Part shown: positions 1-64,000 of the stretch, piece after piece | Layout: every line of letters starts with the position of its first letter | How positions within the stretch are numbered: the first letter of the stretch is position 1 | Assembly: GCA_043228905.1 (NCBI GenBank) | Contig: JBHGNT010000006.1 | Span: forward strand, 9,424,001 to 9,488,000 | Length of the DNA stretch: 64,000 bases | Source of the DNA: Azolla caroliniana | Lineage: Eukaryota > Plantae > Polypodiophyta | Direction of reading: 5' to 3' | Program-made: the position numbers and the translations under genes | The notes under the pieces: generated by a model | Told to the model about the DNA's origin: nothing | The model's input: only the letters and a program-made list of their open reading frames with translations | The model's database searches: none

Positions 1-613
1 AAGATGGCCAATCAATACAAATCACGGATGGAAGATTTGCTCAGCAACAAAGACTACGGAGGACTTGTACGGAGCTTATCCCAATGTTAAAGTCGCGATC
101 GGGGATGTGGAGATGGATCAACACTTCTTCGTGCTAGAATTGACGTCGCATCTTGTCCTCCTAGGACAACTGTATATCACATCATCTCGGATGGAGACCA
201 AAGTGTTCGATAATGGAGAAGCCTTCGCATGAATAAAGAGTCTTGACAACCAAAGATCTGTTCAATTCCTAATGGAGCGAGCTAATCATGAAAGAAATCG
301 AGATAGTCTTGGAGGCGAATCCTCGGATTTTTAGAGCGGACTATTGAAGCATGGGGCACAAATAGTCCGAGCGATCACAAGTCCCCACAAGAAAGAAGAG
401 CACATGGATTACGAGGAGAAGCAACATGTGTCACACCTAGTGGCACATGTAAACTAGTACTACCTGACAAGAAGGACAAGCTTCAGATACAAGAATTCGA
501 GAAGATGCTGAAAGAAGAAAACATAATAGAAGAAGAAGATTTCGTGACTCATATTATGGAAGAAGCCTCATTTAACGACACCATCGGCGAAATCGAGGAC
601 GTCGTGGACTTGA

Positions 614-3600
614 TTGAGCTATCTTCACGACCAACGCATGATTTCGGTTAACTCCGTCAACATGTACGCTATCATCGATGAATACCATCATGGCATCTTG
701 ATGGAGGAAGCTGAAGTTAACACAAAATATAAAATGGTGGATAAGAAGATCAAGCCAGTTGCGGTTCCGCTACCGGAAGATAGCTGGCAAAAGATGAAGG
801 AAGTCGCTAACGATCCAAGCTTAAGAGACCCAAAGACAATAGGTCATGTCTTCACCGAAGAGACGAAAAGAAAGTTACGAGTTGGAAAGGAGGATTTCCT
901 CCTCCCTGAAGAGGAGCGAAAGTTTTATGAAATGCTTGAAAGGCATGGGAAAGCCTTCATGTTCTCTCCCCAAGAAATCGGATGTGATGACCCAAAGATT
1001 ATAGAGCCGATTGTGATCTTCACGGTGCCGCATGTGCCTTGGAATTTGAAACCGATACTAGTTCCAAGAGTGCACCTTCCGAAGCTGATTGAGCTTTTAA
1101 AGGAGAAAGTGAATATGGGTATTCTAGAACCGTCGAATGCTCCTCACTCTAATAGGTGGTTCACGGTGCCGAAGAAGAATGGATCATTGCGATTCATCCA
1201 AGATCTTCAACCCGTCAACAAGGTGACAATTCGAAATGCTGGAATTGGTCCGAGCGTGGACAAATTTGCCAAGGCGTTTGCGGGCCGGTCCATCTACTCC
1301 ATTGGTGATCTCTACTCCGGATATGACCAATTCCAATTGGCGATCGACAATCGTGACATTACAACCATGAGGACTTTGATCGGGCTCGTGCGGATGTGTA
1401 CCTTACCTCAAGGTGCAACGAACTCAGTGGCTCATATGGTGAATGCCATGAACAAGGTCTTGAAGGATTGCATCTCGGACATCACGATGCCATTCTTGGA
1501 TGATATTCCGATAAAAGGATGTTCAGATGAGGAGAAAGATGAATCGAAAGATAAGGAAGGGTGTAGAAAGTTCATCATGGATCATATGAAAGATTGTGAG
1601 AAGGTGCTCCAAAGGCTTGAAGATGTGAATTTGACGTTTTTGAGAGAAAAATCCACATTCGGGCAACCATAGATCTTGGTGGTAGGTCACTTGTGTGGAG
1701 CATACGGCCGGAAGCCTTCACCATCCAAGGTGAACACGATCTAGGATATGAAAGAAGAATGTGTAAACCAAACAGAGGTTCGAAGGTTCCTTGGAGCATG
1801 CGCGTTTTATCATATCTGGATTCCGCACTATGCCCATGTCGCCGAGCCTTTATATGGATTGCTAAAGAAAAGAATGAAGTTCGAATGGCAAGACGAACAC
1901 ACAAACGCGATGCGAAAGTTGAAGAAACTACTTCTTGAAGCTCCAACATTAAGAAACGCCGACTATACCGAAGGGAAGCCGATTTATGTGACTGTCGATA
2001 TGAGTCCAACCGGAATCGGGTGGGTCATCAACCAAGAAGGAGAAGATAATGCGCAATATGTCATTCGGTTCGGAGCAAAGGTTCTCAGCGAACGACAACA
2101 AAGATACGCCGAAGTCAAGCGAGAACTTTAGGGTATTGTGTCGGCAGTGAAGACGGACAAAGATTACCTGATCGGATCGAAAGTAATAATTGAGACCAAT
2201 TGTCTCCCAATCCTTGGGATTATCTTAGGATGTGCGACACCAGATCTAGCTATGCTAAGGTGGATCGCCTATATCAAGTCTTTAAACCCAGAGATCCGCC
2301 ATATTGTAGGGAAGAAGAACGCCATGGCTGACATGCTGTCGAGGGCAAGATTTGAGAATGAAGGTGACATGGTTTTAGAAAATGAAGACGTCACCCTCGA
2401 CTTCTTCAAGATGGAGCCCTCCACTATAGGCGGAAGACAAGGGCACGCTAACCCTCCACGCCTTCAACGAGGACGAGTACGAAGGGGAGTGGTTACTAAT
2501 CGGCAGATTCCTAAGAATGATGACGACGGATGCTTCGTTGACGAAGGAGGAGGCCCTACGAATCCGGAAGAAACCAAAATGAAGGACACCCAAAAAGAAG
2601 GACAGGAATACCACGTCGAGTGGTGGTGAAGAAAGAAGAGCAAGTGACGCTAATGACCGAATTCCACAAGAGTCCCTGGGCAGGTCATAGAGGAACACGG
2701 GCGACGTTTGAGAAGTTGAAGGAGAAGTATTGGTGGCCAAGCATGTACAAAGATGTACTCCATTTCGTGTCCACATGCGAAACATGCCAAGTACATTCGA
2801 ATATCCGTCATCGTGATGAGCTATGACCGACATACCCGCTCACCATACACTTCAAATGGATGGTGGATCTGGTCTCAATGCCAATGGGAGTGGGACAAAT
2901 GAAGTACTTAGCTCTGGCAAGAGAAGACTTGACAAATCAAGTGGAAGGACGAGCCTTGACAAATAAAATGATGTTGGTTGTTTGCATATTTCTACTCAAA
3001 GAGGTTGTCTGTCGATACAGATGTGTAGGAAAGATAGTTGCCGACCGAGGGGAGTTGGATGCACACGAAGCAACGGAGCTCTTCGAACGACTAGGCGTGA
3101 AGCTCTCCCTCACGACTGCCTACAATCCAAAAGCACATGGAAAGATTGAGCGAGGGCATGGAACTATCGTCAAAACCATCGTGCGAGCATGCAACGGTCG
3201 AGTCGAGAATTGGCCACGACTATTGCCCTATGCCTTGTGGGCCGACAGAACGACACACAACTCGGTGACGGGGTATATGCCAACAGAGCTTATGTATGGA
3301 CAAAAGCCGGTAATGCCCATCGAAAGGACGATCGCCTCCTAAGTAGCGATACCATGGGAGAACGAGATGAGCTGAGAAGAGTTTTTAGTGGCACGGATAA
3401 GGCAACTTGAAAGGAGACCTGAAGATCTAGAAAAAGCGCGAAAGATGATGGAGGCAGCCCGAGTGAAGAACAAAATTCAGTTCGACAAGACGCATCGACT
3501 GCGTCCCAAGAAATCGAAGAAGGAGATTGGGTATTGGTCTACGACAACAGCCTTGACAATCAACACAGTACAACAAGGAATTTCGCAAGTAGATGGTTCG

Positions 3601-3800
3601 GACCATATATAGTGATATGTGCCAACGACAATGCAACATACCACCTTGCGGAGCTAGATGGATCAAGGCTGGCCATACCCATTGCCGGGAAAAGAGTAAA
3701 GATTTTTAAGAAAAGACAAGACGAGGATCCTGACCTCGATCATCTCGACGATGAAGGTAATAGTGCGGATGTGAATGAAGATGTGGAAGAATCTGATTAA
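614..3800 (+). pseudogene. pol: gypsy pol (RT-RNase H-integrase), fragmented
   Basis: ORF pieces 614-1672, 1748-2131, 2138-2629, 2620-2826, 2860-3342, 3388-3612 and 3534-3800 carry consecutive pol motifs separated by stops/frameshifts. Confidence 0.92.
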
Positions 3801-4909
3801 TCACCGTCGCCGAAATCTTGCACTCTCTCTTCTTGGCACGTACCGGAGGACATGCGGTTTGGTGGGGGTGGATGTCGTGAAGATTTTCGGCGATAGTGTG
3901 AAACTTGTAAGGAACATACGAAATCGAGCGTGGTTCTTCACACGAAATATAAACAATAATAGTAAATATACTATTTTAAATAAGTTTAATACCTCGGTAC
4001 AAAATGATGGAGGTCTTGAAGAGCTTCTGAATGTACTTTACTACATAGGAAACATACATCTAAGTGTCGAGTTATGTGGGTATAAAGTTTGCAAAGAAGA
4101 AGAGAAAAATATGTGATATCCCACATAGACAGGACAAATAAGGAACCCACCATATATAAGGCAGAGAAAAAGCTATTATCTTTGTGTTTATGTGTGGAGT
4201 ATAGAAAGGTTAAGTTGTATGACTTAACGAATGAATGTAGCCAAATGCACATAACTACGTATTTTGGACGAATCCGGTGGCGGCGATCGACGGTGACTGG
4301 TGACGACGACCGACGACGATCCTTGCATATTCAAAAGGAGTGCAAGTGAAGACTTGATCCTTGCACCTCCACATTGAGAGTCTATAGACTTACCACTAGG
4401 CTATGTCATTTCTTTAGAAATGTTTTCCCTATCATTATAGTTTTACATGTAAATTCTCATATTAGAGCTTAATTGAGTGAGATGTGATGCATGAGTGCCA
4501 AATGGCAAACATGCATCACATGCATTCCATGCATCACATGCATTCCATGCATTGTATGCATGTCTTGTACCCTCACATGCATCATATGCATGGGTGCGTT
4601 TTTAAGATTGCTTAAAGTGTGCGGAACTTCATCGAGGGTTGTTTGGGGTGGACTCAAGTTTAGATCTTATTTGTATGTCTAAACATAAGTAGTGATATAG
4701 TTTTAGAAGAATAGAAAAGTGAGGGCGTGGGTGGGGGTTAGGGGAGTGTAGCTTGTTGAAATTATCAAAAGTATTTAAACCTAATCAAAGTTTTTAGAAT
4801 ATATTAAAGATCATTGGGATAACTTAAGTTATTAGACAACAATAACGTACTATTAAAACACCAATATAGAGTATTATTAAAACGGGACCACACGCTTAGA
4901 TGAACGGGA

Positions 4910-5440
4910 GTTGTTTAAACACACGCTTAAGCAAACACTTAAAAGAAAGATTATTATAAAAAATAAAAATAAAAATAAAAATAGAAAAGAGAGATTGAGA
5001 TTAAAAAATGATTATGGTTAAGAAGGGATTATGATTAAGGGGGAAGGGGTTGCTAAACAAAGTACTTAAACGAATGTTTAAACAAATATTTAGATAAGAA
5101 AACACTTGGGCAAACACTTAACGCAAGGTTAGGATTAAAAGAGAAGGGAGGGATTATGGTTAAAGAAAAGGGGTCATGGTTGAGAAGAGAATGATTATGA
5201 TTAAGAGAGGAGAATACTTAAACAAAAAGTTAAACCTAAAAATGATTGAACAAGTACTTAAAAAAAAGGGGTTAAACAAGTACGTAATAAAAATGTTTAT
5301 TAAACAAGTACTTAATAGAAAATGATTAAATAAATGCTTAAAAACTTAAGACAAAATTTTTTTTGATAAAAAAGTGATTAAACAAGTACTTAATAAAAAT
5401 TTATTAAATAAGTACTTAAGAACTTAAGACAAAAAATTAG
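4910..5440. repeat. AT-rich degenerate minisatellite in the PLE 3' region
   Basis: TTAAACAAGTACTTAA-like units at ~5052, 5246, 5272, 5300, 5326, 5378 and 5404 (~26-28 nt spacing in the cluster), plus GATTATG(G/A)TTAAG units at 5010-5205. Confidence 0.75.
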
Positions 5441-5490
5441 ATAAGAGCAACACATAGAAGGAAAGAAAGTTTTACTATCATAAGGCAACG

Positions 5491-5536
5491 ATCGGCAAAT
5501 GCATTTCGCCTCGATGGAGGCTCTTCATTGCCCGAT
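5491..5536 (-). ncRNA. Minimal type I hammerhead-ribozyme-like motif (variant core)
   Basis: Minus strand reads ATCGGGCA-ATGAAGA-GCCTC-CATC-GAGGC-GAAA-TGCA-TT-TGCCGAT: stem I (one bulge), core with A in place of C3, 5-bp stem II, GAAA, palindromic UGCA stem III, AUU triplet. Sense to the PLE. Confidence 0.7.
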
Positions 5537-5698
5537 GTACAAATGATGAAAACTAAGCCTACTAGGTTGCTCTTTTTATAGGGAGAGGGAGGAGAGTCCT
5601 TTGTATGTGGGACATACAAAAGTGTGTACAAAGGGAAGGTACAAGAGTGTACACAAGACTTTAGGTGGGGGTTAAGAGGGGTGAGAGTGCATAAAACA

Positions 5699-7469
5699 TT
5701 AGGTGGGGGGAAAGGATGCGTGTACTAGGTGGTTTCTTAGTTTTTTACCATTTAGCCAACACGTGAGAGGGGGTGTAAGGGAAGTGTATTGTGGTTGTCC
5801 TAGAAGGGGTTTAAGTTTGTTTCTCACGAGCGCTCCGGTTTGGAGTTTTTTGATACATGGGGAGTATCGAAGCTTAAAAACAATGGGTGGAGGTTTTTTG
5901 TTGTTGGGTTGGTTAGAGAGTAGTTGGTTTCGTATGGAGTAGGGGACGGTCGAAAAACACTTGAGTAGGAACTTCGATGGGTAGCCCCTAGCTCTTAGGC
6001 GGTTGTAGAACTTTTTGCGTAGTTCCATGTAGCCATTTTCCGAGCTCTCCCGGATAGCATACCGTTTTAGTTCGCCCGTGATGAAGCCCTTTTTGTGTGC
6101 TATGGGGTGCGAGGATTTCCACGGGAGGTACATGTAGGCATTGAGAGGTTTTTGGTGGCATGTGGTGTCGAGGATGCCGAATTCTTTAAAGTATGGGCCT
6201 TTGAAGAAGTCGACGTCCAGGATGGTGATCTCTTTAGGGGAGGTTGTTGATTCAATACGGATGTGTTGTTGTAGAGGCACGCCGTATTGGTGTAAGAAGG
6301 TGTGAAGTGTATCGGGGGAACCTTCCCAAACTCCTATGGCATCATCGATGTAGCGTTTGTAGTAGAGTAGTTGCGGTGTTTGGAAAGCTAGGTTGTCGTC
6401 CTCTAGCTGCGAAAGAAACAAGCAAGCGTAAACAACCGCAAAATTACTACCCATCGCAGTGCCTTTAATTTGTAACCAAAAAGCATTATTAAAGGAGAGA
6501 AAATTGTTTCTAAGTATTAGTTCGGCAACACTCATAATGATTTTGGTTTTGTGGTGGGAAATGATGTGAAATAGATTTTTTAAAAACCAATAGACCTTCC
6601 GTGGTAGGTATACTGGGATATAGTGACACTACGTCAAAAGAAAACAACGTGCAAGTTTTGGGGAAGGTGTGGTGTGCTAGGTCCTTAACAAGTGTTAAGG
6701 AGTCTTTGAGGTGTTGTTTTTTAGACAATAAGACAAGATGTAATAGATGGTGTAGCCATTTAGAGGCTCTTTCGAAAACATAATTGTTGTAGGCGCAAAT
6801 AGGGCGTCCTACAACAATGGGCTTGTGGATTTTGGGGATGATGTAGAAACGACATATCCTGAAACCATGTTTGGGTTTCTGAAGGAGGAATCTAATTTCC
6901 TCATTGGAGAGGTGGGGGGAAGCTTTCAGACATAGGTGTTCAAGTCGACTGTGGAGAGTTTCTAGGGGGACGTCTTTGACGGGGGTGTAAGTGTTTTTGT
7001 CGTTGAGCTGTCTAAGGCATTCGTTAAGGTACCAATCCTTAGAGAGAATGCACGTGCCTAGATTTTTATCCGCGGGTTTAATAACTATGTCTTGATTTTT
7101 TTTGAGATTATGTAGTGCAGTTCTAAAGTTCCTATGAGGGCGAGGTTGGATGGTGGGTGGGGAGGGGAGGGCAGAGGTGATAGATGTGATGGTTTGTGTG
7201 ATTTCTGGGACGGCTGGGGGATTCCAACTGGGGTTCGGTATTCTAAATGGAGAGATAATGTTAGTAGAGTTTCTAAAGAAATATTTGAGGCGGTAAGTTC
7301 TATTGAAGGATACAACGGCATCTATCAATTGTTGTTTTCTAATAGGTTGGGGTGGGGGAATAAAGTCTAGACCTAAGCTTAGAAGTTTGAGTTGGGGTGG
7401 AGGAAGGTGGAAAGAGGAAAGGTTGTGCAATGAGTGATTAGTGATCCTATTCTCGAGCTGGGAGGGTGT
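5699..7469 (-). pseudogene. PLE reverse transcriptase (~590 aa when repaired; single +1 frameshift near 6545)
   Basis: N-terminal HNLSS..LLSLGLDFIP, IVIKPADKNLG, FYIIPKIHK, FDVVSLYPSIP, QIKGTAMGSNFA, YKRYIDD, ILDV and thumb YLPWKSSHP..ELKRY..LRARGYP. ORFs 6510-7430 and 5699-6535 join by removing one A from CACAAAACC. The frame is open up to the 7471 junction. Confidence 0.9.
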
Positions 7470-7471
7470 GC

Positions 7472-7697
7472 AATGTGTAAACCAAACAGAGGTTCGAAGG
7501 TTCCTTGGAGCATGCGCGTTTTATCATATCTGGATTCCGCACTATGCCCATGTCGCCGAGCCTTTATATGGATTGCTAAAGAAAAGAATGAAGTTCGAAT
7601 GGCAAGACGAACACACAAACGCGATGCGAAAGTTGAAGAAACTACTTCTTGAAGCTCCAACATTAAGAAACGCCGACTATACCGAAGGGAAGCCGAT
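7472..7697 (+). repeat. Exact 226-bp copy of gypsy pol 1758-1983 (templated filler)
   Basis: Base-by-base identical to 1758-1983 (AATGTGTAAACC...GGGAAGCCGAT). The same peptides appear twice in the ORF track. Confidence 0.95.
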
Positions 7698-7881
7698 CTA
7701 AAGTTAAAAGTACGATCTTATCTCTCTCACTCTCTATCTCTCTCTCGCCATCTCAATCTCTCTCCCTCAAACTATCTTAAATCCTTTCTCGCTAAAGCTA
7801 GTGGGTGCTTCAAGTCCTTCCGGTCCAGAACCCCGGCGGTTCCGCCTCACGATCTGCACATAGAGACGGATCTTCACGACA

Positions 7882-9274
7882 CCGGCACCGCTATTCGCGT
7901 CCGGTCAAGCTCCGCAAGATGGTAAGTACCGTTGTTGTTTGAGCTCGTTACGGTGTAGGGCCCGAATCACCTCCTTGCAAACTTCCACGTCGCTTTGTGC
8001 TGGTTGTCCAGGCTGTTGTCGTAAACCAGCACCTAGTCACCTTCCTTGATCTTCTTCGGTCGTAGCTGGTGGGTTTGGTCGAACCGGCCCTTGTTCTTTA
8101 TCCTTGCCGCGTACAGCTTTGCCTTCGCCCGCTCCACGTCCTCCGGTCTTCGTTCGAGCTGCCGAAAATGCGCCGCTAACAACTCTTCCCGACTCATCTT
8201 GTCTCTCCAATTCACCGCGGCCCATTTGGAGATTGTCCGTTCAATCGGCGTGATCGACTTCTCCCCGTACATCAGCTCTGTCGCCATGAACCCGGTTACC
8301 GAACTATGCGTACTTCGGTCTGCCCATAACGCGTAAGGCATAAGCCGCAACCAGTTCCCGATTTGTCCTCCGCATGCCCACACCAACGCTTTTATGATCC
8401 GCCCGTGCCCACGCTGTACCTTCTCGTTAGCCTTCGGGTTGTACGCCGTAGTGAGGGAGAGCCTAACCCGTAGTTGTCCAAACAACTCTTTTGCTTCCTG
8501 CACATCCAACTCTCCCCGGTCAACCACGATCTTCCCTACACACCCATATCAACATACCACCTCTTCGATTAGGAACGGGCACACAACTGCGGTCGTCTTG
8601 TTGGGCAATGTACGACCCTCCACTTGGTTCGTCAAGTCCTCTCGAGCAAGCACCAGGCACTGCATCTACCCTACCCCGATCAACATCGTCACTAAGTCCA
8701 CCATCCACTTGAAGTGGACGGTCGGTGGGTAGGTCGGGTGCAGCTCGTCTCGATGTCGGATCGCAGAGTGCAATTGGTAGCTCTCGCACGTTGTTACAAA
8801 CTGGTGCACGTCCCAGTACAACCTCGACCACCAATACTTCTCATTCAACTTTTCGAATGTGGCCCATGTCCCGTGGTATCCGGCCCAAGGAATCATGCTA
8901 CGCTGTCAACAAAGCCTCGTGCTCTTCCTTCCCTGCCACTACACGGAGTGGAATACCGCCTCTCTTTTTCGGGAGCTTCCATATGTCCCCGTCCTGCAGG
9001 AAGAATTGGTACGCCTTCTTCCGGATCCGGTTAGCTTCGTCTTCCATCCAGGCGGCGTCTGGCGTCATTGTCTTCAGGAACCTACTGATCTGGAGCTAGT
9101 CCTTGTTGTACTCACCGTCATTGAACTCGCTAAGCGCCGGAGTGCTCCTTGTCCTCGTCATCATGCAAGCCGACTCGAAGAAGTCCACGCCGACTTCTTC
9201 TTCCTCCGAAACCATGCCATCTTCGTTATCAAACCGCGCTCTTGAAAGCATGTCGGCCATGGCGTTGTCCTTCA
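7882..9274 (-). mobile_element. Second gypsy copy of the same lineage (RNase H end, zinc finger, integrase), decayed
   Basis: Minus-strand ORFs 8033-8527 (LSLTTAYNPKAN..ALWADRSTHSSVTG) and 8666-8896 (WAGYHGTWATFEKL..HFKWMVDLV); KDNAMADMLSRARF at ~9230-9272. Confidence 0.88.
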
Positions 9275-10590
9275 TGTTACCCGATCCTTTGGGTGAACAC
9301 CTTCGATAGACCTGCGGCTATCGGTATCCAAGGGTGTGGTACGTGAAGGCTCGTAACAGAGGCGTCGTGAGGAAGCAAATGATCAGAGCTAAAACACTAG
9401 CGAGATCTTGATAGGCGTGGGCGGCGCTGAAATCATAAGTATGAGCCAAAGCACAGAAACATGGAGCAAAAATAGGCACAAATAAGATATATTACTACAA
9501 CACCAAAAGGATTACAGAACACGGCCTACGGCCGGTGACCTTACAGGATTATCTAGTTACGATGGACTAAGCTAGTGCTTCCGCCTATATTTTCTGCTCT
9601 CGCTCTGAGGTACTGAACCTCGTTTAAATACGTTTCCCCTAATACACAACCGAGCCATCGGTGGCCCGTGATACTCGGACTCGGCGCTCGCTGGAGTTCT
9701 TTCCTACTCGGTTACACTACCGCCGTTTGCTAATTTCCTAATTCTATATTTCTGTCCTCTGGACACCACCTGGCACGCCCGTGGGACAGGACCTTGTCTG
9801 TCGGACCCACGACTTACAAAATACTAACAACATTACAAAAATTGCCTTTTAAGCGTGATCCTCGTTTCATTCCTCTTCTAAGATGTTGAGGATGTTTTCG
9901 GGGTCCGGGGTGCTGGCAGGGTGATCTGGTTGGACTGTCGGTGCGGGGGGTTGAGTTTGGTCTGGGGGTGTCATATCCTCTCGGGCGTCCACCTCAGGTG
10001 CGACCAATTCTTCTAGTGGTGGTGTGGGTTGGAGGGCACTAACCTCTACTTCGACTGGATCTGGTACCGTGTGGGCGTCCTCGGGAGGTCTATTGGCCGG
10101 GGCGAGTTCCTCCTGTGCCGTGTCCGTGATCTCCTCGCTGGGAGGTTCTTCCTTCTGCTCTGTGGCCATTGGAGGGCTGGTTGGGATGGCTGCGAGTCGT
10201 TCTCGTTCTCAGGCTTCTGCTTCCAAGCGAAACAACATCTGATCGTCATTGAAGTCCTCCAGCATTTGCTCGATTGTCGCGGTGTGAGATTTTGCCCAGG
10301 ACTGATAATCCTCGGTTAAATCTGCACGGAGGTTTTGTATGCTGGCTTCATCCATTTTGTAAAAGCCGCGTCCCTCCTTCCGTCGGTTCTCGGTGTCGGC
10401 GCGTAAAATATGCAATTCGGCAGCTTGGGCTGCCCATTCTTCTCCTGCGCGACTTAATGTTTCCTCGACCTTTTTGGTGAGATGTTGGCACATAAAACAT
10501 CCAAAAGTAACTAAGTTACAATGCGTTGGTTTATATACCAACTAAGCTAGGGCAACTGCCCTTTCTACTATTTACAAAACTAGCCCAACA
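9275..10590. mobile_element. Fragment of an unclassified LTR element: ~490-bp LTR (9275-9765), tRNA-Arg-complementary motif (9771-9787), minus-strand non-pol ORFs
   Basis: TGTTACCC...TCTGGACA ends; TGGCACGCCCGTGGGAC next to the LTR; acidic/Pro-rich ORFs 9867-10169 and 10209-10541 on minus. Orientation and right boundary uncertain. Confidence 0.5.
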
Positions 10591-12420
10591 TGTCCATGAG
10601 TTAGTGTGAAACCTATCTCTGGGAAGTTGAGTTCAACTCTCAACACGCCCCTTCGAACACAACTTCTATCTGTCAAGAAGGTTGTTCGGTTCGTACTTCA
10701 ACTTGTCTAGTAAGTTGCGTTGCAAGCTCGCATACTCGATCAAGTGCGTATGTGTTGCGTATCGTTGCGTATTGCTTCCATGTCGCCGGTACCTGTACTC
10801 CCCATCAAGTTCGGCAATGTAGATGTCATGAGACCAAGGTCCAATGCAATTTGCCCGAGCTTGTCAACTCCTAAGGCCTTCGTAAAGGTATCAGCAACTT
10901 GGAGGTGCGTACTGGTATGTTGTAGATCGATCTCGCCGGCTTGTACGCGCTCGCAGATGAAGTGGTAATGCAGTTCGATATGTTTAGTCCGCGCGTGGGA
11001 GACGGGGTTCTGCGCCAAGTAGATACTGCTCATGTTGTCGCAGTAGAGATGAATTGGATCCTTGATGGGAACGCCCAGATCCTTTAGTATGCATTTAAGC
11101 CATACGACTTCGCATGCGGCGACTGCTGCGCCCCTATATTTGGCTTCCGTGCTCAATAGTGCGACTGTTGGTTATTTCTTGCTACTCCAAGAGATTGCTC
11201 TGCTGCCGAGGGAGAAGAAAAATCCAGAGGTGGATCGTCTATCTGCATTTTAGCCTGCCCAGTCGGCGTCGGTGTACCCTTCGAGTCGAATAGTCGTGTT
11301 CGACTTATACATGATGTTGTAAGCCATTGTCGTACTGACATATCGTAGTATCCTCTTAGCACAATAAAGATGAAGGTTTCGCAGATTCTACATGAATTGG
11401 CTAAGTAGGCCGACCGAATAACCGAGGTCGGGTCACGTAATGGTTAGATACGGAGTTGGCTCGCTCTCAGCGGTTCCGGAATTGGCATCAATCTTTAGGT
11501 TACGATCGAGAGGGGTAGACATAGGCTTGGACTCAGTCATTCCAAACTTGTAGAGTAAGTTGAGGATGTAGTGCCGTTGTGAGATCATTATCCTGACTAT
11601 TGTTCGAATTACTTCAATGCCTAGGAAGTAATGGAGTTCGTGCAAGTCTTTCATTTCGAATCGTCCGGGGAGAAGTGTTTTGACTTTGTTGATCTCGACG
11701 AGATCCTTTCCTCCAATGATCAAGTCATCCACGTATAGGATGCTTATGATCGGGCTATCCGACTCATTTCGGATGTATTGAGAAGTATCGGATTTTGACA
11801 TCTGAAATCCAACTTGATGAAGATACCGCGTGATCTTCGAATGCCAAGCACACGGTGCTTGTTTGAGGCCGTAGAGTGGCTTCTTGAGTCGGCATACGAT
11901 GTACGGATGTTTACGCAATTCGAATCCGGGTGGTTGTATCATGTACACCTCTTCTTCTAACTCTCCTTGGAAGAAAGCATTTTTCACGTCCATCTAGTGA
12001 AGGTGCCATCCCTTCGCTGCTGCGAGTGCAATTATTGTCCGTACAGTTGTCATCTTTGCCACCGGGGCAAAGGTTTCTTCGTAGTCTATGCCATGTGTTT
12101 GCGCGTAGCCTTTCGCAACGAGCCGTGCTTTGAAGCGATTTACGGATCCGTCGGCATTGTATTTTACTTTGTATATCCATTTGTAGCCAATCGCTTTCTT
12201 GTTCGGGGGGAGAGGAACAAGATCCCATGTCTCGTTTTTGCATAAAGCTTCCATCTCCTCATTCATCCCGTCGACCCATCACGAATCCTTTGCGGCTTCG
12301 GAAAGCGTTTCCGGTTCCTGTACTGATGCTACTTTCATCATAAAAGCATAGTGATACGCCATGTACTCGTCATAGCCGTAGCGGTTTACGGGGTTCTTTT
12401 CACGTGTGGATCGGCGTAGC
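10591..12420 (-). mobile_element. Ty1/copia family B fragment (RT, RNase H, PPT, start of 3' LTR at 10645)
   Basis: [39 protein letters not shown]; minus-strand GAAGGGGCG|TGTTGAGAG boundary at 10645. Confidence 0.9.
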
Positions 12421-13617
12421 TCTCAATCCATGGGTGTTGAGTGAGAAGCTCAACGTTGGGTGCGTAACACGGTGCGTAACCCAGTGCATAGACTAGGTGC
12501 GTAAAACATTACGCATAACGTAAGCCGTAGCAGTGCGTAAACCGCAAGACCGTTGAAAAGATATTCCGCGTAGGAATATATTTTAGGAGTTAGTGTAGAG
12601 CTCATTTATGAGCATTGAAGTACGTGTCAATACTTCTGTCAGTCCGTATGGACTTGTATAAAATTGCTCACTGAGCACATCCTATGTACAGATTGAGTAT
12701 TACTCTTGAATTGAGTTTTGTGTGCTCTCTCTCTCTCTCTCTCTCTCTCCCACATACTGTGTATATTCAAGCTCTCCATTAAACATGTGTTTCTGTGTTC
12801 GGTTTTCTATTGCATCCACACGCTATTCTTTTTACATGGTATCAGAGCGCGAGGATTGAGAACCTCTGCAACTGACCTTAGCTCAAAAAGAAAATCTAAC
12901 CTTCGTAAAGAACAAGAAAAACAAAATGGATAGAGGCATGGCTAGCTCGCTTCCAATAGAGAAGCTCGACAGAAATAACTATGCATCTTGGTCCTACAAG
13001 ATGCACCAGTACCTGCTCGGGCACGGTTACTAGAGCTATATCGACGGAGCAAATGACACAACACCCGATTCAACGCACAAAGATTTCCCAACGTGGGAAT
13101 AGTTAGCGAGCAGAGTTCTCTACTGCTTCGCGTCTTGTGTGGGCAAACAACTTCTGAGCTATATTCGGGATACAAAAACGCCGAAGGATGCTTAGGCCCC
13201 GTGGACATGTCGAACGAGGCGAGTCTGTGCGCAATGGAGGCGGCCGATGGGACTAAGGAAGAAGGCACCGAAGTGATGCCGACATCAACTCCGGACCCTT
13301 CGGAAATAGGAGGAGTCGAGGCGATGAGAACCGCCAAGGGAAATCCACCGCGGAATGTTGGTACTGTGGCAAGAAAGGCCACAACGAGAGCGAGTGTTGG
13401 AAAAAGTGCGCCGATTTGGAGAGAACCAGGTTTGGATTAGATTCCGAACAGACCGACAAAGGAAATCGGCAGCGATCGCACTACGTCGAAGGACCTGGAA
13501 GAGCCGGAAGAGGATCAGTCTTTATGATGAGACACGAAGCAAAGTCGATGAAGAAGATCACCCCGAAGTCGGACAAGGTGTGGTACGTCGACTCCGGCGC
13601 GTCAAACCACATGACGT

Positions 13618-15125
13618 TGTCGTGTGGTTTTTCACACACGATATGAAAACTAATAAAATAATTATTTATGATTAGCTTAATATATTGATATGCAAAGATA
13701 GATGTGTTCAAGAGCTTCATAATATATTTTACTACGCATGAATTGGATAAATAAGTATCAAGTTATGTGAGTGAGAAGTTTGAAGAGAAAAAGGAAAAAA
13801 TACAAAACTGTGAGATATCCCACATAAATAGGTTAACATTAAAATGCAGGATATATAAGGGAAACCAAAACATATTCATTCTATCAATGTGTGGAGCATA
13901 GAATGTTCAAGGTGACTTGGGTTACATTGTGTGGTGTGCACGCTTCGGGTGTACACGCGTATGCACGGTCGTGTTGATGCTTCGAGTGTACGTGCGTACT
14001 GTATGCACGTCCACGTGGATGTTTTCGGACGTACGCTTCGGGTGTACACGCGTATGCACGGTCGTGTTGATGCTTCGGGTGTACGTGCGTAGTGTATGCA
14101 CGTCCACGTGGACGTTTTCGGACGTACACGTGTGTGCAAGTTTTGGGCGTACGCGTGGACGTTTCAGACGAACGAGCGTGCGGTCAGGACGCGCGTGAGT
14201 GCGGATGCGTACATGGCGACGCTTCGGGTGTACATGCGTATGCACGTCCGTGTGTGTGCAAGTTTTGGGCGTACGCGTGCACGGACGCGTGGACGTTTTC
14301 GGACGTACGCGTGTGTGCAAGTTTCAGGTGCACGCATGCACAGACGAGCAAGGGGATGCGTACACGGTGCGGTCGGGACGCACGTGTGTGTGGATGCGTA
14401 CACGGTGCGGGTTGGACGCGCGCGTGCGTGGATGTGTACATTGCGCGGTCGGGACTTTTGCGCGCGAACGCACATATCTACGGTTTGGTTGTGACGCACG
14501 TACGAATTGCGCACGGGCTAAACTTTATGGATGATTGTGTCATTTGGCCGAATTATACGGACAGTCGCATGCAAACAAAAGCCAAGGCCATGCAACTAAA
14601 AGTAAAAGGCATGCATCTAAAAATGGAAGCATGCAACTAAAAGTAGAGGCTATGCAACTAAATGTGGGCATGCAAAGTAACACTGGGGAGGAGGATCAAC
14701 AAAGAGCTCGATATATGTCCCATTTTTTCCCTCTAGTTTTTTTTTTTTTTCCTTTCTTGCTTCTTCTTCCCTCTCGGATTCGAGAAACAAATTATCTCAC
14801 ATATTGATATCAAATGCCTAGCTTTGTTTACTGGAGTTTTCTTGTCAAAAATTATCTCTCGTATTCATATCGGACCACTCCTTGCATGGTTGTTGGCTCC
14901 TTTCTTTGAAAAATTAATCTCTCATTTCCATACCGAACCCATTGTAACACGATTCTGAAATTATAAAGAATCGATTTTCTTTTGCAATAAACTAATGATT
15001 TGTCTCTTCCACTTGTCTTATGCTTAAAACATGCTTGTGTTGTACGTGTTGCACTAAATCCTTCTAGTCCAGAACCCCGGTGGTTCCGTCTCACGATCCA
15101 CACATAGTGATGGATTTTCACGACA
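13618..15125 (+). mobile_element. Solo gypsy LTR with 4-bp TSD (ACGT) inserted in the copia protease region
   Basis: TGTCGTG...CACGACA ends with ACGT on both sides. Removing it restores SNHMTCHKEWF. Similar to LTR 3873-7881 at both ends. Confidence 0.92.
13935..14520. repeat. CpG-rich tandem repeat (93-bp unit, then degenerate subunits) inside the solo LTR
   Basis: CGCTTCGGGTGTACACGCGTATGCACG recurs at 13941 and 14034. The region is built from palindromic words (TGCA, CGTACG, CACGTG, ACGCGT). Confidence 0.85.
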
Positions 15126-18100
15126 ACGTGCCACAAGGAGTGGTTCTCGTACCTAGAAAAACCGATGCAACCGGGAGTAGTCGCAACCGGAGATGACACT
15201 CCGCATCCGATTGCGAGTGTCGGTGAAGTTCCCCTGAGCCATGTCGGGCAGAAAGGAAAACTCATGAACGTGTTACACGTCCCAACAATCACGGAAAAAC
15301 CTGGTGTCAGTCGGACAGATCGTCGACAAGGGCATGCAAGTCCGGTTCACACATCTCGGGTGCTTCATCGAGGAAGAAGGCCGAGTTATTGCGCAAGGGC
15401 GCAAAGACGGGAGGATGTGTATCCTCGACTCTAGTGATGGTGGCACCGCAATGTTCACGAAAGGACAAAAAGTTGAGTTGGATATTGACTTATGGCACAA
15501 GCGGATAGGCCACGTCAGCTATCAACGACTTCAGGACCTGCAATCGAATCATGTGGTGTTCGGATTGCCCAAATTTAGTAGCCGGAAGGCACAAATTTGT
15601 GAAGCCTGCCAGCTAGGGAAGCAACACCGACTTCCTTTCCCCAACCAGCATAACTGGAACCGAAACAAGCTCGACTTGATATATTCTGATGTGTGGGGGG
15701 CCGACACAGAACGTTAGTCTTGGGGGGAGTCGATATTTCTTCTCCTTCATCGACGACTATATGCGGCACACGTGGATCTACCTCATTGAGAAGAAGAGTG
15801 AAGTCTTCGACTATTTCCGGGACCTAAAGAGTTTCGTCGAAAGGGAAACAGGAAGACAGATCAAGTGCCTACAGTCGGATGGTGGAAAAGAGTACTTTTC
15901 CGGTCAATTCAACGGGTATCTACACCAGATGGGAATTTGACGCGAATTCAGTTGCAGATATACGCCGGAGCAAAACAACGTGGCCGAAAGAAAAAATCGG
16001 TCGATTGTGGAAGCGGCGCCGGTAATGCTGGAGGAGAAGAGTTTGCCCAAGTTCTATTGAGCCCAAGCGGTTCGGACCGCGGTCTACATCCAGAACCAGA
16101 TCGGAGAAAAAGTGTCGGCGCATGAGCTATACTTTGGAACGAAGCTGAATTTGTGACACTTAAGAGTTTTCGGTAGCATTGCGTATGTGCATGTGCCCAA
16201 GGAGAAACAGAGGAAGTTGGACGCGAAAGCCGAGAAGTGTATCTTGGTCGGCTATTCGGACGAGCAAAAGGGTTATAAGTGTTATAACCCACGCACCAAA
16301 CAAACGCGTGTGAGTCGCGACGTTGTGTTTAATGAGTCCACATCCTGGTACTTGCCTCCGACTCCAGACCTCATCTCTAATCCGAGTTCTGACGATGAGG
16401 TCAGCGAGGCCGAGATGCCTCCAGATGAGCCTGAAATCGGAACCCGCGAAGAGAGTCCGATTTCGTTTCGGTTAAGCGGACCGAATGGATGACTGAGTCG
16501 GTTCGACCAGTCCGATGAAGAGCCGGCGAGTAGGGCAGACTCGGCCATGCATTCCCCGCGCAGAAAGCCGAGAAGACAGCTTATGCGCAAGGAAAAAGGG
16601 AAGAAGAAGGTGTCGGATTATGACACGGATAGGAATGAGTTAGATCGATGCGAGTCCGACTCCAAGGGAAGTGATGATGGGTCTTTGAGAGCGAAATCCA
16701 CGTAGGCTAAGAAAGCCTCAACATCGGCTAATGAGCAATTACGCCGATCTACCCGCCAGAAGAACCCTATTGTGTGGTTTGGTTACAATGAGTACATGGT
16801 GCATCACTATGCGTACATGATGCATGTAGCAGAAGTGCGTGAGCTAGAGAGCTACACAGAAGCGGCAAAAGACGCGAATTGGTGTGCAACGATGGAGGAA
16901 TAGATGCGTGCATTGGGCGAAAATGAAACTTGGGACCTAGTTGACGCACCGAAAGGTGTGAAGCCGATTGGATGTAGGTGGGTGTACAAGGTCAAGTACA
17001 ACACTGACGGCTCGGTCAACCGATACAAGGCCCGGTTAGTAGCAAAAGGTTATGTATACGCAGCAACATGGCATTGACTACGTTGAGACGTTTGCACCAG
17101 TCGCGAAGATGACGACCGTCCGTGTTTTGCTCATGGTAGATGCGGCAAAGGGGTGGCACTTACATCAGATGGATGTAAAGAATGCGTTCCCGCAAGGTGA
17201 GCTTGAGGAACAAGTGTACATGGTACAGCCTCCAGGATTTCACTCCAGAACGAACACTTTGGCCATGTGCCGATTGAAGAAGTCCCTTTACAGATAAAAG
17301 CAAGCCCCGCATGCCTGCGTCGGATGGGCTTTGCGACGTCAAAATCGGACTCCTCACTGTTCATCCAGAAAGGTCGACTCGGGCCGGTTAGTATTTTACT
17401 TTATGTTGATGACTTGTTCATCACCGGCGCTGATCTAAGTGAGATTGATCACGTGAAGCTCCAGCTTGCGGCATCATTCGACATGAAGGATCTAGGGGAC
17501 CTTCATTACTTCCTCGGGATCGAAGTGATCTGCACCCTCGAAGGCATACTGATCAGCCAACGACATTACGTGCTGAGTATGCTCTTCAAATTCGGGATGG
17601 GCGACTTTAAGTCCGTCTCGACTCCTCTGGATAGAACCATCAAGATTCGCCCCGATTCCGGAAAGGTATGCAACCCAATGAGGTTCTGACAGATAGTCGG
17701 AAGCCTTATATACTTGACCATCACCCGATCAAATCTCAACTACCTAGTAGAGGTGATTAGTCAGTTCATGGCGCGACCTACTGAGGAGCATCTTCATTGT
17801 GCACAACGCATACTGCGGTACGTAAGCGGCACTAAGGACCAGGGGCTACTATATTGGTCCGGTACAGCCCCACAATTGGTCGGCCACACCGATGTCGACT
17901 GGACCGGCAACGTCGCCGATCGCCGATCCACGTCCGGTTTCCCGTTCTCTCTTGGGAGTGCCGCGATCGCGTGGAGTAGCAAGAAGCAGTCGACAATTGT
18001 GTTGTCAAGCACCGAAGCCGAGTATAGAGGAGCGGTTGTCGCGACATGCGAAGCCATATGGTTGAAGCGGCTACTTAAGGATCTGCAGGTGGAGGTATCT

Positions 18101-19276
18101 GATCCAACGACGATCTACTGCGACAACCTCAACAACATCCAGCTAGCAAAGAACCCTGTCTTCCACGCCCGGACTAAGCACATTGAGGTGCACTACCATT
18201 CTGTTCACGAGTGTGTACTCTCCAGTGAAGTCGAACTTCAGTATGTTCAGACGGATCGGCAGATCGCCGAGGTCTTAACCAGGCCTCTTGGTCCGGACAA
18301 GTTGTGCCAATTCTCGGGTGCGCTTGGGTTGCGTCACCTCGACATGCCGAAGTTGAGGGGGAGAGACGTCGACCATGGAAGGGGGAGAGAAGTTTCGGAA
18401 GACCGTGACGCTGAGTAGGATGACGAATTTGATTTCGAATTGGCTGAAGAAGCCGAGGGCGAATCTGCGGAAGATTCCGAAAGCGAACATAATAGGAGCA
18501 GTCAAAAGAAAGAGCCAAAGCCAACCAAGCGTGGGGGAGATGAAGCCATCAAGGGTGGGAAGACCGAAGACGAGTTGGAGACAGCCAACCCGGACGAGAG
18601 CAAAAACCGATCGGAGGAAGCCGAGTCGGTTCGGATGTTTGATTTGGATACGCTGAATCACCAAGGGCCAACCGAAAGAAAAGGCAGCAGAAGAGGCGCC
18701 AACACCGCAACAGCAAGGAAGCTGAGAAGGGTCGTGTAAGCAGACAAGCCGACCGGAAGGGTCGAGGCACGCGGAATCGAACGGGTCGAGGAGCGAGAGT
18801 GAGGCGTGAAGCCAGAGGGAACTGGAGCGTAGATCCGGTAGAGCAGGTGGAACCTCAAGTTGAGCTTGAGGGGGAGTGTTGAGAGACAAGCTCAAGATTT
18901 GTGCGTAATATGATGCGTAACCTAGTGCGTAGACTGGGTGCATAAATCAGTATGCATAACCTAGCCGTATTAGTGCATAAACCGAAAGGCCATTAGAGAG
19001 ATATTCCTCGTAAGGAATAATTTTGGGAGTAAGTGTCGAGGCTCATTTATGAGCAGTCAAGTACTGTCAGTACTTGTGTCAGCCCGATAGTCAGGGCTTG
19101 TATAAAAGGTGCTCACTGAGCACGGTGTATGTACAGATTGAGTATTATTTTGAATTGAGTTTCTGTGTGTTCTCTCTCTTTGTCTCTCCCGTGTACTGTG
19201 TATATTCAACCTCTCCATTAAACCTGCGTATTTTCTGTGTTCGGTTTTCTATTGGTTCTGCACGTTATTCTTTTCA

Positions 19277-20287
19277 TCAACCAATCGTCGCTCTTTCGAG
19301 CACAGAGGCAGAAGACAAGGGCGCGACCGTGGTCGCATGTGAAGCCGTATGGCTGAAAAGGATACTCAAGGATCTGGGCGTACCCATCAAGGATCCAACT
19401 TCCCTTTACTGCGACAACATGAGCAATATTTATCTGGCTCGGAACCCGGTGTTCCAAGCGCAGACAAAGCACATCGAAGTGCACTATCACTTCATCCGAG
19501 AGCACGTTCTAGCTGGCGATGTCGACCTACAACACATTAGCACCAATCTCCAAACGGCCGATATCTTCACTAAAGCCTTAGGAACCGACAAGCTATGGCA
19601 ATTCATGACCAATCTCGGATTGACGATCCCTGACCTACCAGGCTTGAGGGGGAGTATTGAAGACACTACGCAATAACGCGTGGATTCCGCAACCACGCAA
19701 CGAAGCCCCGAAGAGCCGATCTAGCACGCAAAGCCGCGAAGAAAGATGCAAGCCGAAGCACAGACTTCGCAACTACGCACAACGCAAGCTAGAGCACGGA
19801 TTCCGCAAACTCCGCATAAATGCGAGTCGACACGAGTCGAATCGCATTTCGGATACCATCTGAAACCGACCTGACTTGAGCTTGAGGGGGCGTGTTGAGA
19901 ATCAAGCTCAACTTGGTCTAGTGTGTGAACTCACCTTGAGAGTGAATAGACACTCCAACGGTCAAGAGTCACCATTATGTCACCACTTTGTATTCTAGCA
20001 TTTAGTATGAGTCATAGAATCATATTCTATGACACATAACTTATAAGCTTTCACATTCCCCATGCTCCATAAGTCTTGTAGTTAATGAAGAGAGAGGGTG
20101 ACTATATAAAGCACCCTCCTCCCACCTTGTATAATGTTGAGTCTTTCTCCTTTGTTAATATACTTTACCTTGCGTATTCTCTGTGTCTTACTCCTTGTCT
20201 CTCTCACTCACTCTCTCTCTCTCTCTCATACACACACACAATTCATATCTATTCTGCTACACAGAATCCATCTTGTGATTCTTTACA
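19277..20287 (+). mobile_element. Copia family B 3' fragment: RNase H, 3' spacer, PPT and 3' LTR (19893-20287)
   Basis: QPIVALSSTEAE..QTKHIEVHYHFIRE; GAGCTTGAGGGGGCG|TGTTGAGAATC; LTR matches 21205-21611. Confidence 0.9.
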
Positions 20288-20289
20288 CA

Positions 20290-21204
20290 ATTTGTTGATG
20301 AGTTATTTCGTTTTTATGGATTACCTATGGATATTGTTAGTGATCAAGATTCCAAGTTTACTAGTGACTTTTGGAGTCAGGTCTTTAAGAAGCTAGAAAC
20401 TACGTTGAGCATGAATTTGGTAGATCATCCTCAGTCTAATGGACAAACTAAACGAGTTAATCAAATTATTGAGGACATGCTTCGAGCTTATGTAGCAAAA
20501 ACCCCTTCTAAGTGGGAGCAATACCTTCCTATCTTAGAATTTGTCTATAATAGCTGAAAACATACATCCATTGGATATAGTCCTTTTATGTTGATGTATG
20601 GTTTTCAGTCGCGTGCCCCAGTCAATGTCACGACTCATCACGATACATTCGATAGTACACACAACTTTTTGCAAGACATGAACCAAATGTTGCATATTGC
20701 CAAAGAAAATGTTCAGATAGCTCAATATCATGCTCGATTTTATGTTGATCAGGATAGTCGTCCTCGTACATTTACTATTGGTGAAAACGTTTTCTTACGT
20801 GTCCCTACTGACTCTACGTCATTGTCTATGGGCAAGTGCACTAAGTTAGCCCTACGATATTATGGCCCATTTGAAATCCTTAAACGAATTGGGTCTTGCT
20901 TATCACCTTGCCCTTACCCCGTAACATTAGTATTTACCCTGTTTTTCACGTCAATTGTCTAAAACCATCACAATCTAGGATATTGTAACATTAGAGGATT
21001 TTTCTTACAAACCTCATGTTCCTGAACGAATTCTTGATTCTCGTACTAAACTTTTACATTCTAAAGAGGTTCGGCTATTCAAGATCAAATGGATGGATAA
21101 ACCTATTGATGATGCCACGTGGGAACGCGAGCATACTCTTAAGGTACAATTTCCTCACTTTATATTGCAAGAGTGCAATCTTTTGAAGTAGGGGAGTATG
21201 TTAC
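20290..21204 (+). mobile_element. Chromovirus (Ty3/gypsy) integrase and chromodomain remnant, PPT and first 6 bp of the 3' LTR
   Basis: DIVSDQDSKFTSDFW, HPQSNGQTKRVNQ, YYGPFEILKRIG, then PERILDSR..KIKW..DDATWE (chromodomain); PPT GAAGTAGGGGAG; LTR starts TGTTAC at 21199. Confidence 0.85.
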
Positions 21205-24200
21205 TGTTGAGAATCAAGCTCAACTTGGTCTAGTGTGTGAACTCACCTTGAGAGTGAATAGACACTCCAACGGTCAAGAGTCACCATTATGTCACCTCTT
21301 TGTATTCTAGCATTTAGTATGAGTCATAGAATCATATTCTATGACACATAACTTATGAGCTTTCACATTCCCCATGCTCCATGAGTCTTGTAGTTAATGA
21401 AGAGAGAGGGTGACTATATAAAGCACCCTCCTCCCACCTTGTATTGTGTTGAGTCTTTCTCCTTTGTTAATATACTTACCTTGCATATACTCTGTGTCTT
21501 ACTCCTTGTCTCTCACACACACATACACTCTCTCTCTCTCTCATACACACACACACACACAGAGTTCACACCTATTCCGCCTCACAAGAATCCATCTCTT
21601 GATTCTTTACATGGTATCAGAGCGAATTGGTAGTTCTATCTAGCCCATTTGCCTCATTGTGATCGTGTGTTGTGCTCCACGCCGACGACCAAGAACCAGC
21701 TCATCACTATCGTAGCTTCGCTACATAGCTCGCATTCGAAGAGAGAAGAAGAAGAAGAAGAATCGACATAATGAATACTCAAATGGGGAGTGCTCTCCCT
21801 ATCGAGAAGTTGGATCGAAACAACTTCGCATCTTGGGAGTACAAGATGCACCAATACCTTGTCGGACAAGGCTATTGGAGCTACATTAAAGGAGCGCATG
21901 AAGACCGACCCGTCGACATGGCTCCCGGATACGCAACATGGGAGCAAGCTGCAAGCCGTGTAATGTATTGTTTGGCGACATGTGTTCATGACCACATGCT
22001 CGGTTACATTCGAGAAGCCAAGACGCCGAAGGAAGTGTGGGAAAATCTACGAAAGATTTTCGCTGCCAACACGACCGCGAGGAAGCTTCAACTTCGCCAA
22101 GAGTTGAACAACATTCAACAAAGGGACATGTCCATCACGACATAAACCTTGAAGATCAAGGAACTTTGCGACTCACTCGGCTCAATAAGCGTAAGTATTG
22201 ATGATGATGAGATGGTGCAAATATGCCTCGGCGGCCTCGCACCACGGTTCGGCGTGATGCGAACCGTCGTTCTAGCAAGGGAGAAATCTCCCTCCTTCTT
22301 CGAGCTCCAATCAATGCTATTGGTTGAAGAAAACCACGTGCGTACAATGAGCAATGAGTCGGAAGGCCACATGCTCTACACGCACTTGAACGGAGGAAGA
22401 GGACGCAGATGAGGTCCGACCTACGACAACAACTCCCAATTTTGGCCTCAAAACGGAAGCCTACGAGGAACCTTCGCAAGAAGGGGGAGCTTCCACTCCG
22501 GCCCAAGCCGTCAAAACGCAACTGAATGCGGATATTGCGGAAAGCTCGGCCACCACGAAGAAGAGTGCTGAAAGAAGATGCGCGAAACGGCTTCCACAAG
22601 CCGACAACTCACGAACTACGCGCACAACTCCGACTACGAAGATCGTGGCGGAATGTATGCACACAACTCCGACCGTGGCGGAATGTTCATGATGAAATAT
22701 AGAGCAAACTCTATGATGGCCTCTACCTCAACTAGTGCCTCCAGTTCGGAAGACGTATGGTTCGTCGATTCCAGTGCCTCGAACCATATGACATCGCATC
22801 AAGAATGCTTCCGAGAACTTCGAGAGCCGGACCGACCCGGCTATGTCGAAACCGGAGATGACACTACACACCCGATTCGGCACATCGGCAATGTTCCATT
22901 CGGAAAAGAAGGTAAGCAAATTTACATTAAAAATGTCTTGCATGTACCGACCATTACGAAGAATTTGGTCTCCGTCGGCCAAATTGTAGAGCAAGGGATG
23001 CAAGTTCGATTTAATCAAGGCGGTTGCTTCATCGAAAAAGAGGGCCGACTCATCGCACGCAGACGAAGAGAGGGCCAAATGTTCATTCTCGACTCACACA
23101 AGATGAAATCGTCCATGTTCGCAAAGGGCATGAAAGCCGACTTCGACATAGAGTTATGGCACAAGCGGATTGGCCATATAAATCTCCAAAAACTCAAAGC
23201 AATGAAATCGAAAGGAGTCGTCATCGGACTCCCAACATTCAAAGAGAAGGAGATTGAAGGTGTATGTGAAGCGTGCCAATTCGGCAAGCAACACCGACAC
23301 CCATTCCCGAAAGAGCGAAACGTGAGCAAAGGTCTAGCCAACATAGTCCATTCCGACGTATGGGGACCGGCGCAGACGGCTACATTCGGCGGATGCCGAT
23401 ATTACGTACTCTTCATCGACAACTTTTCTAGGCACACTTGGATCTACCCGATGCGGCAAAAGAGCGAAGTGTTCGGACACTTCCAAAAATTCAAGAATAA
23501 AGTTGAGAAAGCCACGGGCCGACATGTCGATGTCTTTGATCGGATGGCGGCAAGGAGTACTTCTCGGACGATTTCACGGCGTATCTCCGAAAGGAAGGAA
23601 TTCGGCGAGAATTCACTTGCCGACACACTCCGCAACAAAACGGAGTAGCCAAGCGCAAAAATCGGCACATCCTCGAAGTAGTGCGGGCCATGATGAACGA
23701 GAAGCATATGCCCAAGTCATATTGGGCCGAAGCTGCAAATACGGTCATCTACCTAATGAACTGGTGCACAACATCCGGTGTGCACGAGGTCACTCCGCAC
23801 GAAAAATACTTCGGAAAGAAACCGGACTTATCGCACATCCGGATATTCGGCGCGATAGCGTACGTGCACATCCCCGACGAGAAGCGTCAAAAGCTTGACC
23901 CGAAGTCGGAGAAATGTATCCTCATAGGATACTCATTGGAGCAAAAAGGGTACAAATGCTACAAACCCTCAACTCGAAAATCTCGAGTAAGTCGAGATGT
24001 CATTTTTGATGAGTTCGCATCCTGGTACGCACCAGAGACAACTTCGACTCCGATTTCGCTCGACCTGGAATCCGTCGAACAAGAGATACAGGATGAAGAT
24101 CACCTTACGCACATGTTCGAAGAAAGTCTGATTACGACCCGACTAAGCGGACCACAAGAGCCTTTGAGCGATCAAAGCACATCACGGCCTAGCCCGAAGA

Positions 24201-26070
24201 TGGACAAAGGCAAGGCGAAAATGGCGGAATACACAGACGGTCACTTCGACGACAATGAGTCAACTCACTCACTCGACAGTGAGTTCGGCGGCTTGGATGT
24301 ACCAATCGGAGCTAAGAAAGCCCTCATCTCTGCAAATGAAAAGCTCCGTCGCTCCACTTGTGAAAAGAACCCCGTAAGCCGATTCGACTACAACGATTAT
24401 ATGGTGTACCATTACGCCTTTATGATGAAGGTGGCTACAGTACGCAAGCCGGAAACTTTTTCCGAAGCAGCCAAGGATCCGCGATGGATCGAAGCCATGA
24501 ACGAGGAGATGCATGCACTACGCAAGAACGAGACATGGGATCTCGTTCCCACCTCACTATACAAAAAGGCGATCAGATGCAGATGGATTTACAAAGTGAA
24601 GTACAACGCCGACGGTTCCGTCAACCGCTACAAATCACGACTCGTAGCGAAAGGCTACGTCCAAATGCACGGAGTTGACTACGAGGAGACCTTTGCCCCG
24701 GTGGCAAAGATGACGACGGTACGAACCGTAATTGTGTTTGCCGTGGCGAAAGGGTGGCACCTCCATCAAATGGACGTCAAGAACACCTTTCTACAAGGCG
24801 AATTAGAAGAGGAGGTGTACATGATACAACCACCCGGCTTCGAATCACGCATTCATCCGAAAGTTGTGTGCTGACTCAAGAAGCCACTCTACGGCCTCAA
24901 GCAAGCACCACGTGCTTGGCATTTGAAGATAACGCAATATCTTCATCAAATCGGCTTCCGTATGTCAAAATCGGACAACTCCCTCTACATACGAAGCGAT
25001 TCCGCAAGTCTGATCGTCATTATCTTATATGTGGATGACCTAGTCATTAGAGGTGAGCATCTCGTCGAAATCAATAAGGTCAAATCCCTCCTTTCCAACA
25101 AGTTCGAGATGACGGACATGAAGGAGCTCCACTACTTTCTCGGCATCGAGGAAATTCGAACTCCGGCCAGAATCCTGATCTCTCAACGACACTACATCCT
25201 CAACTTGTTATACAAGTTTGGTATGGCTGAGTGCAAATCCGCGGCAACCCCGCTCGATCGCAATCTCAAACTAAATGCGAACTCCGGCACCAAAGCGTGT
25301 GAGTCGACTCAGTATCAGCAACTCATCAGGAGTCTCATCTACCTCACGATCACTCGACCCGATCTCAGTTATCCGGTCGGTCTTCTTAGCCAATTCATGC
25401 AAATACCGCGTGATACTCACTTGGATTGCGCTAAGCTTGAGGGGGAGTACTGAAGATATTATGCAATAACGCATGGATTCCGCAAACCGCGCACATTACG
25501 CAATAACGTGTGGATTATGCAACCACGCAACGAAGCCCCGAAGAGTCGATCTACCGCGCAAAGCCACGAAGAAAGACGCAAGCTGAAGCACAGCCTTTGC
25601 AACTACGCACAACGCAAGCTAGAGCATGGATTCCGCAATTCCACATAAATGCGAGTCGACGCGGACTCCGGAACGCGAGTCGAAGCGGATTTCGGATACC
25701 GTTTGAAACCGACCCAACTTGAGCTTGAGGGGGCGTGTGTAGAATCAAGCTCAACTTGGTCTAGTGTGTGAACTCACCTTGAGAGTGAATAAACACTCCA
25801 ACGGTCAAGAGTCACCATTATGTCACCTCTTTGTATTCTAGCATTTAGTATGAGTCATAGAATCATATTCTATGACACATAACTTATGAGCTTTCACATT
25901 CCCCATGCTCCATGAGTCTTGTAGTTAATAAGGAGAGAGGGTGACTATATAAAGCACCCTCCTCCCACCTTGTATTGTGTTGAGTCTTTCTCCTTTGTTA
26001 ATATACTTACCTTGCGTATACTCTGTGTCTTACTCCTTGTCTTTCTCTCACACACACACACACTCTCTCT

Positions 26071-26118
<48 letters not shown>

Positions 26119-26164
26119 TCACACCTATTCCGCCTCACAAGAATCCATCTCTTGATTCTTTACA
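21205..26164 (+). mobile_element. Ty1/copia family B element with both LTRs and an RNase H deletion
   Basis: 5' LTR 21205-21611; PBS TGGTATCAGAGC 21612-21623; gag 21771+; PR/INT 22578+; RT to ~25430; 3' LTR 25736-26164; TSD GTTAC/GTTAT. Confidence 0.93.
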
Positions 26165-26169
26165 GTTAT

Positions 26170-26847
26170 GTACACATAACGTAGGTGAGGGTAGGTCACT
26201 AATAATTACATAAGTGAAGGGTATGTTCACGAATGTTAAAAAGGGGACTAATGTGATTGGATAGAAGGAATGATAGGTCCATGCACTATCATGATTTGGA
26301 CAACCAATGAATGTAGCTCGCCTTTTAGAAAGACACATCTATTCAAGGGGCCTAAGAAAAGGTATAAATATGAGGCTTAGCTACCCTCATAAGGACATTA
26401 CGTTGGAAGGTTGTTGTCTTAGACACCAGTGGTGCGGGCTAGGCTTTCGTCTCGACGATCGTGTAATCTCTTCCAAGGTATTAATCATCCTAATATCCGG
26501 TGGTATGGAACGTTGGTGGTAGGTTGGCTATGTCTAGATCATAGCTCGGGGGTGGTCGGGTGGAACAGGTTTTTCTATCCAATCTATTTTCCATCTTTTA
26601 CTTTATTTTGGTCTATTGATTAATAATAGACCCTTTACAATGGGAGAGGCTTTCGTCACAAGGATCGTGTTAATCTCTTCCACGGTATTAGTCATCCTAA
26701 TATCCGACGATATGGGACGTCAATGGTAAGTTGGCTATGTCTTGATCATAGCTCGGGGGTGGTCGGGTGGAATGGGTTCTTCCATCCAATATATTTACCT
26801 TGTTTTTACCTTATTTTGGTCTATTGATTAGTCATAGACTCTTAACA
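26170..26847 (+). repeat. Remainder of the chromovirus 3' LTR with a ~205-bp tandem duplication of its end
   Basis: Resumes after the copia TSD and ends TTAACA (inverse of the TGTTA start). 26440-26639 and 26647-26847 are diverged direct copies. Confidence 0.7.
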
Positions 26848-26899
26848 ATAATTTCTCCTTCACTTTAAAATAAAAAATATCATATTGCAAGTTGACAAA

Positions 26900-27800
26900 A
26901 GGTTAGGTTTAGCCAAACATGAATAAAAGTTAGAATCTGCATTAGGAATGTAGCACCCAACTAAAAAAGTGGGTATACCATTTGACATTTTTATTTGAAG
27001 CCATATCTAACATTTATGTTCATCATTTTTTATGATCGTTTCATATTTCTCTACTTCGATCGTAATCAAACATGTCACCCCTCCTTGTTCTCTTCATTGT
27101 TTTACACTTTTTAACATCAAAGAGTGTGCATGGTAGTTGCCTAAACCTTGATTCCATTTAGTATCATGCTCCCATGTTTCAATAAGAAGTATGATATTGG
27201 ATTCATTCATCAACTCCTCTATGTTAGACCCCCCATTCAATGGGTATCTATTGCAATTCCAAAAGCCATTGTAGTAAAAGACATGAATTAGTCTCATACG
27301 TCCCTATTTAATTATCTTTACATATTTAAACACATCCTCAATCTTGTTTTTCAATTTTTCTTCACGTGTTTCATGACAAACATTTTGTTGTGAGATTGCA
27401 CGATCTTCACTCACAAAACATTGTGTACCTTTGAGGTACACCCAAATATTTCATATATGATCCTCTGATTTGTATCATCAATCATTTTGTGTACACTAAG
27501 GCTTCCTCCTAAACAAGCAGCACCATATTCCCCAACTCAATCGTGCCCCACACACATTCACATCCAACATATCATAATGCATACTAAAGAATTCCTTCAT
27601 GACCTTTTCCAAGGGATCCATCATATAAGAGAGAGAGGTAATAATGTCCAAGTGGGGAATCGAGAACATAATTCCATAACATACGTGCGATTCTTTGACC
27701 TTAGTAGTCAAGGGTTTCCCTTTTGTTGAAGAAGAAGCTCATATGTTTTCTATGTTCTTACATTATTATATAAACATTTTTAAAGAGAGCATGGTGTTTA
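26900..27800 (-). mobile_element. LINE remnant (ORF1 end and start of APE endonuclease)
   Basis: Minus strand YLKGTQCFVSEDRAISQQ (ORF1-like) followed by FWNCN..NIILLIETW (APE N-terminal motifs); heavily decayed. Confidence 0.6.
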
Positions 27801-27827
27801 TTTTTAAGGTCTACCTATACTCTTGTC

Positions 27828-28065
27828 TAGGAATTGGCAAACGGTTCAGTTTCGGCTTAACCAATTTGGCCTTGTACAGTTTTGGCTCAAACCGGCTAAG
27901 AAAGCTCAAGCTTGAACTGACATGAGGTGAACCGCAAAACCGTTAAAAAACCGGTTTGACCAATTTTGGCACTATAGAGTTTCCGCTCAAACTGGCTAAG
28001 AAAGCTAAAACCTGAACTGACCTGAGGTGAACAGCCAAACCGTTTAAAATCGGTTTGATGACTCT
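27828..28065. mobile_element. MITE/hAT-end-like fragment with a ~100-bp tandem duplication
   Basis: TAGGAATTGGCAAACGGTTC start, AAACCG/CGGTT subterminal words, two copies of GGCTAAGAAAGCT..TGAGGTGAAC..AAACCGTT. Confidence 0.45.
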
Positions 28066-28778
28066 GTTCAAACTTGAGTTGAGCAGTTGCTCACTCTTAC
28101 TCTTGTGATTCATGATATGCACCAAACAATGCAACAATTCATCCTACCATATAAATTTGAGGCACACGTCCACCTCTAGGGCATCCCTACCCTCAAATTT
28201 AGGGGCTGATTACACCCTAGGCTATTTAAATAAACACAGAGATCTTATTTTCCACCCAAGTATGTATGGAGAATTATCCAAATTTAGAGGAAGTTTGGTT
28301 TTGAAGGCATCTGAATGTAGCTAAGCCTAGTAAGAGTGGCTCTATTCAGAGCCAGATGGAGCCAATACTCTCTAGGGTAGGACCTAATCCGTGGATATGC
28401 CAATTTCTCTGGGTGGTCTGAGCAAAGTGAGTGCCCCAAACATGAGAAAAGACTGATTGTTACGCTTGGATGAGGATTTGGAATAATATGGTGACTTTGA
28501 TTAAAAAAAAACCATGTAGGTATGCAAATCATATTAAAAAGCCATGAATGGATAGGATACAGTGGATTAATTACTGGTTTCTGAGTAGATTTAAGCATGA
28601 GAATGAAGGAAGCATTCAAACACAATCAAATGATGGATGGCTGGTTCAAGAATCGGAAGATCTACTGAATATGGAGGAGAATTTTAAAAAGTTGGATTCT
28701 TTGGTAGTTACATATACATAATTGCATAATGAGAAGCGCATTATCCTGCGAAATGCTTATTGAATGAATTGAGGATGC

Positions 28779-29377
28779 TCATGGGCGACCTTCTTCTTCT
28801 TCTTCTTCTTCTTGTCTTCCTGGCCTTTCGTCTTGTCTGCCATAGCCACCATTACCTCCTCCATCTGGACCTCCATCTTCTAGTTGGTTGTTCTGTCCGC
28901 CTCCATGTCTTCCCTGGGTCCTATGACAAGAAAAGAAGAACCAGAAAATTATGTGAGCCTTTTGGAATCATGGATGGATGGATGGATGGATGGATGAGAC
29001 AAGAAGCCATATGACCACATATCTGACCACATATCTGCAGGAGATCAAACTATTTAAAATCAACAGACTCGACAAATGAAAGAAGAGACGAGAGGTGCAT
29101 ACCCAGACGAAGAATTGGGGCCTGAGGTAGACTCCTTCATTCCGTGATATTCAGAGAATGGGGGAACCCCCGCAAAACCTCTGCTCCTCACGACTACAGG
29201 GCTGGATTTGGCGTCCACATCTCCAAACACTGCTCTCAGTGCTTCTTTTGCCTGCTCTTCCTGTCTCCTTTTCTCTTTCTCTCTACTTTCTTCTTCACCT
29301 CCCCCTCTTATCTTCTCTTCTCCTTTTATCTCTACGTCTTCTTCTTTCCGATGATGCGCATAAGTTTCGTCAGCCAT
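28779..29377 (-). CDS. Two-exon gene for a small hydrophilic Glu/Gly-rich protein (138 aa), function unknown; copy 1
   Basis: GCCATGGC start; exon 1 29377-29103; GTATGC...TTTTCTTGTCATAG intron 29102-28921; exon 2 28920-28779 stays in frame (GTQGRHGGGQNN..EEEEEEEGRP*). Same structure in the paralog. Splicing is inferred. Confidence 0.65.
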
Positions 29378-31095
29378 GGCCTTTTAAGTTAAGCTTAAAT
29401 TCTTTTTGATGATCGCTGCAAAGAGAAACCCTACACAATCAAATCAAATGAAAAATCAAATTCAAATTGAACAGGATCCAAGAAAGCAGAAACCCAAGGA
29501 AAGAAGAAGAAGAAGGATTTATGAAGCCTCTCGATGATCCAGTGAGAGAGAGAGAGAGAGAGGTAGTCTTGCCTCTGTCAGTCTGTAGGTCTCTGAATGA
29601 ATGGATGGATGGATGATGAAGGTGAGTGAGGTCCAATTTAAGGAGGAAAGAAGAAGAAGGTGGGATGATCACGATTCATGATGATGATAAATCTGTGGGC
29701 GACTTACTTTTCTGTTTCAACCATCTTTCCCAACTCTCTCTGACTTTGTCTTAGAGTCCTGTCTTTGTCATGGAGTCTTCTCTTCGTTTTTTTGCTTGAC
29801 CCTTGACTTTTGAAACACACTTGTTTTCATTGACCCCACCAACACATCATACATTCACACACGCACACGCATACGCACACGCACACGCACGCACTCACAC
29901 ACACAACACACATGCACACGCACACGCACGGATGCATACGTTTGTCGAGTCTTGAGTCTTGCCCCCTTGGGTGACGATGTTCCTAAGGAATGAACAAATC
30001 TCCCTATGCCCCTATTCCTAAGTGCTTCATTTCAGGGTTGTTATCGAGTGAACAAATGACCTAAATCGACGCCCTGTGTGTATGCACCTCCAATAACTTG
30101 GCTTGTTGCCACTCCCATTAGTAATGGGTGAACAGATATTGCATAACCTTAGATATTGCATAACCTTCCTACATTCATCATTGCTATACTACATACATAC
30201 ATACATACATACATCTCCATGTGTACAAGTGTGTGTGTGTGTGTGTGTGCATGTGCATGCGTGGTTTTGGATGAATGTATAGAGACATCGAAGCTACAGT
30301 GTATAGAGAAACATCTTCTCAAACAGTTTGGCAATACAAAGAACCTAAGTTATTACAGTAGTGAATATCTCTAATTGCAAAATAAAACCTCTCAAGTGTT
30401 GTAAGACTAGATGACACAAAGGCGTTTCGTTCGAGGATTGCAACCAAGATATAACTACCAAATCACTTTTCCATTCAACCTATGCATTTGTTCGATTTGC
30501 AATTACCATCAAACGGAAACCCCTTTGTCATACTCTAATTATACTATAGACCCCGGATACCGAAGGTAGTCAAACCATTCCTTATACAATTGCTAAAGGA
30601 AAAACGCTTACCCATATTAAAAAGGGTGACCAAAATTCATGACTCCGTACCTTATATTGTGTCATAACCACCCCAATGGCTTTATCAACTGGGTAGTTAA
30701 GGAATCTTTGTCACGTTATCCTTAATCATTGTAGTGAAAAAATAAAGACCAACTCTCTCTAGACGTTAGCTTAATAGTTTATGTTATAGCATTAAAGTCA
30801 TAAAGTTGAGAGAAGCGAACTTTCATCTTGACCATATGCTATGGCCCATAACTTAGATCGCAATTATTCTCTCATGGACTTTAAAAAGATTTCCCTCTCT
30901 CTTGATAAATAGAAGATGATAATGATATTTGAAGTCCCCTCTATAAAGTAAGAACCAAAGAGATTACATATTTAAATAATATATCCGAAAGGATAGCTTT
31001 TGAATTTCTAAAGTATAGTATATTTAGTTTTTGAGTTTCTAATATAGAAGGTAGACATACATATAGGCCCCCCTCTATATATTATGATCAGGAGC
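28830..31095 (+). repeat. Segmental direct repeat, copy 1 (gene plus ~1.7 kb upstream)
   Basis: Collinear with ~57660-59685; nearly identical over exon 1 and intron, clearly more diverged upstream. Confidence 0.9.
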
Positions 31096-31631
31096 ATTTT
31101 TATTTAGGACACCCATGTGCATACCCTTCCTTGGAACCTTGCTCATAACTTCTCTATCTATCCTCCACTCAACACATCGATTGCATTCATGTTTTTAGAC
31201 TTACATTAGCTTTTTGGTTCTCTAAAATTGACGTGGATGGGATGTGGAAGTGATTTGTATTGATTATGGTTCATGTATTTCCCTTAAACAAGATTTGAAC
31301 AGGTCTTTCAAATAATGACCCTTCAAGGCATCCATGGGAAGAAATAATATGGACGTACATGAAAACAAAATGTTCACCTCTTTGTGGATGGAAACCTTGA
31401 CTAATTTTTTTATTTTTAAAGGAAGACTTTACAAGCCATTTCAATCAAACTTTCTCAAAAACAATAAAGAGGTTGTACTGATAAATTAAAGATGTGTCTT
31501 ATAAGCTATGATCGATGTAGACCTAGGACATCTCTTTTCATGTAATAAAGACAAGGTGCTCCAAGTGAGTTTTTCCCCACTCATAGATCATAAGAGATAA
31601 TAGTTTACCCATTGCTCCCTTGTGTTAGTGG

Positions 31632-31954
31632 TAACAATCGGCAATGGTTTGGTTCGGTTCGAGAGTGTCCAAACCGAACCGTTTAAATTTTTTGAAACCT
31701 GAACTGAATCGAACTGAGCCTCAAAAACATTTAAACCGAACTGTTTAGTAAAAATCCAAACCATTAATCCTAAAAATATGAGAATTAGACTTAAAAATGA
31801 AAAGATTGTCTAAAAAAATTAATTAAATTTGCAAACCATCAAACCATTAAATTGTTAAAACCAAACCAAACTGTTCACCCCAAACCGAACCATTACCGTT
31901 AAGTCACAGTTTCGCGGTTCGGTTCGGTTCAAACCGAACCGTTGTCGATTGTTA
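31632..31954. mobile_element. hAT-type MITE
   Basis: TIRs TAACAATCGGCAATGGTTTGGTT / AACCGAACCGTTGTCGATTGTTA; 8-bp TSD GTTAGTGG/GTTGGTGG; AAACCGAAC subterminal repeats. Confidence 0.85.
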
Positions 31955-34129
31955 GTTGGTGGAGTTTATATTACAATAGAGTGAAGTGAGGTACATTAAT
32001 TTGAACAAAAAATTGTGAATCCCACAACATTTACATGTTATGAACTCTTGATTTTGGTCTATCTCCTTCCTCCTCTCCATTTTATTATTAATCTTAAATC
32101 TAATCAAAGGTCATTATGGAAATATGCTCCTTTAGTAGTGAGTTCAACAATGAATAGGAAAGGGTACATTTAATTGAGAAAAACTAGAATGCCCCAAGAT
32201 TTTCTTCATTTCCCTCAATCCCAAAAGATCACTTAATTATGTGTTATTTGTGGAATTATGGGTCAATGCATACTCATTTTCTGTCTTTTTGAGGGTTAAG
32301 CAGAGAGTGCCGATAATTATTCGTAAAGGATGTACACATAAGGGAGATTTTTGTTACACATGAAGTTAGAGAATATATTGATGAAAGCTTGGCAAATGGA
32401 TTCAATTGACATTTGAGATCTCTTCTTGGCTCACCACTCACATCCATGGTCTCCTCGCGTGGTCATGGAGTTATCAATAATGACACCTGTGCTGCCTTAA
32501 TTGAAAATGTATATGGAATTATATATATATATGTATGGATCTTGTTAGTAGGAACAAGCAAGCAAAAATCAAGTAAGAGAGATGGTGTACTATTCAAGCA
32601 CAAACAAAATATACATAGAGAATAAGAGAGAAAGAGATAGTTATGCGATGATAGGCACAGAGAAAGAATGATTGCATTCAAAAACCACCGAACTTCTTTA
32701 CAAAGACTAGAACTACACTTATTTATACTTGGAGTAACGACGCCCTAACTCCAAGGAGTGTTCACACTAGGAATACAATGATTTGGGGTAGGACTTTTAG
32801 TCCAACAAACTCCCCTGTAAAAGGACTACCCTTATAGTTACAACAGATTAGGGGTAGTCTCCCCCGTAATTTTAAATTTATTACAATTAAAAGAATTTTA
32901 CAAGCTATGAAAGAATTATCCGAATCAGAGTGCTCGAGTAAGTTTGGTCATCTCCTTTGGCCCTTCGACCAGTCGACTCTTCGACTCAATGCTTGATTCG
33001 GCCCTTTGTAGCCCTTTTGTCTTTAATGACTCTTTTGGCCTTTTTAGGCCATTCGGCCCTTTCTACCTTCAACCCTTTTCTTACATCCTTTGATTCAGTT
33101 GTCCCTTTTTCTTTAGCTTGTCATAGTCCCATTTGTCTCCTTAGTGCTTTGAAGCGATGATCTAGGAGTGGCTTTGTTAGGAAAATCAGCGATGTTCACC
33201 TCGGTATCAATTTTTTGGATTTTGAGCTTCCCGAATATGATGATACCTCACCTCTATGCGTTTCGTTTTTTAGTGATATACAGGATTCCGCATGATGTGT
33301 ATTGTGCTCTATGAATCGGAGCTAGATTCACGATTCAGTTCTTGATCGAAAAGTTGACCGACATTCGTGGCAGCTAGTTCCTTGGCTACTTCAGACACGA
33401 CAATGTATTTGGCCTCTATTGTGAAGAGGGCCATACATTCATGGAGTTTTGACTTCCATGAAATCTCTCAACCTGTGTAGGTGAAGACATAGCCTCATGT
33501 TGATTTTCGATTGTCGAGATTTCCAGCATAATCAGTGCTAGTAAAGCCTTTGACTTTGGTCTGATGATTTGGACCGAATGGTAGTTGTGTATTCTCTGTT
33601 CTCCGAAGGTATTAGAGTATGTGCTTTATTGCTTCACAATGCTTCCTCTGTAGATTTGACATGTAGCGGTTGGTAGTGCCTACAACATACACAAGGTCAG
33701 GTTGGGATGGCTACCATTGCGTACATGAGTCTTCCTATTGACGATGCATAGGGGATCTTTCTCATTTGCTCTGTATCAACCTTTGTGGAGGGAGACTCTA
33801 TGTCCGATAGTCGGATCGACATTGAGAGCGGAGTCAGTGCAGGTTTCAACTTGTCCATGTTGAACCTCTTCAACACCTTTTGGATGTATTTAGGCTGGGA
33901 GAGCCGTGGGATCTTCTTCGTCCTTTCTCGCTCTATCCTCATGCCCAAAATATGTTGGGCTTCTCCAAGTTCCTTCATTGAGAATTTCTTTTGAAGTTGC
34001 CAGTTCAATTTCCCAATTTCGGCTCTATCACATCTTGCAATGAGCATGTCATCCACGTACATAGGATCAGATATATCTTGGACTCTTCGGATATTTACCA
34101 TATATACATGCATGGGCTGAGTTGGATCG

Positions 34130-37100
34130 ACTATATCTGTGACTCGCTTTCCTCTATCAAGGTTACCGTAGAGGAAGACGAGATGGTACAGGTCTGTCTT
34201 GGGGACCCGGCGTCTAAGTTCAGAGCGTTCCAAACGGCGGTGTGTACAAGGGAGAATACGCCGTCATTTTTCGACTTACAGTCAATGCTCCTTGTAGAGG
34301 AGAACCACGTTGGTGCGTCAACTAGTGCGCCCTCTGACAGCCGGATGCTGTACACGGAGGCGGATCGGTCCCGTGGGCGTGGTAGATGAGGTGGGTCGGC
34401 ACGCAATGGAGGCGGCCGGCAAGAGCAAGAACGAAGGCACAGAGAACGTGTCGACAGCAGTTCCGGGACTCCCTCAGGTAGGGGGAGTCATGGCGACACC
34501 GGAAGACGACAAGAGAAGTCAGCAACGGAATGCTGGTACTGTGGCAAAAAGGGCCACAGAGAAAGCGAGTGCTGGAGAAAACGAGCCGATTCGGATAAGT
34601 TCGGATTCGGCAAGGCCAGCAAGGATGGCCTGCAAAGCTCGCACTATGTGAAGGGATCGGGAGGATCCAAGAACGGTAACGGGACAGCCTTGGTAATGAA
34701 GCACGAGGCGAACTTGATGAAGAAGACCACTTCCAAATCGGAGGAAGTGTGGTATGTTGATTCTGGTGCGTCGAACCACATGACGAGCCACAAAAAGTGG
34801 TTCTCCTTTTTGGAGAAACCGGATCAACTAGGAGTAGTCGAAACCGGAGACGACACTCGTCACCCAATCGTGCACGTCGGAGAAGTCCCTTTGACCCACA
34901 TTGGACAGAAGGGGAAGCTGATGAACGTATTACACGTTCCAACAATCACGAAGAACCTAGTCTCGATCAAACAGATCATCGACCAAGGGATGTAGGTGCG
35001 GTTTACGCACCTTGGGTGCTTCATCAAGGAAGAGGGCCAGATTATTGCGCAAGGACACAGAGACGGGAGGATGTTTATCCTCGACACCAATGACGTTGGC
35101 ACCGTTCTATTTGCAAAAGGACAGAAGGTCGAATTGGACATCGACCTATGGCACAAGCGGATAGGCCACGTCAATTACCGAAGGCTTCAAGACCTGCAAA
35201 TGAAACAAGTTGTTTTCGGTTTGCCGAAGTTCAACGGCCGGAAGGCCCAAGTATGTGAAGCCTGCCAACTCGGGAAGCAACACTGGCTTCCATTCCCTAC
35301 CGAACGTAACCGGAGCCATAACGAGCTCGACCTAATCCATTCGGATGTGTGGGGACCGGCACAGAATGTTAGTCTTGGCGGGAGTCGATATTTCGTCTCC
35401 TTCATCGACGACTATACGCGGCACACATGGATCTACCTCATTGAGCGGAAGAGTGAATTCTTCGAGTGTTTCCGGAGTCTCCAAAGCATGGTGGAACGGG
35501 AATCGGAGAGGAAGATCAAATGCCTACGGTCGGATGGCGGGAAAGAATACTTTTCCGGCCAATTCAACAGTTATTTGCAACAAACGGGAATTCGGCGAGA
35601 GTTCAACTGCAGATACACACCGCAACAGAATGGTGTTGCCGAGAGGAAGAACCAATCGCTTATCGATGCGGTAAGGGCAATGCTGGAGGAAAAGAGCATG
35701 CCCAAATTCTACTGGGCGGAGGCAGTCCGAACGGTTGTCTACATCTAGAACCGGATCAGTGACAAGGTGTCAGCTCACGAGCTGTATTTCGGGCGGAAGC
35801 CAAATTTGAGACACCTTAAGATCTTCAGTAGCATTGCATATGTGCATGTACCGGATGAGAAGCGGAGGAAGTTGGGTGCAAAATTGGGAAAATGCATCCT
35901 AGTCGGCTATGCTCAAGAGCAAAAGGGTTATAAGTGTTATAACCCCCGGACAAGGCAGGTCCGAGTTAGTCGAGATGTCGAGTTTGATGAATTGGCATCG
36001 TGGTACTCCTTACCAACTCTGACTTCCGAATTTGAGCTGGTGCCGGAGGATGAGGCTAGTGAGCCTGAACTGGCCCAGGTAGAGGATGATGAAGCATGGA
36101 CTCAAGATGAGAGTCCGGAATCGTTCCGGCTGAGCGGGCCGAACGAGAGACTGAGTCAATCTGACCAGTCCGATCAGGAACCGACGAGTAGTGGAGACTC
36201 TGTCGTGCACTCCTCGTGCAAGGAACCGAGGAGACTGTTCACGCATAAAGAGAAGGGGAAGAAGAAGATGCCGGAATTCGAAACCGGCAACGATGAGTCG
36301 GATCAGTGTGCATCCAACTCTGGCAAGGAGAAAGGCGGATCTTCGGCAACGAAGACCAAACCGGCCAAGAAGGGCCTCAAACCGGGTAACAGTGAGTTAC
36401 GCCGGTCCACCTGCCAAAAGGATCCCGTCAAGCGGTACGGGTACAATGAGTACATGGCACATCACTATGCGTACATCACTAAGGTGGCGGAGGTGCGTGA
36501 GCCGGAGAGCTACGCAGAAGCGGCCAAGGACGCAAATTGGTGTGCCGCTATGAAGGAAGAAATGCGGGCACTTGATGTCAACAAGACATGGGACCTGGTT
36601 GACCCTCCTCGTCATTGTAAACCGATCGGATGCAAGTGGATATACAAGGTAAAGTACAATGCCGACGGTTCTGTTAACCGGTATAAAGTCCAGTTAGTGG
36701 CGAAGGGATACACGCAAACCCACGAAATCGACTACGATGAGACCTTCGCTCCTGTAGCGAAGATGACGACGGTTCGAGTGGTGCTGGCGGTTGCTGCGGC
36801 AAGGGGGTGGCATCTTCATCAGATGGATGCGAAGAATGCATTTCTTCACGGTGATCTTGAAGAAGAAGTCTTCATGACTCAGCCTCTCGTTTTTCAATCG
36901 GAGATGAACAAGTCAGCGGTATGCCGGCTGAAGAAGTCATTGTACGGCCTGAAGCAAGGCCCTCGAGCTTGGAATGCGAAGATCACGCACCGGTTGCGTA
37001 AGATGGGGTTTGTGGCCTCCAAATCGGACTCTTCATTGTTCATCCGGCAAGGCTCAGCCGGTCCGGTATGTATACTGCTGTATGTTGATGATCTAGTCAT

Positions 37101-38607
37101 CTCCGGAACGGGTGTTCCAGAAATCAACCGCGTCAAGTCCAGTTGTCGGACGCATTTGAGATGAAGGATCTAGGGGACCTTCATTATTTTCTAGGGATCG
37201 AGGTGATCCGAACCGCGGATAGGTTACATGTTTTCCCTAGGTAGCGCGGTTGTTGCATGGAGTAGCAAAAAGCAGCCAACAGTTGCTCTATCGAGCACTG
37301 AGGCTGAGTATCGTGGCGCTACCCTTGCCACCTGTGAAGCCATTTGGCTTTGGCGACTGCTGCAAGACCTATGGATCGAGGTCCCAATCCCAATTCTGGT
37401 CTACTGTGACAACATCAACAACATGCAACTCGCTAAGAACCCCGTATTCCATGCTCGCACAAAGCACATAGAAGTGCACTATCACTTTGTGCGTGAGCGT
37501 GTCCTGAGCGGTGAGGTCGAACTTCGGTATGTTCACACGGATCGGCAAGTTGCCGACATCTTCACCAAACTGCTTGGATCGGACAAGTTGCAGCACTTCA
37601 CCGAAATGCTTGGTGTTCAGCATCTCGACGTGCCACACTTGAGGGGGAGAACGGGCAAGGACACCGGAACGGGCAAAGGCAAAGAGACTGCAGATTGTGC
37701 CGATGAGGGAAGAACTGACGAAGGGAAAGTCAAGAAGGACTGAGCCGACCGGAGGAAGAAGGCCAAGACCCGGACATGGTCCAATGTGGTGAAGGTCTTG
37801 GAACCAGAAGACGAATCGGGAGCAACCGATTCGGACAAGAGCTGGAACGAATCGGAGACAGTCGATTCGGTTCAAAACACAGATTCGGAAGAACCGGATC
37901 AATTCAAGGACAAGCAAACATGGATGCAGTGGAAGTCGATGCCATCATGGAGAAACCGACAGATCGATAAGTGCCGGAGTCATAGCAGCGAAGGAGCTGA
38001 CAGGGGCCTATTGAGTAGACATACCGACCAAGAAGGTCGAGACGTGCAGAACAAGAGGGGTTGCGGCAAACAGAACCGGACCGGACGAGGAGCACGAGCA
38101 AGGCAGAGAAACGCCAGGAGAAGTCGGTTGGAAGAACCGGCTGCCACAGAGACTGACACTAAGATTCAACCTCAAGTTGAGCTTGAGGGGGAGTGTTGAG
38201 TGGCAAGCTCAACAAGAGCCGGATCGGCTGAATAAGCTTGAGCCGGCAAGCGAGACGGATCGGTAAGCTGTGAGCAACCGAGCCAGCAAGTAACAAAGCC
38301 GGTGAGCTGGGGAGCCGATTAGCCGGATCCAATAAGTAACTGGAAGCCTAGTATTAGTGTAGACTACTAGGCAATTATAGTCTCGTAGTAAGTGTCAGAT
38401 GCTCGTGTGAGCATTGAAGTACGCGGTACTTCTGTCAGTCCCATGAGGACTTGTATAAATAATGTTACTGAGGATAGTTGTATGTACAGAGTGATTATAC
38501 TATTTTTGAATATAGCTTTTATGTTCTGCTCTCTTTGTCTCTCCCGTGTACTCTGTGTATTCCCTAATTTGTCTGTTTTCTAACGCTTCCGCAAGTAATC
38601 GTTTACA
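34130..38607 (+). mobile_element. Copia family A-related element lacking its 5' LTR; internal RT/RNase H deletion near 37225
   Basis: Starts mid-gag (ICDSLSSIKV); PR, INT, RT (ORFs 34996-35748, 35767-37164); RNase H 37228-37743; PPT; 3' LTR 38194-~38607. Confidence 0.88.
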
Positions 38608-39041
38608 TCAACTTTCGAGCCGATTCGGATTCAACTTTCGTCTCATTAGCCAATTCGGGTTCAGGATTTGGTAGTTCGGCCTCTGAGTCATTTTGAGAGA
38701 GGTTGAAACTCACACTCTTGCTAATTCATTGAAGACTACATCGTTGTTTTTTATTAACTTCTTGTGCTCTGGATCCCATAGCGAAAGGCCGAAATTGCCG
38801 TCTGTCCCATAGCCAAGAAAAATAGATTTTCTCGAATGGCGGGCTAGCTTCATTCAGTTCTCCCTTGGTATGTGTGCATATTCTTTGCACCCGAATATGC
38901 GAAGCCAGTCGTAGTTCAGTTGCGTACCCAACCATAGTGCCTGCAACACTTGAAGCTTAATGGCCTTGGACGGTGAGAGATTAATTAAATAAACAACCGT
39001 TTGCACCGCACCGCCTCTACCCAGACATCCAACTTGAGTTT

Positions 39042-42000
39042 TGTTGAGAGACAAGCTGAACATCGGCCAGATCGGCTAAAGAAGCCGAGGACCGGATCGG
39101 CTGGGACCAATCGGTTAGGCCGAGTGCGTAAACCGGGAGGTCGTTAGGAAAGATATTCCGTGAGGAAAATATTTGGGAGTTAGTGTAGGAGCTCTTAATG
39201 AGCATTGAAGTACTGTCAGTACTTCGGTCAGTCCTTCCAGGACTTGTATAAAAGTGTTCACTGAGCACGTCTTATGTACAGACTGAGCACTATTATTGAA
39301 TATAGTATTTTTTGTGTTTCTCTCTGTCTCTCCCGCGTATACCGTGTAAGCCTAAGCTCTCCATTGAACCTGAGTTTCCTTCCTCTGTTCTGTCTTCATA
39401 CTTGCTTCCGCACGCTACTTTCTACATGGTATCAGAGCGCGAGGGTCGAGAACCTCTCTGCAGCCGACACAGCTTGACGAAGAAGAACAAGAAGAACGAT
39501 GGATAGAGGCATGGCGAGCTCGCTTCCAACAGAGAAGCTCGACAGAACCAACTACGCGTCTTGGTCCTACAAGATGCACCAGTACCTGCTCGGGCATGGC
39601 TACTGGAGTTATGTCGAAGGAGCTAATGACGCGGCACCCGAATCGACACACAGAGACTTCCCGTTGTGGGAGCAATCGGCGAGCAGGGTACTATACTGCT
39701 TCGCGTCGTGTGTGGGTGAACAACTATTGAGCTATGTTCGGGATGCAAAGACGCCGAAGGGTGTGTGGGAAAATCTGAAGAAGATTTTCGCCGCGAGCAC
39801 CACAGCCAGGAAGCTTCAGCTCCGACAGGAGTTGAGCAACCTACGACAACGCCACTTGTCGGTGGCGGACTATACCTCGAAGATCAAGGATATCTGCGAC
39901 TCCCTCGCCTCCATAGAGGTGAACATCGAGGAGAGCAAAATGGTCCAGATCTGTCTCGGAGGTTTGGCGTCGAAGTTCGGAGCGTTCCGAACGGCTGTGT
40001 GTACCCGGGAGAATACGCCGTCCTTTTTCGACTTACAGTCGATGCTCCTGGTAGAGGAGAACCACGCGGGTGCGTCTACAAGCACGCACACCGACAACAG
40101 AATGTTGTACACGGAGGGAAAAAGGCCCCGTGGTCGTGGTGGACAAGGCGAGTCGGCACGCAATGGAGGCGGCCGACGAGATCAAGAAAGAAGGCACCGA
40201 AGTGATGCCGACAACAACTCTGGACCCTCTGGAAACAGGGGGAGTTAAAGCAATGAGAACCGGCAAGGGAAGTCCATTGCGGAGTGCTGGTACTGTGGCA
40301 AGAAAGGCCACAGGGAAAGTGAGTGCTGGAAGAAGTGCGCCGATTCGGAGAGAACTGGTTCCGGGAACGGCTCCAGACATACCGACAAGGGAAATCGGCA
40401 ACGATCGCACTACGCTGAAGACTCCGGGAGAACCGGAGAAGGGTCTGTCTTCGTGACGAGACATGAAGCAAACTCAATGAAACAGAGCACCCCGAGATCG
40501 GACGAGGTGTGGTACGTAGAGTCCGGCGCGTCAAACCACATGACGAGCCATAAGGAGTGGTTCTCGTACCTTGAAAAACCGATACAACCGGGAATAGTCG
40601 CAACAGGAGACGACACTCCGCATCTGATCGCGAATGTCGGAGAAGTTCCCCTTAGCCATGTCGGGCAGAAAGGGAAACTCAAGAACGTGCTGCACGTTCC
40701 GACAATCACGAAGAACTTGGTCTCGGTCGGACAGATCGTCGACCAAGGGATGGAGGTTCGGTTTACACACCTCAGGTGCTTCATTGAGGAAGAAGGCCAT
40801 GTGATTGCGCAAGGGCGCAGAGACGGAAGGATGTTCATCCTCGACTCCACTGACGGCGGCACCGCAATGTTCGCGAAGGGACAAAAGACCGAGTCAGACA
40901 TCGACTTGTGGCACAAGCGGATAGGCCACGTCAACCACCAACGGCTTCAAGATCTGCAAATGAAACAGGTAGTGTTCGGTTTGCCCAAATTTAGTGGCCG
41001 AAAGGCATAAATTTGTGAAGCCTGCCAGCTCGGGAAGCAACACCGACTTCCCTTCCCCAACGAGCGAAACCGGAGCCAGAACAAGCTCGACCTTATACAC
41101 TCCGATGTATGGGGGCCGACACAAAACGTTAGTCTTGGCGGGAGCCGATATTTCGTCTCCTTCATCGACGACCACACGCGGCACACGTGGATCTACCTCA
41201 TTGAGAGGAAGAGCGAAGTCTTCGACTGTTTCCGGGACCTCAAAGGGTTCGTGGAAGCCGAAATGGGACGAAAGATCAAGTGCCTACGGTCGGATGGCGG
41301 AAAATAGTACTTTTCTGGTCAATTCAACGGTTATCTACAACAAATGGGAATTCGCCGCGAATTCAGTTGTAGATACACACCAGAGCAGAACGGCGTGGCC
41401 GAGAGGAAGAATCGGTCGATTGTGGAAGCGGCACGGGCAATGCTGGAGGAGAAGAGCTTGCCCAAGTTCTACTGGGCCGAGGCGGTAAGGACCGCGGTAT
41501 ACATCCAGAACCGGATTGGAGACAAAGTGTCGGCGCACGAGCTATATTTCGGAACGAAGGCGAACTTGCGACACTTGAGGGTGTTCGGTAGCATTGCGTA
41601 TGTGCATGTACCGAAGGAGAAAAGGAGGAAGCTAGACGCAAAGGCTGAGAAATGCATCTTGGTCGGTTACTCGGACGAGTAGAAGGGTTATAAGTCCTAT
41701 AACCCTCGCACCAAACAAGCGCGTGTCAGCCGCGACGTTGTGTTTGACGAGTCCGCGTCCTGGTACCTGCCCTCGCCTCGGAACCCCTACTCCAATACAA
41801 GCTCTGACGATGAGGTAAGCGAGGCCGAGATGCCTCCGGATGAGCCCGAAATCGAGACCCGCGAAGAGAGTTCGATTTCACTCCGGTTAAGTGGACCGAT
41901 TGGACGACTGTGTCAGTACGACCAGTCCGATGAAGAGCCGGCGAGTAGTGGAGACTCGGCTGTGCATTCCCCGCGCAGGAAGCCGAGGAGACGGCTTACG

Positions 42001-44740
42001 CGCAAAGAGAAAGGGAAGAAGAAGGTGTCGGATTCCGGCATGGAAAGGAACGAGTCTGTCCGATGCGAGTCTGACTCCAAGGAAACTGGTGACGGGTCTT
42101 TAAATGTGAAGACCGCATCGACCAAGAAGGCCTCGACATCGGCTAATGTGAGATTACGCCGATCTACCCGCCAGAAGAACCCAGTTGTGCGGTTCGGATA
42201 CAACGAGTACATGGCGCATCATTATGCATACATGACCCGTGTAGCGGAAGTGTGTGAGCCGGAGAGCTACGCAGAAGCGGCTAAAGACGCGAATTGGCGC
42301 GCCGCGATGGAGGAAGAGATGCATGCATTGGCGGAGAACGAGACTTGGGACCTGGTCAACGCACCGAAGGGTGTAAAACCGATCGGGTGTAGATGGGTGT
42401 ACAAAGTCAAGTACAACACTGATGGCTCGGTCAACCGGTACAAGGCTCGACTAGTGGCAAAGGGCTACGCACAGAAACACGGCATCGACTACGATGAGAC
42501 GTTTGTGCCGGTCGCGAAAATGACGACCGTCCGTGTTTTGCTCGCAGTAGCTGCGGCCAAGGGGTGGCACTTACATCAGATGGATGTAAAGAATGCGTTC
42601 CTGCAAGGTGACCTTGAGGAACAGGTGTACATGGTACAGCCCCCCGGATTTCACTCTGGAACGAACTCCTCGGCAGTATGCCGACTGAAGAAGTCCCTTT
42701 ACGGACTGAAGCAAGCCCCGCGTGCCTGGAACGCGAAAATCACGCAGCACCTGCGTCGGATGGGCTTCGTCACGTCAAAATCGAACTCTTCCCTGTTCAT
42801 CTGGAAAGGTCGACTCGGACCGGTTAGTATTTTACTGTATGTTGATGACTTGGTCATCACCGGCGCCGACCTCAGTGAAATCAACCGCGTGAAGCGCCAG
42901 CTTGTGGCATCGTTCGACATGAAGGATCTGGGAGACCTTCATTACTTCCTCGGGATCGAAGTGATCCGTACCCCCGAAGGCATATTGATCAGCCAACGTC
43001 ATTACATGCTGAGTATGCTCTTCAAGCTCGGGATGGCCGACTGTAAGTCCGTCTCGACTCCTCTGGATAGAACCATCAAGCTTCGTCCCGATACGGGAAA
43101 GGTATGCGACCCGACGAGATTCCGACAAATTGTCGGAAGCCTCATATACTTGACCATCACCCGACCCGACCTCAGTTATCCGGTCGGGGTGATCAGTCAG
43201 TTCATGGCGCGACCTACCGAGGAGCACCTTCAGTGTGTGCAACGCGTACTGCGGTATGTAAGTGGCACTAAGGACCGAGGACTGCTATATCGGACCGGTG
43301 CAGCCGCGCAGTTAGTCGGCTACACCGATGCTGATTGGGCTGGCAATGCCGCCGATCGCCGATCCACGTCTGGATACGCGTTCCCCCTCGGGAGTGCCGC
43401 GATCGCATGGAGCAGTAAGAAGCAGCCGACAGTTGCACTGTCGAGCACCGAAGCTGAGTACCGAGGAGCAGCTATCGCGACATGCGAAGCCATATGGTTG
43501 AAGCGGCTACTTAAGGACCTGCAAGAGGAGGTGTCAGATCCGACGACGATCTACTGCGACAACCTCAGCAGCATCCAACTCGCGAAAAACCCCGTTTTCC
43601 ACGCGCGGACCAAGCACATTGAGGTGCACTACCATTTCTTCCGTGAGCGTGTCCTTTCCGGTGAAGTCGAACTTCAGTATGTTCCGACGGATCGGCAGAC
43701 TGCCGACATCTTCACCAAGCCTCTTGGTCTGGACAAGTTGCGGCAATTCTCAGGTGCGCTCGGGTTGCGTCACCTTGACGTGCCGAACTTGAGGGGGAGA
43801 ATAGTCCCGAACAACCAAGCAAGGCAGCAGGAAAGGAGCAGTGACCATGACACTGAGTCGGTTGACTCGTTCGTTGACTCGGTTGAAGACGGATCGGCTG
43901 AAGAAGCCGAGGGCGACTTCGGATCGGCTGAAGAAGCCGAGGACGGACCTGCGGAGAAGTTCGGAAGCGGACAGAAGGGGAGCAGTCGAAGGAGAGAGCC
44001 GAAGCCAACCACGGATAGGGGAGATGACGCCATCGAGGGCGAGAAAACCGAAGACGAGTTGGAGACAGCCAACTCGGATGAGAGCGAAAACCGATCGGAG
44101 ATAGCTGAGTCGGTTCGGATGTTTGATTCGGACATGCTGAATCAACTGAGGCCCAAGCGGAAGAAAAGGCAGCAGAAGAAGCATCAACACCACAACAACA
44201 GAAGAGCTGATGAGGGCCACATGAGCAGACAAGCCGACCGGAAGGGTCGAAGCGCGCAGAGTCGAACAGGTCGAGGAGCGTGAGTGAGGCAAGAAGCCAG
44301 GAGGAACCGGTGCTGTGAAGATCCCGAAGAGCCTCAAGTTGAGCTTGAGGGGGAGTGTTGAGAGACAAGCTCAACATCGGCCAGATCGGCTGAAGAAGCC
44401 GAGGACCGGATCGGCTGGGACCGATCGGTTAGGCCGAGTGCGTAAACCGGGAGGTCGTTAGGAAAGATATTCTGTGAGGAATATATTTGGGAGTTAGTGT
44501 AGGAGCTCTTAATGAGCATTGAAGTACTGTCAGTACTTCGGTCAGTCCTTCCAGGACTTGTATAAAAGTGTTCACTAAGCACGTCTTATGTACAGACTGA
44601 GCACTATTATTGAATATAGTATTTTTTGTGTTTCTCTCTGTCTCTCCCGCGTATACCGTGTAAGCCTAAGCTCTCCATTGAACCTGAGTTTCCTTCCTCT
44701 GTTCTGTCTTAATACTTGCTTCCGCATGCTACTTTCTACA
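39042..44740 (+). mobile_element. Full-length Ty1/copia family A element, the youngest LTR element in the window
   Basis: 385-bp LTRs 39042-39426 and 44356-44740 (about 8 differences counted by eye); TSD AGTTT; PBS TGGTATCAGAGC 39427-39438; PPT 44341-44355. Confidence 0.96.
39499..44283 (+). pseudogene. gag-pol: Copia gag-pol polyprotein with a few in-frame stops and a C-terminal extension
   Basis: Same-frame segments 39499-40248, 40453-41010, 41344-41682 and 41740-44283 give gag, zinc knuckle, PR, INT, RT (LYVDDL) and RNase H (YTDADWAG, RTKHIEVHYHF). Confidence 0.93.
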
Positions 44741-47026
44741 AGTTTTACATGTTGAAGCATTGTCATTACTCGTTCTTGAATTGTCCGGTTCATCCATTCA
44801 ATTACACCGTTCTGCATAGGGTTATAGGGAACGGATCGTTGATGTTGGATCCCTATTTCGGGTAGGTACTTCTCGAACGCTTTGGAGGTGTATTCACCTT
44901 CGTTGTCCAATCAGAAGTTCTTCATTTTATGGTTGGATTCATTTTCAACTTCGGTCATCCACCAAGCAAAAATTTCAAGCGCTTCTTCTTTGGACTTAAT
45001 CGAATAAGCCCATACTTTGCACATACAATCATCCACAAACATGTGGAAGTACTGTGCGCCACCTAGAGATCTTTTGGGCATTGCCCACAGATGTCACTGT
45101 GAATCAGCTCTAGCAGCTTTCATACTGTTTCATAGTGAATCGAGTGCGGACTTCGAGTTTGTTTCCCGTATTGACAATGCATGATTAAGTTTCGGGATGT
45201 AGTCAAGTGCCAAAAGTCTTTCGAGTCCAATTTATGACGTGTGACGGAGTCGACCATGCCACAATGTTGGTGTCGGCATTTCAACTACATTGAGTGATCC
45301 CTATTGACTTATCACTATCAGTGGTTACAAGTTGTTGTACCTCATGCCATGGCTGATATGTAGATTTCCTCTTGCAATTTTTCATGTCGATTCACTGAGT
45401 GTCATCTTGTACCCATCTTCGGCTAACTTGTTGATGGAGATATGACTCCTTTTTAGATTGGGTACGTGCCAGACTTAGTGTAGGGTGATCAGACTTCCAT
45501 TCGGTAGTTGAATGGGTATTTCGCCTGTTTCGGCAATTCAGCACTCCTGGACTGAGCTGACAATGGTCAAATAGTCCAAAAACCATTCTTTGTGGGGGGG
45601 CACATGGAAGGTGGCGTCCGAATCGAGCAACCATGTCTATGCATCTTGTGCATTAAATAGGATCTCTCCGGTCTATGAGCGCCCTCTATTGAAAGGACTT
45701 CCTTTGACAAGGATTTAGCAACGTGTATTTGGTTGTTGGTCGAAGGGCGAGTTGAGTAAGAAGAGCCTGCATTTCACTCAAATTTTTGGCCTTTCCCCTT
45801 CTTCTTGATGGACAAGTACTCAGCAACATTATGGTTGGTCTTTTTGCAATGAGTGCAATAGGCATTTGACATTCTGTTTCTTGACGTCAACCGCTATTTC
45901 ACGTTTCTACACTTCGGTTGGCTATGGTCACGACCGGTTCTCTATGTCATTCCCCCAGAGAAATGAGCTTCGACACTTTCATCGGTGGTGAGGCCCATCG
46001 AAAGCTCTTCTGACAACACCACTACAATTGCTTCATCCAGTGTCAGCTTGGTCGAGCTATTGGTGATTGTCATACAAAAGACTTCCCAACTCGTCGGGAG
46101 GCTCGAGAGGTGTAAGGGCTTTTATTTCTTCTTCGAAATTCAGGCCTTGTGAGGAGAGTTCAGTCAACAACCCACTGAAGGTGTTGATATGGGAGGTTTC
46201 TGGCTCTGTCTCCCTCATCTTCATGTTGAATAGTTGCCAAATGAAGATGAGTTTCGACAAGCTTGAATTCTTTTTGTACATTGATTGTAAGTTCTCCCAC
46301 AGGGTGAATGTTGTCATCTCTTTTGCCATGTGGAATTAGACGTTTTCTGCCAAGTGCATTCGTATGGTCGACCTCACAATTTCCTCGAGTGAGTATCATT
46401 TTGTTGCTGTCATCGCAGCCGGCTTGCTACTGTGTGGAATTGCCTCTATTTGGCGTTTGATGATCAACATGTCTTGCATCATTTCCTTTCATAAGGAAAT
46501 TTTTTTGCCATCGAACTTTCTTATTTCACAACATGTGTTGGAGGTTGATGCCATCGTTCTTATGGATGTATTGATTTGGCCTAGTCCTTTCCTTCAAGCT
46601 TCTTTTTCTTGTATAGATGCCGGTAAGTTCCAAAAATCGCTTTGATACACTTGATGACATATGTGGTGTCTTAGTCGAAAATGTATATGGAATTATATGT
46701 ATGGATGGATGGATGGATCTTGTTAGTAGGAACAACCAACCATGAATCAAGTAAGAGAGATGGTGTACTATTCAATCACAAAAAAAATATACACAAAGAA
46801 TAAGAGAGAGAGAGATAGTTACACAATGATAGGCAAAGAGAAAGAATGATTGCATTCAAAAACCACCGATCCTCTTTTCAAAGACTAGTTACTCTTATTT
46901 ATACTTGGAGTAACTAAGCCCTAACTCCAACGAGTGTTCACGCTAGGAATACAATGATTTGGGGTAGGACTTTTAGTCCAACAATCAAGGCTTAAAAAAA
47001 TCACAATTCAAAACAAATGTGATTTG

Positions 47027-47150
47027 TAACAATCGACAACAGTTCAGTTTGAACCGAACAAAACCGAACTGCGGAATTGCGGCTTAAGGGCTTAATAGTT
47101 TAAATGGTTTGGTATGGTTAAATGGTTTAGTTTTTAACGGTTTGAGTTTG
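47027..47150. mobile_element. One end of the same hAT-MITE family as 31632-31954
   Basis: TAACAATCGACAACAGTTCAGTTTGAACCGAAC matches the reverse complement of the MITE right end. Confidence 0.7.
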
Positions 47151-47159
47151 ACATTCTCA

Positions 47160-47764
47160 AAATGAATCGTTATGGATTGTTAATGATTTGTATTGAATCT
47201 CAACGCATTTTGAGCGCTTGAAATGGAGCCAACTATTTCACAAAGCTTAATCCTCGAGATGCTTATAATCTAGTTCAAATTTGTTTGGGAAATGAGTGGA
47301 AGACCATGTTTTATAGTTGATCGGAAATTTTGTATCTATAATTATACTTTATGATCTTACAAATTACGCATTAATGGCTTTCCAACATATGGCGAACAAT
47401 GTTTTTCAAGATTTCCTAGACATATTCACCATCATTGATGTGGATGACATCTTTATCTTGTCAAAGACTTTAAAGTTCTATGATGACTATAAAGATAGGG
47501 CTTCTATGCCAAACTTGAGAACTATGGCTTTGCTTCGAATTTTGGAATCCCTAGGATACATATTTAACCAGAAGGTATCTATTTGGATCCAACAAAAATG
47601 CAAACAATTCTAAACTAGCAAACACCACCATCCATGAATAATGTCTAGTGCTCCATTGAGTTTGCAAATTTGTATAGCAAATCTATCAGGATTTACTTGA
47701 AGATTTTTGAACCGCAATTTACACAAAAGAAGCAACCACTTGCATGAACTTCAAGTGGAACCGA
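47160..47764 (+). pseudogene. Very decayed chromovirus-type gypsy RT, left half
   Basis: FTKLNPRDAYNLVQI..GNEWKT, AFQHMANNVFQDFLDIFTIIDVDDIFILSK; continues in frame at 56471. Confidence 0.75.
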
Positions 47765-49354
47765 TGTGGTCATACCGCGTGGCCAAAGGTAAAATGATTT
47801 TAAAGGGGAGGGTCCAATCACATAAAAAAATAAATGTATATACGAAAAGATATTATTAATAAGTAAAAGTGAATAACTTGGTGGTTATAAATTATCAGTG
47901 TTGCCTTTTGACGACCGTTTTGACTATTTTTGGCAAATTTAACCGTATATGAAGGTTAATTTGAAAATGAAACCGTCAATCTTGACGGGCATATATTTTA
48001 TAAAACCATAAAAATGAAGGTTTAAATTTTGTTAATACTGTCAAATTTTGCTAAGGCCAAAACAATAGTACATGTATTAGTAGTTACAAATTACAATTCA
48101 TAGGCTATAACATATAGTTTTATTCGAGAAGGGTAAATGTGTAAACATATGTTGTGTGATATGATAAAGGAGAAGAAGTGCCCACACATATGTGCAGTGT
48201 GAAAATAAACTTAGGGCTTCTTCTATTTTCAACCCATTCCTCTCTTTTGTTTGTTTGTTTGTTTCTCTCTCTCTCTCTCCACATGCTTCTACTTCTTTCT
48301 TGATTTCTCTCTCACTCTCTCCCTTGTTTTGATCAAGTTGTAATTCTTTCTTTCTTTCGCAAGTTATATAATTGATGATTGATGAAATACATCCACAACT
48401 TTGCAACTTTGCATCTCTCACACACAAGTTATAATTGATCATTGATGTCAATGCATGTCTTCAAATTTTACATGATGCAAAGGCTTGTGAAATGGAACTC
48501 TATAGGTTTGTTGACACTTTACGTTTAAATTGTGAAGGCTATACTATGCATGAAGCTTGGCATATGTTTTTGTAAAATGAAGGATTGGTAAGATAATTTC
48601 CCTCATTTAATGACATTATGGCACACTACTTTGGTTATTCAATCTAGCACGGTTTCATGTGCGAGAGGGTTCTCTAAGCAAAATCTCATCAAAGAGATGA
48701 AAAAAAATCCATTGAATATAGAACATTTAGATGATTTAATGTGAGTCTCATTGAATTGGCCACACATTGAAGAAATACAATGGGATTGTGTATATGAAAT
48801 TTGGAAATATGCATAGAAAAATATAATATATTGTTTAGTACGAATATTCGATGTATTTACTTTTTGAAGGGCAATTTTTTGGACAAAACGCTGTCGTGCC
48901 TTTCGACGCTGGATCGTTGCGTGAGTCGGGTGGGAACCATTGGGGTTTTGGACTAGGAGGAGGAAGAAGTTGAGATGAGTTTAGTTATAAATATGAATAA
49001 ATTATAAGAAAGAGGGATAGGAACTTGTGAATCCCACAAGCATAATGTATTTTATTAATCAATATTTAGATAAGAATATGAATTTAGATTAAATGAGAAG
49101 GATATAGAAACCTCGTGAATCCCACAAGTATAGTTTATTTATTTTATTAATATTTAAAACCCTAATAATAAATTAGAATAGATTGGAAGAGAAAGATATA
49201 GAAAACATGTGAATCCCACAAGCATAGTTTATTTTATTAATCATTATTTTTGAATCCTAATGATTTTTCATCCATAAATTTCTCCTCATTACATTGTGCT
49301 CCCCATCCTTATATAATGATGAGAGAGTCTTAGCAATCCATGTTTTTTCTGTAA

Positions 49355-49660
49355 CTATAAACTCTATGCTTTCTCTATCTATAGACTATATGCTTTCTCT
49401 AACATACTTTTTCTAACCTCATGCGTTTTTGTTTCAATTATAGTGTTCATGCACCCTAGATGTGCACGTGTAGCTTTTTTTTTATCATGCGTTTTTCTTT
49501 TAACTAAAGCTCCATGCTTTCTCTATCTATAGACTATATGCTTTCTCTAACATGCTTTTTCTAACCTCATGCGTTTTTGTTTCGATTATAGTGTTCATGC
49601 ACCCTAGATGTGCACGTGTAGCTTTTTTTTTATCATGCGTTTTTCTTTTAACTAAAGCTC
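49355..49660. repeat. ~150-bp tandem duplication
   Basis: ATGCTTTCTCTATCTATAGACTATATGC...TTTAACTAAAGCTC occurs twice, nearly identical. Confidence 0.85.
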
Positions 49661-50374
49661 TTTCCTAGAAAATATGCGTGAAAAAACCTTTTTATGCGGG
49701 ATATCTGCTTTTCTAACACTCATGATATGTTTGTGTAATGGTAATCCCTCAACTTATTAACATGGAGGTACAAGGTTTGAATCTTGCCCTATGCGTGTAA
49801 CATGTATTCTCATATTTTTTTCATTTTCTTCATATTGTGGTGTGCATGTGTTACCTTGTGCCACCCTTTTAGCTCACCCTTTTTAGGATTCACGTACCCA
49901 AGTTGACCCACCCTTTTAGCACACCCTTTTTAGCCAAGCCAACCCAAATGGGTTCTGTTGTATCAACTATAAATTGATTAAGAAGTAAGAAGCTAAGTAG
50001 ACTGGTTTTGATCTCTTATGTGCATTTCACATATTGGTGGAGATGCAGGGTACCAACCCCCACATCCAAGCATTTACCTCTTCTGCTTCGTAGGTAGCAT
50101 CGCCCTCACCATTGTCACCAACACTCTTGTTAGTCTCTTGTAGTAGTATCACTTCCATTAGCACCGCCTTAGTTCGCTAGTTAGGCCTCCCGACATCCAT
50201 CGCTTCCTCCATCCAGGTCTTTTTTTGCGATCGCCATATATACCTCTCTAGCACGCAAGCCCACTACACCTTCAACTTAGACACTCTCACTTTCTCACAC
50301 CACTTTTATGTCTTGCCCCGCCAACTCTTCCCCCTCACCTTAGGTTGCCCACTAACTTCTTGTTCCATGAGTTT

Positions 50375-50780
50375 CTCCGATCCCCCTCCTACACGATTGC
50401 CCTCCTGTCCCCCACCTCAGCCAAGTCCAGGTGGCCCTTAGTCCACAAGAGTGATTGATCTTTCTTTGCCAAATGATCTTTTCCTCGATCCCCCTTTGAC
50501 ACGATAGCCCACTTGTCCCCCACCTCAGCCAAGTCTAGGTGGCCCTCAGTCCACAGGAGCGATTGATCTTCGCCGCCATATGATCTTTCCTCGATCCCCC
50601 TTTGACACGATAGCCCTCTTGTCCCCCACCTCAGCCAAGTCCAAGTGGCCCTCAGTCCACAGATGCGATTGATCTTCGCCGCCATATGATCTTTCTTCGA
50701 TCCCCCTCCGACACGATAGCCCTCCTGTCCCCCACCTCAGCAAAGTCCAGGTGGCCCTCAGTCCACAGGAGTGACCGATC
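50375..50780. repeat. ~106-bp tandem array (~3.6 units) inside the TRIM-like element
   Basis: ACACGAT(A/T)GCCC..CCCCACCTCAGC..GTGGCCCT recurs at 50391, 50499, 50605 and 50711. Confidence 0.9.
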
Positions 50781-50810
50781 TCTATTCGCCGATTGATAGC
50801 TAGTTTTCCG

Positions 50811-51577
50811 TGTTAGGAAACAGGTCCCTCCGGATGAGAAGGGAGAAGAACAGTGCTGATGAGCAAACTCGGCCGAGGTCGATAGGCCAAGGCCGAAACC
50901 GGATGAGGAGTACCCGATTATGGAGAGCCGGATAGCGCAGACCCTGTGAGAACCGGATGAGGAGTACCCGGTTATGGAGAGCTGGATAGCGCAGACCCGG
51001 TGAGAACCGGATGAGGAGTACCCGGCTACGGAGAGCCGGATGGTGTAGAACCGGTGAGAACCGGATGACGAGTGCCTGGCAAGATCCGGATGATGCAGGC
51101 CCGGTGAGGAGCGCTCTCCGGATGAAGAGACATATTCGTAAATATGTTTCTGAGAGTCCATCGTGGCTATATTTGTAAATAGCCGAAAAGTCATATTAGT
51201 ATAAATATGACTTAGGGCAAACTTTTGACTATGTTGTTGTCATTCTTGTTGGTGCAAGAAGAGAGAGCGCATAACAGTGTACAGAGAGAGAGAGAGAGAG
51301 GAAGAGGTTGTTGCCTCTGTTGTAACCGCCGCCTGTGGCGAAGGTCGTGAGCGCGAGGTCGTTGCCTCCATGAGCTCATTGTTGTAATCATTGTGATATA
51401 GTGATAGTTTGGAGTCTGTAGACTCCCGTGGTTTCTCCCTCTCAGGGTTTTCCACGTTAAACATCCTGTGTACTTTTCTCTCCTTTGTGTCGTGTCTTTC
51501 GTTTCCCGTTTTCTATGTACGATTCTAAGCTCGGTTGTGGCCGAGCATTGCGCATAGGGAGCGTGGAGTTCCTGTCA
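50811..51577 (+). mobile_element. Solo LTR (copia-like) with 5-bp TSD TTCCG
   Basis: TGTTAGGAA...TTCCTGTCA ends; TTCCG on both sides; internal ~54-bp GAACCGGATGAGGAGTACCCG repeats; TATAAATA at ~51200; CCCGTGGTTT..GGGTTTTCCACGT motif. Confidence 0.88.
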
Positions 51578-54500
51578 TTCCGTCACTAGCACCGTCCAAC
51601 TATCAAGGCCAACAGTTCCACGGGGATGTCCTCAACGTCGTTGCAACTCAACTACGTGTCCGTAGATGTTTACATCCCGCCATCTTCACCGAACGCCTCA
51701 ACAAGACCCTCAAACACGAGATGGCTGCATAAATCAACCCTTTTCGAGCACTATGAGCGTAACCCTCGCCTCGCATTAGAATCATCCATGGATTTCCATT
51801 TGAAACTTGCCATCAGATGCTCCCCCTCCTTCGATAAGCCACTGCTCTTGTTCTTATTCATGTACCTGTCCTGTTCTTGTTCATGCCCCTCAATCTCTTG
51901 TTTCTCGTAGGGGGGAAATGTGGTGTGCATGTGTTCCCTTGTGCCACCCTTTTAGCTCACCCTTTTTAGGATGCATGTACCCAAGTTGATCCACCCTTTT
52001 AGCACACCCTTTTTAGCCAATCCAGCCCAAATGGGTTCCGTTGTATCAACTATAAATTGATTAAGAAGTAAGAAGCTGAGTAGACTGGTTTTGATCTCTT
52101 ATGTGCATTTCACAATATTTATTATATCGGGTACTTTATACGTTTTTCATGTAGTGTACGAAATACACTAAGACAATGTGATTTATAGGCAAATTTTTTG
52201 GAATACCGTTCACATGACAGGTAATGTTAGCCGTAAAAAAGGCAACACTGGTTATAGTTATTCACTAGGTTGAAAAGGGTGTACAGTTGGAATCTTTTAC
52301 AATATGACGTAGATTAAGGATTAATTATTCACTTTTCTTTTTCAAAGAAAGAAAGGGAATAATGATAAGTGCATTTAATGCCAAAATTGATTCGGGCGGC
52401 TCATTTGGATAATTGGAGAGTGCACCACTTGGTTTTTTACTTATTTTTCAAACTTTTGGGTTCTTTTTTCTTCTTCTTCTTGTTCTTAACCTACTTGAGG
52501 TTTAAGGGTTTATTTTCCATCGTCTTCATGAGTAGTCTTCTTAGTTATATGCCCTTTTTGGGTTTTTTATTGCTATTTTCTTTTGGCGGCGTCTTCGACT
52601 TTCAAACTAATTTCCTACTTACGTCTATTGGATTATTTTACTTTTGTTATGAGCTAGCATCGGGGGAGCATTCGTCTACTTTGGAGGTTTGTCTTCTTCT
52701 CTGTAAGGAAGAACGCTACGCATTGGCACTTTCATGAGAAGGATTTGGCTACCTCGCAGTCAGGCAATTGTTGTTGTGGTCCTAATAGCTCATTGGAGTC
52801 ACCTTCACCGGAAACTCCGTAGTTCCCCCCTTCTGTTTGTGCTTTAATTGTATGAACATTTTATAAAAAACCAATTGAAATCGTGGTACTCTAGCTCTAA
52901 TCGTCATAACCTTTAATTTTTAAAGAGATCCCTTGTATACTTTTGCTCACATTTTTGTCTTAATCTCATGCACATTCCCTTAATTGTGTGTTTTGATCCT
53001 AATCACATGTTTTAATCCAAATCGCGTGATAATCATCATTTGACTCGTTGCTTCCTTCGCATTTGAAGAGCCTTTGAGTCTAAGTCCGAACACAGGCTTT
53101 GAGTTTGAAGAGCCTAGGCTCCCTTCAACTCTGGGCTCCCTTCGGCTCTGGGACCTTTTACTCTGGACTCCCTTCTATTCTAGAGACCTTTGGACTCTAG
53201 GCTCGCTTAAAATCTAGGAACCTTTTGACTCTGTTGACTCTACACTCCCGTCAACTCGAAGGATCTTACCCGTCCGGGAATCATTCGACTCTAAAGAACC
53301 TTGGACTTCTAGGAGTGTTTGATTCGATTGACGTTTGCACCTTCCAAGTCCTTTTGTCCTCCCTGGTTTAAGTCCCTTATGGTCTTGCTTGAGTAGCACA
53401 TGCACGTGCATTATCATGACATTAATTTGGTGAGCCTGACGTGAAAGAATGGTAGGGGCGGATGACAGTGGAAGAAGAATATTTCGCGGTGATGATTTCA
53501 AGAATGATGATAAGATTAGTGAAGGAAAATGAAAGACGAGATGTGGCTCAACATGTTGTCGAGAACTTTGATACCAATGAACAAAACGATGACAGTAATG
53601 TGTAAGTTCTTACTCGAAGATGTCATCTACCGGTACAGTTGCATGGGAAAGATAGTGGAAGATAGAGGGCAGTTAACTGCTCTTGAAGCTACGGAGTTTC
53701 TTTGAATTACTTAGAGTGAAGCTCTCCCTTACAATTACCTATAATCTAGAGGTAAACGGGAAGATAGAGTGCGGACATGGGCATGTAGTTAAGGTCATCA
53801 TAAGGGCCTTCAAAGTGCGAGTCAAGAATTGGCCATGGTTGTTAAATTATGCCTTGTGGGTTGACAGGACCACTCACAGTTTGGTGACAGGGTTCATGCC
53901 AACCGAGTTAATTTACAGACAAAAACCGGTGATGCCCATTGAGGAAACGATCACATAATGGGTAGTAGTTCCTTCGGAAAAGAAGATGAGTCTAGCAGAC
54001 CTTCTAACAACAAGGATAAGACAACTCAAGAAATACCTAAAAGACTTTGAGCTAGCAAACGAAAGGCTAAAGGAGGCCAAGCTAAAGAACAAAGCCTGAT
54101 TTGACAAAACACACTGATTATGCCTTAAGAAGATCGAAGAAGGTGATTGGGTGATTGTGTACAACAACAACCTCGATAATCAACATAGCTCGATGAGGAA
54201 TTTTGTGAGGCGTTGGTTTGGCCCTTACATGGTGAAAAGCTCAAACAATAACGCCACCTACCACCTTGTCGAGCTCAACGGAACAAGGCTAGCAACACCG
54301 ATAGCAAAGAAAAAAGTCAAGATCTTCAAGAAACAACATCAATCAAGGACAAGCCAAACCTCGACAGCGTCAAAGATGAAGACGAAGAAGGGCGAGTGGA
54401 GGAGCTCAAGCACAACAAGGAGCATGATATTGAAGACTGACTACCTTTATCCCCACCAATTGTTCTCTCTTATGGCACATGCTAGAGGATGTGCGATTTG

Positions 54501-54617
54501 GTGGGGGTGGAAGTCGTGATGTGACATGGTCGAAAGTGGGAAAAGGAAGGGTGGAAGCATGTAGAAAAAATGAGAGATGTGAAAAAAGGGGAAAAGAAAA
54601 CATAAGGGAGAGATCTA

Positions 54618-54774
54618 AAAAGGGGGCCACGTGGATTAAGGAGAGCATTGAATGCAAAAGGGAGTTCCCTCTTTCTATATAAAAGGAGGGGTGGAGGGCA
54701 TTTTAGACATTTTATAGAAAGAGGCCACTCCCTTTTGCATTCAATGCGCTCCTTAATCCACAAGCCCCCCTTTT
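54618..54774. repeat. Long inverted repeat (~65-bp arms, ~25-nt loop) in an LTR
   Basis: GTGGATTAAGGAGAGCATTGAATGCAAAAGGGAGT..CCTCTTTCTATA pairs with TATAGAAAGAGG..ACTCCCTTTTGCATTCAATGCGCTCCTTAATCCAC. Confidence 0.9.
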
Positions 54775-54878
54775 GCTCCTACAAGGATTTTAGGCATTTT
54801 ATTCTCTTCTTTGGAGTGTTGTTCTTCATTGTCTTCAACGTTCATCCTTTGGAGAGGATTAGTGAGCTCGTAGATTAG

Positions 54879-55933
54879 TGTCGTGTTAAACAAGGTACAC
54901 CAAGGGAAAGCGATGAAGAATTGTGATTTCACGTTGTCATGGGTGTCATGAAGGAATTGCTTCACGATATAAAAATTGTACTCAAGTATTATACTAAGTG
55001 ACATTTGAAAGACTTAAACCCACAACCTTATATACTAGGGGAAAATGACAAAGAATTGTGATTTCACGTTGTCATGGGTGTCGTGAAAGAATTGCTTCAC
55101 GATATTAAAAATGTACTCGGGTATTATAGTAACTGACATTTGAAAGACTTAAACCCACAACCTTATATACCAAGTAGAAAGTACATATCACTAGGCTAAG
55201 TTATTTTTTTAGTCTAACTATATTTTCACCGATAGTAAATACTAAATAATATACTTGAATGCATTGGGAAACATTCTTTTTCATACGAATGCAAACGAAT
55301 GTGTATGTTATCAAAACATTCTTACGTTGTTTTTTACACTTTATACCTTCACTATTTTACCTAAAATTTTTTTTACCTTATAATAAACAATGAATATAAA
55401 AGTATGGTATTTACCATACTTCGAGGGTGTTTACCATACTCGAATGATTGAAACATTCTCGTATGCGAATGCATGTATGGTACATACTATGTTTTCATCA
55501 TTGTACTTATCCCATGTAAATTTTCATACATGAGAGCTCGAAGAGGGAGATGGTTATCATGCATCACATGCATTTCATGCATTGTATGCATGTCTTGTAC
55601 CATCACATGTATCATATGCATTGGGGCAACTATATAAGAAAGGAAGAGAAAAAGCAAACGGGGAACTAGAAAACAGGAGCTAGCTCATTGAAAAAGTATC
55701 TTGTTTCTTAAAGTTGAAGTTAAGGGTTCAAAGCCATAATAATAATAATAATATTCTTCTTCAACATCTTCTTATCCTTCATCTTTTGAGCTATACCAAT
55801 TTTCAATCTTCTGAAGTGTAGCTTTGTTTTCCTCGCATCTTTGTCTTTTCGTTAGCTTGGCGAAAGTCCTTTCCGGTCCAGGACCCCGATGGTTCCGCTT
55901 CAGTTCACTAACACACGAGGATTTTCCTCGACA
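54879..55933 (+). mobile_element. Solo gypsy LTR related to 3873-7881, with a ~134-bp tandem duplication (54918-55170)
   Basis: TGTCGTG start and CCTCGACA end; shares the GCATCACATGCATT..CATATGCA block with 4512-4590; flanks TTAG/TCGG match poorly as a TSD. Confidence 0.65.
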
Positions 55934-56470
55934 TCGGCCACTCGAAGAGACAATGGAGTGACGTGAGAACTCTACCCTGACTCGTGTTGTCGAAGCCATT
56001 AGAGGTAACCATGGTCCACCGAACTCGTCTTCACGGGAAGCTTGAATCCTCTTCTCCTACCTTTCCTTCTTTCTCTACTACTTAGTTAATGGTTGGCATT
56101 TCCACTACCGTTGTATTCATCTACTCTCACTATTATACGCCCTAAGATATAAAGGTTTTCTCTTGATTAACCAAACGTTTTATAACCTTAAACAAGGATA
56201 TTAGGCTGTAATCTCCTTTGTGGGTTCTTTTTATTGTGATCAAAGAGAGATCAAGGTACAACGTAGCTTTCACCCTTCAACTCCTCACTCCCTTCGACTT
56301 TGGGCTCCCTTTTGACTCTCGAAATCTTTCGAGTGCAAGGATCAATTGACTCTAAAGAACCATGGACTCCCAGGAGCATTCGAGTCCACTAGTGTCTGCA
56401 CCTTCCAAGTCCTTGTGTCCTCTCTAGTCCCACTCTAGTAGCACTTGCAAGCGCGTTATCGTGACACCAA

Positions 56471-56815
56471 GGCATTTGAAAGGTTAGAGAATGCATTTAC
56501 ATTTTCCGCTAATTTGATCCATGCTAACCCATCCAAGCCTTCATCCTAAAAGTTGAGGCATTTGATTTTGCACTTATGAGTGTCCCGTCACCAATCAAAG
56601 ACAATGGGTAACTGCATCTAATCTCTTTCTGTTCACGGAAATCAATTATGGGAATCATGACTAGGAGCTCTTGGCCATCCTAGATTCTTTCCAGCATTGG
56701 TGCCACCTCATGGAAGGTTCTCCCCATTAGCTCATTGTCTATAATCATCACAAGAACCTAACATATTTTTGGAATGCCAAGCCCTGAATCGATGATAAGC
56801 TCATTTAGCACAATT
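56471..56815 (+). pseudogene. Decayed chromovirus-type RT linker/RNase H, right half
   Basis: AFERLENAFTFSANLIHANPSKP..VEAFDFAL resembles the AF..LK.AF..AP.L.HPD..KPF..ETDASDFA consensus. Confidence 0.7.
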
Positions 56816-57350
56816 GGTTAATATGTGTTTCAATCTCATGATCATGTCACACAATCCGCAAAATGTCACACAATGTCTCTTGAAATTCACATAAGCAAAC
56901 AAAAACAAACCAAAAGGATGCACCTTGTAATGAGCCGAATTCACACAAACAATTTTAATTACTCAAGGTATAGATGGTAAATTAGGATTTCCAAACAAAA
57001 AATAAATAAATTTAGCTTAATTTGTTTTAGTACACAAGGATTGAGGAGTTATGGTGAAAGAAAATGGTCTACATATAATCCATCCATTTTTTACACGCTA
57101 TTTATTTTGAAATCATGAAAATCAATGATATCATATGTTATATTTTGTTTTGTAGAAGCGCTTTCATTATATGCAATGCTAAAATTTGACACTTGAGCAA
57201 ATGTTATGTTTTACTCTAGTTTGGAGTATATATGGAGACAACCAAATTGAATAAGAAAGAGATAATAAAGTTGGCATCATGGTCTTCCAAATGGCATCAT
57301 TACTAATCCAAGGGCTAAAATTCATCACTTAAATTCGAAAACACTTGCTT

Positions 57351-57352
<2 letters not shown>

Positions 57353-57389
<37 letters not shown>
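57353..57389. repeat. (TC)n microsatellite
   Basis: About 18 TC units. Confidence 0.95.
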
Positions 57390-57391
<2 letters not shown>

Positions 57392-57621
57392 TATAGATTT
57401 CTTGTAACGTCTCTTCAAGCTATCAGCTAGACAGTGATGGTTAAAATGAACATACCAATTAGACATTGCAGAAATGTCCTGATTGTTTCATAATAAAGTA
57501 ATAATTGGATAATCTGATTGAGGTTTCTGCATTTTGAGAAGTTTGCTTAATATAATAAACTTGGGTCATAAATATGTATACATCAAAAAGAAAAGTAGAG
57601 CCATTGAAAATTTCAAATATG

Positions 57622-58194
57622 TTAGCGAGATGTGGAGGAATGGCCACCAACTCCTCCATTTCCTGCTTGTCTGCCATAGCTACCATTACCTCCTCCATCT
57701 CCATCTCCTCCTCCTTCTCGTTCGTTGCTCTGTTCGCCTCCCTGTCTTCCCTGGGTCCTATGACAAGAAAAGAAAGACCAGAAAATTATGTGAGGCTTTT
57801 GGAATCATGGATGGATGGATGGATGAGACAAGAAGCCATCTGACCACATATCTGCAAGAGATCGAACTATTTAAAATCAACAGACTCGACAAATGAAAGA
57901 AGAGACGAGAGGTGCATACCCAGACGAAGAATTGGGGCCTGAGGTAGACTCCTTCATTCCGTGAAATTCAGAGAATGAGGGAACTCCCGCAAAACCTCTG
58001 CTGCTCACGACTACAGGGCTGGATTTGGCGTCCAAATCTCCAAACACTGCTCTCAGTGCTTCTTTTGCCTGCTCTTCCTGTCTCCTTTTCTCTTTCTCTC
58101 TACTTTCTTCTTCACCTCCCCCTCTTATCTTCTCTTCTCCTTTTATCTCTACGTCTTCTTCTTTCCGATGATGCGCATAAGTTTCGTCAGCCAT
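57622..58194 (-). CDS. Two-exon gene for a small hydrophilic Glu/Gly-rich protein (136 aa); copy 2
   Basis: Exon 1 58194-57920; GT..AG intron 57919-57758; exon 2 57757-57622 in frame (GTQGRQGGEQSNE..GGHSSTSR*). Exon 1 differs from copy 1 at 4 residues. Confidence 0.65.
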
Positions 58195-59685
58195 GGCCTT
58201 TTAAGTTAAGCTTAAATTCTTTTTGATGATCGCTGCAAAGAAAAACCCTACACAATCAAATCAAATGAAAAATAAAATTGAACAGGATCCAAGAAAGCAG
58301 CAACCCAAGGAAAGAAGAAGAAGAAGAAGGATTTATGAAGACTGTCTGTAGGTCTCTAAATGAATGGATGGATGGATGGATGATGAAGGTGAGTGAGGTC
58401 CAATTTAAGGAGGAAAGAAGAAGAAGAAGAAGAAGAAGAAGGTGGGATGATAAATCTGTGGGCGACTACTTTTTTTGTTTGACCCATGCTTCCCAACTCT
58501 CTCTCTCTCTCTCTCTCTCGATGTGTCTCAAAGTCTTCTCTTTGTCATGTAGTCTTCTCTGTTTATTTATTTATTCTTGTCTTGACTTTTGACTCTTTGA
58601 ATCGTTCGTGTTCTCATTGAGTCCCCAGAACAGGCGCACACACTTTCATGTCTGTTTCTCGAAGACTTGCCCACACGATGATAATGGTGATGATCCGGCG
58701 GTCGTCTTCCTAACGGCTGAATATTATCTACCTATAAGGGCTTCATTTCATGGTTGTTAGTGAGTGTGAACACATTACCTAAGGTGACTCCACTTCGCCT
58801 GTGTATGTAACTCGACAATCACTTTTTCTCATGCCACTCCTAAGAGTAATGGGTGAACACATGTTGCATAATTGTCCTACATTCATCATTGCTATCCTAC
58901 ATAGATAAATACATCTACATGTCTATGAGTGTGTTTGTGTGTGCATGCACAACGTCAATGCTTGCATACGTGTGTGTGGGGTTTTGGATGAATGTATAGA
59001 GACATCAAAGATACAATGTATAGAGGCACATCTTTCACATCTTTCCAAATAGTTTTGCAATATACTATAGTCAATATCTTATTGCAAAATAAAACCTCTA
59101 AGGTGTTGTAAGACTAGATGACACAAAGGCGCCCCCTTTGAGGATCACATGTGTGTAAAGTTGAGATATAATTACGAAATGAGTTTTCCATTCAACCTAT
59201 GCATTTCTTCTATTCGTAAAGACCATCAAATGGAAATCCCTTCCTCATACTATAATTGTATGATAGACCCCTAATACCATAATACTGAAGCTGGTCAAAC
59301 CATACCTTATACAATGGGAATGGAGAAGCTCTAACCCATTAAAAGCGTCTCGAAATTTTATGACCCCATACCTTAATTTGTGCCATAAACCAACCCAATG
59401 GTTTTATCAAGTGGGTCCTTTAAGGAATCTTTGTCACATCCTCCATAGTCATTGTGATGAAAAAATAAATACCGTCTCTCTATAGACGTTAGTTGAGAGA
59501 ACCAAAGGTTGATCCTCACCATATGCTATGCCCCACATAATATAGATTGCAATCATTCTCTCAATGACTTTAAAAAGATCACCCCCTCTCTCAAAAGACG
59601 ATAATGATGTTTGAAGTCTTCTCTATAAAGTAAGAACCAAAGACATAGTTATAGGCTCCTCTCTATTTATTATGATTAGGACAAA
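57660..59685 (+). repeat. Segmental direct repeat, copy 2
   Basis: Collinear with 28830-31095. Confidence 0.9.
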
Positions 59686-59835
59686 TAATACATCTATTTA
59701 TTACGATTAGGTAAGAAATTAGATATTTAAATAATATAATGTGGTATACCTGTGCTCCATTGCGCCACCTTTTTAGCAAGAATGTATGCATACATTAGTT
59801 GGTAGCCAGACCAAGTCAAGTGGGTATCTCTGTAT

Positions 59836-62800
59836 TGTGAAAGATTATGTGCGGAAGCAATAGAAAAAACGAACACAAAGAAAATACGAAGGTTTAATGG
59901 AGAGCTTGAATATACACAGTACGTGGGAGAGACAGAGAGAGAAGACACATAACTAAATTCAAAAATAATACTCAATCTGTACATGCTCAGTGAGCACCTT
60001 TTATACAAGCCCTGACAATCGGGCTGACACAAGTACTGACAGTACTTGACTGCTCATAAATGAGCCTCGACACTCACTCCCAAAATTATTCCTTTATGAG
60101 GAATATCTCTCTAACGGCCTTTCGGTTTACGCACCGATACAGCCTCTCGTTACGCACCAGTTTGCATACCGGTTTACGCATCCGTTTTACGCACCAGTCC
60201 GGCCTAACTGATCGGTCCCAACCGATCTGGTCCTCGGCTTGCTCAGCCGATCCGGCCGATGTTGAGCTTGTCTCTCAACACTCCTCCTCAAGCTCAACTT
60301 GAGGCTCTTCGGGATCTTCCGGATCACCGCTCCGGTTCCTCCTGGCTCCACGTCTCGCTCGCGCTCCTCGGCCTGTTCGACTCTGCGTGCTTCGACCCTT
60401 CCGGTTGGCTTGTCTGCTCCCATGTCCCTTCACAGCTCCCTTGTTGTCGCGGTGTTCGCGCTTCTCCTGCTGCCTTCTTCTCCGCTTGGCCCTTGGTTGA
60501 TTCAGTGTATCCGAATCAAACATCCGAACCGACTCGGCTACCTCCGATCGGTTTTCGCTCTCGTCCGAGTTGGCTGTCTCCAACTCGTCTTCGGTCTTCT
60601 CGCCCTTGACGGCGTCATCTTCCCCATGCTTGGTTGGCTTCGGCTCTTTCTTTCGGCTGCTCCCCTTATGTCTGCTTTTGGACTCTTCCGCGGATCCGCC
60701 CTCGGCTTCTTCAGCCGATCCGAAGTCGAATTCGTCATCCGACTTGGTGTCCAACTCAGTGTCACGGCCTCTTCCGCTCCCTTCCTGCTCCCTTGCTCGG
60801 TCTTTCGAGACTGTTCTCCCCCTCAAGTTTGGCACGTCAAGCTGACGCAACCCAAGCGCACCCGAGAATTGCCACAACTTGTCCAGACCAAGGGGCTTGG
60901 TGAAGATGTCGGCAGTTTGCCGATCCGTTGGAACATACTAAAGTTCGACTTCACCAGAAAGGACACGCTCACTAACAAAATGGTAGTGTACCTCAATGTG
61001 CTTGGTCCATGTGTTGAAAACAAGGGTTCTTCGCGAGCTGGATGCTGCTGAGGTTGTCGCAATAGATCGTCGTCGGATCGGACACCTCCTCTTGTAGGTC
61101 CTTAAGTAGCCGCTTCAACCATATGGCTTCGCATGTCGCGACAGCCGCTCCTCGGTACTCAGCTTCGGTGCTTGACAGTGCAATTGTCGACTGCTTTTTA
61201 TTGCCCCCACGCTATCGCGGCACTCCCAAGAGAGAACGCGTATCCGGACGTGGATCGGCAATCGGCGACGTTGCCAACCCAATCAGCATCGGTGTAGCCG
61301 ACCAACTACGAGGCTATACTGGTCCGATATAGCATTCCCCGGTCCTTAGTGCCGCTTATGTACCGCAGTACGCGTTGCGCACATCGAAGGTGCTCCTCGG
61401 TAGGTCGCGCCATGAACTGACTGATCACCACGACCGGATAACTGAGATCGGGTCAGGTGTTTGTCAAGTAGATAAGGCTTCCGACAATTTGTCAAAACCT
61501 CGTCGGGTTGCATACCTTTCCGGAATTGGGGTGAAGCTTGACGGTTCTATCTAGAGGAGTCGAGACGGACTTACAGTCGGCCATCCCGAATTTGAAGAGC
61601 ATACTCAGCACATAATGGCGTGTGCTGATCAATATGCCTTCGGGGGTACGGATCACTTCGATCCCGAGGAAGTAATGAAGATCCCCCAGATCCTTCATGT
61701 CGAACGATGCCGCAAGTTGGAGCTTCACGCAGTCGATTTCACCTAGGTCGGCACCGGTGATGACCAAGTCATCAACATATAGTAAAATACTGACCGGACC
61801 AAGTCGACCTTTCTGGATGAATAGGGAAGAGTCCGATTTTGACGTTGCAAAGCCTTTCCGACGCAGTTGCTGCGTGATCTTCGCATTCTAGGCACACTGC
61901 TGACGTGTTCGTTCCGGAGTGAAATCCGAGGGGTTGTACCATGTACACCTGTTCCTCAAGCTCACCTTGCAGGAACACATTCTTTACAACCATCTGATGT
62001 AAGTGCCACCCCTTTGCCACAGCTACCGCGAGCAAGACACGGACGGTCATCATCTTCGCGACCGACGCAAACGTCTCATCGTAGTCGATGTCGTGTTTCT
62101 ACGAGTAGCCTTTTGCCACTAATCGGGCCTTGTATCGGTTGACCAAGCCGTCGGTGTTGTACTTGACCTTGTACACCCACCTACATCTGATTGGCTTCAC
62201 ACCCTTCGGTGCATCAACTAGGTCCTAGGTCTCGTTTTCCGCCAATGCGTGCATCTCTTCCTCCATCACGACACGCCAATTCACGTCCTTAGCCGCTTCT
62301 GCATAGCTCTCTGGCTGACGCACTTCCGCTACACGGGTCATGTACGCATAATGATGTGCCATGTGCTCGTTGTATCCGAACTGCACAACTGGGTTCTTCT
62401 GGCGGGTAGATCGGCATAATTGGTCATTAGCCGATGTCGAGGTCTTCTCGGCCGACGCGGACTTCGCTCTTGAAGACCCGTCACCGCTTCCCTCGGAGTC
62501 GGACTCGCATCGGTCTGACTCCTTCTTATTCGTGCCGAAATCTGACACCTTCTTCTTCCCTTTCTCTTTGCGCGTAAAATGCACGACCAAGTCTCCACTA
62601 CTCGCTAGCTCTTCATCGGACTGGTCGAACCGACTCAGTCGTCCATCCGGTCCGCTTAACAGAAATGAAATCAAACTCTCTTTGGGGGTCCCGATTTCAG
62701 GCTCATCCGGAGGCACCTCGGCCTCGCTGACCTCATCGTCAGAACTCGGATTGGAGGTGAGGTCCGGAGTCGCAGGCAAGTACCAAGACGTGGACTCGTC

Positions 62801-64000
62801 AAACACAACGTCGCGGCTCACGCACACTTGTTTGGTGCAAGGGTTATAACACTTATAACCCTTTTGCTCGTCCGAGTAATCGACCAAGATACATTTCTCG
62901 GCCTTTGCGTCCAGCTTTCTCTGTTTCTCCTTTGGCACATGCACATACGCAATGCTACTGAGAACTCGTAAGTGTCGCAAGTTCAGCTTCGTTCCGAAAT
63001 ATAGCTCGTGCACCGACGCTTTGTCTCCGATCCGGTTCTGGATGTATACCGTGGTCCTTACCGCCTTGGCCCAGTAGATCTTGGGCAAGTTCTTCTCCTC
63101 CAGCATTGCCCATGCCGCTTCCACAACCGACCGATTTTTCCTCTCGGCCACGCCGTTTTGCTCCGGCGTGTATCTACAACTGAATTCGCGCCGAATTCTC
63201 ATCTATTGTAGATAACCGTTGAATTGACCGGAAAAGTATTCTGACTACAAACACTTGATCTTTCTTCCTGTTTCCGTTTCCACGAACCCTTTGAGGTCCC
63301 GGAAATAGTCGAAGACTTGCTCTTCCTCTCAATGAGGTAGATCCACGTGTGCCGCGTGTAGTCGTCGATGAAGGAGACGAAATATCGGCTCCTGCCAAGA
63401 CTAACATTTTGTGCCAGCCCCGACACATCGGAGTGTATCAAGTCGAGTTTGTTCCGACTATGGTTACACTCGTTAGGGAAGGGAAGTTGGTGTTGCTTCC
63501 CAAGCTGGCAAGCTTCACAAATTTATGCCTTCCGGCCACTAAATTTGGGCAATCCAAACACCACCTGTTTCGATTGCAGGTCTTGAAGCCGCTGGTAGTT
63601 GACGTGGCCTATTCGCTTGTGCCATAAGTCGATGTCTGACTCGACTTTTTGTCCCTTCGCGAACATTGCGGTGCCACCGTCAGTAGAATCGAGGATGAAC
63701 ATCCTCCCATCTTTGCGCCCTTGCGCAATAACACGGCCTTCTTCCTCAATGAAGCACCCTAGGTGTGTAAACTGGACCTCCATCCCTTGGTCGACGATCT
63801 GTCCGACCGACACCAAGTTCTTTGTGATTGTCGGAACGTGTAGCACGTTCATGAGTTTCCCTTTCTGCCCGACATGGCTCAGGGGAACTTCTCCAACATT
63901 TGTGATCGGATGCGGAGTGTCATCTCCGGTTGCGACTACTCCCGGTTGCATCGGTTTTTCTAGCTACAAGAGCCATTCCTTATGGCTCGTCATGTGATTT
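59836..64000 (-). mobile_element. Copia family A element, 5' part beyond window
   Basis: 3' LTR 59836-60280; PPT 60281-60295; C-terminal extension 60275-60830; RNase H, RT (61492-62220), INT (62225-63440) and PR region to the window end. Confidence 0.92.

What the first reader, a model, noticed from the sequence alone, without database searches (positions are those of the whole stretch)
4595..7471. Penelope-like retroelement whose RT stops where a GIY-YIG endonuclease would start
Seen: a PLE-type RT with all core and thumb motifs, broken only by one extra A, while neighbouring LTR elements carry many stops. The ORF ends at ..LRNHLVHASFPPT* with no Cys/His linker or GIY-YIG. Known: canonical Penelope/Neptune PLEs have a C-terminal GIY-YIG, Athena/Coprina types lack it, and Naiad/Chlamys types place it N-terminally. 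PLEs are patchily distributed in land plants. Inference: this is either a 5'-truncated Chlamys-like element or an endonuclease-less plant PLE family, and it looks recently active.
Basis: partly seen in the sequence, partly recalled or inferred. Interest (0 to 1): 0.85.

Follow-up and report, generated by a model that had tools for sequence, protein, structure and literature searches.

The report
Broken nuclease-free Penelope copy, internal insertion
This is a shortened, broken copy of a plant jumping gene whose intact relatives encode a telomerase-like copying enzyme but no DNA-cutting enzyme; the kind is known from spikemoss chromosome ends, but this copy sits inside another repeat, likely pasted into an existing DNA break together with a patch copied from nearby DNA.

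Summary
The element is real (minus strand, 4599-7469) and is a Penelope-like (PLE) RT with no endonuclease. The Chlamys idea is refuted. Near-full-length family contigs (L001, 99% identical protein; L002) carry a long-helix ORF1 upstream, joined to the RT frame by a conserved -1 slippery site. They have no GIY-YIG, CxC or IFD. The stop is shared by 13 of 14 family proteins. The RT groups with Selaginella, Ginkgo, Cryptomeria and Closterium RTs, the Coprina-type line known from Selaginella since 2007.

Corrections: the frameshift is a 2-base loss, not an extra A. This copy is dead: 5'-truncated, frameshifted, hammerhead core mutated. Only the family is young (about 1% divergence, intact copies exist).

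Together these point to capture at a DNA break. The few other junctions seen are also non-telomeric.

Earlier AI notes of this scan reported similar elements elsewhere in this genome and in another. Verdict: new member of a known kind.

The parts
4599..7469 (-). 5'-truncated copy of a 5.2-kb endonuclease-less Penelope-like element (last 2.87 kb of the unit)
   Evidence: 98% identity to L001 over 7469-4670, 31 substitutions in 2793 aligned bases; 3' end at 4599 shared with contigs of runs X1, X5, X10
5699..7469 (-). RT frame (ORF2): N-terminal DKN region, RT core, thumb and a C-terminal extension of about 96 aa after RGYP; stop at 5699-5701; no endonuclease
6549..6553 (-). frameshift: two bases missing relative to other copies
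5494..5532 (-). type I hammerhead ribozyme with a palindromic helix III; core C changed to A at 5528 in this copy
   Evidence: 9 of 9 related loci keep the C; helices 98.9% paired with two-sided changes; relatives hit Rfam HH9 below its gathering score
4910..5434 (-). AT-rich degenerate repeats of the 3' untranslated region
   Evidence: present in L001
4652..4690 (-). predicted hairpin near the 3' end, also in L002 and L003
   Evidence: folding only
4614..4623 (-). conserved CGCAC(A/G/T)C(C/T)TT motif, 10 nt before the terminal A5 tract (15 nt before the 3' end); likely part of the signal for the start of copying
   Evidence: found once each in 8 of 13 plant-type sequences, 0.33 expected by chance
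4599..4607 (-). 3' terminus (A5 tract); likely a 9-nt microhomology with the target
   Evidence: one X7 contig joins 4607 to 7696
7470..7471 (.). two bases between element and filler, origin unclear
7472..7697 (+). 226-nt filler, an exact copy of Gypsy DNA at 1758-1983
   Evidence: longest exact distant repeat in the window
1758..1983 (+). likely template of the filler, inside a decayed Gypsy element 2.6 kb from the 3' junction
4420..4607 (+). left arm of the high-copy LTR-like repeat that was hit
   Evidence: matches 55489-55639; high depth
7696..7884 (+). right arm of the same LTR-like repeat
   Evidence: matches 55864-55938 and 14930-15128

Best explanation
This is a dead, 5'-truncated copy of a young family of endonuclease-less, Coprina-type Penelope-like elements that was likely copied into a pre-existing DNA break inside an LTR-like repeat. 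Shown: the family unit is about 5.2 kb, with a long-helix ORF1, an overlapping -1 RT frame, no GIY-YIG, a hammerhead and an AT-rich 3' region; one contig closes on itself, as head-to-tail units would. Inferred steps: (1) a read-through RNA from a tandem array is trimmed by the hammerhead; (2) the RT is likely made as an ORF1-RT fusion by -1 ribosomal frameshifting at A AAA AAC plus a stem; (3) the RT would bind near the conserved 3' motif and start at a fixed A5 tract, primed by a T-rich 3' end of broken DNA in place of a nick of its own; (4) copying stopped at 7469; (5) the free end likely copied 226 nt from Gypsy DNA 2.6 kb away and rejoined the far side through a 2-nt microhomology, leaving no target-site duplication.
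For: Family anatomy. No GIY-YIG pattern in 0 of 192 RT proteins screened, while the same pattern finds 4 of 79 loci, which form their own clade; no PF01541 among 120 listed near-length and 38 longer relatives. No IFD: motif A-B spacing 57-59, median 59. Land-plant clade with Selaginella at SH-aLRT 99; the Selaginella reference 'Selagine1' in Craig 2021 Fig. S1 shares GTAMGSNFAVVYAC and the short spacing. Frameshift: 39 of 41 two-ORF loci overlap in -1; AAAAAAC lies in the slippery phase in 26 of 39, and 0 of 39 in either other phase. Head-to-tail units: L002 is circular, with the unit joint at the same A tract. Break capture: no TSD of 4 nt or more, a possible empty-site join, the exact filler, and two further contigs with different non-telomeric flanks at the same 3' end.
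Against: No read or contig bridging the 7469-7472 or 7697 junctions was listed, so a local misassembly is not excluded. The empty-site join rests on one contig with 21 letters on its short side. The filler has 0 differences from its template while the copy has about 0.7% private changes; P(0) is about 0.04-0.05 if both aged together, so the changes may predate insertion or the filler came later. The tree holds no named Coprina, Athena, Neptune, Chlamys or TERT sequence; placement in Coprina rests on the Selaginella link read by eye. Frameshifting, cleavage and priming are untested.
Confidence: 0.72

Rival explanations
1. Same family, but an ordinary telomere-bound Coprina element: most copies sit in arrays at chromosome ends, and this one is a rare stray or a relic of a chromosome rearrangement.
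For: Sister family L010 ends in (CCCTAAA)n 34 nt after the start of the same motif. L001 has CCCTAAACCCTAA 240 nt into the unit. Head-to-tail units fit telomeric arrays. Depth ratios suggest only tens of copies (depth is not copy number). Contigs may drop telomere repeats.
Against: No telomere repeat in the window or at the family's recurrent 3' end. Of 20 loose ends shown (of 29), three 5' junctions and two 3' flanks at 4599 are non-telomeric; one junction has telomere-like repeats, but on the strand opposite to that expected of a telomere primer. This rival is compatible with the best explanation for this one copy.
Confidence: 0.4
2. The element was inserted at a nick made in trans by another element's endonuclease (a plant LINE or an EN+ PLE) at a T-rich site; the filler came from later repair.
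For: All three dispersed 3' junctions end at a T5/A5 tract, like LINE T-tract priming (recalled). The filler looks younger than the copy.
Against: No target-site duplication. No helper endonuclease was identified; EN+ loci found were distant and of unknown hosts.
Confidence: 0.12
3. The 5' junction and 226-nt duplicate are an assembly artefact, and some private changes, the frameshift included, are consensus errors.
For: The repeat is exact; private changes are transversion-rich (12 transitions, 19 transversions against L001); no listed contig carries the window alleles at most sites (contigs drop rare variants).
Against: The two arms of the hit repeat join up across element plus filler, which a chimera would not easily produce. 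Some window variants recur in family protein P0126. An error-rich assembly would hardly give 226 identical bases.
Confidence: 0.1
4. 5'-truncated Chlamys/Naiad-like element with a lost N-terminal GIY-YIG.
For: The copy is 5'-truncated, and Chlamys-clade elements occur in streptophyte algae and spike mosses (Craig 2021).
Against: Two near-full-length contigs show ORF1 instead of an endonuclease; no CxC, no IFD; DKN motif and canonical hammerhead present.
Confidence: 0.02

Closest known systems
Selaginella moellendorffii EN- PLEs of the Coprina group (Sm1/Sm2; 'Selagine1' in Craig et al. 2021, PMC8557442 Fig. S1)
   Same: Shared RT signature around motifs A and B, no IFD, no endonuclease, canonical type I hammerhead (PMC4209133 passages); S. 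moellendorffii XP_024523476 is 42% identical and in the same clade.
   Different: Those are described as telomere-associated. Here the recurrent 3' end is an A5 tract with no telomere complement, and the junctions seen are internal.
Coprina-1_Alen of Ascochyta lentis (PMC13159263)
   Same: Two ORFs, coil domain, DKN, RT, thumb, no endonuclease (passages).
   Different: Fungal; all 13 copies at chromosome ends framed by telomere repeats.
Athena / Terminon elements of bdelloid rotifers
   Same: EN-, coiled-coil ORFs, head-to-tail arrays, hammerhead; Craig's Fig. 1 legend notes that ORF1 can be set off by a frameshift with a pseudoknot.
   Different: Rotifer-specific RT clade; telomere complement directly after the hammerhead. 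Here 0.9 kb lies between hammerhead and 3' end.
Chlamys and PLE-X (Craig et al. 2021)
   Same: Plant-lineage PLEs; PLE-X also lacks the endonuclease, and its Chara families are genome-wide, a precedent for dispersal without an endonuclease.
   Different: They have CxC and IFD; PLE-X of spike mosses targets 28S rDNA. None of this is seen here.
Penelope/Poseidon, Neptune, Dryad (C-terminal EN+)
   Same: PLE RT, hammerhead, tandem structure; internal start of copying shown in vitro for an anole PLE (PMC11167929).
   Different: They carry a C-terminal GIY-YIG; this family stops about 96 aa after the thumb motif.

Membership tests
PLE (any) | Telomerase-related RT with PLE N-terminal DK motif, RT core and thumb | tested here: met
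   DKNLG, motifs A-E and RGY conserved; AlphaFold model pLDDT 95, best PDB matches are TERTs, E 3e-11, TM 0.46
PLE (any) | Hammerhead ribozyme in the terminal repeat region | tested here: met
   intact in the family, core mutated in this copy; cleavage not assayed
Coprina (EN- PLE) | No GIY-YIG endonuclease in the full-length unit | tested here: met
Coprina (EN- PLE) | RT groups with the Selaginella EN- elements | tested here: met
   SH-aLRT 99 clade with S. moellendorffii P0011; P0011 and the window RT match 'Selagine1' by eye
Coprina (EN- PLE) | RT groups with named fungal Coprina against Athena, Neptune, Chlamys, TERT | not testable with these tools
   named reference sequences were not obtainable as tool sequences
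Coprina (EN- PLE) | Attachment to telomeres through C-rich repeats near the hammerhead | tested here: inconclusive
   absent for this copy and the five other dispersed junctions counted; present in sister family L010; no host genome for a census
Chlamys/Naiad | N-terminal GIY-YIG | tested here: not met
Chlamys/Naiad/PLE-X | CxC motif upstream of the RT | tested here: not met
   no CxC in the first 330 aa of the L001 RT frame
Chlamys/Naiad/PLE-X | Insertion in fingers (IFD, about 20-40 aa in Chlamys) | tested here: not met
   motif A-B spacing 57-59; Craig section 9
Penelope/Poseidon, Neptune | C-terminal GIY-YIG after the thumb | tested here: not met
   same stop in 13 of 14 family proteins, the 14th ends early

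The most novel reading that the evidence does not exclude
A land-plant Coprina subfamily has swapped telomere targeting for break capture. It keeps the RNA signal that fixes where copying starts, but the telomere-pairing tract next to it has become an A5 tract, so it spreads through the chromosome interior with no nuclease, as a telomerase-like enzyme healing breaks. The line itself has been inherited vertically from Zygnematophyceae through lycophytes to gymnosperms.
Probability: 0.3. Interest if true: 0.68.

Novelty: new member of a known kind. Interest (0 to 1): 0.42.

Why it matters
EN- PLEs are the closest mobile relatives of telomerase, and how they get a primer away from telomeres is open (Craig 2021 says so for PLE-X). 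This family gives a testable case: intact 5.2-kb units, a fixed 3' start site beside a conserved motif, and sister families with and without a telomere tract at that site. It also suggests an old, continuous streptophyte line rather than patchy occurrences. As a single broken copy of a known class, it is of moderate interest.

Tried and rejected
No host genome was held, so no copy census or chromosome position. Pfam found nothing for the window RT or P0002, and a PDB sequence search nothing; the local Pfam copy is insensitive to this RT. Rfam missed the window's hammerhead. No RNA holder was listed: no evidence either way on expression. No listed contig bridged the 5' junction or carried most window alleles: contigs show presence, not absence. 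A programmed frameshift at 6549 was rejected, as other copies are in frame. A polyA-tail origin of the 3' end was rejected: only five A, and the same tract lies at the tandem joint. ORF1 has only 3 relatives by database search, no family by Pfam, only generic helical look-alikes in the ESM Atlas and no PDB match at E 0.001. One YVG-like hit lies antisense in the 3' region and was judged chance. Telomere-like TAACCC runs in L005, L008-L010 lie inside ORF1 as Asn-Pro codons and were not counted as telomere junctions. The host was not identified by me; 'fern' comes from unchecked AI notes. The tree used 171 of 258 RT cores (quick mode, no bootstrap). Gladyshev and Arkhipova 2007, Arkhipova 2017 and Lin 2016 could not be read; they may already report internal or conifer EN- copies.

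Full report
Observation. The minus strand holds two overlapping frames, 6510-7520 and 5699-6628. Read with X at the break they give a 589-aa PLE-type RT ending HASFPPT*. It has 1191 relatives at E 0.001 or better; the best is an intact 577-aa protein at 97% identity. An AlphaFold model of that protein (pLDDT 95) has telomerase TERT as its three best PDB matches, with LINE-1 ORF2p fourth. No host genome was held. The window is a field of Gypsy and Copia fragments (family names recalled from their motifs), without telomere repeats.

Corrections. The break is a loss of two bases: all six runs laid show two more letters near 6549, L001-L003 agree, and 14 of 14 family proteins read through (one unrelated 40-aa cluster member left out). 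The stop is not private: 13 of 14 end alike, and the 14th ends early. The element runs 4599-7469.

The full family. L001 (5171 nt, 99% protein identity) and L002 (5202 nt, 95%) give nearly the whole unit. ORF1 (655 aa from the first ATG) has a core of four long helices (model pLDDT 83) conserved in sister families. It overlaps the RT frame in -1. At the start of the overlap lies A AAA AAC and an 8-bp stem. Among 41 loci with two overlapping ORFs, 39 overlap in -1; 26 of these 39 have AAAAAAC in the slippery phase within about 60 nt of the RT frame's start, none in the other phases. Frameshifting is inferred, not assayed. No GIY-YIG pattern occurs in 192 RT proteins screened; 4 of 79 loci do have one and form a separate clade. 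None of 38 longer relatives lists PF01541. There is no CxC and no IFD, which excludes Chlamys, Naiad and PLE-X as defined by Craig et al. 2021. L002 closes on itself, and its unit joint lies at the same A tract where the window copy ends: head-to-tail arrays, or circles.

RNA signals. A type I hammerhead with a palindromic helix III lies at 5494-5532. Its helices are 98.9% paired over 10 sequences, with changes on both sides. Nine of 9 relatives keep the core C; the window copy has A, which established knowledge of the core says should cripple cleavage. A second motif, CGCAC(A/G/T)C(C/T)TT, occurs once each in 8 of 13 plant-type sequences against 0.33 expected. In the window it ends 15 nt before the 3' end. 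In sister family L010 telomere repeats begin 34 nt from its start. An earlier AI note (e1-10619883) mentioned such a signal; the counts here are my own.

Relationships. In a tree of 171 of 258 RT cores (SH-aLRT only) the family lies in a clade (99) with Selaginella, Ginkgo, Cryptomeria and many unnamed rows; Closterium joins just outside (91, unresolved fork). This fits vertical descent in streptophytes but was not tested further. The reference 'Selagine1' in Craig's Fig. S1 shares the motif B stretch and spacing. Named references of other clades could not be placed in the tree.

How this copy got here. Both flanks match parts of one LTR-like repeat, and one contig of run X7 joins 4607 to 7696. 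If that is the empty site, the target shared 9 nt with the element's 3' end, and nothing was duplicated; no TSD of 4 nt or more was found. At the 5' side come two bases and then 226 nt identical to 1758-1983, with a 2-nt overlap to the far flank. This is the pattern of priming at a broken end followed by templated filler repair (general knowledge of plant break repair, recalled). Two more contigs end at 4599 with different non-telomeric flanks, and three 5' junctions are non-telomeric (20 of 29 loose ends shown). One junction at 4676 has telomere-like repeats on the unexpected strand. Depth falls from the 3' region to the 5' side in the runs laid (for example 24 to 8 in X5, 489 to 160 in X10), as many 5'-truncated copies would give; depth is a weak measure.

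Age. The copy differs from L001 at 31 of 2793 aligned bases; about 21 changes look private. The filler has none, which is a mild tension (P about 0.04). The family is young and has intact members; this copy cannot make the protein.

What is known. EN- PLEs are known from Selaginella, fungi and diatoms and are generally telomeric; EN- PLE-X families in Chara are genome-wide; a two-ORF Coprina is described from Ascochyta. Seen: PMC8557442 abstract, sections 3, 9, 12, 17 and parts of the supplement; passages of PMC4209133, PMC12477314, PMC6431247, PMC13159263; PMC11167929 abstract and first part of the main text. Not seen: Gladyshev and Arkhipova 2007, Arkhipova 2017, Lin 2016. Eight searches (listings only) showed no paper on such an element from ferns or Closterium, or on a census of internal plant Coprina copies; the unread papers may cover conifers and internal copies.

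Verdict. A real, dead copy of a new family of a known kind: identity about 0.9, break-capture mechanism about 0.72, family-wide retargeting about 0.3. Interest 0.42.

Noticed in passing
L005 ~1427, L008 ~1836, L009 ~1917-1970, L010 ~844-1100: Telomere-like TAACCC/CCCTAA runs lie within or beside ORF1 and read as Asn-Pro repeats in several sister families.
   Followed up: no
L010 3' end, L017 3' end, L052 5' end: 3 of 79 loci have telomere repeat runs at a contig end; L010 is a plant-type sister family.
   Followed up: partly
L009 344-894; L004 3739-3806; L008 313-416: Sister-family contigs are flanked by sequence like the window's Copia elements, suggesting internal insertions too; could be assembly chimeras.
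   Followed up: partly
L002, L015, L020, L031, L047, L069, L072: 7 of 79 contigs close on themselves: tandem arrays or circular DNA.
   Followed up: no
L021 3132 and 7033; L065 2414: Single-ORF units whose hammerhead-like core overlaps the stop codon.
   Followed up: no
window 39169-44710: Copia element with near-identical terminal repeats (exact stretches of 94 and 133 nt) and an 866-aa frame: a fairly young insertion.
   Followed up: no
window 29048-29424 and 57865-58241: Exact repeats of 100 and 206 nt, 28.8 kb apart, unexplained.
   Followed up: no
window 13940-14127, 49344-49660, 50378-50771, 54916-55170: Tandem repeats with units of 93, 148, 106 and 135 nt.
   Followed up: no
window 4670-7469: Differences from L001 are transversion-rich (19 against 12 transitions), unlike those from L002 (50 against 104); RT errors or consensus errors are possible.
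   Followed up: partly
cluster of P0007: Cryptomeria japonica has at least 8 near-identical intact RT proteins, several at neighbouring loci on small scaffolds, as arrays would give.
   Followed up: no

What the first reader, a model, noticed from the sequence alone, without database searches (positions are those of the whole stretch)
5491..5536. Minimal hammerhead-ribozyme-like fold with a non-canonical core downstream of the PLE RT
Seen (minus, sense to the RT, 163 nt after the stop): AUCGGGCA/UGCCGAU stem I, AUGAAGA, GCCUC-CAUC-GAGGC stem II, GAAA, palindromic UGCA, then UU. Known: PLEs carry minimal type I hammerheads whose short palindromic stem III allows dimeric cleavage. Here the conserved C3 of CUGANGA is A and the triplet is AUU, so standard motif searches would miss it. 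Inference: it processes PLE RNA ends, or it is a copy disabled by one mutation.
Basis: partly seen in the sequence, partly recalled or inferred. Interest (0 to 1): 0.8.

Follow-up and report, generated by a model that had tools for sequence, protein, structure and literature searches.

The report
Broken hammerhead in plant Penelope retrotransposon
This is an ordinary hammerhead motif (a likely self-cutting RNA) in the tail of a truncated, frameshifted Penelope-type jumping gene, likely of a plant; its odd letter is not shared by the close relatives and likely disables this one copy rather than marking a new kind of ribozyme.

Summary
The motif is real, at 5536-5491 (minus), and beyond chance (0 of 200 shuffles). 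It is a type I hammerhead with a palindromic helix III, 163 nt behind the RT of an endonuclease-less Penelope-like element. The 'non-canonical core' does not hold for the family. All 19 contigs covering position 5528 in four DNA runs read C3, and so do 6 of 6 close loci. The A is one of about 20 substitutions private to this 5'-truncated, frameshifted copy. It breaks the C3-G8 pair and is predicted to pair over the cleavage site, so this copy likely does not cut. U17 (AUU) obeys the NUH rule and stands in 19 of 20 canonical relatives. Rfam misses the C3 copies too. Intact family members likely cleave as dimers; this was not tested. One feature is worth keeping: copies end 650-900 nt beyond the cut site, at a conserved hairpin module, in two loci beside a telomere-like stretch. 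The cut therefore does not set the cDNA end, and copies were likely made from uncut or re-ligated RNA. Known kind (EN-minus plant PLEs with hammerheads, as in Selaginella); low interest.

The parts
5491..5536 (-). Type I hammerhead motif, stems I-III, likely inactive in this copy
5528..5528 (-). Core position 3: A here, C in the close relatives
   Evidence: 19 of 19 contigs, 4 runs; 6 of 6 loci
5508..5521 (-). Stem II (5 bp, G10.1-C11.1) with 4-nt loop; the loop varies, the stem does not, in L001-L006
5499..5504 (-). Palindromic helix III (AUGCAU); ACCGGU in the 47%-identical family L007/L008; predicted dimer helix
5497..5498 (-). Predicted cleavage site after U17 (triplet AUU)
   Evidence: plus standard hammerhead numbering (PMC3884650)
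5699..7469 (-). Telomerase-like RT (ORF2) without GIY-YIG domain; 5'-truncated at about 7469; 2-nt deletion frameshift near 6554
4598..7469 (-). Whole PLE copy (2.87 kb); lacks ORF1 and the slippery site that full copies carry
5238..5422 (-). Degenerate AT-rich repeats of about 54 nt in the 3' UTR
4598..4690 (-). Conserved 3'-terminal module: long hairpin, A/C-rich linker, short motif, AAAAAC; copies diverge right behind it; likely RT recognition and priming site
7472..7700 (+). 229-nt copy (99.6%) of window 1758-1986 (LTR-retrotransposon RT/RNase H region) fused to the 5' truncation point

Best explanation
The motif is the conserved type I hammerhead in the 3' UTR of an endonuclease-less Penelope-like retrotransposon, and its A at core position 3 is not shared by the close relatives and is likely a mutation acquired after insertion that likely disables this truncated, frameshifted copy. 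In intact copies (C3) the ribozyme likely cuts after AUU only when two motifs pair through their AUGCAU palindromes, as in head-to-tail tandems. The cut would release unit-length RNA from read-through transcripts. Reverse transcription likely starts 650-900 nt further downstream, at a separate hairpin module, and this copy was copied straight through the ribozyme, so its template was uncut or re-ligated RNA. Shown: letters, C3 in the relatives, pairing and covariation, broken state of the copy, position of the 3' ends. Inferred: cleavage, dimers, priming site, loss of activity by A3.
For: C3 at full depth in 4 of 4 runs, 19 of 19 contigs (at most 4 samples, 3 studies, four organism labels) and in 6 of 6 loci at 79-98% identity. 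With positions 3, 7, 8 and 17 free, a scan of all 80 loci gave 23 hits: 20 C3-G8, all sense and downstream of the RT match; 1 sense C3-A8; 2 weak antisense hits; no A3-G8. Contigs of other subfamilies align only over 5493-5532, the ribozyme core (table 8). 58 of 58 cells pair, 3 pairs change on both sides, slid controls reach 30-47%. The copy has 23 substitutions against both L001 and L002 (3 in a homopolymer tract) and a frameshift; at that rate a hit in 13 core bases has a chance of about 0.11. [quoted passage not shown] A3 is predicted to pair with U16.1 (0.61) or U17 (0.37), while C3 has no partner above 0.05; this resembles the 3-17 trap discussed in PMC3884650. An active-like dimer scores -30.3 kcal/mol against 2 x -13.6 for monomers. 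The RT's three best fold matches are telomerase. Full copies have two ORFs and an A_AAA_AAC site. L004 holds a head-to-tail tandem.
Against: No cleavage data and no RNA data. Contigs drop rare variants, so a single-copy mutation cannot be told from an assembly error. Covariation rests on 5 distinct rows, and all 3 double changes come from one family (L007/L008); stem II never varies in that set. The active-like dimer is 3 kcal/mol above the best dimer fold. The mutagenesis data come from a type III ribozyme. 60 of 80 loci gave no canonical hit (mostly distant relatives, often short contigs; L076, 46% identical, ends without one). PLE hammerheads cleave weakly in vitro even as dimers (PMC4209133).
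Confidence: 0.85

Rival explanations
1. The A at 5528 is a sequencing or assembly error and the locus carries C.
For: No contig of four runs shows the A. The 2-nt deletion near 6554 lies in a CA-rich context where long-read errors occur (error pattern recalled).
Against: About 20 other private substitutions are spread over the copy, and 2 more fixed differences lie in the same 421 nt (5642, 5689), which fits ordinary ageing. Contigs of a repeat family are expected to drop single-copy alleles.
Confidence: 0.08
2. The family keeps the hammerhead fold as a structural or protein-binding signal and cleaves little or not at all in vivo.
For: Copies are reverse-transcribed through the site. Helix III cannot close in a monomer. 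Low in vitro activity and an unknown role are reported for PLE hammerheads (PMC4209133, PMC7761336).
Against: All catalytic core letters are kept in 8 of 8 loci of two families 47% apart in protein, and helix III stays palindromic through a double change, which the dimer model predicts.
Confidence: 0.05
3. A3 defines a working natural core variant or an active subfamily.
For: Natural core variation exists in PLE hammerheads (U3-A8, PMC4209133). Rare variants can be lost from contigs.
Against: No compensating change at G8; 0 of 19 contigs, 0 of 6 close loci and 0 of 80 loci with A3-G8; the copy is truncated and frameshifted; mismatches at 3-8 show low activity (PMC9901934).
Confidence: 0.02

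Closest known systems
Type I hammerheads of EN-deficient PLEs of Selaginella moellendorffii (Cervera and de la Pena 2014, PMC4209133)
   Same: Type I, sense strand, 3' of an EN-less PLE RT, all three helices. The window's family falls in one clade with Selaginella, Cryptomeria and Ginkgo proteins (25 rows, SH-like 99).
   Different: Another family (45-46% amino-acid identity). This copy has A3. The Selaginella letters are in a figure that is not held, so no letter-level comparison was made.
Palindromic-helix-III type I hammerheads of metazoan PLEs and non-LTR retrozymes (PMC4209133, PMC6765202)
   Same: Short palindromic helix III, G10.1-C11.1, predicted dimer-dependent cleavage, tandem arrangement (L004).
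   Different: No bulged base between A9 and G10.1 in this family; helix III present (not the min-HHR form); the element is autonomous in full copies.
Athena / Coprina / Terminon EN-minus PLEs (PMC8557442, PMC6431247)
   Same: No GIY-YIG domain, ORF1 set off by a likely frameshift, telomerase-like RT, hammerhead, short reverse-complement telomeric stretch at the 3' end in L003 and L004, head-to-tail tandems.
   Different: In Terminons the telomeric stretch lies immediately behind the hammerhead. Here the end lies 649-900 nt behind the cut site, after a separate hairpin module; this copy and L005 lack the telomeric stretch, and this copy sits among LTR elements.
Rfam Hammerhead_1 (RF00163)
   Same: Same topology and core; the distant relative L009 reaches 34.8 bits.
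   Different: Neither the window nor the C3 loci L001-L008 reach a listed score.

Membership tests
Type I hammerhead ribozyme | Three helices round the core, strand ends in helix I | tested here: met
   (58 of 58 cells paired in L001-L008)
Type I hammerhead ribozyme | Core CUGANGA with a Watson-Crick 3-8 pair, this copy | tested here: not met
   A3 faces G8: a degenerate member
Type I hammerhead ribozyme | Core CUGANGA with a Watson-Crick 3-8 pair, the family | tested here: met
   19 of 19 contigs, 6 of 6 close loci
Type I hammerhead ribozyme | GAAA, G10.1-C11.1, A15.1-U16.1, NUH triplet | tested here: met
   NUH rule in PMC3884650
Type I hammerhead ribozyme | Rfam RF00163 score at or above the gathering value | tested here: not met
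   no hit at E up to 10 in window 1-12000 or at E up to 1 in L001-L008
Type I hammerhead ribozyme | Self-cleavage | not testable with these tools
   no assay; no raw RNA reads
Dimer-cleaving PLE hammerheads | Short palindromic helix III | tested here: met
   AUGCAU in 6 loci and the window, ACCGGU in 2 loci
Dimer-cleaving PLE hammerheads | A second motif in the same transcript | tested here: inconclusive
   only one motif in the window; L004 shows a head-to-tail tandem but its contig ends before the second motif
min-HHR (Cervera and de la Pena 2014) | No helix III beyond the conserved bases; bulged base after A9 | tested here: not met
   a 4-nt palindromic insert is present and there is no bulged base
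Penelope-like elements | Telomerase-like RT | tested here: met
   model pLDDT 95; TERT holds ranks 1-3 and 9 of the first 10; by sequence profile TERT is weak, E 0.14; DKN stands at the place of the DKG motif (motif from PMC8557442)
EN-minus PLEs (Coprina-like, plants) | No GIY-YIG endonuclease | tested here: met
   ORF2 ends after the thumb; no GIY-YIG hit in L001 ORF1 or ORF2, while the control P0059 gives one
EN-minus PLEs (Coprina-like, plants) | ORF1 separated by a frameshift signal | tested here: met
   overlapping ORFs in the -1 relation and A_AAA_AAC followed by GGGG in L001-L004 and L007; frameshifting itself is inferred; the window copy lacks this part
EN-minus PLEs (Coprina-like, plants) | Reverse-complement telomeric stretch next to the hammerhead | tested here: inconclusive
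   CCCTAAAC at the 3' end in L003 and L004, absent in L005 and the window, and 760-860 nt from the cut site
EN-minus PLEs (Coprina-like, plants) | Placement in the Coprina clade against reference RTs | not tested
   the tree holds no curated Coprina or Athena references, only named Selaginella, Cryptomeria and Ginkgo proteins

The most novel reading that the evidence does not exclude
This plant EN-minus PLE family separates the two jobs that Terminons place side by side: a dimer-dependent hammerhead cuts unit-length RNA that is then circularised, and a separate conserved hairpin module 650-900 nt downstream, next to a telomere-complementary stretch, serves as a telomerase-RNA-like internal priming site. 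Copies that run through the ribozyme and head-to-tail tandems would be footprints of reverse transcription on an RNA circle. The spacing would make the open question of what PLE hammerheads do directly testable.
Probability: 0.25. Interest if true: 0.55.

Novelty: new member of a known kind. Interest (0 to 1): 0.17.

Why it matters
As filed it matters little: hammerheads in EN-minus plant PLEs have been in print since 2014, and the odd base belongs to one dead copy. The family is still a handy test case. It is repetitive and has intact two-ORF copies, and its ribozyme and 3' end lie far apart, so circular junction reads or 5'-OH ends at one predicted site would show whether PLE hammerheads cut and ligate in vivo, which PMC7761336 calls a mystery.

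Tried and rejected
No whole genome is held, so no genome-wide copy count was possible. Rfam: 3 chance hits in window 1-12000, 1 hit in 10 loci (L009), 0 in 8 distant loci. Pfam gave nothing on the two window RT pieces; the single-sequence PDB search gave nothing. No RNA holder listed. The second read-laying was swamped by a very high-copy repeat at 4470-4594; it showed PLE contigs starting at 4599-4602 but not what other copies carry beyond. Alignments A3-A5 were out of structural register and were not used for counts; A6 holds 8 of the 20 canonical loci (L001-L008). One search had the 3-8 pair set one column off and was redone. The first tree did not finish; one search is FastTree on 46 rows (36 of 120 proteins, 10 of 80 loci). 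The descriptor demands pairing and a canonical core, so its pair counts and C3 count are by construction; only strand, position and U17 versus A or C are free there. Rejected: chance fold; a second (pLTR) hammerhead in the window; a true TSD for the 229-nt duplicate (it does not flank both ends); a twister, pistol or second hammerhead in the 3' module (no Rfam hit, no GAAA). Four key papers were not held (Gladyshev and Arkhipova 2007, Arkhipova 2017, Lunse 2017, Lin 2016). A search for a measured C3A hammerhead gave nothing relevant.

Full report
Observation. The ORF above it stops at 5699. A type I descriptor with a free position 3 finds only this site in the window; 200 shuffles gave 0.04 relaxed hits per window and none as good. 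A covariance model from eight relatives, without the window, gives 62.1 bits here and at most 12.2 elsewhere, so there is no second hammerhead of this family in the window. Stability alone is not unusual (z -0.96).

Position 3 in the family. Contigs of four DNA runs (at most 4 samples, 3 studies, four organism labels) were laid on 5380-5800. At 5528 all 19 contigs, at full depth in each run, give C on the minus strand. Six metagenome loci at 79-98% nucleotide identity all have C3. A scan of all 80 loci with positions 3, 7, 8 and 17 free gave 23 hits: 20 with C3-G8, all sense and downstream of the RT match, one sense C3-A8, two weak antisense hits and no A3-G8. Sixty loci gave no canonical hit; most are distant (about 30% identity) and many are short. 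Contigs drop rare variants, so this shows that A3 is not a family trait; it cannot tell a single-copy mutation from an assembly error.

The triplet. U17 satisfies the NUH rule (PMC3884650, introduction). It stands in 19 of the 20 canonical hits, AUU in all six close loci. It is a family trait, not an anomaly. Rfam misses the window but also the C3 loci L001-L008, and finds only the distant L009 (34.8 bits).

Structure. On alignment A6 (8 loci, 5 distinct rows) 58 of 58 cells pair; two stem I pairs and one helix III pair change on both sides; slid controls reach 30-47%. All double changes come from the L007/L008 family (47% amino-acid identity), where helix III reads ACCGGU and is still a palindrome; stem II does not vary in this set. 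Contigs of other subfamilies align only over 5493-5532 and turn loose on both sides, so the core is a conserved island. A monomer cannot close helix III; an active-like dimer scores -30.3 kcal/mol against 2 x -13.6, though 3 kcal/mol above the best dimer fold.

The copy is dead. Against L001 it spans 7469-4670 at 98.2%. It has 23 substitutions against both L001 and L002 (3 in a homopolymer tract) and a 2-nt deletion near 6554 that breaks the RT frame. At this rate a hit in 13 core bases has a chance of about 0.11. It lacks about 2 kb at the 5' end. C3 pairs with G8 in the active fold (PMC3884650). In pairwise mutagenesis of a type III hammerhead, all single and double mutants of this region had low activity except the swap to G-C (PMC9901934, passages). 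Here G8 is unchanged, and A3 is predicted to pair with U16.1 or U17 (0.61 and 0.37). Loss of activity is inferred, not measured.

The element. Full copies have a long ORF1 and an overlapping RT ORF in the -1 frame, with A_AAA_AAC and a G run in L001-L004 and L007. The RT model (pLDDT 95) matches telomerase best (ranks 1-3); by sequence profile the link is weak. No GIY-YIG domain is found. Named homologues come from Cryptomeria, Selaginella and Ginkgo and form one clade with the family (SH-like 99; no curated references). L004 holds a 5'-truncated copy followed head-to-tail by the start of another. This fits EN-minus PLEs as described in PMC8557442 (passages) and PMC9033089 (passages). Hammerheads in Selaginella PLEs, dimeric cleavage and the circular-template proposal are in PMC4209133 (abstract, results and discussion read) and PMC6765202 (passages). 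Earlier notes of this scan call the host a fern; I did not test that.

Where copies end. The window copy runs on 900 nt beyond the predicted cut, to 4598. Just before that lies a module shared with L003-L005: a long hairpin (z -5.3 and -6.7 in L004 and L005, -1.7 in the window), a short motif and AAAAAC, behind which all four diverge. L003 and L004 carry CCCTAAAC there, the window and L005 do not. Distances from the cut site are 649, 763, 855 and 900 nt. In Terminons the telomeric stretch follows the hammerhead immediately (PMC6431247, passages). Internal initiation is shown for an EN-plus PLE (PMC11167929, part 1 of 4). Since this copy is continuous through the ribozyme, its template was uncut or re-ligated. 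L007 and L008 have no such module by my pattern. I found no paper on it in searches, but four key papers were not held, and figures and supplements of PMC4209133 and PMC8557442 (hammerhead lists) were not seen and may already hold this family. PMC7761336 and PMC6155905 were seen as passages, bioRxiv 10.64898/2026.07.22.740005 as part 1 of 5.

Verdict. A real hammerhead of a known kind, in a decayed copy. The non-canonical core is a private change. Interest 0.17; what remains lies in the distance between the ribozyme and the 3' end.

Noticed in passing
window 7472-7700 and 1758-1986: A 229-nt, 99.6% identical copy of a nearby LTR-retrotransposon stretch is fused to the PLE's 5' truncation point in the same orientation as its source; likely a templated insertion during break repair, or an assembly artefact.
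   Followed up: partly
window 4598-4690; L003 about 4760-4865; L004 4663-4765; L005 2324-2410: Conserved 3'-terminal module (long hairpin, short motif, AAAAAC, telomere-like stretch in two loci); no Rfam match; likely priming signal.
   Followed up: partly
window 5408, run X12: One contig leaves the PLE 3' UTR into letters that look like the 5' end of 18S rRNA (recognised from memory, no call); one contig only.
   Followed up: no
window 4470-4594: A short repeat of very high copy number (summed depth up to 460,000 against 2,000-6,000 for the PLE in run X9) abuts the PLE's 3' end and is cut there.
   Followed up: no
L014, L027, L028, L044, L046, L049, L052, L055, L063, L072: Distant PLE-like loci carry a type I hammerhead with a long helix III, a bulged A after A9 and U17, 750-2640 nt behind the RT match; Rfam found none of the 7 canonical ones tested.
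   Followed up: partly
L069 2595: A hammerhead of that distant group with C3-A8, another likely decayed core.
   Followed up: no
L001 1546, L003/L004 1603, L007 1765: Conserved slippery heptamer with a G run and a predicted downstream helix between ORF1 and the RT ORF.
   Followed up: partly
window 614-3800 (+), 8033-8548 (-), 10740-11993 (-): Broken LTR-retrotransposon remnants flank the PLE: RVT_1, RNase H and integrase on the left, RVT_2 on the right.
   Followed up: no

What the first reader, a model, noticed from the sequence alone, without database searches (positions are those of the whole stretch)
7472..7697. Exact 226-bp locally templated patch at the PLE 5' junction
Seen: 7472-7697 is identical to 1758-1983 of the host gypsy pol. 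It sits between the truncated PLE 5' end and the resumed LTR, with no TSD and apparent loss of some LTR sequence. The donor element is otherwise decayed, so the copy is recent and probably local. The PLE cDNA strand is the plus strand and the patch continues as gypsy sense sequence, so the template was genomic minus-strand DNA or antisense RNA, not gypsy mRNA. Inference: template switching or synthesis-dependent break repair finished the insertion, which fits PLE integration at a DNA break.
Basis: partly seen in the sequence, partly recalled or inferred. Interest (0 to 1): 0.75.

Follow-up and report, generated by a model that had tools for sequence, protein, structure and literature searches.

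The report
Scissor-less retroelement patched into DNA break
A plant jumping gene that has no DNA-cutting enzyme sits inside another element's end repeat, next to an exact 226-base copy of nearby DNA; the joint likely records error-prone repair of a chromosome break, a kind of scar already known for other mobile DNA.

Summary
Confirmed: 7472-7697 equals 1758-1983 exactly. Both copies share a dinucleotide (1917-18 = 7631-32) that family contigs of four runs almost never show, so the template was this local gypsy copy or a near-twin. The patch is not part of the element: five related loci and four runs continue with PLE sequence beyond 7469. New: the PLE family is a two-ORF, endonuclease-minus, tandem type, so it needed an existing DNA end. 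The junction has a 2-nt insert inside a 9-mer repeated 43 bp away (null P 0.003-0.011), the loop-out SD-MMEJ scar. A relative has telomeric filler at its 5' junction. Best reading: one break in the LTR, healed by PLE cDNA plus a local template switch (0.55). Rival: a later deletion with filler (0.3), since the PLE has 0.5-0.85% own changes and the patch none. No public contig spans either junction, but donor-specific DNA was missing too, so artefact is not excluded. Sense RNA as template is not strictly excluded. The scan noted another EN-minus PLE at a likely break in this genome.

The parts
505..3797 (+). Decayed pol (RT, RNase H, integrase) of the host gypsy element
   Evidence: Pfam RVT_1, RT_RNaseH, rve; 78-89% identity in five segments to P0121 with 6 stops
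1758..1983 (+). Donor of the patch (RT-RNase H connection region)
   Evidence: Exact match; private A1917/G1918 shared with the patch
3861..3872 (+). Polypurine tract before the 3' LTR
   Evidence: Sequence; similar at 54464-54519
3873..4598 (+). Left part of the host 3' LTR; its 3' end is the inferred primer for PLE cDNA
   Evidence: Starts TGTCGTG; similar to solo LTR 13618-15125 and to LTR 54513-55935
4599..7469 (-). 5'-truncated endonuclease-minus PLE copy, 2871 bp; lacks ORF1 and 2364 bp or more of the unit
   Evidence: 98.2% to L001 2365-5171, 92.7% to L002; full unit has ORF1 + RT ORF2 and no GIY-YIG
4599..4603 (-). Natural 3' end of the PLE (A5)
   Evidence: Same end in L002, L003 (twice), L004, L005 and in contigs of X1 and X8
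5491..5536 (-). Type I hammerhead-like motif; core C changed to A at 5528 in this copy
   Evidence: Pattern intact in 6 of 6 loci; no Rfam match; folding z -0.96; activity untested
5699..7469 (-). RT ORF2 remnant (DKN, YIDD motifs) with a 2-bp loss near 6549-6553
7420..7435 (+). Internal template for the junction repeat (exact core 7424-7432)
   Evidence: present in intact L001
7463..7478 (+). Junction copy of that repeat: PLE end + 2-nt insert (7470-7471) + start of patch; 14 of 16 bases match, 9 in a row
   Evidence: Null P 0.0054 and 0.011 exact, 0.003-0.006 with mismatches
7472..7697 (+). 226-bp templated patch
7698..7881 (+). Right part of the host 3' LTR, ending CACGACA
   Evidence: 7812-7881 aligns with the 3' ends of both related LTRs

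Best explanation
An endonuclease-minus Penelope-like element sits in a gypsy LTR with an exact local 226-bp patch at its cut 5' end, and this is likely the scar of one double-strand break healed by reverse transcription plus microhomology-primed template switching. Steps: (1) inferred: a break arose in the LTR and about 80-120 bp were lost. (2) Shown: the element has no nuclease and begins at its natural 3' end at 4599; inferred: its RT used the free + strand 3' end at 4598 as primer and copied 2871 nt. (3) Shown: the junction repeats a sequence 43 bp inside the PLE; inferred: the cDNA end slipped back there and added GC-AATG, which made new homology to AATG at 1758. (4) Shown: the patch carries this locus's private bases; inferred: 226 nt were copied from the donor, then 2.6-2.8 kb from the break, on the same or the sister chromatid. 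(5) Inferred: the end was joined to 7698 without TSD. Whether the patch grew from the cDNA end or from the other end, and whether a host polymerase or the RT made it, is open.
For: Exact match. Donor and patch both read A,G where contigs of 4 of 4 runs read G,A (first base: all depth in all four; second: all depth in three, 22998 of 23101 in X8). Full units L001-L003 have ORF1 + RT and no GIY-YIG in 6 of 6 ORFs scanned, while the same Pfam scan finds it in 2 of 2 control proteins. Units form tandem arrays with C-strand telomere-like stretches at unit joints in L003 and L004. 9-mer repeat across the junction: 108 of 20000 (50-bp search) and 217 of 20000 (100-bp) random junctions reach it; only 1 of 16 possible 2-nt inserts gives 9. 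LTR resumes in order after the patch, no TSD. L003, a relative at 87% protein identity, has a telomeric filler at its 5' junction in non-telomeric flanks. Engineered L1 gave three insertions with DNA templated near the site (PMC11702581, passages).
Against: Age: the PLE ORF has 15 changes in 1771 bp against both L001 and L002, of which 8 were shown as nearly fixed differences; at equal age 2.0-3.8 differences are expected between patch and donor, and 0 are seen (P 0.13-0.02). 0 of 4 runs showed a contig across either junction (32 pieces listed, 277 not shown; zero depth at 7668-7728). The repeat was noticed by eye before the null was built, and its 43-bp offset is outside the +/-20 bp window of PMC2943611 (passages). 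GC could instead be PLE bases 3-4 beyond the end after a 2-nt loss. 226 nt is long for polymerase theta alone (recalled). Microhomology at the right junction could not be tested.
Confidence: 0.55

Rival explanations
1. Two events. The PLE inserted first, probably longer. A later break near its 5' end deleted PLE and LTR sequence and was filled by ordinary locally templated filler DNA. The patch then says nothing about how the PLE insertion was finished, though the nuclease-less PLE still needed a free end to insert.
For: Patch and donor show 0 differences while the PLE has 0.45-0.85% own changes, a frameshift and a mutated ribozyme core; P of 0 differences at equal age 0.13-0.02. The changes are 9 non-silent to 6 silent, against 27 to 56 between subfamilies (Fisher P 0.08), which fits decay after insertion. 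The SD-MMEJ scar fits any break.
Against: The upper bound (P 0.13) is unremarkable, and some changes may come from a decayed source unit. It needs a second break to hit a PLE-LTR junction. 5' truncation and a junction filler also occur in relative L003.
Confidence: 0.3
2. Assembly or polishing artefact: a chimeric join, or read polishing that made two similar copies identical.
For: No contig in X5, X8, X9 or X10 crosses either junction. No genome or long reads were available.
Against: The same runs have no cover of the donor's own divergent stretch (7668-7697 = 1954-1983), so single-copy paths are missing generally. The LTR resumes in order after the patch, and the junction has a templated-looking insert; a misjoin would not be expected to give either. 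Polishing could affect only the age argument.
Confidence: 0.07
3. RNA-templated patch: the PLE RT primed from the other break end (7698) on a sense transcript of this local gypsy copy, as in twin priming, and the two cDNAs were joined through the AATG microhomology.
For: Orientation allows it. Two-RNA insertions are reported for L1 (PMC11702581, passages). An earlier unreviewed note describes PLE copying at both ends of a break in this genome.
Against: The template must carry this decayed copy's private bases, yet the family has many better copies (summed depth about 1000 against about 4 in X1). No expression data were examined.
Confidence: 0.06
4. The patch is a fixed part of the PLE family, or came from a distant gypsy copy.
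For: The gypsy family is high-copy; a near-twin elsewhere cannot be excluded without the genome.
Against: 5 of 5 loci that reach the site and 4 of 4 runs continue TTG(C/T)C into PLE sequence. The private dinucleotide is shared only with the local donor.
Confidence: 0.02

Closest known systems
Endonuclease-minus PLEs (Athena, Coprina; Selaginella Sm1/Sm2; two-ORF Coprina-1_Alen)
   Same: RT without GIY-YIG, upstream ORF1, 3' hammerhead-like motif, tandem units, telomere-like stretches at joints (PMC8557442 introduction and passages, PMC4209133 passages, PMC13159263 passages).
   Different: This copy is inside a gypsy LTR with no telomeric repeat at either end, whereas the papers describe the group as generally restricted to chromosome ends. 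Clade placement was not tested with reference sequences.
Loop-out synthesis-dependent MMEJ (PMC2943611)
   Same: Short insert lying inside a direct repeat that spans the junction; primer part on one side, microhomology part shared with the other partner.
   Different: Template 43 bp away, beyond that paper's +/-20 bp; the partner is a 226-bp templated segment, not the other break end; no genetics here.
Non-canonical and endonuclease-independent L1 insertions (PMC11702581)
   Same: 5' truncation, target deletion, extra DNA templated from near the site, RT at existing DNA ends.
   Different: L1 has its own endonuclease and poly(A) priming; that study attributes the templated DNA to processing of the reciprocal end. 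Here the element has no nuclease at all.
Filler DNA at plant break and T-DNA junctions (search listing and abstracts; details recalled)
   Same: Deletion plus a patch copied from nearby DNA, no TSD.
   Different: Here the filler adjoins a retroelement cDNA end.

Membership tests
Penelope-like element | PLE-type RT with DKN motif and core RT motifs | tested here: met
   KPADKN, GTAMGS and YIDD in translation; homologues include GIY-YIG-bearing RTs P0059 and P0061. Motif names recalled; DKN also named in PMC13159263.
Penelope-like element | 5' truncation and partial tandems (pLTR) | tested here: met
   Window copy starts at L001 2365; L002, L003, L004 show tandem or circular units.
Endonuclease-minus PLE | No GIY-YIG endonuclease in the full unit | tested here: met
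   0 of 6 ORFs of L001-L003 at E up to 1; 2 of 2 controls positive. A nuclease of unknown fold is not excluded.
Endonuclease-minus PLE | Hammerhead ribozyme near the 3' end | tested here: inconclusive
   Core pattern in 6 of 6 loci, mutated in the window copy; no Rfam match; cleavage untested.
Endonuclease-minus PLE | Attachment to telomeric repeats or chromosome ends | tested here: inconclusive
   Not met for this copy; telomere-like stretches at joints in L003 and L004 and once in L001; no true chromosome end seen.
Coprina clade | RT phylogeny with reference Coprina and Athena sequences | not tested
   No reference sequences were held; only 47% identity to a Selaginella moellendorffii protein P0006.
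Chlamys/Naiad | N-terminal GIY-YIG in the RT ORF | tested here: not met
Loop-out SD-MMEJ junction | [quoted passage not shown] | tested here: met
   9-mer, 14 of 16 with mismatches.
Loop-out SD-MMEJ junction | Repeat within 20 bp of the junction (criterion of PMC2943611) | tested here: not met
   Offset 43 bp; no repeat found with a 30-bp search.
Loop-out SD-MMEJ junction | Dependence on polymerase theta | not testable with these tools
   Needs genetics.
Canonical TPRT insertion | Target-site duplication | tested here: not met
   0-bp match between the flanks.

The most novel reading that the evidence does not exclude
This nuclease-less, telomerase-related RT routinely heals internal chromosome breaks in this plant lineage, and the RT itself makes the scar: it slips back on its own RNA, creates microhomology, and jumps onto nearby genomic DNA or its transcript. 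Interstitial copies would then be a fossil record of break repair, with local or telomeric fillers at their 5' ends as a rule.
Probability: 0.2. Interest if true: 0.7.

Novelty: new variant of a known kind. Interest (0 to 1): 0.42.

Why it matters
How endonuclease-minus PLEs get into internal chromosome sites, and how any PLE insertion is finished at its 5' end, is unresolved: PMC11167929 says the steps after reverse transcription are not yet validated, and PMC8557442 calls EN-minus PLEs generally terminal. This junction gives a base-level, testable trace: free end, cDNA, slip-back microhomology, local template, join. A genome-wide survey of about ten to forty copies could turn it into a rule. 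As a single event it is a known type of repair scar.

Tried and rejected
No genome is held for this window, so no genome-wide test of best donor, empty site or other 5' junctions. Junction test on contigs of X5, X8, X9, X10 at 98% likeness: no bridge, but also no cover of donor-specific DNA; inconclusive. Intact same-family LTR: not among the 15 of 83 joints or 24 of 1986 loose ends shown; two LTR patterns gave 0 matches in viral contigs. Right junction and PLE 3' junction: longest spanning repeats 6 and 4 bases, chance level. Rfam found no ribozyme; folding was not better than shuffles. PDB sequence searches gave nothing significant. L004's 5' junction has a purine-rich stretch of about 40 bp with no source in its contig. 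Single-copy-depth contigs at 6736 (X5) and 6743 (X9) were rejected as proof that these runs hold this copy, because each shows only one of the two neighbouring alleles. The two primary papers on EN-minus PLEs (PMC1890498, PMC5850863) were not available, so what they say of internal copies was not seen. Literature searches showed no listing on a locally templated patch at an EN-minus PLE junction; listings and abstract starts only, so this is weak. Supplementary figure S10 of PMC11702581 was not viewed.

Full report
Observation. Window 7472-7697 is identical to 1758-1983, 226 of 226 bases, with no extension on either side. It is the longest exact direct repeat in the window and the only second copy of that pol stretch. 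The donor lies in the pol of a + strand gypsy element (Pfam RT, RNase H, integrase) that has 6 stops and several frame changes against P0121. Its 3' LTR starts at 3873 and ends at 7881; the ends match a solo LTR at 13618-15125 and an LTR at about 54513-55935. The LTR is split: left part to 4598, PLE on the minus strand 4599-7469, two extra bases, the patch, and the right part from 7698. There is no TSD. In the related LTR two shared motifs are 236 bp apart and here 115 bp of LTR remain between them; a weak look-alike read by eye gives about 80 bp. So about 80-120 bp were probably lost, judged from another family.

Is the template local? Contigs of four runs from four studies were laid at 88% likeness (40 of 594 difference rows shown). 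Donor 1917-1918 and the matching patch 7631-7632 read A,G; the contigs read G,A at all depth in three runs and at 22998 of 23101 for the second base in X8. So patch and donor share a change that the family lacks. High-depth family contigs differ from the donor element by about 8-10% in listed pieces. Contigs drop rare variants, so a near-twin elsewhere is not excluded, but a local template is much the simplest reading.

Is the patch part of the element? No. Five of the six related loci reach the site and all go on with PLE sequence, as do loose ends at 7469 in 4 of 4 runs.

What the element is. L001 matches 4670-7469 at 98.2% and holds 2364 more bases upstream, with a long ORF1 overlapping the RT ORF2. 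L002 is a circular or tandem unit of about 5.15 kb; L003 and L004 are partial tandems. None of six ORFs from L001-L003 has GIY-YIG at E up to 1, while two control proteins do. A hammerhead core pattern is in 6 of 6 loci and is mutated at 5528 in this copy; Rfam did not report it. The 3' end is a run of five A at the same place in the window and in five ends from four loci. L003 and L004 have C-strand telomere-like bases right after that end. This fits the endonuclease-minus PLEs, which attach to exposed telomeric overhangs and are generally terminal (PMC8557442: abstract start, introduction, passages; PMC4209133 passages; PMC13159263 passages). I did not place it in a tree. Such an element cannot cut DNA by a known domain, so an internal copy implies a free end. 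That step is inference.

The left junction. The PLE ends at 7469, then GC, then the patch starting AATG. The nine bases 7467-7475 recur directly at 7424-7432 inside the PLE, and 14 of 16 bases match when extended. Random junctions of PLE and pol with random 2-nt inserts reach nine bases in 0.54% (50-bp search) or 1.1% (100-bp) of 20000 trials, and the mismatch score in 0.3-0.6% of 100000. This is the form of loop-out SD-MMEJ: a primer repeat, a copied insert and new microhomology (PMC2943611 passages). Caveats: I saw it before testing; the offset of 43 bp exceeds that paper's 20-bp window; and GC also occurs two bases further on in the intact PLE. RT slipping back on its own RNA would leave the same trace.

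Other copies. L003, from a related genome (87% protein identity), has non-PLE flanks on both sides and a 16-base telomeric tract just before its cut 5' end. L004's 5' junction could not be resolved. So 1 of 2 other junctions shows a clear filler, of a different kind. An earlier unreviewed note reports two PLE ends fused at a likely break in this genome.

Timing. The window ORF differs from both L001 and L002 at 15 of 1771 sites and has a 2-bp loss; an X1 contig differs at 16 of 1932; 8 ORF sites were listed as fixed or nearly fixed differences. At equal age 2.0-3.8 differences between patch and donor are expected; none is seen (P 0.13-0.02). This leans to a younger patch but does not decide, since a decayed source unit would inflate the PLE's apparent age.

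Artefact test. At 98% likeness no listed contig of four runs crosses either junction, and 7668-7728 has no depth. That gap includes the donor's own 1954-1983, so single-copy paths are missing in these contigs and the test is inconclusive. The in-order return to the LTR and the templated-looking insert argue for a real event.

Mechanism. Most likely (0.55) a break in the LTR lost about 100 bp; the PLE RT extended the + strand end at 4598 from the RNA's 3' end; the cDNA end slipped back and gained AATG; 226 nt were copied from the pol 2.6-2.8 kb upstream; the end joined 7698. Rivals: later deletion with filler (0.3), artefact (0.07), RNA template (0.06), fixed part or distant donor (0.02).

Comparison. 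Locally templated DNA, target deletion and RT at existing ends are reported for L1 (PMC11702581 passages); non-canonical insertions may also be changes after insertion (PMC12350158 passages). For PLEs the finishing steps are untested (PMC11167929 passages). Nine searches (listings only) showed no report of such a patch at an EN-minus PLE; two primary papers could not be read. Verdict: a real-looking, well-resolved single scar; known kind of process in a new setting; interest 0.42.

Noticed in passing
L003 1437-1456 and 7762-7785: Interstitial insertion of a related EN-minus PLE with a G-strand telomeric tract before its cut 5' end and a C-strand telomere-like stretch after its 3' end, suggesting telomerase acted on the break ends.
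   Followed up: partly
L004 about 1285-1330: Purine-rich stretch of about 40 bp between AT-rich flank and the cut PLE 5' end; no source in the contig.
   Followed up: partly
window 13618-15125: Solo gypsy LTR inside a copia element, with a 4-bp TSD (ACGT) and internal tandem repeats at 13940-14405.
   Followed up: partly
window 5528: Conserved C of the hammerhead core is A in this copy only; likely inactive.
   Followed up: yes
   Followed up: no
window 5793-6864 (pieces): Low-depth contigs about 7-10% diverged from this PLE in X8 and X9 point to older, dispersed single copies suitable for a junction survey.
   Followed up: no
window 1735-1748 (joints): In X8, joints 1735 to 3873 and 7858 to 1748 show another gypsy copy with an LTR element nested near this pol position; probably unrelated to the patch.
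   Followed up: no
window 28832-30964 and 57666-59646: Related stretches with an exact 206-bp match (29219 and 58036) inside an otherwise 71-83% alignment; possible gene conversion.
   Followed up: no
window 7905-9273: The host gypsy is itself inserted into another, minus-strand gypsy pol; the 3' flank begins CCGG.
   Followed up: no
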